Source: Hyphomicrobiales bacterium (GTDB lineage: Bacteria > Pseudomonadota > Alphaproteobacteria > Rhizobiales > Beijerinckiaceae). Taken from it: 35,714 nucleotides of DNA. The notes below the pieces were generated by a model that searched no databases, was not told the origin of the DNA, and saw only the letters and a program-made list of their open reading frames with translations. Positions 1 to 35,714 of the stretch are shown one piece after another. Within the stretch, counting starts at the first letter, position 1, and each line of letters starts with the position of its first letter. The stretch lies in the NCBI GenBank assembly GCA_031380285.1, contig JANNFV010000614.1:1-35714 (forward strand). Direction: 5' to 3'. The translations under genes and the position numbers were made by a program.

Positions 1-294
1 GAGGATGTGCCTCGTCCATTTGCCGAGGCCCCAGAACCATTCGCCCACGTCGGTGAACACCGAGGCTCCGGTATCGAGGTAGAAAAGCCTGCCGAAATAG
101 TCCGTAAACCGGTTGATATTGGCAACAAACTTGCCGGGATCGACTTCTGCGACACGCGCTGCAATCAGCGTCATGATCGCCAGAACGAGAACCCCGATGA
201 TGGTCAGGCGTCGTTTGGCAGCAATCGCCTGGCGATAGGGCGCAGACAGCTCCGAGATGCGATGCTCAGGCAGGACGGGTATGGCTGACGCCAT
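1..294 (-). CDS. phnE: phosphonate/phosphate ABC transporter permease PhnE, N-terminal part (gene runs off the left edge)
   Basis: Missing from the ORF track because it is open at position 1. My reverse-strand translation from the ATG at 294..292 reads MASAIPVLPEHRISELSAPYRQAIAAKRRLTIIGVLVLAIMTLIAARVAEVDPGKFVANINRFTDYFGRLFYLDTGASVF... It contains a hydrophobic helix and lies directly downstream of phnC-phnD on the same strand. Confidence 0.7.
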   Translation of the reverse strand, partial: MASAIPVLPEHRISELSAPYRQAIAAKRRLTIIGVLVLAIMTLIAARVAEVDPGKFVANINRFTDYFGRLFYLDTGASVFTDVGEWFWGLGKWTRHIL

Positions 295-309
295 TGTTGC
301 TCTCGCGGC

Positions 310-345
310 AAAAAAGGGCGACGCCCGCTATGAGCGCCGCCCGGG
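310..345 (-). terminator. intrinsic-terminator-like hairpin plus T-tract between phnD and phnE (possible intra-operon attenuator)
   Basis: The minus strand reads CCCGGGCGGCGCTCATAGCGGGCGTCGCCCTTTTTT. This is a GC-rich imperfect stem (GGGCG...CGCCC plus an inner GCG/CGC) followed by six T. It lies in the 64-nt gap after the phnD stop codon. Confidence 0.4.
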
Positions 346-358
346 ACTGTGGATTGAC

Positions 359-1276
359 TTACGAACCGCTCTTCTTGCGCAGATTATCGACGAACTTCTG
401 CAATTCGATCGTCACATTGTAGTCGCTGTGTTGGGCCGGTGCAAAACCGGGAGACTTGCCGTCGGACAGCTTGTCGAAAGCGGCTTTATCCTTCGTCGGC
501 GCTGCGAAAAATGCATTCCTGATGGCCGCCTTCAGATCTGCAGGAAGGGCGGAGTTGTAAGCGTAGGGCGAACCGGGAATCTTGTCAGACTTGAAGATTG
601 TCTTGAAGTCGGCTGACTTCACCATGCCCTTGTTTGCCATCCGGCTCAGGTTGGAATCGTCTTCAGAGTTCCACCAGTTGAATGCCACGTCGCAAGTGCC
701 CTGCTGAACAGCCATTACAGCGTTTTCGTGACTTCCGGCATTGACCACCTTTCCGAAGAATTTCTCAGGCTCAATTCCGAGTTTGCTCATGGAATACATT
801 GGCACATTGTAGCCTGACGCGGAATTTGGGTCGACGAGGCAAAGGTTCTTACCCTTGAAATCCTCCAGCTTCGCACCGGCAGCAGACGCTTTAGTGTAAG
901 CGACCGAGTAATATCCTGTGGAACCGTCTACTGCGCGCAGTGAGGAGAATGCCTCCACGCCACCGTTGGTGACAGTGTAGGCGCGGATGTAAGAAGAAGG
1001 ACCATGATCACCGATGTGGATCGAGCCGGCACGCTGGCCTTCGATGACGGCAGCATAGTCGGATGCGATGCGCAACGTGACCTTCACCCCAAGCTCCTTG
1101 GAGAGATAGGCGATCCAGGGGCCCATACGCTCGGTGACCCCTGAAGCATTTTCAGCAGGAACAACGGCGTAGACGAGTTCGGGATACTTCGTCTTCCAGT
1201 CCTGAGCGAAGGATGCGGTGGCACTGAGCGAAATGGCGGCAGCGGATAGAAGCAAGCGGCGTGTGATGGACATCAT
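359..1276 (-). CDS. phnD: phosphonate/phosphate ABC transporter substrate-binding protein (PhnD family)
   Basis: Track ORF 359..1306. I trimmed the start to the MMSITRRLLLSAAAISLSATASFAQ signal peptide, which follows AAGGAGAG. The mature part (ELVYAVVPAENASGVTERMGPWIAYLSKELGVKV...GDHGPSSY) reads as PhnD family. Confidence 0.9.
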   Translation of the reverse strand: MMSITRRLLLSAAAISLSATASFAQDWKTKYPELVYAVVPAENASGVTERMGPWIAYLSKELGVKVTLRIASDYAAVIEGQRAGSIHIGDHGPSSYIRAYTVTNGGVEAFSSLRAVDGSTGYYSVAYTKASAAGAKLEDFKGKNLCLVDPNSASGYNVPMYSMSKLGIEPEKFFGKVVNAGSHENAVMAVQQGTCDVAFNWWNSEDDSNLSRMANKGMVKSADFKTIFKSDKIPGSPYAYNSALPADLKAAIRNAFFAAPTKDKAAFDKLSDGKSPGFAPAQHSDYNVTIELQKFVDNLRKKSGS

Positions 1277-1327
1277 GTCTCTCCTTGTTGTGTTGGGAGC
1301 TCCCAACGAGTTTCGGTTGAAGATCGA

Positions 1328-2131
1328 TCAGGCAGCGATGGGCATAAGACCGCCTGCCGGTACGGCGGCTGGCGGCAGCACGGTCATCGCCTCGTGGGCC
1401 TCAAGGCCGTAGAGTTCACGGGCAACGCTTTCGGTCAGTTCGTCCGGCGTGCCGTCGAACACGACCCGACCCTGCGCCATGCCGATGAGGCGACCGCAAT
1501 AGTCCTTGGCGATGTCGAGGTCGTGCAGGTTGCAGAGCACCGTGATGCCGAAGTGCCTGTTGAGGCGCTGCAGGCTGTCCATCACGATCTTGGTGTTGCG
1601 CGGGTCGAGCGATGCGATCGGCTCATCGGCGAGCACAATCTCGGGTTCCTGGACCAGTGCCCGGGCGATAGCGACACGTTGCTGCTGACCACCGGAGAGC
1701 GACTCCGCACGCTGTCCTGCAAGCGACGTCATGTCGAACTGCTCCAGAGCCGAAACAGCGATGGCGCGGTCTTCCGGTGTCCACAGCTTCAGGAGCGAGC
1801 GCATCTGGGTCGTGTGATTCAGGCGACCCATCAGCACGTTGGTCATCACATCGAGGCGCCCCACGATGTTGAACTGCTGGAACACCATGGCGCAGGACGC
1901 GCGCCAGTCGCGCAGCGCTTGGCCCTTGAGTGCCGTCACGTCCTGGCCATTCCATGAGATCGTTCCGGAAGAGACATCCTGCAGGCGATTGATCATCCGG
2001 AGCAGCGTGGATTTGCCGGCACCGGAGCGCCCGATCACACCGACAAAGCTACCCTTGTCGATCTTGAGCGACACGTCATCGACTGCGCGTTTGGCTCCGA
2101 AGGTCCGGCTGACTTGTCTAATGTCGAGCAT
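1328..2131 (-). CDS. phnC: phosphonate/phosphate ABC transporter ATP-binding protein
   Basis: Walker A is GRSGAGKST, the ABC signature is [15 protein letters not shown], and Walker B is [12 protein letters not shown]. The N-terminus [12 protein letters not shown] is typical of PhnC. A GAGG Shine-Dalgarno sequence precedes the ATG at 2131. Confidence 0.92.
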
Positions 2132-2174
2132 GAATAATCCTCACTCTGACTAGCGATGTACCTAGATTTGCCGT

Positions 2175-2192
2175 GCGACAGTCCCGTGACGG
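2175..2192 (-). promoter_or_regulatory. candidate Pho box upstream of phnC
   Basis: The reverse complement reads CCGTCAC GGGA CTGTCGC. That is two 7-bp repeats with a 4-bp spacer, each one mismatch from CTGTCAC. It lies 44-61 nt upstream of the phnC ATG. Confidence 0.4.
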
Positions 2193-2207
2193 CCTGTGGA
2201 CAAGTCC

Positions 2208-3560
2208 TCAGCGTGCACGCAGAAATTCAGGAACACGCAAGAGCACCAGCTCATTGTCATCCGCCTTGTTGGGATCACGGCTCGACGAGAATGGCAGGTT
2301 GTTGTCGTTGCCGACGACGATATGGTCGGCATCCACCACATCGACATTCTCGATGGTGAAGAACGGCATCTGGAAGCGCCCGTTCGAGAGCGGCACGCGC
2401 GCCTTCTTGTCTGGATCCTGAATCGCCAGCAGATCAATGAAGCCAATCTTGCGCACAGCCTGGCCGGCATTGGCCTCGTTCATCTCGATCTTCCAGACGC
2501 GCTTGATCCTCGGCAAGGCATGGAAGCAGTTTTCAGCACGCTGTCCCGCTGGGCAGGCCTTCTCCGGTACGCCCTCGTTGTCGTCGCGCTCGATGATGAG
2601 CCCTGTAGAGGCATCGATCATGTTGAAGTCACCAATGGAGAGACCGTTCTCGTCCAGGAAGTATTTCCAATGCCTACCCGACCACTTGCCTGCCGCCACG
2701 TCGAATTCGAGAATGCGCAGATATTGTCGGCCACCTTCGCTTTCCCAGTCCTTACGCTCCATGTCCCACAGCGGGCCTTCGAGCAGGCCGTAGAGGAAAC
2801 GACCATCCTTTGAGGCGGCGAGGCCCTCGTAGCCCTTCGACCGGCGCACCCGCGTCTCGACGGCGGTGGTGGGCGTTGCGGGCGCCTGAACCGCAGGATG
2901 GTCGGGCGAGCGCACGACCTTGCCATCGACTTCGGTCTCGAACACGGCCTCGACCTTGCCGTTCATGTCCGTGCGGATGAGGAAGGGGCCGAATTCGTCG
3001 CCGATCCATATCTTGTCGCCGATGATCTGAAAGCCTTCCAGGTCGAAATCGGAGCCCGTCAGATAGCGTTTTTCCGTTCCATCATGAACGATGCGGAATG
3101 GCACCTTCTTGTCGGGGTCGGACAGGAAGATCGTCTGCAATCGCTCCATCCCGCCACTCGCCCAATCGATACGGTAGCGGTTGAGATAGAGCATGGCATC
3201 GGGAGAATTCATCTTGGAGCCGAAGCCATTGTCGGTGAGTATCCAGAATGTGCCGTCCGCCATGCGCTTGATGCCAGAATGCCCCTGGACGGGTTGGCCC
3301 TGAAATGGCGTCGAAATGCCGGTGGAGCGACCGGCAGAGCGGCCCATGACCGTGCCGACGGTTTCAGCGCGGCGCATCGGAGTCACGTATTTGCCGGAGG
3401 TCTTGAGATCGGCGGGAGCATCCGCGGGCGCTGGAATGAAGGTGGCGGCTGGAAGGATTGCATGGCCGGCAAGTGCGGACGGAAACTCCCGAATTTCAAT
3501 GGCGTGGGCGGCTCCCACGGTCAGCACAAGGGCAGTGGCGGCAAGCAGGCTCAAGCGCAT
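2208..3560 (-). CDS. secreted phytase-like esterase family protein (esterase-like activity of phytase domain)
   Basis: Track ORF 2208..3701. I trimmed the start to MRLSLLAATALVLTVGAAHA (signal peptide), which follows GAGGGAG. The body (GHSGIKRMADGTFWILTDNGFG, YEGLAASKDGRFLYGLLEGPL, DFNMIDASTGLIIERDDNEG) matches the beta-propeller phytase-like family as I remember it. Confidence 0.8.
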   Translation of the reverse strand: MRLSLLAATALVLTVGAAHAIEIREFPSALAGHAILPAATFIPAPADAPADLKTSGKYVTPMRRAETVGTVMGRSAGRSTGISTPFQGQPVQGHSGIKRMADGTFWILTDNGFGSKMNSPDAMLYLNRYRIDWASGGMERLQTIFLSDPDKKVPFRIVHDGTEKRYLTGSDFDLEGFQIIGDKIWIGDEFGPFLIRTDMNGKVEAVFETEVDGKVVRSPDHPAVQAPATPTTAVETRVRRSKGYEGLAASKDGRFLYGLLEGPLWDMERKDWESEGGRQYLRILEFDVAAGKWSGRHWKYFLDENGLSIGDFNMIDASTGLIIERDDNEGVPEKACPAGQRAENCFHALPRIKRVWKIEMNEANAGQAVRKIGFIDLLAIQDPDKKARVPLSNGRFQMPFFTIENVDVVDADHIVVGNDNNLPFSSSRDPNKADDNELVLLRVPEFLRAR

Positions 3561-3609
3561 GATCAGATCTCCCTCACATCGAAATTGCGCTCCCTGTTTG
3601 CGATCTGAC

Positions 3610-3627
3610 GTGACAGACGAATGACAG
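3610..3627 (-). promoter_or_regulatory. Pho box (consensus-grade) upstream of the phytase-like gene
   Basis: The reverse complement reads CTGTCAT TCGT CTGTCAC. This matches the PhoB direct-repeat consensus exactly. It lies 50-67 nt upstream of the ATG at 3560. Confidence 0.6.
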
Positions 3628-3691
3628 ATGCGAGCATAATCGAAGCACGAACGCATCTGGTCGCACCTGCATTGCCGAGAACCCGGAACCG

Positions 3692-3717
3692 TTGTCTTCA
3701 AACTGTCACGTGACAGT
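3692..3717 (+). promoter_or_regulatory. Pho-box-like repeat overlapping a perfect 16-bp palindrome upstream of the metallophosphoesterase gene
   Basis: TTGTCTT CAAA CTGTCAC occupies 3692..3709, 42-59 nt before the ATG at 3751. Its second half-site forms the left arm of ACTGTCACGTGACAGT (3702..3717), a perfect palindrome. Confidence 0.5.
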
Positions 3718-3750
3718 GATTTTCAACCGGGAAGGATAGGGATCACAGAC

Positions 3751-4743
3751 ATGAAATTGCTGACATTCACCGCCGCAGTTGCCGTTTCGATGTTGCTGCA
3801 GGTTCAATCCGCTGCCGCACAGCAGATGCCGGGGCCCAACGCCTTCGAGATCGCGGTGATCGGCGACATGCCTTACAAGATTCCGGACGACTACCCGAAG
3901 GTGGATCGGCTGATCGCTGCCGTGAACAAGCTCAAGCCCGCTTTCACATTGCATGTCGGAGACATCAAGTCAGGGTCGTCGCCGTGCACCGACGAGGTGT
4001 TCAAGCGCGCCTTTGACCAGATCCAGACAATCGAATCCCCCGTGGTTTACACCATCGGCGACAATGAGTGGACGGATTGCCACCGCAAGGATGCGGGCGG
4101 CTATGACCCACGCGAGCGTCTCCTGAAAGTGCGCGAAATGTTTTTCGCCAAGCCCGGCCAGTCGCTTGGCAAGACAGCAATGCCTGTCGAAAGCCAGGGC
4201 CTGTTGATGCCGGAATTCAAGACCTATGTCGAAAACACGCGGTTCTGGAAGAATGGCGTGATGTTTGTCGGCGTGCATGTCCCGGGCTCCAACAATGGCT
4301 TCGAAGCGCTGGACCCGATTGCCGCCGCCACAGAATTCGCCGCGCGCGACAAGGCGAACGTGGCATGGATCGAAGCCAGCTTCCGCCAGGCAAAGGACGC
4401 CAATGCCAAGGGGCTGTTGATGTTCATCCAGGCTGATTTCGACGAAAGCCGTCTCCCGAACAAGGCGCTGCCGCGTGAATCAGGTTTTGTCCGCACACTG
4501 AACGCCATCGAGGCGGGGACAAAGCTGCTCGGCCGACCGATGCTGTTGGTCCACGGCGACGAGCATTATTTCTCCGTCAAGCCGCTCTTGAACGCACGGG
4601 GCAAGCCGATACCCGGTGCCACCAAGCTCATGAACTGGGGTGAAGGCGAAGTCCACGGCACGCGCATCACCATTGATCCCGATACGACACATGTCTTCGG
4701 GTATTCGTCGATTATCGTTCCTGAGAACAATGCGTCCAACTAG
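3751..4743 (+). CDS. secreted calcineurin-like metallophosphoesterase
   Basis: The signal peptide is MKLLTFTAAVAVSMLLQVQSAAAQ. The metallophosphoesterase motifs GDMPY, HVGDI and GDNEW are present in order, and a later VHGDEH follows. Confidence 0.8.
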   Translation: MKLLTFTAAVAVSMLLQVQSAAAQQMPGPNAFEIAVIGDMPYKIPDDYPKVDRLIAAVNKLKPAFTLHVGDIKSGSSPCTDEVFKRAFDQIQTIESPVVYTIGDNEWTDCHRKDAGGYDPRERLLKVREMFFAKPGQSLGKTAMPVESQGLLMPEFKTYVENTRFWKNGVMFVGVHVPGSNNGFEALDPIAAATEFAARDKANVAWIEASFRQAKDANAKGLLMFIQADFDESRLPNKALPRESGFVRTLNAIEAGTKLLGRPMLLVHGDEHYFSVKPLLNARGKPIPGATKLMNWGEGEVHGTRITIDPDTTHVFGYSSIIVPENNASN

Positions 4744-5589
4744 TCAGGCGTTGCCCGGCCCCCATGCACGAACATCGCCGTAAGCGTCGGGGTGTTCCAC
4801 AAGGTCGTGGTGCACGAGGCCACGTACGGTCATAAGTCGGTGACGGTGGCTGCCGTCTGCATGAAACTCGTGCATCAGATATCCGATTGCTTTGGTGCCA
4901 TAGCCAGGTTGCCAAGGGTCGCTGATCATGAAGGACGTGGCGGGCGCCCAGATGTGCCTTGCGCCGCTGATCGGCGTGTCGCGGTACTGGTGCACATGGC
5001 CGCACAGCACTAGCTTCGGCTGCGCGCCTTTGAGACCGTCGATCAGTGTCCGGCGCGGACCGATGGTCATGAAGCGGTTGCTTGACAGGGTGTCCGAATA
5101 GCTTTCGTCGGCCAGCGGCTTGTGGAGAAAGATGGCAAGTGCACGCCCGTTCAAGGTCTCTGCGGCCAGGCGGATTGCATGCTGCTGCGCTTCATCGCCA
5201 ATTCCTTCGGAGCCCAAAGTCAGCGCATTGAGGCCAAGCAACCGCCAGCCCGGAATGTCGATGCTCCAATGGTCTGGCCCAAAGATGCGGCGATATCGCG
5301 CCAGCCGTTCAGGGGTGACCGGCTGGCGACGGGCCACATCGAGATGGTCTCCCACATCATGATTTCCCGGCAGGAGATGGCAGTCAATGCCGATGGCGTC
5401 GTGCAGCTGCTTCGCCAGGACCAGATCGGCCTGATGGTCCGCGCCATCAAGCGCCAGATCACCGGTGTTGATGATGATGTCCGGTCGCCTGTCGCGCAGG
5501 TTCTCAGCCACGAGATCAAAGTTCGACCGGAAGAAAGGTTTCGACGGCGACAGATGCGTGTCTGAAATCTGGGCAATGCGGACGGGCAT
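4744..5589 (-). CDS. cytoplasmic metallophosphoesterase / phosphodiesterase (CpdA/GpdQ-like), last gene of the ugp-like operon
   Basis: Motifs ISDTHL, NTGDLALDG, LPGNHD and CGHVH occur in canonical order. There is no signal peptide. The gene lies 76 nt downstream of the binding-protein gene on the same strand. Confidence 0.85.
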   Translation of the reverse strand: MPVRIAQISDTHLSPSKPFFRSNFDLVAENLRDRRPDIIINTGDLALDGADHQADLVLAKQLHDAIGIDCHLLPGNHDVGDHLDVARRQPVTPERLARYRRIFGPDHWSIDIPGWRLLGLNALTLGSEGIGDEAQQHAIRLAAETLNGRALAIFLHKPLADESYSDTLSSNRFMTIGPRRTLIDGLKGAQPKLVLCGHVHQYRDTPISGARHIWAPATSFMISDPWQPGYGTKAIGYLMHEFHADGSHRHRLMTVRGLVHHDLVEHPDAYGDVRAWGPGNA

Positions 5590-5665
5590 GAAACGGTTTC
5601 CGGTGGACGCTGAAACGAAGCGGACGGTCGTCGATGCGACCGCCCTTTGTCGTTTGAGGAGCGGC

Positions 5666-6958
5666 TCAGCCCTGACGAGGGATCAGCTTGCGGACTTCGG
5701 TTGCCATGTCGGCAAGCACCTGCTCCGGCGTCGCCTTCTGCTCGGCGATGCGGGCGAGATTGTCGACCATCACCTGCGTGACCCGGACAGAGTTCTGGCC
5801 GGGGAAAGCATACCACGGCACCATCAGGGAGACCTGCCGTGTTGCAGCCTGGAACAGCGGGTTCTGCTTGTAGAAGTCTGCGAGATACGACGGATCATCG
5901 ATGGCGATCTGGTTGCAGGGTACGTAGCCGGTGTTCTTGGTCATCAGCGTTGTGCCCTCGGCGGAGGTCGCAAATTTCAGGAAGGTCCAGGCCGCCTCCT
6001 GCTTGCGCGGATCCTTGCTGGTGATCATGCCGCCCGCGCCGCCCGTCGGCAGACGACCTTTCACCGGATCAATCACAGGCATCAGCGAAGTCTGGAGCTG
6101 GAAGTTGGAGCCGACCGAGTTCGAAATGGACCGCACCTGTGCCGTGGTGCGGAACATCTGGCCAAGCTTGCCGGCGGCAAAGGCCTGAAGGTCGGCCGTG
6201 CCAGCATAGTTCGGCATGCCACCTTCTTTGACCATACGGTCGAAGAGTTTGAGGGCTGCGAGGCCTTCCGCACTGTTGAACGCCACATCTGTCTCGGCTT
6301 CGTTCAGCATGCGTCCGCCGTGGCCGTAGAGCAGAGCGGAGAACATCCAGTCATCACCTGGCCAGCGGAAGAACATGCCATCGTTGCCGTCGCCCAGCGC
6401 CTTGATGCGCTTGGCGTTCTCGATCACCTTGTCCCAGCTCGCAGGGAAGGCCGCATCGGTGATGCCTGCCTTCTTGAGCAGGTCCATGTTGTAGTAGCTG
6501 ATGGGATTGGACGTGGCGAAAGCGAGGCCGCACTGCATCTTGGCATGGAAGCCGAGCCCGAGCAGGGACCTGGAGTAGCCGAGCTTGGCAGGGTCACCTT
6601 CCCTGGCGAGCAGCGGCGCGAGGTCCTGTGCGATGCCACGCTCCGCGAACATGCGTAGACGGTTCAGGCCCTGGAACGAGATGTCCGGCATGGAGTTCGT
6701 CGCGGCATTGCGCAGCAGAAGTTGCGCCCCGTCTTCGTAGGTCGGCGTTGGATTGACATAGGTCGCTTTCACTTCGGGGTGCTTGCGCACGAAAGCCTCC
6801 ATGACGGCATCCTGTGCCTCCTTGAAGATCGCGGGCATCGAGTAGTGCACGCTGATCTCGACAGCCTGCGCCCGAGCGATGGACGGCATTGCAATGGTTG
6901 CTGTCGCGCCGCCAATCACGGCGAGGCTCTGACGGCGGGTCAAACTCAGTCGGGTCAT
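5666..6958 (-). CDS. ABC transporter substrate-binding protein (family 1, UgpB/sugar-phosphate-like) with Tat-type signal
   Basis: The N-terminus is MTRLSLTRRQSLAVIGGATATIAMPSIARAQ, preceded by GAGGAGAAAG. It is 430 aa, a typical solute-binding length and composition. Confidence 0.9.
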   Translation of the reverse strand: MTRLSLTRRQSLAVIGGATATIAMPSIARAQAVEISVHYSMPAIFKEAQDAVMEAFVRKHPEVKATYVNPTPTYEDGAQLLLRNAATNSMPDISFQGLNRLRMFAERGIAQDLAPLLAREGDPAKLGYSRSLLGLGFHAKMQCGLAFATSNPISYYNMDLLKKAGITDAAFPASWDKVIENAKRIKALGDGNDGMFFRWPGDDWMFSALLYGHGGRMLNEAETDVAFNSAEGLAALKLFDRMVKEGGMPNYAGTADLQAFAAGKLGQMFRTTAQVRSISNSVGSNFQLQTSLMPVIDPVKGRLPTGGAGGMITSKDPRKQEAAWTFLKFATSAEGTTLMTKNTGYVPCNQIAIDDPSYLADFYKQNPLFQAATRQVSLMVPWYAFPGQNSVRVTQVMVDNLARIAEQKATPEQVLADMATEVRKLIPRQG

Positions 6959-6987
6959 GGTCTTTCTCCTCTGGTGAACAAGAATGA

Positions 6988-7827
6988 TCAGCCCTTCAGG
7001 CCGGTCATGGTGACGCCTTCGATGAAGCGGCGCTGGGCAAACAGGAAGGCAATGACGAGCGGCGCGGCGACCAGCGTGGCTGCAGCCATGAGCGCGCCAT
7101 AGTCGTCGCCGGATTCAACTGCGCGAAAGGCAAGGATGCCCATGGCAGGCGTGTAGAGGTCGCCCTTCTGGATCACGATCAGCGGCCAGAAGAGATCGTT
7201 CCAATGCGCAACAACGGAGAAAATCGCGAAGGCAGTGGCAGCGGGTAAAGCGTTGGGCAGGACAACGCGCCAGACGATGGAGAATTCGCCCATACCATCG
7301 ATGCGCGCCGCGGCGATCAGGTCATCGGGCAGCGCCTTGAAGAACTGCCGGAACAGGAAGATGGCAAAGACCGAGCAGGTGAAGGGGGCGATGAGCGCGG
7401 TGTAGCTGTTGAGCAGACCCGCCTGGTGGAAGCCCAGGTAGAGTGGCAGCGCCGTTGTCTGGTACGGAATGAGCAGCCCCAGCATCACGAAGCCGAAGAG
7501 CAGTTCCCGCCCGCGAAACTGAAGCTTGGCCAAGGCATAGGCGGCAGGGATGGCAAAGAGCATTTGGAAGAACAGGATGCCCATGCAGACGATCAGGCCG
7601 TTCATGACAAAAGTCGCGACCGGGATCGTGCGCAGCACCTTGCCGTAGTTCTCGACCAGTGCCCATCGCTCGGGAAGCAGCGTCAGCGAGGCACGAAATA
7701 CCTCGTCTGGCGGTTTCACGGATACAGCGATCATCCAGACATAGGGCACCAGCATCAGGATGGCCGCGCAGCCGAGAACCGCCAAGCGTGGCATGTCTTT
7801 GAAAAGTGTTTGCTTGTCCGCTCTCAT
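6988..7827 (-). CDS. ABC transporter permease (UgpE/MalG-like)
   Basis: Six hydrophobic segments are present, with the EAA-type loop AARIDGMGEFSIVWRVVLPNALPA. The start lies 3 nt after the stop of the upstream permease gene. Confidence 0.9.
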   Translation of the reverse strand: MRADKQTLFKDMPRLAVLGCAAILMLVPYVWMIAVSVKPPDEVFRASLTLLPERWALVENYGKVLRTIPVATFVMNGLIVCMGILFFQMLFAIPAAYALAKLQFRGRELLFGFVMLGLLIPYQTTALPLYLGFHQAGLLNSYTALIAPFTCSVFAIFLFRQFFKALPDDLIAAARIDGMGEFSIVWRVVLPNALPAATAFAIFSVVAHWNDLFWPLIVIQKGDLYTPAMGILAFRAVESGDDYGALMAAATLVAAPLVIAFLFAQRRFIEGVTMTGLKG

Positions 7828-7830
7828 GAC

Positions 7831-8769
7831 TCAGCCATAGTGGACTTTGCTGTCGATCAATCGGGTCTGCACCAGCATGATCGCCAGCACGATGGCGAGA
7901 AAAACCAGGGTGATCGCGGCGGAATAACCGAACTTGAAGTAATGGAACCCCTCCTGGTAGATCGTGCGCAAGAGCACCTCGGAGGCGCTGTTGGGGCCGC
8001 CCTGCGTCAAGGTCTGGACCGTATCGAAAACGCGGACAGAGCGCGTCATGGTGATGATCATCACGAACAGCAGCGTTGGGCCCAGCAGTGGCCATGTCAC
8101 CAGCGTGAAGCGCGACCACGCGCTCTTCGCGCCATCCACCTCTGCTGCCGCGTAAAGATCACGGGGAATGGCTGTCAGGCCCGCGAGAAAAAGCACGAGG
8201 TTGAAGCCGACATTCTCCCACACGCCGATGATACCGAGTGATACCATCACCCAGTCGGAGGAGCCGAGCCAGTTGGGAGCGCCCAATCCCAGGGCGCGCA
8301 ATACCGCGTTCACAGGGCCGATGCTGGGGTGCAGGAGATATTGCCACGCCGTCGCCATGGCCACCGTGAGCGACACCACGGGCAGGAAAAACACGGCCCG
8401 GAAGAAGGCGCGGCCCCTGGCACCCGCTTCAATCAGGATAGCAAGGAGGAGCGCGAGACCAATCGAGAGCGGCACGACGAAGAAGCAATAGACAACCGTG
8501 TTTCGGATTGACGCCATGAACGTCCGGTCCTTCGGCATGTCGGCGAAGTTATCGAGGCCCACCCAGCGGAAGGAACGCGCCCCGAACTCGTAGTCGGTGA
8601 AGGCAAGCGCCAACACGCCAAGCAGCGGCAGGAGCACCATCAGCAGGTAGGCGAGGATCGCCGGAAGCGTCAGTACCCATGCGGCAACAGTGTCCATCGA
8701 CAGTGTCGCCGAGCGCTTTTGGATGTGCGGGGCGTAACCCGCAGGAGCCGTTGTCACCGCGTCAGACAT
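7831..8769 (-). CDS. ABC transporter permease (UgpA/MalF-like)
   Basis: The EAA loop is AAEVDGAKSAWSRFTLVTWPLLGP. The track ORF starts at 8784. The ATG at 8769 overlaps the ATPase stop codon, so 8769 and 8784 are both possible starts. Confidence 0.88.
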   Translation of the reverse strand: MSDAVTTAPAGYAPHIQKRSATLSMDTVAAWVLTLPAILAYLLMVLLPLLGVLALAFTDYEFGARSFRWVGLDNFADMPKDRTFMASIRNTVVYCFFVVPLSIGLALLLAILIEAGARGRAFFRAVFFLPVVSLTVAMATAWQYLLHPSIGPVNAVLRALGLGAPNWLGSSDWVMVSLGIIGVWENVGFNLVLFLAGLTAIPRDLYAAAEVDGAKSAWSRFTLVTWPLLGPTLLFVMIITMTRSVRVFDTVQTLTQGGPNSASEVLLRTIYQEGFHYFKFGYSAAITLVFLAIVLAIMLVQTRLIDSKVHYG

Positions 8770-9901
8770 AGGCAGCCTGCGCATTCAGCCGCAAAGGCCG
8801 CAGACGCTTGCCATCAGCGTCGAAGAGGAACGATTTCGCAGGATCGGGCCTAAACCTGATCTCCTCGCCAACAAGGGCGCGTGGCCGCAGGTCCGGGGCA
8901 ATCCGGCAGATCACTGGGCTCTTGTTGGCAATGGTCTCGGCGTGGAGCAGCGCACAATCGCCCAGGAACTCCATATGCGTGACACGCGCTGGAATGCCGT
9001 CGGCAGCAGGCTTTATATCCTCGGGCCTCACAGCGAAAGTGACCGGGCCGTGCATCGAAGAGACAAGCCCGATCTCGATGCCATCGATGGCAACGGACCC
9101 GCTCTCGTCAGCTTCTGCCGGAAAGGTATTGATCCTGGGTGAGCCGATGAACGCTGCGACGCGAATGTCGGTTGGGTTGAGGTAGATTTCCTCCGGCGAC
9201 GCAACCTGCAGGATCTCGCCGCTCATCATGACCGCGACCCGGTCCGACATCGTCATCGCCTCGGACTGGTCGTGGGTCACGTACACCGTTGCCGCACCAA
9301 CCCGCCGGTGCAACGCCACGATTTCCGCCCGGGTCTGCACACGCAGCGCGGCATCGAGGTTCGAAAGCGGTTCATCCATCAGGAAGACGCGCGGCTGGCG
9401 GACGATGGCGCGTCCCAGCGCCACGCGCTGCCGCTGTCCGCCAGAGAGTTGAGCTGGCTTGCGCTCCATCAGATGTCCGATGCCCAGCATCCCGGACGTA
9501 CGCGCAACATCTTCCGCAATGGTGGCGAGCTTGGCTCTCGCATCCCCCACGAAGCGACCGACGAAGGGCACCCGTTGAAATGCCGAGAGGCGCCGCATGA
9601 CCAGCGGCACGGCCAGATTCTGGGCGACAGTCAAATGCGGGTAGAGCGCATAGTTCTGGAAGACCATGGCAACGTCGCGGTCTGCGGCGCGGATGGCGGT
9701 CACATCCCGTCCTTCAATCATCACTGTCCCGCTCGATGCAGTCTCAAGCCCGGCAATGATGCGCATCAAGGTGGTCTTGCCGCATCCCGACGGCCCGACG
9801 AGAGAGACGAACTCGCCTTTGCGCACGTCAAGCGACACACCCTTCAGCACCTCGGTTGCGCCAAAGGCTTTCGTGATCGCCGTGACTGAAACACCCGCCA
9901 T
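8762..9901 (-). CDS. ABC transporter ATP-binding protein (UgpC/MalK type with C-terminal regulatory domain)
   Basis: Walker A is GPSGCGKTT, the signature is LSGGQRQRVALGRA, and Walker B is VFLMDEPLSNLD. At 379 aa it has the MalK-like C-terminal extension. Confidence 0.93.
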   Translation of the reverse strand: MAGVSVTAITKAFGATEVLKGVSLDVRKGEFVSLVGPSGCGKTTLMRIIAGLETASSGTVMIEGRDVTAIRAADRDVAMVFQNYALYPHLTVAQNLAVPLVMRRLSAFQRVPFVGRFVGDARAKLATIAEDVARTSGMLGIGHLMERKPAQLSGGQRQRVALGRAIVRQPRVFLMDEPLSNLDAALRVQTRAEIVALHRRVGAATVYVTHDQSEAMTMSDRVAVMMSGEILQVASPEEIYLNPTDIRVAAFIGSPRINTFPAEADESGSVAIDGIEIGLVSSMHGPVTFAVRPEDIKPAADGIPARVTHMEFLGDCALLHAETIANKSPVICRIAPDLRPRALVGEEIRFRPDPAKSFLFDADGKRLRPLRLNAQAAYV

Positions 9902-9964
9902 GTTCTGCCTGCTCTGGATCAGAAGTTCGGTAGGAGCAGCCCATGACGGTTGAGATACGGATTC

Positions 9965-9982
9965 GTGACAATGCCATGAATG
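9965..9982 (-). promoter_or_regulatory. weak candidate Pho box upstream of the ugp-like operon
   Basis: The reverse complement reads CATTCAT GGCA TTGTCAC, with 2 and 1 mismatches to CTGTCAT/CTGTCAC. It lies 64-81 nt upstream of the ATG at 9901. Confidence 0.3.
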
Positions 9983-10123
9983 AGCCCGGCGGTTGGCGAT
10001 TGCCGCTTGCCGCTTGCCGTGCGCAAGGAAGAACCACCCGCCACGCTGACAAGCAATCCGAGGCTCATTCTATAGGTGCGCAACAAGGACACCGTGTGCC
10101 AGGGCGCGGATTACCTGGCGCGC

Positions 10124-11914
10124 CTAGGGCTGGCGCAACAGTCCCGTCGTCCGGTAACACTCTGCCAGCACCTCAAAAGCCAACTTTCGCGTTGTTTTAT
10201 CCGCGCCGATGAGGCCCTTGAGGTTGAAGCCACGCTGAAAAATGGTCTGGCGACGCTCCGTGCGAAAATCATAGAGCAGCCAGGCCGCGAGCCCGGCCAC
10301 ATACGGCGTGGCGGCGATGCGGCGAAACTGCTGGCGATAGAACTCTGCCTGCCAGTCCTCGGTGAAAAGCACCCGGCCCGTGCCGCGATGGCCTAGGGCG
10401 GCGTCTGCGCCCGTCTCGCTGATGATGACTGGCTTGTCTGGCCTCGAATTGGCGAGCAGCTGGTCGAGGCCGGAAAAATCCGGCTCGTACCAGCCGAAAT
10501 ACTCATTGAGGCCGATGACATCGAGATGCCGGGCCAGACGGTCGTCGATGGTGAAGTTCTCACGGTTGATCAGGCAGGCTGCCGAGGTCAGCCGCGACGG
10601 GTCGAGCCGTTTCGCTGTTGCGGCCAGGTCCGCCATGAAAGCGAGGCGCGCATCCGTGTCCGCGTTCTCGTTGCCGACGCCCCAGATGATGACACTGGCC
10701 CGGTTGATGTCCCTGAGAATCAGTTCCGAGAGCTGGTTGCGCGCGTCCGCGAGTGTGCCGGGATTGGAGAAGTCGATGGCCCAGTAGACCGGGACCTCGG
10801 CCCAGAGCAGAAACCCGTCCTCATCGGCAAGGCGGGCAACCATCTCGTGGTGCGGATAGTGCGACAACCGGAGGAAATTGCAGCCCAGTTCACGGGCGTG
10901 GCGGAAGCGGCGGCGGATGTCATCCTCCGTCGAGGCCCTGCCCGATTCCAGATCGTCCTCGTGGACGCAGACGCCCTTCAGCCAGACTGGCTTGCCGTTG
11001 AGAAGAATCTGCGTGCCACGTGTCTCAATGGTACGAAAGCCTATCCGCTCGACAACGGTGTCCTCTGCATACCTGAAAAGGATGTCGTAGAGTCGGGGGC
11101 TGTCAGGCGACCAGCTCTCGACTGTCGCGTCAACGAGCAGATGTCCCTTTCCGGCGATCACCGGGATACTGGCCGCGAGTCCAATCTCGGGTATACCCAC
11201 TTCGGCAATTGCGGTCACAGCATCAGACAGTTCGATCTCAAACCGGATGTGGTCCCCCTCTGCTATTAACGAGGCGCTGGCGCGACGGATGAAAATCTTG
11301 GGCAAAGGCACCAACGCTACCTCGCGGTAGAGGCCGCCATAGTTGAACCAGTCGATGTGATGCATCGGCACGCGATCCGCTTGCCGCCGATTTTCCACAT
11401 AAACTTGCAAGCGGTTTCGTCCTGACTTGAGACTCTCTGTGACCTCAATACAGAACGGCGTAGAGCCGCCGCGATGCCCGCCGACATGCACGCCGTTCAG
11501 GAACACCGATGTTGCGTAATTCGCTCCGCCGAACGACAGGATGACCCGTTGCTCTGCATCACTCGCCTGCCAGTCGAACCAGCGCGTGTACCAGGCCGCG
11601 CCCTCGAAATACATCCATTCCGGCTTGAGGATATTCCAGCAGGAGGGCACCTGAACCAGTTCTCCCGCCTCGATCTCGTAGTCGCGGGGAACAGTCCATT
11701 GTGACGGCGGAGTTTCATCCAGCGCAAACCAACGCTGACGCAGGCCTTCGTCGAACAGATCAAGCGTCATCCGCCATTCGCCGTTGAGAGAGACTGTCGT
11801 CCTGCCAGCAAGTGTTACCAGCGTTGGCGCCATCGCGAGGCGCTGCGCAAAGGTCTGCGCATAATCCTCGTCATGGAGATGCGCGAACGGGTCTCCCGTT
11901 TCCGCCCCGGTCAT
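10124..11914 (-). CDS. glycoside hydrolase family 2 (beta-glucuronidase/beta-galactosidase-like)
   Basis: Track ORF 10124..12034. I trimmed the start to the ATG at 11914, which forms an ATGA overlap with the upstream stop codon. GH2-like blocks are VPSCWN, FGGANYATSVFLNGVHVGGHRGGSTPF, RLSHYPH, IIWGVGNEN (acid/base Glu) and IISETGAD (nucleophile Glu). Confidence 0.88.
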   Translation of the reverse strand: MTGAETGDPFAHLHDEDYAQTFAQRLAMAPTLVTLAGRTTVSLNGEWRMTLDLFDEGLRQRWFALDETPPSQWTVPRDYEIEAGELVQVPSCWNILKPEWMYFEGAAWYTRWFDWQASDAEQRVILSFGGANYATSVFLNGVHVGGHRGGSTPFCIEVTESLKSGRNRLQVYVENRRQADRVPMHHIDWFNYGGLYREVALVPLPKIFIRRASASLIAEGDHIRFEIELSDAVTAIAEVGIPEIGLAASIPVIAGKGHLLVDATVESWSPDSPRLYDILFRYAEDTVVERIGFRTIETRGTQILLNGKPVWLKGVCVHEDDLESGRASTEDDIRRRFRHARELGCNFLRLSHYPHHEMVARLADEDGFLLWAEVPVYWAIDFSNPGTLADARNQLSELILRDINRASVIIWGVGNENADTDARLAFMADLAATAKRLDPSRLTSAACLINRENFTIDDRLARHLDVIGLNEYFGWYEPDFSGLDQLLANSRPDKPVIISETGADAALGHRGTGRVLFTEDWQAEFYRQQFRRIAATPYVAGLAAWLLYDFRTERRQTIFQRGFNLKGLIGADKTTRKLAFEVLAECYRTTGLLRQP

Positions 11915-13062
11915 GGCTGGTGGTGCCAATTGGCGACGCGGTAACCGATGCCGATCATCCGCCGAAAATTCCAGCCCCAGCGGCCCGGCCAGAGGACATC
12001 GGCGATCATGGCAATGGCGATCCAGCGGAACCATGTCGCAAAGGTATTGGAATGTCCTTGCGGCTCCTCGTAGCCTTTCACCCAGCCGTCCTGCCTTCGG
12101 ATACCGTCTCTGACATCGCAGAAGCCGCCATCGGCGTTCTGGAAGGTGAGCAGAGCGTCCAGCATCGTCGCCAGCCGGGCCTCTATTTCGGTGCGCCGGT
12201 GGTCCAGCATCCGCCAGCCGTGGATCAGCACATCGACGGCGTCGACATCGATGCAGGCGCTGTCGATGGCGGGTGGGAGGGTGAGGCAGTAATCGACCGC
12301 GCGGTCCTGCCCGATCAGCGTGCGACCCTCATGGTACCAGATGTGGAAGTTGTGCATGGATCCGGCAAAGGCGTGCAGCAGGCGGGTCTTGTCGGAGAGC
12401 TGGCCGACACCCCAGAAGCCGGTTGTCGGTTCGCGCAGCCGATCGTGCCAAGCGTAGAGGATATCGAGCGCGGCGTTGACTTTTGCTTGCATCGCGGCAT
12501 TGCCGTCCCGCCGCATCAGCAGCAGGAAGCTCGCCAGATTGACGATGTTGTTGCCCTCCTGCCAGGGATCCCGCAGGTCGCGGTCGGCGAGCCAGGCCTT
12601 GAGGGTCAGGGGATCGAGATAAGCCGCCGCAAAATCGAGCTGCGGCTGGCGGCCAGGCTCCAGCGCGTCGATGGCGCCAAGTGTGTAGTTGCTCACATGC
12701 CAATCGATGTAGCGCCAGGTCTCTTCGACATCCGGTTTTTTGAAAACATCTGCCGCCGCCATCCCCGGGATTCGGAAGCGGCCGTCGGGTAAGCGGCTGG
12801 CCTCCAGCCACGCCACGAGGTTGGCAGCATCTTCCTCGGGCCAGCCCTCGAGACCGCCCAGGAGGTCCATGCACATGACGCCGTTGTAGGTTCCAGGCAG
12901 CAGCATGCCTGGCCAGGTGCTGGCGCTGTGTACGGCACTGATCCGCATGACGCCGCGAGGCGAACCCTTGGCCTGCATCGCACCGAGCCAGTCCAATGTC
13001 CGGGCGCGTGACACGTCGATCCGTTCGGCAAGCCGGTCCATCGCTCCGATCTTCTTTAGCAT
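11911..13062 (-). CDS. hypothetical enzyme, probably an alpha/alpha-toroid fold (prenyltransferase/terpene-cyclase-like or glycoside-hydrolase/epimerase-like repeats)
   Basis: This is a 383-aa ORF with a GAAGGGA Shine-Dalgarno sequence. It starts 4 nt after the permease stop and is coupled by ATGA to the GH2 gene. Trp/Gly-rich repeats, including FQNADGGF, suggest the fold. I could not assign a family with confidence. Confidence 0.7.
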   Translation of the reverse strand: MLKKIGAMDRLAERIDVSRARTLDWLGAMQAKGSPRGVMRISAVHSASTWPGMLLPGTYNGVMCMDLLGGLEGWPEEDAANLVAWLEASRLPDGRFRIPGMAAADVFKKPDVEETWRYIDWHVSNYTLGAIDALEPGRQPQLDFAAAYLDPLTLKAWLADRDLRDPWQEGNNIVNLASFLLLMRRDGNAAMQAKVNAALDILYAWHDRLREPTTGFWGVGQLSDKTRLLHAFAGSMHNFHIWYHEGRTLIGQDRAVDYCLTLPPAIDSACIDVDAVDVLIHGWRMLDHRRTEIEARLATMLDALLTFQNADGGFCDVRDGIRRQDGWVKGYEEPQGHSNTFATWFRWIAIAMIADVLWPGRWGWNFRRMIGIGYRVANWHHQP

Positions 13063-13066
13063 GGGC

Positions 13067-13909
13067 TCATCCCTTCACCGCCCCTGAGGCCATGCCTTCC
13101 ATGACCCGCTTCTGCGCCAGCAGGAACAGCACCGCTACCGGCAGCGTGGTCAGCACGGCGAGCGCCATGATCCCCTGAAAGTTCGATCCCAGCTCGCTAT
13201 TCATGGAAAGCAGCGCCACCGGCAGCGTGTAAGTGTCCGGTGATTTCGAGACGACGAGAATTGGGAACCATTGCGACCAGTTGAGGAGGAAGGTGATCAG
13301 CGCCACTGTCGCGGTGATAGGCGCTGCTATCGGCAGCACGATCATGAACAGCACTTGCGCCTCGCTTGCCCCGTCGATGATCGCCGCCTCGATCACCTCG
13401 CCGGGTATGGCGCGGAAGAACTGCTCGAAAAGGAAGAACTGGATCGGTCCCAGGGCCAGGAACAGGATGATTCCGGCGTAGGACCCCAGCAATCCCAGCT
13501 TGAACATCACGAGATAGACCGGGATGACGAGCAGCATGTAGGGATACATGATCGTCACCAAGAATCCGTAGCGCAGGAATCGGAAGCCCGGCAGGTCCGG
13601 TCGCCGCACCAGTGAATAGGCACCAAGTGCCGTGCAGACGACCGACAACAGCGTGGACAACCCGGTTATCAGAAGCGAGTTGAAGACATAGACCCAAAGA
13701 TCGATACCGCCGATACGTCCGATCTCCCGGAAGATCGAGAAGTCCAGATGCTCCGGGAAGAGCCTGAGCGGATCGCCCATGATGGCGCGCGTCGGTCGGA
13801 AGGCGCTGACCACCATCCACCAGTAGGGATAAAGGAAGACGAGGCTGGTGAGTCCTGCGACTGCATAGGCAAGCATCTGCAGGGACCGGTTGGGACGCAT
13901 TTCAGTCAT
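13067..13909 (-). CDS. carbohydrate ABC transporter permease
   Basis: Track ORF 13067..14287. I trimmed the start to MTEMRPNRSLQMLAYAVAG, where the ATG at 13909 forms an ATGA overlap with the upstream permease stop. The EAA loop is AAIIDGASEAQVLFMIVLPIAAP. Confidence 0.9.
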   Translation of the reverse strand: MTEMRPNRSLQMLAYAVAGLTSLVFLYPYWWMVVSAFRPTRAIMGDPLRLFPEHLDFSIFREIGRIGGIDLWVYVFNSLLITGLSTLLSVVCTALGAYSLVRRPDLPGFRFLRYGFLVTIMYPYMLLVIPVYLVMFKLGLLGSYAGIILFLALGPIQFFLFEQFFRAIPGEVIEAAIIDGASEAQVLFMIVLPIAAPITATVALITFLLNWSQWFPILVVSKSPDTYTLPVALLSMNSELGSNFQGIMALAVLTTLPVAVLFLLAQKRVMEGMASGAVKG

Positions 13910-14796
13910 CGCCTTGCTCCCCTTTCGCCAATGAGAAAGGCGCTCATCGAGATCACGATCACGATGCAGAAAAGGATTGTCGCCATGGCCGTCGCCTCGC
14001 CGTATCGGCCCTGATCGAAAAGCTGATAGGCGTAGTAGCTGACGAAGTTGGTCTGGTCGTTCGGCCCGCCCTTGGTCATCACCACGACGACGGTGAACGT
14101 CTTGAGGAACTGGATCAGCGCGTAGACCGTGTTGATGATGAGCGCTGGCCTCAGTTGCGGCAGGATGACATAGCGCCAGCGCTGCCAGGCCGTCGCGCCG
14201 TCTATATGCGCGGCCTCTTCCAGAGCCCGGTCCCGGATCGCGAGGTTTGCAAGGAAAATGATCATGTAAAAGCCAGCGTGGTGCCAAAGCTCGGCGATCA
14301 GCAGCGACAGCATGGCAGTATCGACGCCCGAAAGGCCGGAAAAGGCGGGCAGCCCGAGGAGCTTCAGGAAGGCGTTGATCGCCCCGAAGGAGCGGTCGTA
14401 GAGCCAGCGCCAGACGACATAGCCCGCGACATCAGGTGTCACGACGGGCAGGAAGATGGCGAGGCGGAAGAAAAGGTTGCCGCGTTTGATGAGCGCCGAA
14501 TCCAGCAGAAGCGCAAACCCCAGCGCGAAGGCCAGATTGGCAATGACCGATAGCGCCGTGTAGAGCAGTGTCCGAGATAGCGAGGCCAGAAAGATTGGGT
14601 CTGCAAACACGCTGAAGTAATTCGCGAACCCGACATAGGTCGGGTTGGGCCGGAGCGCCGTCGCGGATGCCGTGAACGACACCTGGATCGACAGCAGGAT
14701 CGGCCAGACACCGAAAAGAATCGTCAGTGCCGCGAAGGGCAGCACAAACAGGTAGAAGATTCTGCCACGCCAGATTTCATCGAACATCGCCACCAT
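13906..14796 (-). CDS. carbohydrate ABC transporter permease
   Basis: Track ORF 13906..14844. The likely start is MVAMFDEIWRGRIFYLFVLPF (14796 or 14787). The EAA loop is AAHIDGATAWQRWRYVILPQLRP. Confidence 0.88.
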   Translation of the reverse strand: MVAMFDEIWRGRIFYLFVLPFAALTILFGVWPILLSIQVSFTASATALRPNPTYVGFANYFSVFADPIFLASLSRTLLYTALSVIANLAFALGFALLLDSALIKRGNLFFRLAIFLPVVTPDVAGYVVWRWLYDRSFGAINAFLKLLGLPAFSGLSGVDTAMLSLLIAELWHHAGFYMIIFLANLAIRDRALEEAAHIDGATAWQRWRYVILPQLRPALIINTVYALIQFLKTFTVVVVMTKGGPNDQTNFVSYYAYQLFDQGRYGEATAMATILFCIVIVISMSAFLIGERGARR

Positions 14797-14853
14797 GGAT
14801 TCTGCCCTGTTAGGGTGGCAGCGGGTATTGCCCACCGCCGCCAAAACAGGTCC

Positions 14854-16134
14854 TCAGCCCTTCAGCTTCGCCGCGAGGTCGCGCATTTCCTTCGCGGTCT
14901 CTGCGATGAAGGCCTTCCAATCCGCCGGCGGATTGACGATGCCGGTCAGCAGCTTGCGATGGAACGCCGCCTCAAGCTCGGGATAGAACGTGTGGATGGA
15001 CTCGGGGAAATCGTAGGCGACAAGCCGATGCTCGGCCTTCGCAAAATATTGCGAACGGGGTGATAGCGTTGTGACGTCGAGGTCTTTCCGAACTGCCGCG
15101 CCAACATTCTCAAGGGAGGCCTGCTGCGCGGCCTTTGACAGCATGAACTGGGCGAACTCGACGGCGAGCGCCTTGTTCGGAGAGTTCTCCGGTACGGCGA
15201 CGCCGCGCATGCCGCCAATCACCACGGCGTTCTGCCGGTCAGCCGCAAATTTCGGCCAGGGGCCTGAAACGAAGTCGCCGTTCAGCACATTGGCACCGTC
15301 CCATTTCTTCACGTTCCAGTCGCCGACGCGGAACATCCCTCCACGACCACCTTCGATGACCTGATACATCTCGCCGAAGGAATGGTTGATCGTGTCAGGG
15401 GCAACGAATTTATAGCTGGAATAGGTCTTCAGGAATTCTTCGAGAACCTGCGCATGCGCGGGTTGGTCGATGGTAATCCTGCCGTCCGGATCGATCAGCG
15501 TATGGCGAAGGCCCGAACCGAAGGTGAAGAGGTCGAGCATGTGAATGAGATCGCGCGGCTTGGCGGCCTGTAGCGCCAGCCCAAAGGTATCGGCCTGGCC
15601 GTTTCCATCCGGATCCTTGTCGCGGAAAGCGACGGCCAGGGTCTTCACCTCGTCCCAAGTTTCGGGGAACTTGCCGCCGTTCTTGTCGAGCCAGCTCTTG
15701 CGCACGCCAAAGCCCATCTGCACACGCTGGATCGGGATGATGATCTGCCTGCCCTTGAAGGTGGCGACCCGCAGTTCGTCCTCACTCAGGAACCCCTTGT
15801 CGGTGACCGCGCCCAGCGCCGCCTTCAGATCCATCACCTTGTTGGTTTGGTTCTGGATGCGGATGACGCGCTCGTAATTGTTGTAGATCAGGTCCGGCGA
15901 TGTATCCGTGTTCAGCGCGCTGATGACACGGCCAAACCACTGGTCCGTCGGAAAGCTCAACGACCGGACCGTGACGCCGGGCTTGGCTTTGGCAAATTCG
16001 GCACCCATGGCTTCGAACCACTTGATCCCGTTGTCGCCAAGGTCGTGCCAGACAGTGAGTTGCTGCCCCTTCGCAGGCAGGATGCTGAGGACGGCGAAAA
16101 GGGTCGCACCCAAGAGTTTTCCGAAGCTTCTCAT
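14854..16134 (-). CDS. carbohydrate ABC transporter substrate-binding protein
   Basis: Track ORF 14854..16248. I trimmed the start to MRSFGKLLGATLFAVLSILPAKGQ (signal peptide), which follows GGGAGGAGGAAC. It reads as solute-binding protein family 1. Confidence 0.9.
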   Translation of the reverse strand: MRSFGKLLGATLFAVLSILPAKGQQLTVWHDLGDNGIKWFEAMGAEFAKAKPGVTVRSLSFPTDQWFGRVISALNTDTSPDLIYNNYERVIRIQNQTNKVMDLKAALGAVTDKGFLSEDELRVATFKGRQIIIPIQRVQMGFGVRKSWLDKNGGKFPETWDEVKTLAVAFRDKDPDGNGQADTFGLALQAAKPRDLIHMLDLFTFGSGLRHTLIDPDGRITIDQPAHAQVLEEFLKTYSSYKFVAPDTINHSFGEMYQVIEGGRGGMFRVGDWNVKKWDGANVLNGDFVSGPWPKFAADRQNAVVIGGMRGVAVPENSPNKALAVEFAQFMLSKAAQQASLENVGAAVRKDLDVTTLSPRSQYFAKAEHRLVAYDFPESIHTFYPELEAAFHRKLLTGIVNPPADWKAFIAETAKEMRDLAAKLKG

Positions 16135-16183
16135 GTTCCTCCTCCCAGAGTGAACGGCTCCTCTTGACGAGGATGCAATGTTA

Positions 16184-16199
16184 GGGAAAACGTTTTCCC
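16184..16199. promoter_or_regulatory. LacI-family operator candidate (perfect 16-bp palindrome with central CG)
   Basis: GGGAAAACGTTTTCCC is a perfect palindrome. It lies in the divergent region between the binding-protein gene (start 16134) and the LacI-family gene (start 16203 or 16227). Confidence 0.6.
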
Positions 16200-16202
16200 A
16201 AG

Positions 16203-17246
16203 ATGGATCATAAACCCAGATTAAAGATGCCCGCAAGCGGCGACTCAAAATTTTCCGTCAGCGGCTCGATCAACGCGGTTGCGCAGCGCGCGGGCGTGTC
16301 CATCGCGACCGTTTCGCGGGTCATGAACGGGGTATCGAACAAGGCGTCGCCGGCCACGGTCGCACGGGTCAGGGAAGCCATCGCGGCGCTCGACTACCGA
16401 CCGACCAGCGCAGGTCGGGCGCTACGCCAGAAGACGAGCCACCTGGTTGCCGTGCTTGCCGCCAATCTTGCCAACCCCGCCATGGCTGCCATTGCAGCGT
16501 CGGCAGAGACGGCGCTGCGCCAGAAGGGCCTGGTCATGGTGCTGTGCGACACGCACGACCGGCCGGATCTGCAGGACGAGTACCTGAGAGAGATGCTGGC
16601 CCAGCAGGCCCGCGCCATCGTTCTTCTGGGGGCGGTGGACAGCCCCATGCTGCTAAAGGTGCAGGAAGGCTCGACACCGCTGATCTTCGTCAATCGACGC
16701 AATCCCACCGGCGCGGAAAGCGCGTTTGTCGGTATCGATAATCGCAGGGCCGGTGAGGATGTTGCGCATTGGGCGATTGCACAGGGACTGCGAAGGATCG
16801 CCCTTTTCCATGCGCCAACGTCCTCGTCGGCAACGCGCGAGCGGGTATCGGGCATCATCGCGGGTTTTGCCGACGCAGGCGCAGCGCTGTCGAAAGACCT
16901 GGTGCTATCGCCGGTCTCCGGGGACCATCTGACGATTGGATTGGAAGCCGCACGGCAACTCCTGGCCAAGGGAGAGCAGCCTGACCTTGTGATCTGCACA
17001 AGCGATCTGATCGCCTTCGGCGCGGCTCGGGCTTGGCGTGAGCTGCGATCAGGCAACCCCATGCCACGCATGATCGGTTTCGACGATTCACCCATGAACG
17101 AGTGGCTCGCGCCTGAACTCAGCTCCATCCGCATCCCCTATGCAGGCTTTGGCGAAGCGATCGTTGCTGCCCTCATGGAACCGAAGGCGAGCCTCCTTAC
17201 GATCCTGCCCCATAAGATCATCGAGCGCGGCCAAAAATCCGCCTGA
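16203..17246 (+). CDS. LacI family transcriptional regulator
   Basis: The N-terminal HTH is INAVAQRAGVSIATVSRVMNG, followed by a periplasmic-binding-protein-like effector domain. An alternative start is the ATG at 16227. Confidence 0.9.
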   Translation: MDHKPRLKMPASGDSKFSVSGSINAVAQRAGVSIATVSRVMNGVSNKASPATVARVREAIAALDYRPTSAGRALRQKTSHLVAVLAANLANPAMAAIAASAETALRQKGLVMVLCDTHDRPDLQDEYLREMLAQQARAIVLLGAVDSPMLLKVQEGSTPLIFVNRRNPTGAESAFVGIDNRRAGEDVAHWAIAQGLRRIALFHAPTSSSATRERVSGIIAGFADAGAALSKDLVLSPVSGDHLTIGLEAARQLLAKGEQPDLVICTSDLIAFGAARAWRELRSGNPMPRMIGFDDSPMNEWLAPELSSIRIPYAGFGEAIVAALMEPKASLLTILPHKIIERGQKSA

Positions 17247-17659
17247 CATTTCCCAATTGGATCAAGATTCCCGCGCGTATTGCGCCTATTCAAGCAAAAC
17301 GGAAATGTCCGCTTCGTACAAGTGTCCTCCCACCCCCGCAATGACCGACAAGGGTCAAACATGGGCATCATGCGCCAGGTGCAGACGTTCGGGACACAAG
17401 CAAAAAAAGGCAACGGCAGACATTTGATTTCTCCGAACAAGGGCGCTGGTGACAGTCAAAAACAACTGAAGAGTTCCCTTTGAATTCGGGCTCACGTGCG
17501 CGGCGCACTTCCCTCTTTGATCCTCGGCCAAAGCCGCGCAGTTGCCATGCAGCCTGAGAGACGGTGTGAATCCTTCGGTCATCACCGAAGCTTCAATGAT
17601 CAATTGTAGTGCACTGTGACCTCTCCATCGGGAGGATGCTGCATTCATGTTACGAGAGA

Positions 17660-17803
17660 TCATACGCGTTGAACCTCTATCCAGCTGGCTGGAAAATTGG
17701 AAAGCACCAGTTTCACCAGCGCGTGGCGCATGTCGATGATCTGATCGGGACGCGAGCGGAACAAATCCGTAGCTCCCATCGCAAGCACCTCTTTGGGACG
17801 CAT
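17660..17803 (-). CDS. candidate 47-aa small ORF in the AT-rich gap (function unknown)
   Basis: It is below the track size cut-off. My translation is MRPKEVLAMGATDLFRSRPDQIIDMRHALVKLVLSNFPASWIEVQRV. GGAGG lies 7 nt upstream of the ATG (17811..17815 on the plus strand). I recognise no homology. Confidence 0.25.
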   Translation of the reverse strand: MRPKEVLAMGATDLFRSRPDQIIDMRHALVKLVLSNFPASWIEVQRV

Positions 17804-18070
17804 CAAACCGCCTCCATCGCCGACACAACCCCAATGGAATCACGCTGTTGCTCCAATGGCAATTCGCCGGAAAACAAATGTTCAAACGCCACAAACCGGC
17901 GAATGCAAATCAGCCGAAACTGGAAAATAATCAACACTGTCAGTACGTTGGAGGTTATTTACGGACGACTCGTTAGTCCCGAAAGAAGATGGATTTTCGA
18001 TTTCTGCGGGCGCGGTGATCGCTAAAACACTGAAATCATGACAATCGATTTTGTTCCGTGAGGAGTCGAT

Positions 18071-18100
18071 CCCGCCCGCAGGGCGGGGATAGGAGTTTTT
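18071..18100 (+). terminator. GC-rich hairpin followed by a distal T-run (possible terminator inside the gap)
   Basis: CCCGCCC GCA GGGCGGG forms a 7-bp stem with a 3-nt loop. It is followed by GATAGGAG and then TTTTT. The T-run starts 8 nt after the stem, so it is not canonical. Confidence 0.25.
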
Positions 18101-18241
18101 CAACTGAATGCGCCAGAAGCCGACGTTTCGGCTCCAACCGGAGATTTGCGAAGTCCGATATACAATACGCTTCGATGGTGCTGGCCGCAGCGGTTCAAAA
18201 AAACCTACCACCTTTTCCGGGGGCGAACTCTGCCGACGGCC

Positions 18242-19267
18242 TCACCGAATGGGCGGCGCGTATTGCAACCCGCCTTTGGTCCACAGGTTGTTCGGCCCAC
18301 GGGGAATGGCGAGGCGCGTGCTGGCGCCCAGATGCCTCTCGTAGCTTTCGCCATAGTTTCCGACGGCCTTGACGATGCGCACGACCCAATCGTTGCTGAG
18401 GCCGAATTGCTCGCCGAACTTGCCTTCGCCGCCGAGCAGGCGCTTCACCTCGGGGTTGGCGCTCGACCTCGCCATCTCCTCCACATTGGCCTGCGTGATG
18501 CCGAGTTCCTCGGCGTTGACCATGGCGAAGAGCGTCCAGCGCACGATGTCGAACCATTGGTCGTCGCCCTGGCGCACCCAGCCGCCCAGCGGCTCCTTGG
18601 AGATGATCTCCGGAAGCACCACGAATTCATCGGGATTCGGGAACTTGAGCTTGTTGGCGGAGAGCGCCGAGATATCGGTCGTCCAGGCGTCGCAGCGTCC
18701 GGCGACGAAGGCCGATGAGGCTTCGGTGGAGGTGGCGAAGGCGACCGGCTTGAACTCGATCTTGGCGGATCGACCGTAGTCGGCGAGATTCAGTTCACCC
18801 GTCGTGCCCTGCTGGATGCAGACAGAGGCGCCGCCCAGTTCCTTCGCGCTCTTGAGGCCTGCGGATTTGCGGACGAGAAAACCTTGACCGTCGAAGTAGT
18901 TGATGGCGGTGAAGTTGAGGCCGAACGCGGTGTCACGCGATGACGTCCAGGTCGTGGTGCGGGCCAGCATGTCGATCTCGCCGGATTGCAGCACCAGCAG
19001 CCTGTCCCGTGCGGACAGGGACTTGAAGCGGGCGGCGTTCGGATCGTTGAATATCGCCGCCGCGACCGCCCGGCACCAGTCGATGTCGAAACCGGACCAC
19101 ACGCCGTTCTGGTCGGGCAGCGAGAACCCCGGCACGCCCTCGCTCGCGCCACAGGAAACGTAGCCCTGGCGCTTCGTCTTTTCGAGCGTGCTGCTCTGCT
19201 GGGCCATGGCGGGCGCGGTCAGGACGAGAGCCGCGGCGGCGGCGAATGGAGCGATGGTGCGGCGCAT
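18242..19267 (-). CDS. amino-acid ABC transporter substrate-binding protein (AapJ/BztA general L-amino-acid type)
   Basis: Track ORF 18242..19339. I trimmed the start to MRRTIAPFAAAAALVLTAPAMAQ, which follows GAAGGAGG. The body (GYVSCGASEGVPGFS...GFDIDWCRAVAAAIF...DMLARTTTWT) is typical of AapJ-like proteins. Confidence 0.9.
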   Translation of the reverse strand: MRRTIAPFAAAAALVLTAPAMAQQSSTLEKTKRQGYVSCGASEGVPGFSLPDQNGVWSGFDIDWCRAVAAAIFNDPNAARFKSLSARDRLLVLQSGEIDMLARTTTWTSSRDTAFGLNFTAINYFDGQGFLVRKSAGLKSAKELGGASVCIQQGTTGELNLADYGRSAKIEFKPVAFATSTEASSAFVAGRCDAWTTDISALSANKLKFPNPDEFVVLPEIISKEPLGGWVRQGDDQWFDIVRWTLFAMVNAEELGITQANVEEMARSSANPEVKRLLGGEGKFGEQFGLSNDWVVRIVKAVGNYGESYERHLGASTRLAIPRGPNNLWTKGGLQYAPPIR

Positions 19268-19280
19268 GGTCAGGCCTCCT

Positions 19281-20504
19281 TCAGGCGGCGGGCTTGGATT
19301 GGGTTGGCTGAATGTCCGCGACCCGGCGGACGTGGTCAAACGCGGCGTCGAGGTCGGCGATCAGGTCGTCAGGATCTTCAAGGCCGATGCTCAGGCGGAT
19401 AAGCTTGCCGTCCGTCCACCGCGTCGCCGTGCGCCCGGGCGCCGGATCCTGAGGAGCCACCACGCGTCTGGCCGAACCCCAGCTCGCGCCGAGCGCGAAG
19501 AGGGTCAGCGCGTCGACGAAAGTGTTCTCGAGACCCTTGAGATCGTCTGCCAAAAGGAACGAGAAGACGCCGCTGGCTCCCATGAAATCCCGTTTCCACA
19601 GAGCATGGCCGGGATCGTCGACCAGACCGGGGTGCAGGACGCGGCCGACATCCGCCAACCCGTCCAGATGCCGCGCCACGCGCAGCGCCGTGGCGGACGA
19701 CCGCTCGACCCTGAGCGGCATGGTCTGCAGCCCACGCAGAACCAGTGAACAATCGTCGGGGCTGACGCCCAGGCCGAAGAGCCGCGTCATATCCTTGAGG
19801 CGGCGGTAGAGCCCCTCCTGACGCATGGCGATCGCGCCCATCAGCACGTCGCCGTGGCCGGACGCATATTTGGACAGCGCTTCGATCGTGAGATCGACGC
19901 CATGGCGGAAGGCGTCGAAATGCAGAGGGGTCGCCCAGGTCGTGTCCGCTGCGACAATCGCGCCACCGGCATGCGCGGCGGCGGCGATGGCGGGGACATC
20001 CTGCATCTCCATGGTGTTCGAGCAAGGAGACTCGACCAGAACCAGCCTTGTCGCCTTCCGTAGCAGCCCGGCGATACCCCCGCCAATGCAGGGATCATAG
20101 AACTCGACATCGACGCCCCAGCCTGCGAGCCACGACGACGCGAAGCCGCGGACAGGGCCATAGACGCCATCGGGGAGCAGCACATGCTCACCCGGTTTCA
20201 GGAAGGTCGTGAAGACAAGGCTCAGCGCGGCTTGGCCGGAAGGGGCGAGCAGCGTACGCGACGCGCCGGAGAGCGCATTGAGCTGATCCTCGAGAGCCTT
20301 CGAGGTTGGCGTTCCGAACAGGCCGTAGGTGTAGCCGTCATAGAAGTCGCCGTAGCGCGCGTCGAAGCTCGCGGCATCCGGGAAGACGACCGTCGATGCG
20401 CGGACGACCGGCGTCGACAGGCCCGTGAACGGGTTGCGCCGGGACGACGCCACAGGTTGGACCGCGACGGTGGCCGGCTTCGATGATCGAGCGATACGTC
20501 TCAT
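19281..20504 (-). CDS. metC: Cys/Met-metabolism PLP-dependent lyase, cystathionine beta-lyase-like
   Basis: The PLP-lysine motif ALSKYASGHGD is present. The N-terminal VVRASTVVF and C-terminal IRLSIGLEDPDDLIADL blocks are typical of the MetC/MetB family. Confidence 0.85.
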   Translation of the reverse strand: MRRIARSSKPATVAVQPVASSRRNPFTGLSTPVVRASTVVFPDAASFDARYGDFYDGYTYGLFGTPTSKALEDQLNALSGASRTLLAPSGQAALSLVFTTFLKPGEHVLLPDGVYGPVRGFASSWLAGWGVDVEFYDPCIGGGIAGLLRKATRLVLVESPCSNTMEMQDVPAIAAAAHAGGAIVAADTTWATPLHFDAFRHGVDLTIEALSKYASGHGDVLMGAIAMRQEGLYRRLKDMTRLFGLGVSPDDCSLVLRGLQTMPLRVERSSATALRVARHLDGLADVGRVLHPGLVDDPGHALWKRDFMGASGVFSFLLADDLKGLENTFVDALTLFALGASWGSARRVVAPQDPAPGRTATRWTDGKLIRLSIGLEDPDDLIADLDAAFDHVRRVADIQPTQSKPAA

Positions 20505-20584
20505 GATGTCACCGTAGGCTGGACAAAGCTATGGAATCCAATGTTCAATCACGCTGATCCTATGCATTCATGTTATGAACCCTG

Positions 20585-21484
20585 ATGAAGCTTAACGAGA
20601 TCGAAGCCTTCGACGCCGTGATGCGCACCGGATCGACCATGCGCGCGGCGGATCTGCTGGGCATTTCGCAACCCGCGATCAGCCGGGCGATCGCGCGGCT
20701 CGCCTCGTCGAGCCGGCTCGCCCTTTTCAAGACCGTCCGCGGCCGCCTGGTGCCGACGCCGGAAGCTGAGTTGTTCCACGGCGAGGTGCGGGCGGCCTTT
20801 GCCGGCCTTGACCAGTTGAGGTCGAAGGCGGCGGCGATCCGCGAGTTCGGCTCGGGCACCGTCAAGGTCGCTTGCTTCCCGGCTCTCGGTCTGTCCTTCA
20901 TGCCGAAGGTCGTCAGGCGCTTCCGCGAGGTCGAGCCCCATGCGACGGTCACGCTCAACATCCTCGGTTCGGCCGCGACCCGCGATCAGGTGGCGGAAGG
21001 CCGCTATGATTTCGGGCTCTGCGCCGACGAGGTTGATACGACCCATGTCACCTCCCAGAATTTCATGACGCCCCACGCCGTTTGCGTCATGCAGAAAGGG
21101 CATCCATTGTCGAGGCTTGCGTTGATCGGCCCGAAGGATCTCGCGGATCATCCGTTCATCGCGCTCTCGCCCGAGGACACCGTGCAGCGTCGGTTGCTGC
21201 GGCTTTGCGCCGAGGCCGATATGGAACTCAAGATCGTGGTCGAGACGCAATATTCCGAGACCGTTTGCAATCTGGCGCTTGAGGGCGTCGGCGTCGGCAT
21301 CGCCAATGCGATTTCGGTGAAAGCGAGCGGGTTCGAGCAACGCGGCATCACTGTCAGGCCTTTCGAGCCCACGCTCAGCTTTCGTGCATTGCTGCTGACG
21401 CATCCCACAAGGATCAGGTCGGCGCTCGCCGACCGGTTCCTGACCTGTCTTTTCGATGTCAGGAACCAGCTGGGCGCGGGCTGA
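20585..21484 (+). CDS. LysR family transcriptional regulator
   Basis: The N-terminal HTH is MKLNEIEAFDAVMRTGSTMRAADLLGISQPAISRAIARL, followed by a LysR substrate-binding domain. The gene is divergent from the lyase gene across an 80-nt gap. Confidence 0.92.
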   Translation: MKLNEIEAFDAVMRTGSTMRAADLLGISQPAISRAIARLASSSRLALFKTVRGRLVPTPEAELFHGEVRAAFAGLDQLRSKAAAIREFGSGTVKVACFPALGLSFMPKVVRRFREVEPHATVTLNILGSAATRDQVAEGRYDFGLCADEVDTTHVTSQNFMTPHAVCVMQKGHPLSRLALIGPKDLADHPFIALSPEDTVQRRLLRLCAEADMELKIVVETQYSETVCNLALEGVGVGIANAISVKASGFEQRGITVRPFEPTLSFRALLLTHPTRIRSALADRFLTCLFDVRNQLGAG

Positions 21485-21493
21485 AGCGGTCCT

Positions 21494-21940
21494 TCAGGAC
21501 TTCGGTGGAACCTTCTCGATGAGGTCCAGCGCCTTCTTCATGTTGTCGCCGGCGCTCTTGTCGATGACGTCATAGGCGGCCTTCTCCGCCCTGATCCTGC
21601 CGAGCAACTCCTTCGCCTTGGCCACGCCGGTAGCGTCCTTCGGATTGGCGATCGCCTCCTCCAGTCGCTTGATCTCGCTGGTCAGGAACGCCGGCTGGCC
21701 GCCGATCACCTTGAAGGCGTCATTCGTCATGGAGCGGATCTTGAGCAGCATGCGGACATCGCCCTGCTCGATTTCGGCATTGGCGCGCTCCAGCGCCACC
21801 CGGGCCTCGACGCCCAAGGGACTGGTCATGTCCTTCGCAGCCGCGACCTCCTGGAATTTCGCGTTCTCCTTGGTGAAGTCGTGGGCGTATGCAGCCCCCA
21901 GGCAGAACACCATTCCGGATAACACCAAAGCCATGCGCAT
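21494..21940 (-). CDS. secreted, predicted all-helical protein of unknown function
   Basis: Track ORF 21494..21967. I trimmed the start to MRMALVLSGMVFCLGAAYA, which follows GGAGGAGGAA. The predicted mature N-terminus is HDFTKE. The sequence is rich in Ala, Lys and Glu. It lies 162 nt downstream of the kinase gene on the same strand. Confidence 0.75.
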   Translation of the reverse strand: MRMALVLSGMVFCLGAAYAHDFTKENAKFQEVAAAKDMTSPLGVEARVALERANAEIEQGDVRMLLKIRSMTNDAFKVIGGQPAFLTSEIKRLEEAIANPKDATGVAKAKELLGRIRAEKAAYDVIDKSAGDNMKKALDLIEKVPPKS

Positions 21941-22102
21941 GTCGGTTCCTCCTCCAGGAGGTCCCATCTGACCGCGCGCCGCTCCTCTTGCCTAGCGACA
22001 GAGAGCGGGCATCCCTATTCTGAAACGCATAGGCTTAAGGTGCCATCGCCCTGCGCCGGGCCAGCTCGCGCATTTGCAAAGCTCAGGGGCGCTGACGGTG
22101 CC

Positions 22103-23530
22103 TCAGCGGCGAGGCGCGGACCTGATCGCAGGCGCAGAAGCGTGTTCGCCTTGGGATACCCGGTCCAGGGATAAGCCAGCGGCTTTCACCGGCAGGCGAA
22201 GCAGCGCCGAAAGACCTCCCTCGATGCGGTTCGCCAGCACAACGTCGCCGCCATGCGCACGCGCAATGGATCGTGCGATGGTCAGGCCGAGGCCGACGCC
22301 GCCGGTCTCCTTGCTCCGCGATGTCTCGATCCGCAGGAAGGGGTCGAACACGCTCTCCAGCTTGTCGGAAGGCACGCCCGGGCCATCGTCCAGCACGACC
22401 AGCTCGGCGAAGGAGCCGTCACGCCGCGCCTCGACGCGCACGGAGCTTGCGTACTTCAATGCATTGCCGATCAGGTTGCAGATGGCCCGCTTCAGCGCGA
22501 GGTGCTGGCCCTCGACCGGCAGGCTCTCCGCGCCGCTGAACGCGATGTCCCGACCGGCGTCCCTGGCGTCGTCAACGCAGGTCTGCGCGATGGACGACAG
22601 ATCGAGCAGCCGTCGGGTCTCCATGCTCTCGCCGGATTTCAGGAACTCGAGCGTCGAGTCGATCATCGCCTCCATTTCGATGAGGTCCGCGTCGATCTGA
22701 TCCCGTATCGCCGTGTCGTTCAGGAGCTCGGACCGAAGGCGCACGCGCGTGATGGGCGTCCTGAGGTCGTGGGACACCGCTGCGAGCGCCTGGGTGCGTT
22801 CGCCCACCAGCTTCCGGATACGTTCGCGCATCCTGTTGAATGCCTGCGCGGCGCGGCGGACTTCGGACGGTCCCGATTCATCGAGAGGCTCCGGCTTGCC
22901 GTCGAGGCTGAAGCGCTCGGCCGCCAGCGCGAGGTCGCGCAGGGGCCTCGTCACCCATGCCAGCAACAGTGCCGCGATCACGATGATCACCACGGCGAGA
23001 CAGAACGTGAGCGCCAGCAATGCGGGGTCGAAGTGCGGCACGAGGCCCAGCCGCGGCGTCGAGAAGTTGACCCAGCTCTGATCCTCGAGGCGCATCGAGA
23101 CCAGCAGCATGTGGCGATAGGGCTCCGCCTCGCCCGACGTGATGGCGCCGTCGTCAGCGAAGCCGATCCGAAAGGCTTCGGCGGCAAGATCGGGGACCAA
23201 CTCCTTCAGACGCTCGGCGGTGGCCTTGGCGCGCTCGGTCAAGGGGGCATTGGCGAGCACGAGACTGACCTGGCTCCAATGAACCTCGAGGCTGCTGCTG
23301 GACAGCGCGTGGGCCGCCCGGTCCCGCTCGGAGGTGTTCGGGATGTTGGCGACCGCGCGCTTGATCGAGACGAGGCGCTCGGCAAGCGCCCGGTCCTGCG
23401 CCCTTTCGGCAACCGCGTTCACGCCGATACGATAGGCCCAGTAGCCCATGACATGCACCGCGATGAGCGCCGCCACCAGGATCGCGACGGCACGGGTGAC
23501 GACGGTGTCGGGAACCAGGCGCTTGAGCAT
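22103..23530 (-). CDS. sensor histidine kinase (two TM segments, periplasmic domain, HAMP, HisKA, HATPase)
   Basis: The H-box is AAVSHDLRTPIT, the N-box is NLIGNALKY, and the G-boxes are DDGPGV and GGVGLGLTIA. The start codon overlaps the regulator stop codon (TGATG at 23528..23532). Confidence 0.92.
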   Translation of the reverse strand: MLKRLVPDTVVTRAVAILVAALIAVHVMGYWAYRIGVNAVAERAQDRALAERLVSIKRAVANIPNTSERDRAAHALSSSSLEVHWSQVSLVLANAPLTERAKATAERLKELVPDLAAEAFRIGFADDGAITSGEAEPYRHMLLVSMRLEDQSWVNFSTPRLGLVPHFDPALLALTFCLAVVIIVIAALLLAWVTRPLRDLALAAERFSLDGKPEPLDESGPSEVRRAAQAFNRMRERIRKLVGERTQALAAVSHDLRTPITRVRLRSELLNDTAIRDQIDADLIEMEAMIDSTLEFLKSGESMETRRLLDLSSIAQTCVDDARDAGRDIAFSGAESLPVEGQHLALKRAICNLIGNALKYASSVRVEARRDGSFAELVVLDDGPGVPSDKLESVFDPFLRIETSRSKETGGVGLGLTIARSIARAHGGDVVLANRIEGGLSALLRLPVKAAGLSLDRVSQGEHASAPAIRSAPRR

Positions 23531-24318
23531 CAGCCCCCCGCCTGTCCACCGGTCGTGAGTCCGGTCGTGATCTTGGGCGTAAACGTGATCTTGGGCGTAA
23601 ACATGTACCCAGCCCCGCGGATGGTCTTGATCATGCGGCTGTCCTCCTCGCCATCCGATAACTTGCGGCGCAGCCGACTCACCTGCACGTCGATGGTCCT
23701 GTCGAAAGGATCGGCAGCGCGCGTCTTGGCAAACTCCATCAGCATGTCGCGGGACAGGACGCGATTGGCATGCTCGACGAAGGCCACCAGCATGTCGAAC
23801 TCGCCGGAGGACAGGTCCACGAGCACACCTTGCGGCGAGGTGAGCTCCCGTCGTCTGAGATCGAGCGCCCAGCCGTCGAAACCAACGACGTCCGACCCCG
23901 TCGGCTGCGAGCTCGCGGGCCGACCGCGCATGCGGCGCAAGACGGCACGAACCCGCGCCAGCAACTCCCGCGGGCTGAAAGGCTTGGTCACATAGTCATC
24001 TGCTCCGACGTCGAGACCGGCGATCCGGTCGCCCTCGTCGCCACGCGCGGTCAGCATGATGATCGGCACCTGGGTCGTCGCGCGCGCCTCGAGGCAAAGA
24101 TCGAGACCGCTCTCTCCCGGAAGCATCAGATCGAGGATAATCAGATCGACGGGTGTCCGAGCCATGATCTCGCGCATGACACGCCCGTCCGGCGCTCCCG
24201 ATACCCGATAGCCATGACGCTGCAGGAAGCGCGAAACCAGCAGCCGGATCTGCGGGTCGTCGTCAACAACCAGAATATGTCCGTGGTCGGCTGCAGGCGA
24301 TATGGCTTGGTCTGCCAT
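23530..24318 (-). CDS. OmpR-family response regulator with an unusual repeat-derived C-terminal tail
   Basis: Track ORF 23530..24648. I trimmed the start to MADQAISPAADHGHILVVDDD. The receiver domain carries DLIILDLMLPG and KPF. The winged helix carries IDVQVSRLRRKL and IKTIRGAGYMF, and is followed by TPKITFTPKITTGLTTGGQAGG. Confidence 0.92.
   Translation of the reverse strand: MADQAISPAADHGHILVVDDDPQIRLLVSRFLQRHGYRVSGAPDGRVMREIMARTPVDLIILDLMLPGESGLDLCLEARATTQVPIIMLTARGDEGDRIAGLDVGADDYVTKPFSPRELLARVRAVLRRMRGRPASSQPTGSDVVGFDGWALDLRRRELTSPQGVLVDLSSGEFDMLVAFVEHANRVLSRDMLMEFAKTRAADPFDRTIDVQVSRLRRKLSDGEEDSRMIKTIRGAGYMFTPKITFTPKITTGLTTGGQAGG
23549..23606. repeat. two adjacent tandem micro-duplications inside the 3' end of the regulator gene
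   Basis: CCGGTCGTGA occurs at 23549..23558 and again at 23561..23570. TCTTGGGCGTAAACGTGA (23571..23588) is followed directly by TCTTGGGCGTAAACATGT (23589..23606). Confidence 0.85.
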
Positions 24319-24458
24319 TTTGGCGAAGCTTTCAAATTTCAGCGTTGATCCCAGGAATACAGCGTCTCTGTGCAGAATGTATCGCAACAATTTGTAACAG
24401 ACGCGGCAGATGGTGGTTGGTATCTGGCAGGCCTGATGGATGAATCGGGAGTCTGCCC

Positions 24459-26174
24459 GTGCAGGTGAATGTCGATACGAAGCCAATGAATGCGACCCTT
24501 TCCCGTTTGGCCGTGGCGATGCTGGCCTTTCTGATGTTCGTCGGCATGGCATCGACACTGAGGGCGCATGAAGGGCACGATCACGGTGCGCCGCCGACGC
24601 CGGTCTCCACCACCATCGCGCCGCGCGTCGACGCCTCCTCCACGACATTCGAGCTGATCGCCGTCCTCCGCAACAACGCGCTCACGATTTTTGTCGACCG
24701 GTTCGTGACCAATGAACCGGTGACGGGCGCGCAGGTGGAAGTGGACACGCCGAAGGGCACGCTGACGGCCAGGGAAAACCCGGATGGAACCTACACGGTG
24801 CCAGCGCAGTGGGTGACCAACGGCGGGTCGTATGACCTGATCTTCACGGTGACTGCCGGAAATGACATCGATGTCCTGACCGGCACATTGAAGCTTCCCG
24901 CCGATGAAACGCCCGCCCAGGTCGGCATCAGGACATCCTGGCTCTTCGCCACCGCAGTTGCGAGCGGTGTGCGGGAGAGGATTGTCTCCTACGATCCGAC
25001 GCTGCCAGCCGTCGGCATCCTCGCGTTCCTCGCGGGTATGTTTGTGATGCGGCGGCGGCGCAAGGGCGACATCAATTCCCCTGCCGCAATCCTATGCGCC
25101 ATGGCTGTGTTGTTCGGCCCCAACGATGCAAAGGCCGACAGCGCGCCGCCGAAGGCTCCGGCCGTATCGCAAGCCGCCGTCGACCTCGCGCAGCGGTTTC
25201 CCGATGGCGCGGTGTTCGTGCCGAAGACCACGCAGCGCATCCTCGCGGTCCGCACCATCATGGCGAAGCCCGAGGAGCATCGCCGGTCAATCGCCTTGGC
25301 GGGTCGGGTCATCTCCGATCCGTCTGCGAGCGGTTCGGTGCAGACCTCCGTGATAGGCCGTTTGTCGCCGCCGCCAGGCGGATTCCCGCGGCTGGGACAG
25401 CGGGTGAAGACCGGCGACACGCTGGCGCTGGTGCAGCCCGCGCTTGGCGCCGCCGACATCACGAGCCAGCAGCAGCAGGCCCGCGAGCTCGACCAGCAGC
25501 TGGCGCTGGTGCAGCGGCGCCTGGAGCGGCTGCGCCCCATCGCCAACGTCGTCGCGCGCTCCCAGATCGAGGATGCCGAACTGGAGCTGCGCGGACTGGA
25601 GAACCGCAGGGTGAGCCTGGAACGCGCGCAGAAGCGGGAACCCGAGCGCCTGACCGCTCCGGTCGACGGCGTCATCGCCTCGGCTGCCGCGACCCCCGGG
25701 CAGGTCGTCGAGGTGAACGCCATGATCTTCCAGATCGTCAATCCAGACCGGCTCTGGATCGAGGCGTTGACGTTCGATGCGATCGCCGGGGCGCGATCCG
25801 CCACAGCTCGGCTCAACGATGGCCGTGTCCTGAAGCTGGATTACCGAGGCACAGGCTTCGCTGACCGCAATCAGGCGATCCCGATCCACTTCGCCCTGGA
25901 CGAAGGCGCGCGCGGCCTGCGCATGGGGCAGCTGATGACCGTGCTCGCGGAGACCGAGGAGTCGAAGACCGGTATCGCCCTTCCGCGCACCGCTCTCGTG
26001 CGCGCAGGCAACGGGCAGATGATCGTCTACGAGCATGCCAACACCGAGCGCTTCGTGCCGCGCGAGGTGCGCGTCGAGCCGCTCGACGGCGACCGTGTGC
26101 TGGTCATCTCCGGCCTCGATCCCGGCAAGCGGATCGTGACGCAGGGCGTCGAACTCCTCAACCAGATCCGCTGA
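24459..26174 (+). CDS. efflux RND periplasmic adaptor (MFP, CusB/CzcB-like) fused to an N-terminal His-motif periplasmic module
   Basis: The C-terminal ~340 aa read as a canonical adaptor (LTAPVDGVIASAAATPGQVV, coiled-coil QQQARELDQQLALVQRRLERL, IALPRTALVRAGNGQMIVYE, ISGLDPGKRIVTQGVELL). The N-terminal ~205 aa contain a signal peptide, HEGHDHG, a beta-rich domain and a TM segment. GTG 24459 follows GGGAG. ATG 24486 is an alternative start. Confidence 0.9.
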   Translation: MQVNVDTKPMNATLSRLAVAMLAFLMFVGMASTLRAHEGHDHGAPPTPVSTTIAPRVDASSTTFELIAVLRNNALTIFVDRFVTNEPVTGAQVEVDTPKGTLTARENPDGTYTVPAQWVTNGGSYDLIFTVTAGNDIDVLTGTLKLPADETPAQVGIRTSWLFATAVASGVRERIVSYDPTLPAVGILAFLAGMFVMRRRRKGDINSPAAILCAMAVLFGPNDAKADSAPPKAPAVSQAAVDLAQRFPDGAVFVPKTTQRILAVRTIMAKPEEHRRSIALAGRVISDPSASGSVQTSVIGRLSPPPGGFPRLGQRVKTGDTLALVQPALGAADITSQQQQARELDQQLALVQRRLERLRPIANVVARSQIEDAELELRGLENRRVSLERAQKREPERLTAPVDGVIASAAATPGQVVEVNAMIFQIVNPDRLWIEALTFDAIAGARSATARLNDGRVLKLDYRGTGFADRNQAIPIHFALDEGARGLRMGQLMTVLAETEESKTGIALPRTALVRAGNGQMIVYEHANTERFVPREVRVEPLDGDRVLVISGLDPGKRIVTQGVELLNQIR

Positions 26175-26180
26175 CGCCAG

Positions 26181-29100
26181 ATGTTCAACTTCCTCGTCAC
26201 GCAATCCCTCAAGAACAGGCTTCTCGTCCTGGCGCTTGCCGCCGTGTTGGTCATCTTCGGGGGCTTCACCATCACCAAACTCCCTGTCGATGTGTTCCCG
26301 GACCTCAACAAGCCGACCGTCACGATCATGACGGAATCGGAAGGTCTCGCCCCGCCCGAGGTCGAGCAACTCGTCACCTTTCCCATCGAGACGCAGATGA
26401 ACGGCCTGCCGGGCGTGACCCGCGTGCGCTCCGTTTCGGGCGTCGGCCTCTCCATCGTCTATGTCGAGTTCGACTGGGGCACCGACATCTATCGCAACCG
26501 GCAGCAGATCGCCGAGCGGCTGTCGCTGATCCGCGACCGGTTGCCTGCAACCGTCACGCCGCAGATGGGACCGATCAATTCGATCATGGGCCAGATCGTG
26601 CTGGCCGCCATGACCGCACCCGAGAACGTCTCGGCCATGGAGCTGCGCGAGATCGCCGATTTCGTGATCCGTCCGCGCCTGCTGACCATCCCGGGCGTGG
26701 CGCAGGTCATCCCCATCGGCGGCGAGGTCCGGCAATACCGCGTCGCGCCCAACCCCTCCGCCATGCGCGCGCTCGGCGTCACGCAGGCGCAGATCGAGAT
26801 GGCGCTTGCCCAGTTCGGCTCCAACACCGGCGGCGGCTTCACCGACCAGTACAGCCGCGAATTCCTGATCCGCAACATCGGCAAGACGATGCGGCTGGAG
26901 GATCTGGAGTCGATCACCGTCGCGAATGTCAACGCCCGCCCGGTCTATCTGCGCCAGGTGGCGGAGGTCGGCTTCGGCGCGCGGCTCAAGCGCGGCGATG
27001 CCGGCTACATGGGCCGATCCTCCGTCATCCTCTCCGTCGAGAAGCAGCCCGACATCGATACGATCGCGCTGACAAGGGCGGTCGAGGCCGCGCTCAAGGA
27101 CCTCAGCGCCACGCTGGGCCGCGGCATCAAGGTGGACAACATCCTGTTCCGGCAGGCCACCTTCATCGAGACATCGGTCAAGAACGTGCGGAACGTGCTG
27201 CTGGAGGCGGTGGCCGTCGTCGCCATCGTGCTCTTCGCATTCCTCTTGAACGTCCGCACCACCGCGATCTCGCTCACCGCCATCCCGGTCTCGATCCTCG
27301 CCACGGCGATCGTGTTCTGGTGGATGGGCTTGTCCATCAACACCATGACGCTGGGCGGCCTCGCCATCGCCATCGGCGAGCTGGTAGACGATGCCGTGGT
27401 CGATGTGGAGAACATCTTCCGGCGGCTCCGCGAGAACCGCGAAGCCGGCAATCCGCGCTCCGTGTTCGACGTGGTGGTGGGCGCCAGCCAGGAAGTCCGC
27501 TCCGGCATCGTCTACGCCACGATGATCATCATCCTCGTCTTCGTGCCACTCTTCGCGCTGACGGGGATCGAGGGGCGTCTGTTCGCGCCGCTCGGCAAGG
27601 CCTACATCATCTCGATCCTGATGAGCCTCGTGGTCTCGATCACGCTGACGCCGGTGATGGCCTATTACATGCTGCCGTCGCTCAAGCGGCTCGACGCGCA
27701 CGAGGGCTGGCTGGTGCGTCAACTCAAGGGCGGCAACCGTGCGTTGCTCGGCTGGTCCTTCCGCCATCCCAGGACGCTGATGGCGGGCGCGCTGGCGGGC
27801 GTGCTTGCGGCCGGTGCCGCCGCGACGCAGCTGCCGCGCGCCTTCCTGCCGCCGTTCAACGAGGGCAGCTTCACCATCAACCTGCTCTTCAATCCGGGCA
27901 TCTCGCTGGCCGAGAGCCACCGCGTCGGCCTCATCGCCGAACGGCTGATGATGCAGATCCCCGAAGTGCGCCAGGTCGGCCGCCGCACGGGCCGCGCCGA
28001 ACTCGACGAGCACGCCGAGGGCGTCCATGCATCCGAGATCGACGTCGATCTGAAGCCGTCCGCGCGAACGAAGGACGAGATCATCGCGGACATCCGCAAC
28101 AAGCTCGCCGTCCTGCCGGTGGCGACCAACATCGGCCAGCCGATCTCGCACCGGCTCGACCACATGCTGTCGGGCGTGCGCGCCCAGATCGCGCTCAAGA
28201 TCTACGGCGAGGACCTCGACACGCTGCGCCGCGTCGCGGCCGAGTTCCGCGACAGGATGGCCGCCGTGCCAGGCGTCGTCGACCTGCAAGTCGAGAAGCA
28301 GGTGCGCATCCCTCAGCTCGAGATCACCGTCGACTATGAGCGCGCCGCGCTGTTCGGCCTGCAGCCCGCCGCCATCACCGAGGCGCTGGAGCGGCTTTCC
28401 AACGGACGGGTCGTCTCAAGGCTCGTCGACGGTAACCGGCGCTTCGACGTGGTGATGCGCCTGCCGGACAGCTTGAGGACGACGCAGGCGCTGGCGGACA
28501 TGCTGATCGAGACGCCGCTGGGCTGGGTGCCGGTGCGCCAGCTCGCCGATGTGCAGGAGACGGACGGACCCAACCAGATCCTGCGCGAGAACGGCAAGCG
28601 CCGTATCGTGGTGCTGGCCAACAGCGACGGCAGAACGGACATGGCGAAGATCGTCGCCGATATCCGTGGGCTGGTGGCGCAGTCGCAGTTGCCGCAGGGC
28701 TATTTCACCAGCTTCGAGGGCACGTTCCAGGCGCAGGAGGAGGCGACGCGCACCATCGGCCTCCTTTCCATGCTCTCGCTCGCCATGGTCTTCGCCATCC
28801 TCTACAGCCGCTATCGTTCGACGCTTTTCGCTCTCATCATCATGGGCTCGGTGCCGCTGGCGCTCATCGGTTCGGTCGCGGCGCTCTGGTCGTCGGGACA
28901 ACCGCTGTCCGTCGCCTCCATGATCGGGTTCATCACGCTCACCGGCATCGCGGCGCGCAACGGCATCCTCAAGGTCAGCCACTACATCAACCTGGCGATC
29001 CACGAGGGCATGCCGTTCGGCCAAGACAGCGATTTCAGGGCGCTTGTCATGCGCGGCTCGCTCGAGCGGCTGACGCCGGTGCTGATGACGGCGCTCTCGG

Positions 29101-29351
29101 CCGGCGTCGCGCTCATCCCGCTGATGATCGACGCCGGCGCGCCCGGCAAGGAGATCCTGCATCCCGTCGCCATCACCATCTTCGGCGGTCTGGTCAGCGC
29201 CACGCTGCTCGACACGTTCCTGACGCCGGTCCTGTTCCTGCGCTACGGCCGCAAGCCGCTGCAGCGCCTGATCGACGGGGTGAAAGCCGAGCAGGCGGCG
29301 GCTGCCGCCAAGACCCCCGGACAAACCCTGAAACCCATCGAAGCCTTCTGA
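26181..29351 (+). CDS. heavy-metal efflux RND transporter (CusA/CzcA family)
   Basis: It is 1056 aa. The N-terminus is MFNFLVTQSLKNRLLVLALAAVLVIFGG...PVDVFPDLNKPTVTIMTE. The TM4 motif is AIGELVDDAVVDVEN. The start lies 6 nt after the adaptor stop codon. Confidence 0.95.
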   Translation: MFNFLVTQSLKNRLLVLALAAVLVIFGGFTITKLPVDVFPDLNKPTVTIMTESEGLAPPEVEQLVTFPIETQMNGLPGVTRVRSVSGVGLSIVYVEFDWGTDIYRNRQQIAERLSLIRDRLPATVTPQMGPINSIMGQIVLAAMTAPENVSAMELREIADFVIRPRLLTIPGVAQVIPIGGEVRQYRVAPNPSAMRALGVTQAQIEMALAQFGSNTGGGFTDQYSREFLIRNIGKTMRLEDLESITVANVNARPVYLRQVAEVGFGARLKRGDAGYMGRSSVILSVEKQPDIDTIALTRAVEAALKDLSATLGRGIKVDNILFRQATFIETSVKNVRNVLLEAVAVVAIVLFAFLLNVRTTAISLTAIPVSILATAIVFWWMGLSINTMTLGGLAIAIGELVDDAVVDVENIFRRLRENREAGNPRSVFDVVVGASQEVRSGIVYATMIIILVFVPLFALTGIEGRLFAPLGKAYIISILMSLVVSITLTPVMAYYMLPSLKRLDAHEGWLVRQLKGGNRALLGWSFRHPRTLMAGALAGVLAAGAAATQLPRAFLPPFNEGSFTINLLFNPGISLAESHRVGLIAERLMMQIPEVRQVGRRTGRAELDEHAEGVHASEIDVDLKPSARTKDEIIADIRNKLAVLPVATNIGQPISHRLDHMLSGVRAQIALKIYGEDLDTLRRVAAEFRDRMAAVPGVVDLQVEKQVRIPQLEITVDYERAALFGLQPAAITEALERLSNGRVVSRLVDGNRRFDVVMRLPDSLRTTQALADMLIETPLGWVPVRQLADVQETDGPNQILRENGKRRIVVLANSDGRTDMAKIVADIRGLVAQSQLPQGYFTSFEGTFQAQEEATRTIGLLSMLSLAMVFAILYSRYRSTLFALIIMGSVPLALIGSVAALWSSGQPLSVASMIGFITLTGIAARNGILKVSHYINLAIHEGMPFGQDSDFRALVMRGSLERLTPVLMTALSAGVALIPLMIDAGAPGKEILHPVAITIFGGLVSATLLDTFLTPVLFLRYGRKPLQRLIDGVKAEQAAAAAKTPGQTLKPIEAF

Positions 29352-29375
29352 CACGCCCCCGAGAGGACCCCAGTC

Positions 29376-29741
29376 ATGCGCGCCGTATCCCTTGCTTTCG
29401 CCCTGTCGCTGCTTGCCGCTCCGTCATTCGCCCATGAACCCCGCAAGGGTCCGAATGGCGGCGATCTCGTCGACGCGGGCAGCTACCACATCGAAGTCAT
29501 CGGCCGTGGGACCATTATCGAAGTGCTTGTCAGCGACGCTACGGACAGGCCGCTCCCCGCCACAGGATTCAAGGCGGTCGCCATCGTTGTGGTTGATGGC
29601 AAGACGCAGCGCATCGTGCTGGCGCCGACGGCCGATGGCCAGAGGCTCATCGGTACGGCTCCTGCCGCACTGACCTCGATCAAGGGTGCCGTTCAGCTGA
29701 CTGACAAGGAAGGAAAGACCGGCACAGGGCGCGTGAACTGA
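29376..29741 (+). CDS. small periplasmic protein, paralogue of the adaptor N-terminal module (function unknown; putative metal-binding)
   Basis: The signal peptide is MRAVSLAFALSLLAAPSFA and the mature N-terminus is HEPRKGPNGG. LVDAGSYHIEVIGRGTIIEVLVSD aligns with RVDASSTTFELIAVLRNNALTIFVDR of the adaptor. A GAGAGGA Shine-Dalgarno sequence is present. Confidence 0.8.
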   Translation: MRAVSLAFALSLLAAPSFAHEPRKGPNGGDLVDAGSYHIEVIGRGTIIEVLVSDATDRPLPATGFKAVAIVVVDGKTQRIVLAPTADGQRLIGTAPAALTSIKGAVQLTDKEGKTGTGRVN

Positions 29742-29805
29742 TCAACGGAACTGAACACCGCTGCAACGCGTTATCTTTCCAAAAGCGAACCCAAGGACCA
29801 TCGCC

Positions 29806-30480
29806 ATGAAAACAATCAGCAAAATCATTCTCGCCATGGCATGGCTCGGCGTCGCACCCGCTTTGGCCCAGCATCAGGGGCATCAGATGCCGATGCCGGG
29901 TGGCAGCGGCCAGATGATGCCTGGAATGAAGCCCCAATCCGCGATGCCGATGAATGAGGCCGCAAGGGCCTTCGCTGAAGCCAATGCCCGCATGCACAAG
30001 GACATGACGATCCAGTTCTCCGGCAATGCGGACGTCGATTTCGCGCGCAGCATGATCCCGCATCACCAGGGCGCGATCGACATGTCCGAGATCGTCCTGA
30101 AGCATGGGAGCGATCCGTCCGTCCGCAAGCTCGCCAATGCGGTCATTGCGGCGCAAAAGATGGAGATCGCGCAGATGCAGGCCTGGCTGGGGAAAAACGC
30201 CTCGCTGCCTGCCGGGCCGGACGCCGCCGCAGCAGCCAAGGCCTTCACCGATGTCAATGCCCGGATGCACGCGACCATGATGATGACCTCCTCTGGCAAG
30301 GCGGACATCGATTTCATGAAGGGCATGATCCCGCACCACGAGGGTGCAGTGGACATGGCCAAGGTGCTGCTGCAGTTCGGCAAGGATCCGGAGTTGCGGA
30401 AACTGGCCGACGCCGTTATCCGCACCCAGAACGAGGAGATCACGATGATGCGCGATTGGCTCAGGAAGAACAGCGGCTGA
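29806..30480 (+). CDS. DUF305 family periplasmic protein with a Met/His-rich N-terminal region
   Basis: A signal peptide is followed by QHQGHQMPMPGGSGQMMPGMKPQSAMPM. Two internal repeats follow, each with the DUF305 hallmark (DVDFARSMIPHHQGAIDM and DIDFMKGMIPHHEGAVDM). Confidence 0.88.
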   Translation: MKTISKIILAMAWLGVAPALAQHQGHQMPMPGGSGQMMPGMKPQSAMPMNEAARAFAEANARMHKDMTIQFSGNADVDFARSMIPHHQGAIDMSEIVLKHGSDPSVRKLANAVIAAQKMEIAQMQAWLGKNASLPAGPDAAAAAKAFTDVNARMHATMMMTSSGKADIDFMKGMIPHHEGAVDMAKVLLQFGKDPELRKLADAVIRTQNEEITMMRDWLRKNSG

Positions 30481-30493
30481 GGATCATCGTGCA

Positions 30494-31876
30494 ATGACAA
30501 TTGGGATGTCGATCGGGCTCCTTGAGCCGCTGGGCGACCGGACCTACCGTCGGCTCTTCGCCGCGCAGGTCCTGTCGCTGCTTGGAACAGGCCTGACCAC
30601 GGTCGCGTTGGCGCTGCTCGCCTACCGGCTGGCGGGGCCCGAAGCCGGAGCGGTGCTCGGCACAGCGCTCGCGATCAAGATGATTGCCTATGTCGCGATC
30701 GCGCCGGTGGTGGGCGCGCATGCCGCTCGCTTTCCGCGGCGCGGCTTCCTGGTCGCCCTTGACCTTGTGCGCGCCGCGATCGTGCTTGCGTTGCCGTTCG
30801 TGACGCAAGTGTGGCAGATCTACGTGCTGATCTTCCTGCTGCAGTCCTGCTCGGCGGCCTTCACGCCGACGTTCCAGGCGACGATCCCCGATATCCTGCC
30901 GGACGAGAAGCGCTACACCCAGGCGCTTTCGCTCTCCCGGCTCGCCTACGACACCGAGGCGGTGGCGAGCCCGATGCTCGCGGCGGCGCTTCTGGCTGTC
31001 ATCCCGTTCCATTGGCTGTTCCTCGGCAACGTGGCGGGCTTCACTGCGTCGGCTTTTCTCGTCCTGTCGGTCGCCCTTCCCGCCGCCAGACCCGCCGTGA
31101 TGGCGCAAGGCGCTTGGGCGCGCACGACGCGCGGCATCTGGATCTACCTCGCGACGCCACGCCTCAGGGGCCTGCTCGCCCTCAACCTGGCGGTCGCGGC
31201 AGCGGGCGCCTTCGTCATCGTCAATACGGTCGTTCTCGTGCGCGGCCCCCTTGGCGGCGACGAAGGCTCGGTCGCGCTGCTGATGGCGGCCTATGGCGCA
31301 GGTTCCATGGCGGCGGCGCTGCTGCTGCCGCGGCTTCTCGACCGGATCGCGGAGCGGCGGCTGATGCTGTCGGGCGCAGCGCTCCTGCTCGCGGGCCTGG
31401 CGATCGTGGCGAGCGGACCGGGCTGGTGGCTGGCGGTCGTGCTCTGGCTGGGCATGGGGTTCGGCTCGTCGCTCGTGCAAACCCCTGGTGGAAGGCTTTT
31501 GCGCCGGTCGTCCCATGCCGAGGATCGCCCGGCGCTGTTTGCCGCCCAGTTCTCGCTGTCGCACGCCTGCTGGCTCGTGACGTATCCATTGGCGGGCTGG
31601 GCGGGTGCGCGCTTCGGGCTGCCTGCGACGGCGCTTATCCTCGTTGTGATCGGCGCGGCCGGCATGGTGCTGGCGGTTTCCGCATGGCCCGCTGATGACC
31701 CGGACGTCGTCGCCCATCATCATGATCGGATCGTGCACAGACATGGCGCTGGCGACGAAGCGCACCATGCAACCGCCATTGCCGCGCCAGACGGATCGCA
31801 CGCGCATGGGCCGCTGGAACATGCCCATGCCTTCGTCATCGACGATCACCATCCGCACTGGCCTGCACGCATCTGA
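30494..31876 (+). CDS. MFS transporter, NreB/NrsD-like, with a His-rich C-terminal tail
   Basis: Twelve hydrophobic segments are visible. The N-terminus LGDRTYRRLFAAQVLSLLGTGLTTVALALLAY reads as the EntS/NreB-type MFS family. The last 61 residues contain 14 His. Confidence 0.9.
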   Translation: MTIGMSIGLLEPLGDRTYRRLFAAQVLSLLGTGLTTVALALLAYRLAGPEAGAVLGTALAIKMIAYVAIAPVVGAHAARFPRRGFLVALDLVRAAIVLALPFVTQVWQIYVLIFLLQSCSAAFTPTFQATIPDILPDEKRYTQALSLSRLAYDTEAVASPMLAAALLAVIPFHWLFLGNVAGFTASAFLVLSVALPAARPAVMAQGAWARTTRGIWIYLATPRLRGLLALNLAVAAAGAFVIVNTVVLVRGPLGGDEGSVALLMAAYGAGSMAAALLLPRLLDRIAERRLMLSGAALLLAGLAIVASGPGWWLAVVLWLGMGFGSSLVQTPGGRLLRRSSHAEDRPALFAAQFSLSHACWLVTYPLAGWAGARFGLPATALILVVIGAAGMVLAVSAWPADDPDVVAHHHDRIVHRHGAGDEAHHATAIAAPDGSHAHGPLEHAHAFVIDDHHPHWPARI

Positions 31877-31936
31877 TCCCGCGTGGACAATATTTTCTGT
31901 CGGCATCGTGCGACCCCAAGAGCACGACGTGTCTCG

Positions 31937-32047
31937 ACGGAAACACGTCATGGCCGCGCTTGACGCGTCCATCCACGTCGGTGGGCCGCAGGAAGACGTG
32001 GATGGACGGGTCAAGCCCGTCCAAGACGACGTGGCACTGTTTCCGTC
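31937..32047. repeat. REP-like long imperfect palindrome (Rhizobiales intergenic repeat type)
   Basis: The outer arms are GACGGAAACA (31937..31946) and TGTTTCCGTC (32038..32047). The inner arms are CGTCCATCCACGTC and GACGTGGATGGACG. It translates to the familiar VDGRVKP-type pseudo-peptide and lies just after the MFS stop codon. Confidence 0.7.
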
Positions 32048-32291
32048 AAAAAACGTCATGCTTTAGCGAATGTCCGCTTGCGGCGCGGCTTGGAAACCTA
32101 CGAAAGTCCGACAAGGGTCTTGGTTGTGTCAAAACGCGTTGGCCCCCAATGGCAAGGGTACGATGAACGGTCTGGCGAACGCTGGCGTTGGGGAGAGGCC
32201 TTTCTCAATTGCTGGAAGGTCGAAGGCGACTTGAAGGGCAGGGGAGCCACTGGCTTGCAGCATGCCTCCGATTTTCGCCGCTTTTGAACGG

Positions 32292-32740
32292 CTATCCGGC
32301 TGTTATCGCCGCCACGATCTGTGTTTTGCCGAGAATGTTCATGATTCTGGTCAGACTGTAGGCAAGCACGTGCAGCGCCATCTCAGCCGCCACATTCGGC
32401 AAACGCTTGATCAGGAAGTGGGTGGCGCCCATCCTGGCCTTGATCGTACCGAACGGATGTTCGACCGTTTTACGGCGGATGCGCATGGCATAGGGGTTCT
32501 GGTCGAGACGGCGCTGAACGTCCTCAACCAGTTGCTCGTACTCCCAACGCGTGATGCGGCGTTCCTTGGCCGTCGTGCACTGGCTCTTGATCTGGCACGC
32601 GAGGCAGGCAGCCGTCGACCAATAGCGCCGAAGAGCCATGCCGTGCTCAATCCCGGTGTAGTGGTAGGATAACAATGCACCAGCGGGACACTGATACATG
32701 TCTGTGTCAGATCGATAAACGAAGTCCTCTTTTACGAACC
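32292..32740 (-). pseudogene. IS1182/IS5-type DDE transposase, C-terminal fragment only
   Basis: The sequence (GRFVKEDFVYRSDTD)MYQCPAGALLSYHY...CLACQIKSQCTTAKERRITRWEYE...RRKTVEHPFGTIKARMG...FLIRGL-like...LAYSLTRIMNIL matches the conserved C-terminal third of IS1182-family transposases. The N-terminal two-thirds are absent. Confidence 0.75.
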
Positions 32741-33443
32741 GACCTTCGCGCTTCGAGCCCTGTTTCGGCTAGCCGTTCGGTGTATTTTATGGACACGTAT
32801 TGCGATCCCGTGTCGGAGTGGTGAACCAGACCGCCGCGATGGACGGGCCGCCTGTCATGCAGTACCTGTTCCAGCGCATCGAGCATGAAGCCCGCATGCG
32901 CCGTCCGGCTGGCCCGCCAGCCGACAATCCGGCGGGCGTAGGTATCGATGACGAAGGCCACGTAGACGAAGCCTGACCAGGTGCTGACATAGGTGAAGTC
33001 GGACACCCACAGCACACTGGGCCTTGGCGCATGGAACTGCCGGTTGAGATGGAGCCAGACCTTCCTGGCACCGTAGACCTCGTAGTTCGCGGCTAAGACG
33101 CGGGCGAGCTCTGGCTGCAAGGCAAAATCCTGCCTCGTCCGCAGCGAAAGCTTGGCAGGGTCAGCCCGTTTTGCAACGTGGTTGCGATAGGTGGATTGGG
33201 CGATCGGTAGGACCTTGCAGATCGTCTCGCCCCGTGGACTCCACAATGATCATCAATGAAGCTGATCATCTCCTCAACGGCCGGTCGAGCTCCGCCTGCG
33301 CGAGGCATGCTCGCCTTCGTGATCTAGCACCAACCGCACCGCTCGGGCGCGCACTTCGGGCGAGAACTTGTTCGTCGTCTTGCTCATGATGGCTCCATCC
33401 TATTTGGAAGTTGGAGCCTGCAGCAAACCCGGGGCGGTTCACA
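32736..33443 (-). mobile_element. IS3-family element remnant (degenerate orfA/orfB, one terminal inverted repeat retained)
   Basis: The orfA start MSKTTNKFSPEVRARAVRLVLDHEGEHASR (ATG at 33387) is joined by an internal deletion to AQAELDRPLRR. orfB reads MISFIDDH..., then a frameshift, then ICKVLPIAQSTY...VYGARKVW, then a deletion, then LWVSDFTYV...HHSDTGSQYVSIKYTERLAE, and is then truncated. The terminal repeat TGTGAACCGCCCCGGGTTTGCTGC ends at 33443. Confidence 0.8.
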
Positions 33444-33444
33444 A

Positions 33445-34383
33445 GTCTATCCCGGAGAGCATGATCCCCTGCTCGATCGTGCTGTGTTCGAGGCCGTTCA
33501 GGACGAGCTGTCAAGCCAGCGCAACAGCAGGCACAGGCTCCCATCACGGATGACGGGATTGCTTACCGGGCGCATTTTTGATTCCAGAGGCAACCGCATG
33601 ACGCCGACGCATGCCAACAAGAATGGGGTGCGTTACCGCTATTACGTTACCCGCGCCCTTGCAGAGGGGCGCAAGCATGAAGCGGGCCATCCTGCCCGCG
33701 TGCCCGCACCTGAGATCGAGCAGGCCGTGCTTACGGCGTTGCACAGGCATTTTGAAGGCCAATCCAAGCTAGGAGACAGGACCGCAGATTATCTATCAGC
33801 TTCGCAGAATACCGATCGTCTACAGAAGGCCCAAATTGCGGTGTCGAACTCAGGTTCAATCGAGTGCTCCGCGCCATCCGTGGCCGACCCTGCGTCAGAA
33901 GCCAGCCACCTGATTGAAGGGACCATCGACCGTGTTGATGTTTACGCCAATACCGTTGTCCTAAAACTCCAACGATCCGAGGCGATCAGCTGCGACGAAA
34001 ACGCAGCGGAAATCCTGACCGTTCCTTGGGCACGAACTAACACCAGACCGCGGCGTGAGGTTGTCGAGGCATTGCCCGTGATCAGCAATGCACCGAACAA
34101 CTCCCAGCGTCGCCTGGTGATTGCCATCGCGACCGCCCGCAGCTGGTTCCATGAGATTGCAAGCGGCGCGATCGCAAGCGTCGAAGCTATCTCCATCCGT
34201 GAAGGCATGCATCCTAAGAGCATCCGTTCCACGCTTTCGCTGGCCTTCCTCGCGCCGGATCTTGTGGAACACCTGCTGGACAGCCGGTCGCACAAACCTC
34301 CAACTCAAACCGAGATCGTCAGGAATCTGCCTGCGCTTTGGGCTGAGCAACGTCGTAAACTGCTGAACGACGCACAATCCTGA
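33445..34383 (+). pseudogene. large serine recombinase, C-terminal part only (5' end removed at the IS3 boundary)
   Basis: The reading frame is open right up to the IS3 end: VYPGEHDPLLDRAVFEAVQDELSSQRN...LLTGRIFDSRGNRMTPTHANKNGVRYRYYVTRAL. This is the recombinase-domain to zinc-ribbon-like region of large serine recombinases. The catalytic resolvase domain is missing. Confidence 0.78.
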
Positions 34384-34409
34384 ATTGCGGACAACTCGCC
34401 AGCGACGCG

Positions 34410-34487
34410 CCGGTTTGCTGCCAGGCAGGCTTTGGAGTTGCGGCGTCGGGCTCCAGTGCGAACCACTCTCAGTCCGCAGCAAACCGG
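34410..34487. repeat. 12-bp perfect inverted repeat pair resembling the IS3 terminal repeat core
   Basis: CCGGTTTGCTGC lies at 34410..34421 and GCAGCAAACCGG at 34476..34487, 54 bp apart. The neighbouring IS3 end contains GCAGCAAACCCGG. Confidence 0.4.
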
Positions 34488-34676
34488 TCTGGCAGCACCC
34501 TGAACTGGCAAAAATGGAAATCGCATATCCCGGCCAGAGAAATGCCCGCTTCCGTCTTCAGGAACCGCCAGCAAGACGTTCCGACAAGACGGAAACGCTC
34601 CGTCCGCCACCGTAAGCATTTGAAATGCCGCGATAAAAGTCATAGATTTAAAAACGGAAGGTTCGTCCAGAAAGGA

Positions 34677-34751
34677 TGGTGGGCGCTACAGGGATCGAAC
34701 CTGTGACCCCTACCATGTCAAGGTAGTGCTCTACCGCTGAGCTAAGCGCCC
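34677..34751 (-). tRNA. tRNA-Val(GAC): tRNA-Val (anticodon GAC), CCA encoded
   Basis: The reverse complement is GGGCGCTTAGCTCAGCGGTAGAGCACTACCTTGACATGGTAGGGGTCACAGGTTCGATCCCTGTAGCGCCCACCA. It folds into a cloverleaf with acceptor GGGCGCT/AGCGCCC, D stem GCTC/GAGC, anticodon stem CTACC/GGTAG with loop TTGACAT, and T stem ACAGG/CCTGT. Confidence 0.95.
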
Positions 34752-34782
34752 GAACCTGCAAGGATCGTGGAGGGGTGAGCCG

Positions 34783-34810
34783 CTATAGCGGGAGCGGCTG
34801 CTGCTGGCAA
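34783..34810 (-). promoter_or_regulatory. candidate sigma-70 promoter for tRNA-Val
   Basis: The minus strand reads TTGCCA, a 16-nt spacer, then CTATAG. The -10 element ends about 31 nt upstream of the tRNA 5' end. Confidence 0.3.
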
Positions 34811-34840
34811 CCGCTGAAATCAATCGCGGCAAGCAGGGGT

Positions 34841-34972
34841 TAGGGCAATTCAATTCTGCACCCGTTTGGTCGTCTTGGCCGGGCTTGCCCCGGCCATCCA
34901 CGTTTGCTTTCAGCATTGCCAAACGTGGATGCCCGGCTCAAGGCCGGGCATGACGATAGATTTGAATTGCCC
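34841..34972. repeat. REP-like long imperfect palindrome, same family as 31937..32047
   Basis: The outer arms are AGGGCAATTCAA and TTGAATTGCCCT. The inner arms are GGCCGGGCTTGCCCCGGCCATCCACGTTTG and CAAACGTGGATGCCCGGCTCAAGGCCGGGCATGAC. It lies between the cpdR stop codon and the tRNA-Val promoter region. Confidence 0.7.
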
Positions 34973-34983
34973 TGAAGCAGGGT

Positions 34984-35349
34984 TCAGGCGGCCTGCTGGA
35001 TCATCCGGTTGACCTCGCTGACGAGGTCTTTCAGATGGAAGGGCTTGGACAGCACCTTGGCATCCTTGGGGGCCTTGGAATCCGGATTGAGCGCCACAGC
35101 CGCAAAGCCTGTGATGAACATCACCTTGATATCCGGGTCGAGTTCCGTGGCACGACGGGCCAGTTCGATCCCGTCCATCTCGGGCATCACGATATCCGTC
35201 AGCAGCAGTTCGAACGGTTCTTCCCGCAGGCGGTTATAGGCCGACAAGCCATTGTCGAAGGACGTGACGTCGTATCCCGCGTTCTGCAGCGCTTTCACCA
35301 GAAACCGGCGCATATCGTTGTCGTCTTCAGCCAGCAGGATCCGGGGCAT
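34984..35349 (-). CDS. cpdR: single-domain response regulator CpdR
   Basis: It is a 121-aa receiver-only protein. The sequence is MPRILLAEDDNDMRRFLVKALQNAGYDV...LLLTDIVMPEMDGIELARRATELDPDIKVMFITGFAAVALNPDSKAP...KPFHLKDLV. This closely matches my recollection of rhizobial CpdR1. Confidence 0.85.
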   Translation of the reverse strand: MPRILLAEDDNDMRRFLVKALQNAGYDVTSFDNGLSAYNRLREEPFELLLTDIVMPEMDGIELARRATELDPDIKVMFITGFAAVALNPDSKAPKDAKVLSKPFHLKDLVSEVNRMIQQAA

Positions 35350-35437
35350 TGCTTTTCGCTCGTTTTTTGATCAGGTGGAAACAGGTTAGCGCAATGGGTG
35401 GTAAAGAACCAGTGAACCACCGCCGCTTTTGCGCCCT

Positions 35438-35714
35438 ATGGTTAGGACGAAACTGTTGATTCGGGAAAGGAAGCCACCTTTGGAGGTCAGTTTCGACCCG
35501 CCGTTCGAGATCCTTGCGCCCCATGAGGCGCTGCTGCCCTTCGTCTTCAGCACGCCGCATTCCGGTCGAAACTACCCCGAAGCGTTCCTGGCCATGGCGC
35601 GGCTGGATCGGCTGGCCCTCCGGCGCTCGGAGGATTGCTATGTCGATCTGCTTTTTGCCGGTGCGCCGCTCATGGGTGCGCCTTTGCTCAAGGCCCATTT
35701 CCCCCGGGCCTATC
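35438..35714 (+). CDS. N-formylglutamate amidohydrolase family protein, N-terminal part (runs off the right edge)
   Basis: My translation reads ...FEILAPHEALLPFVFSTPHSGRNYPEAFLAMARLDRLALRRSEDCYVDLLFAGAPLMGAPLLKAHFPRAY, with the family hallmarks HSG..YP, RSED..VD and FPR. The start is uncertain (ATG 35438 or TTG 35456). It is missing from the track because it is open-ended. Confidence 0.75.
   Translation, partial: MVRTKLLIRERKPPLEVSFDPPFEILAPHEALLPFVFSTPHSGRNYPEAFLAMARLDRLALRRSEDCYVDLLFAGAPLMGAPLLKAHFPRAY

Follow-up and report, generated by a model that had tools for sequence, protein, structure and literature searches.

A conserved envelope metal-resistance locus of a soil alphaproteobacterium with a cep-fused adaptor and a histidine-lined RND pump, with copper as the likeliest core substrate

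Introduction

The closest characterised counterpart of the locus described here is copMRS–copBAC of Synechocystis, to which it bears a greater likeness than to the nickel nrs system. The Synechocystis system has the DUF305 protein CopM, a two-component system, an adaptor and an HME5 pump; a small protein of the same family as p121 (see below) is encoded downstream, by the third gene of copBAC, and no outer-membrane factor (OMF) gene lies within the operon. Synechocystis CopM binds Cu(I) and provides copper resistance; alone it can reduce cellular copper, and it is partly extracellular (PMC4335983). No role for Synechocystis CopC (slr6044) is described in the literature examined. In one published account, nrsBAC is an RND system of three genes (PMC4284471). 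The Nie-like clade of pumps has been named by one paper only, in which nickel was predicted from the motifs H-X4-H and H-X3-H (PMC7060636), and the literature contains no experimentally tested member.

In this study, a gene cluster within a window of 35,714 nucleotides (the whole stretch of DNA analysed) was compared with these systems using profile searches, structure prediction and related loci.

Results

Gene content and conservation

The gene set proposed in a preliminary description of this DNA was recovered in full at the same coordinates, with the families confirmed by profile searches (Table 1), and its gaps of 6, 24, 64 and 13 nt between the plus-strand genes are correct. The alphaproteobacterial host was likewise borne out by a matching Hyphomicrobiales MAG (L001), the DNA of which is 90.7% identical across 13.7 kb. 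About 70 species-level genomes share the order of the core genes, so the arrangement did not arise by chance; the cluster is a real metal-resistance locus of a soil alphaproteobacterium. The adaptor with its cep domain, the Nie-like pump and p121 form a conserved unit, this triad being kept across about 70 related loci.

Table 1. Features of the locus, with positions numbered from the first letter of the window
Feature	Positions	Strand	Remarks
p157, 157-residue secreted ORF	21494-21967	-	included by the region start at 21494
Sensor histidine kinase	22103-23530	-	Pfam and NCBIfam
OmpR/PhoB-family response regulator	23530-24318	-	Response_reg and Trans_reg_C
Direct-repeat box GCAACA-ATTT-GTAACA	24384-24399	+	divergent promoter region; the adaptor start lies 60 nt downstream
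Adaptor (cep fusion) ORF	24459-26174	+	RND_mfp profile
Adaptor signal peptide	24459-24566	+	predicted cleavage LRA/HEGHDHG, read from sequence
cep domain	24567-24905	+	N-terminal HEGHDHG motif, then Ig-like beta-sandwich
Transmembrane hairpin (TM, RRRRKG loop, TM)	24999-25112	+	AF2 helices; connects the cep domain with the adaptor
Adaptor core with retained alpha-hairpin	25284-26174	+	TIGR01730, HlyD_3, HlyD_D23
RND pump ORF	26181-29351	+	CusA/CzcA family profile
Pump TM4 motif AIGELVDDAVVDVEN	27369-27413	+	
HAEGVH motif, pump residues 611-616	28011-28028	+	periplasmic cleft
HRLDH motif, pump residues 657-661	28149-28163	+	aligned to CusA
p121, 121-residue ORF	29376-29741	+	no family match in Pfam or NCBIfam searches
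DUF305/CopM-family ORF	29806-30480	+	NF049983 and PF03713
MFS exporter ORF	30494-31876	+	MFS_1/MFS_3

The adaptor extension and p121

Support for the GTG start of the adaptor at 24459 comes from a GGGAG Shine–Dalgarno sequence at 24447–24451 and from loci L002 and L003, where an ATG aligns with it. The RND_mfp model TIGR01730 (103.7 bits; cut-off 94.9) matched only over residues of about 276–570. The segment preceding this match begins with a signal peptide, the AxA/H cleavage pattern of which is conserved among homologues, and continues with a domain that aligned with the cep proteins of Comamonadaceae (blastp, 46% identity, E 6.6e-21) and Cupriavidus EM10 (E 1.1e-13). By these alignments, the domain is homologous to the stand-alone 'conserved exported protein' of the betaproteobacterial nieIC-cep-nieBA operons, and the extension is this gene, separate in those operons, fused in frame to the adaptor through a transmembrane hairpin. 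Since stand-alone cep proteins end in a TM segment followed by RRRR and stand-alone adaptors start with a signal anchor, the hairpin can be read as the scar of the fusion, which is present in 70 of 70 loci. An AF2 model of the 215-residue N-terminal segment had a mean pLDDT of 84.7, with the beta core above 94, and residues H37, H40, H42, E65, D80 and N85 of cep are kept in at least 93% of 108 aligned homologues.

The p121 protein is predicted to be a secreted Ig-like beta-sandwich (AF2 pLDDT 88) with the mature N-terminus HEPRKGPNGG. In 71 of 74 loci, its gene follows that of the pump at a distance of no more than 700 nt, and its residues H38, E40 and D54 are nearly invariant. The family spans 545 clusters at 50% identity, and its HMM matched Synechocystis CopC (slr6044) with E 3.9e-9 and residues 72–167 of CzcB with 1.7e-7; these profile matches place p121, CopC and the N-terminal domain of CzcB in one unannotated family. 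A fusion of the p121 domain with a cytochrome c exists in Magnetospirillum. Of the three parts that the preliminary description held to be without a characterised role, two, the adaptor extension and p121, can therefore be placed by homology.

The nearest solved folds of both modules are periplasmic copper-binding proteins (FetP/P19, CrdA and CopC), the top Foldseek matches being FetP/P19/FtrA and CrdA for the cep domain (E 2e-3 to 1e-2) and CrdA, P19, Tp34 and CopC for p121; these matches are weak (E 2e-3 to 2e-2 and TM 0.3–0.6 over both modules), and Ig-like folds are widespread among proteins. A comparison of p121 with cep using hhalign gave P 1.6e-3 and a probability of 16%, values that fall short of proving the two homologous. 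A role of p121 as a periplasmic metallochaperone is proposed.

The pump

The pump belongs to the CusA/CzcA family (TIGR00914, 775 bits; cut-off 701). In a ranking of PDB entries, CusA (469 bits) was followed by ZneA (385) and multidrug pumps (at most 276), and in a neighbour-joining tree with AcrB as the outgroup it joined the HME pumps, which upholds its classification as an HME pump and not as a hydrophobe/amphiphile or nodulation-factor exporter. The Nie-like clade and its sister link to the cyanobacterial HME5 pumps each had a bootstrap value of 100/100. The pump is 60% identical to the nie-type pump of Cupriavidus EM10, 40% to Synechocystis CopA (HME5), 33% to CzcA, 31% to CusA and 25% to AcrB.

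A Zn/Cd/Co (Czc-like) exporter would fit the family, the p121 domain at the N-terminus of CzcB and the ability of zinc to bind His, Asp and Glu sites. However, the pump TM4 is without the HME1/2 signature DFG...DGA...VEN, the identity to CzcA is low and the pump stands in a separate clade, and no ZntA, CzcD or CadA-type neighbours recur among the related loci; this reading is considered very improbable.

Alignment with CusA revealed neither its Met triad nor its transmembrane Met pairs in the pump, which has histidines instead: HAEGVH aligns with CusA D617–E622, beside M623, and H661 of HRLDH stands at the position of M672. The two motifs were found in 75 and 78 of 82 orthologues, respectively. 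HAEGVH has been described for NieA, and both motifs match those described for that protein (PMC7060636).

The outer-membrane factor

The OMF gene had been reported as missing from the window, and the searches agree: 30 flanking ORFs of at least about 110 residues (nearly all of the long ones) gave no OEP/TolC match in Pfam, and a phmmer comparison of every window ORF of 90 residues or more with CusC and TolC of E. coli found nothing. This absence is a matter of gene content and not a statistical signal. It extends to 79 of 80 Hyphomicrobiales-type loci. Together with the two or three periplasmic binding proteins of the operon and with the ability of CopM, which is partly extracellular, to lower cellular copper unaided, it would suit an adaptor–pump pair that has no outer-membrane channel and confines its transport to the envelope, carrying metal, for instance, out of the membrane or cytoplasm into p121, CopM or other sinks in the periplasm. 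Nevertheless, the orthologous operons of Betaproteobacteria and Rhodospirillales have a TolC-family gene directly upstream, the adaptor core is 38% identical to the OMF-linked betaproteobacterial adaptors with a full-length, collinear alpha-hairpin free of insertions or deletions, and the pump is without the transmembrane Met relay of CusA for cytoplasmic uptake. Furthermore, TolC usually serves as the channel of RND pumps that, like AcrAB, have no OMF encoded with them. A channel-free system is thus regarded as quite unlikely. From comparison of these loci, the OMF gene is judged to have been lost in the lineage of the window while the adaptor hairpin was kept, so a gene elsewhere probably provides the OMF in trans. 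In one cyanobacterial locus linked to rppAB (NrsRS-type), a TolC-family gene follows the pump.

CopM, the MFS exporter and the substrate

The DUF305 protein is a periplasmic metallochaperone of the CopM family with two repeats (NF049983, 222.8 bits, cut-off 90; PF03713) and 33–37% identity to Synechocystis CopM; the Met/His-rich region noted earlier is present at its N-terminus. The MFS exporter does carry 14 His among its last 61 residues, and its assignment as NreB/NrsD-like agrees with a homologue named 'Putative NreB' and with 61.6% identity to the single matching gene, of NreB type, on pSymA of S. meliloti 1021.

The claim that the metal specificity cannot be read from the sequence holds only in part, as the pump has a His cluster in place of the Cu(I) Met triad and the context of its relatives consists mostly of copper genes. 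Among 80 related loci, a DUF305 gene adjoins the core in 16, a multicopper oxidase occurs in 13 and a cupredoxin in six; a P1B ATPase occurs in 16, with the Cu(I) signatures CPC in 14 of these and also MxxSS in 13. Linkage to copper-specific genes was seen in 29 of the 80, a figure that rises to 38 with the inclusion of Cu(I) ATPases and CsoR-type repressors, and on plasmids of Tabrizicola and Peteryoungia the same core operon lies inside copper islands. Because of these neighbours, copper is the likeliest core substrate, probably handled as Cu(II) since the ligands are histidines. Against this, histidine clusters bind Ni, Co and Zn too, betaproteobacterial nie loci adjoin chromate and other genes without copper genes, and in the window and L001 an NreB-type nickel exporter is attached directly to the operon.

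The core pump might instead export mainly Ni(II)/Co(II), a function predicted for NieA and demonstrated for NrsBAC. The MFS protein and the pump would then provide a two-stage route, first from the cytoplasm into the periplasm and then out of the cell, with CopM an unrelated passenger. HAEGVH and HRLDH agree with the nickel motifs H-X4-H and H-X3-H, the MFS exporter has the His-rich tail and its close likeness to the NreB-type gene of S. meliloti, nrsBACD pairs an HME5 pump with an exporter of this kind, and an N-terminal His-Glu resembles N-terminal nickel-binding motifs. However, the MFS gene is linked to the Nie-like clade solely in L001 and L034 (two of the 80 loci), far fewer than the copper-specific genes. 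Deletion of nreB in S. meliloti also increases copper sensitivity and nrsD is induced by copper, so this exporter is not an argument for nickel alone. No NiCo riboswitch was found, nor an RcnR-type repressor or CnrX-like sensor in the scanned window ORFs, and the p121–cytochrome c fusion and adjacent multicopper oxidases fit a redox-active metal only. An Ni/Co pump is hence held to be unlikely, but not negligibly so.

Regulation and p157

The kinase combines a periplasmic domain and two TM segments with HAMP, HisKA and HATPase domains (Pfam, NCBIfam). A comparison of 29 linked kinases showed its periplasmic H74, H84, H140 and D150 to be conserved in 80% of them or more; its gene overlaps that of the regulator by 1 nt. 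Its best NCBIfam match was EnvZ (220 bits, under the EnvZ cut-off), and the heavy-metal kinase model TIGR01386 gave 138 bits (cut-off 292). The regulator, 35% identical to Synechocystis CopR, best matched OmpR (253 bits) and stayed below the cut-offs of the RppA (148.7 bits; 250) and heavy-metal regulator (141.8 bits; 279) models. With both proteins closest to OmpR/EnvZ and under the RppA/RppB and heavy-metal two-component cut-offs, and with a TolC-family gene present in the rppAB-linked cyanobacterial locus, the proposed nrs likeness is loose.

The direct-repeat box is the sole strongly conserved block of an otherwise diverged intergenic region (window and L001–L003). Its consensus, TGAAACA-N4-GT(T/A)ACA, occurred in the 100 nt or so that precede the adaptor start in 20 of 30 loci that have the two-component system versus two of 39 that lack it, the background frequency being 1% of 450-nt windows. 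Given this co-occurrence, the box is proposed as the operator of the response regulator, binding itself being inferred.

The protein p157 is secreted and probably helical, with a predicted mature N-terminus that opens with His (AYA/HDF), and had no sequence match in Pfam, NCBIfam or the PDB. It adjoins the locus solely in L001 and L004 and moves with a left-flank block of a solute-binding protein, a PLP enzyme and a LysR regulator; its membership of the metal system is uncertain.

Discussion

On balance, the locus is probably a CopMRS/CopBAC-type envelope metal-detoxification module with an added NreB-type exporter and copper as the likeliest core substrate; the earlier suggestion of a composite module for Cu and Ni/Co is plausible. 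In such a module, the OmpR/EnvZ-like pair would sense periplasmic metal through its His-bearing sensor domain, and the regulator would switch the operon on at the GCAACA-N4-GTAACA box. The cep domain, opening with HEGHDHG, sits in the periplasm anchored to the inner membrane; it and p121 would take up metal there with their N-terminal His motif and a conserved Glu/Asp of the first beta strands, where p121 would also use a second His, and pass it to the HAEGVH/HRLDH cluster in the periplasmic cleft of the pump, which would expel it through an outer-membrane channel encoded elsewhere. CopM would buffer copper in the periplasm, and the MFS protein would move cytoplasmic Ni/Co, possibly Cu, to the periplasm.

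With histidines at the place of the CusA Met triad, the pump represents a poorly studied, histidine-lined type from the uncharacterised 'Nie' clade, acting with two uncharacterised helper proteins.

Gene organization and boundaries of the locus

The metal-efflux locus comprises a histidine kinase and an OmpR-type regulator, divergent from a plus-strand unit of five genes with intergenic gaps of 6, 24, 64 and 13 nt that encodes an RND adaptor, an RND pump, a 121-residue secreted protein (p121), a DUF305 protein of the CopM family and an MFS exporter. ORF calls in the window reproduced the positions and spacing of the preliminary description, and its count of 14 His among the last 61 residues of the MFS exporter was also correct. 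Profile-HMM searches with each protein returned the families proposed there, with p121 and the 157-residue secreted protein (p157) being without a match. A GGGAG Shine–Dalgarno sequence supports the GTG start of the adaptor, as does an ATG that two relatives have at the same point of the alignment.

Features of the efflux locus and its surroundings in the window
Feature	Position	Strand	Basis or remark
383-aa ORF	11911-13062	-	no Pfam match; between GH2 hydrolase and ABC permease genes
p157, 157-aa secreted ORF	21494-21967	-	ORF
Histidine kinase	22103-23530	-	ORF and profile match; 1-base overlap with regulator gene
OmpR-type regulator	23530-24318	-	ORF and profile match
Divergent intergenic region, regulator/adaptor			140 nt, between the two transcription units
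16-nt direct repeat	24384-24399		candidate operator
Adaptor, 571 aa	24459-26174	+	ORF and adaptor profile
TM-RRRRKG-TM hairpin	24999-25112		fusion scar within adaptor
RND pump	26181-29351	+	ORF and CusA/CzcA profile
p121	29376-29741	+	ORF; no profile match
DUF305 protein (CopM)	29806-30480	+	ORF and CopM profile, two repeats
MFS exporter	30494-31876	+	ORF and profile match
DDE transposase fragment	32292-32699	-	
IS3-type rve fragment	32707-33246	-	
ALIL frameshift pseudoknot of IS3 element	33196-33311	-	
Recombinase zinc-ribbon fragment	33484-34383	+	
tRNA-Val(GAC)	34677-34751	-	
Stand-alone receiver-domain protein, 121 aa	34984-35349	-	near right end of window

The left flank is of a housekeeping nature (ABC transporters, GH2 hydrolase, LacI, PLP enzyme and LysR). 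On the right come tRNA-Val, fragments of a DDE transposase and of a recombinase, and an IS3 element with its ALIL frameshift pseudoknot. The closest relative, a Hyphomicrobiales metagenome-assembled genome (L001), is collinear up to 31908, and the segment 32292-34751, at the right edge, resembles the decayed border of a mobile element or island. An island confined to 21.5-32 kb was rejected, as the left flank (solute-binding protein, PLP enzyme, LysR and p157) is syntenic in L001 and in a further relative, L004; such a boundary appears to be present at the right edge only. p157 lies beside the efflux locus only in these two relatives; it has no family match, is probably helical, and its predicted cleavage between AYA and HDF would leave a mature N-terminal His, as in p121 and the N-terminal domain of the adaptor. 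No near-identical annotated record was found among the plasmids searched, and an Rfam scan returned the IS3 frameshift element and the tRNA only, with no NiCo or other metal riboswitch.

Class and metal site of the RND pump

To our knowledge, the mechanism of heavy-metal (HME) RND pumps is understood only for CusA, which relays Cu(I)/Ag(I) through Met residues, and for ZneA/CzcA, with carboxylate sites for Zn. The pump of the locus scored 775.2 bits against the CusA/CzcA family model TIGR00914 (cut-off 701), matched ACR_tran with an E value of 4e-246 and, in a ranking of PDB sequences, matched CusA (469 bits) and also ZneA (385 bits) better than multidrug pumps of the hydrophobe/amphiphile (HAE) class (at most 276 bits); it is therefore a member of the HME-RND class. 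A grouping with HAE or nodulation exporters was not seen, either in the PDB ranking or in a neighbour-joining (NJ) tree rooted on AcrB, because CusA and ZneA were closest and the multidrug pumps far, and the original assignment as a metal pump stands.

Among the HME classes, HME4 (CusA/SilA, Cu(I)/Ag(I)) is excluded by the lack of both the periplasmic Met triad and the transmembrane Met pairs: M573/M623/M672 of CusA align to N/A/H, and M403, M486, M410, M501 and M1009 to L, I, D, A and L, and both sets of replacements also hold in 10 orthologues. The HME1/HME2 pumps (CzcA, CnrA and NccA) have the TM4 signature DFG-X3-DGA-X3-VEN (PMC3637150); this class is excluded by the TM4 of the pump, AIGELVDDAVVDVEN, which is without DFG, DGA and VEN, and by the identity of 33% to CzcA. 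The cleft is lined by two histidine motifs, HAEGVH (residues 611-616) and HRLDH (657-661), both of which align exactly with the CusA cleft site and are kept in 75/82 and 78/82 orthologues, respectively. The same motifs have been reported for NieA of Cupriavidus neocaledonicus, an 'HME5 / class 6' pump for which nickel export was predicted from genomics only (PMC7060636), and their presence at the proximal periplasmic site makes the pump a member of this lineage, referred to here as the Nie-like clade. A limited literature search, which returned PMC7060636 on this clade, found no experimental work on the clade or on nie systems.

Identity to the pump is 71-77% for its nearest plasmid-borne relatives in cultured Alphaproteobacteria (Peteryoungia, Tabrizicola, Methylobacterium and Azospirillum), 59-60% for the betaproteobacterial nie-type pumps, 40-41% for Synechocystis CopA and for a cyanobacterial pump linked to rppAB, 31% for CusA and 25% for AcrB. 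In the NJ tree (983 ungapped columns) the Nie-like clade and its sister relationship to the cyanobacterial HME5 pumps each had a bootstrap of 100/100. The histidine motifs of the clade are not common to these cyanobacterial pumps. In public plasmid records, all pumps of the clade are named 'efflux RND transporter permease subunit', although the pump of the window exceeds the TIGR00914 cut-off, and the associated accessory proteins are 'hypothetical'.

The adaptor extension and the p121 family

The adaptor profile covers only residues ~276-570 of the 571-residue protein. In Cupriavidus sp. EM10 and Comamonadaceae plasmids, genes for a His-rich small protein, a TolC-family outer-membrane factor (OMF), a 186-222-residue hypothetical protein, an adaptor of 370-390 residues, the pump and a 125-127-residue hypothetical protein follow one another, which is the published nieIC-cep-nieBA layout. 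The extension of the window's adaptor is homologous to stand-alone cep ('conserved exported protein') of these operons (46% identity, E 6.6e-21), so that cep is encoded with the adaptor in the window as in the Nie clade, here as an in-frame fusion. Stand-alone cep has a terminal TM helix with RRRR behind it, and adaptors that stand alone start with a signal anchor; the TM-RRRRKG-TM hairpin is therefore the scar of this fusion, and both domains stay in the periplasm. The fusion was found in 70/70 related loci with enough upstream sequence and also in Rhodospirillales relatives. Searches of Pfam, NCBIfam and PDB sequences with cep and with p157 gave no useful match. The domain begins with HEGHDHG at the predicted cleavage site, H37, H40, H42, E65, D80 and N85 are near-invariant, and the predicted structure is an Ig-like sandwich (core pLDDT >94) with the periplasmic copper-binding proteins FetP/P19/FtrA and Helicobacter pylori CrdA as the nearest solved folds (E 2e-3 to 1e-2).

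In two related loci (L084 6203-7889 and L085 6045-7882), cep and adaptor share the start APGAHGP(N/G)GEHLDAPG after the signal peptide. This betaproteobacterial peptide resembles HEPRKGPNGGDLVDAG of p121; its second copy is degenerate in the fused adaptor of the window (FGPNDAKADSAPP), and an HG(D/E)EDHG-like motif is kept at the second-copy position of the adaptor in Defluviicoccus, Magnetospirillum and M. oryzae. Three Hyphomicrobium-type loci (L014 9451-9876, L016 9451-9876 and L019 2155-2580) contain a short DUF305 gene between adaptor and pump.

p121 belongs to a family of 545 clusters at 50% identity, for which no Pfam, NCBIfam or PDB sequence relative was found with 40 diverse members. 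In 71/74 related loci its gene is found no more than 700 nt 3' of the pump gene, and the hypothetical gene 3' of the betaproteobacterial pumps belongs to the same family. The family HMM also detects the product of slr6044 (159 residues, 'CopC' of Synechocystis copBAC; E 3.9e-9) and residues 72-167 of CzcB (E 1.7e-7), in which HHEVKKGPNGGALFSRDGYDVEI mirrors HEPRKGPNGGDLVDAGSYHIEVI of p121; on pMOL30 (L093 21874-23436) the p121-like domain of CzcB starts with HHEVKKGPNGG directly after a His-rich stretch. The mature N-terminus is His in all 122 of the 122 sequences in which the alignment extends there, H38, E40 and D54 are near-invariant, and a secreted beta-sandwich is predicted (pLDDT 88) with weak fold similarity to the periplasmic copper proteins CrdA, P19, Tp34 and CopC/PcoC. 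The preliminary description had regarded p121 and the adaptor extension as parts with no characterised role; by homology, the extension is now placed as cep and p121 in the family of slr6044 CopC and the CzcB N-terminal domain.

A paralogous relationship between p121 and cep was considered and rejected, as the first hhalign E value of 4e-5 was mostly signal-peptide score; mature domains alone gave P 0.024, and broad profiles P 1.6e-3 with a probability of 16%. Distant homology between them is possible. A CusF-type chaperone was likewise rejected for both proteins, with no CusF_Ec Pfam match in 40 family members and a predicted Ig-like rather than OB fold; resemblance to CusF would lie in the proposed way of working only. 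A FixH-family protein beside the Defluviicoccus locus is matched by neither the p121 nor the cep HMM.

Absence of an outer-membrane factor

A search over the ORFs of the window confirmed that it contains no OMF gene, and neither NieC (the OMF of nie operons) nor the His-rich NieI is present. Within flanks of up to 10 kb on each side in 80 species-level relatives, a single TolC-like ORF was found, 4.4 kb from its locus and on the opposite strand (L044). Since a TolC-family gene lies directly upstream of the adaptor in betaproteobacterial, Magnetospirillum and Defluviicoccus operons, this near-absence indicates that the OMF gene was lost in the Hyphomicrobiales/Rhodobacterales branch, where its position is taken by the two-component system or by a NieI-like gene accompanied by an ATPase and a repressor of the CsoR type. 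The alpha-hairpin of the adaptor is retained and collinear with that of OMF-linked relatives. An outer-membrane channel is probably supplied to the locus in trans, as TolC is to AcrAB.

In 16 related loci (L031 7796-8227, L049 7780-8226 and 14 others), a secreted protein of ~140 residues is encoded directly upstream of the adaptor, and in 13 of these 16 loci no two-component gene is seen next to it. The protein is His-rich at its N-terminus, contains the Cys-rich motif GGCxGxCCG and carries RKPPRxxA at its C-terminus; it is without a Pfam match, and resembles betaproteobacterial NieI (compare L082 7190-7639) in position and C-terminus. Genes for a CsoR-type repressor and for a divergent ATPase of the Cu(I) type often lie with it.

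Regulators and candidate operator

An nrsRS (RppA/RppB) identity of the regulators is excluded by the NCBIfam equivalog cut-offs, with the regulator scoring 148.7 bits against RppA (cut-off 250) and the kinase 74.3 bits against RppB (cut-off 400). A heavy-metal two-component system of the CusRS/CzcRS/CopRS type is excluded in the same manner: with the models TIGR01386/TIGR01387 the kinase (137.8 bits; cut-off 292.55) and the regulator (141.8 bits; cut-off 279.2) miss the subfamily cut-offs, and the best matches are EnvZ and OmpR. The periplasmic domain of the kinase contains three conserved His and one Asp.

The 16-nt direct repeat GCAACAATTTGTAACA is the only strongly conserved intergenic block in the window and its relatives L001-L003. 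The repeat consensus, TGAAACA-N4-GT(T/A)ACA within ~100 nt upstream of the adaptor start, occurs in 20/30 loci with an adjacent two-component system, in either orientation of the system, and in 2/39 loci without one, both with incomplete flanks (background rate 1%). Because of this co-occurrence, the repeat is likely to be the operator of the regulator. Scans of the locus for sigma-70 and terminator consensus sequences were uninformative, at or below chance.

Relation to named metal-efflux systems

The preliminary description had likened the locus to Synechocystis nrsRS/nrsBACD. That analogy holds for a two-component system beside an HME5-lineage adaptor and pump and for an MFS with a His-rich C-terminal tail; however, the regulators fail the RppA/RppB models, and the closest characterised system is Synechocystis CopMRS/CopBAC (pSYSX slr6039-slr6044); the two have a common part list that includes the small downstream protein, and neither has an OMF gene. 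Both have the DUF305 protein CopM, a two-component system of the OmpR family and a direct-repeat operator; the mature adaptor begins with a His-rich segment in each, the pumps are of the HME5 lineage (40% identity, in sister clades), and a small secreted p121-family protein is encoded downstream. However, the locus departs from CopMRS/CopBAC in five ways: its pump belongs to the His-motif clade, whereas CopA lacks HAEGVH and HRLDH; cep is fused to its adaptor, whereas CopB has no cep domain; its regulators are non-orthologous (regulator 35%; kinase 28.5%, over the catalytic part only) and its repeat differs from the CopMRS operator TTCAT-N4-5-TTCAT; copM is downstream, whereas it is upstream of the regulators in Synechocystis; and an NreB-like MFS is added. 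Further differences concern the nrs-type systems. nrsBAC is described as a three-gene RND system, and the rppAB-linked cyanobacterial locus examined has a TolC-family gene after the pump and an adaptor that is long through a longer hairpin and a C-terminal tail, not through cep. Synechocystis nrsD has its own InrS-controlled promoter, whereas the MFS gene of the locus follows copM by 13 nt with no repressor gene.

The nie operons (C. neocaledonicus STM 6070, PMC7060636; Cupriavidus sp. EM10 and Comamonadaceae plasmids) share with the locus the TM4 motif, both histidine motifs, a homologous cep (at most 46% identity) and a p121-family gene after the pump. They differ in that cep is separate and preceded by the TolC-family NieC and the His-rich NieI, with no adjacent two-component system, whereas the locus has no NieC or NieI and has gained a two-component system, CopM and the MFS. 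Escherichia coli CusCFBA (HME4) is alike in logic, with the CusF chaperone and a metal-binding adaptor N-terminus leading to a periplasmic-cleft site, and in its divergent two-component system; however, the Met triad and transmembrane Met pairs of CusA are absent from the pump, p121 and cep have no CusF Pfam match, and the locus has no cusC. In the HME1 system CzcCBA of Cupriavidus metallidurans, CzcB has a p121-like extension at its N-terminus, with the same HE-x-K-x-GPNGG start, although the pump carries the DFG/DGA/VEN TM4 motif and the system includes an OMF gene and CzcI. The fused domain is thus cep in the locus and p121-like in CzcB, so that the fusion of an HME adaptor with an accessory domain of Ig-like fold has a precedent.

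Copper or nickel as the substrate

Genes around 80 loci were clustered and the cluster representatives were scanned with Pfam. A multicopper oxidase was found at 13/80 loci, a cupredoxin at six, a DUF305 protein at 16, a CsoR/RcnR-type repressor at six, and a P1B ATPase with YHS/HMBD (representative scanned) at 16, of which 14 have CPCALGLAT and 13 also MxxSS (Cu(I) type). A copper-dedicated protein is adjacent in 29/80 loci. The operon stands amid a multicopper oxidase, CueR, two ATPases and a DUF305 protein in Tabrizicola, and between a multicopper oxidase and a cytochrome c with DUF305 in Peteryoungia, where a separate cytochrome c gene (L086 13108-13683) follows p121. On plasmid II of Magnetospirillum sp. 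XM-1 (L091 10159-10881), the gene 3' of the pump encodes a fusion protein, with a p121 domain at residues 28-112 (E 5e-13) and a c-type cytochrome (CASCH) at the C-terminus.

The DUF305 protein of the locus belongs to the CopM family (NF049983, 222.8 bits, cut-off 90; PF03713, two repeats) and has a signal peptide and an N-terminus rich in Met and His; CopM is a tight binder of Cu(I) that makes cells resistant to copper (PMC4335983). The MFS exporter is 61.6% identical to the product of the sole matching gene in an unannotated record of Sinorhizobium meliloti 1021 pSymA, which is a candidate match to SMa1641, the nreB gene of that plasmid (PMC6266702), and one UniRef name among its homologues is 'Putative NreB'. 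Deletion of the NreB-type MFS renders S. meliloti more sensitive to both Ni and Cu (PMC6266702), and Synechocystis nrsD is induced by both metals. Among the 80 loci, a His-tailed MFS is linked only in L001 and L034. In L034 (3627-5600), p121, a cupredoxin and the MFS occur in that order; as this MFS is only 59% identical to that of the window and is placed after a cupredoxin, the MFS may have been recruited to the operon more than once.

Nickel as the core substrate is a serious alternative, which would agree with the published prediction for NieA (PMC7060636) and with the attachment of an NreB-like MFS to the operon. The copper neighbours, the cytochrome c fusion, CopM and the effects of nickel together with copper on the NreB-type MFS and nrsD nevertheless make copper the best-supported core substrate. 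Copper would probably be handled as Cu(II), since the putative ligands are His and carboxylate, not Met.

A possible, although unlikely, reading of the copper case is that the locus is a His-based Cu(II) relay paralleling the Met-based Cu(I) system CusCFBA. The soluble p121 and the membrane-tethered, adaptor-fused cep, each with a free N-terminal His, would chelate Cu(II) in a histidine-brace-like site of these Ig-like proteins and pass it to the pump, whose cleft would bind it with a cluster of four His; the adjacent multicopper oxidases, cupredoxins or fused cytochrome c of relatives would set the oxidation state of copper for export.

Implications

The locus is a real, conserved module, and the family ties of its two accessory proteins had not been annotated before. 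The Nie-like clade, with its His-lined site, is widespread in Hyphomicrobiales, Rhodobacterales, Rhodospirillales and Burkholderiales and is often plasmid-borne. The third gene of copBAC, the CzcB N-terminal domain and the nie 'cep' gene, each unexplained until now, are brought together in one conserved accessory set. The analysis also yields a candidate operator and the clear, testable hypothesis that the substrate is copper and not nickel. Metal-resistance islands of soil bacteria and of plant-associated ones would be better annotated as a result. If the His-based relay is true, a function would furthermore be assigned to an unannotated family of >500 clusters, to the third gene of copBAC and to the CzcB N-terminal domain, which has long lacked an explanation.
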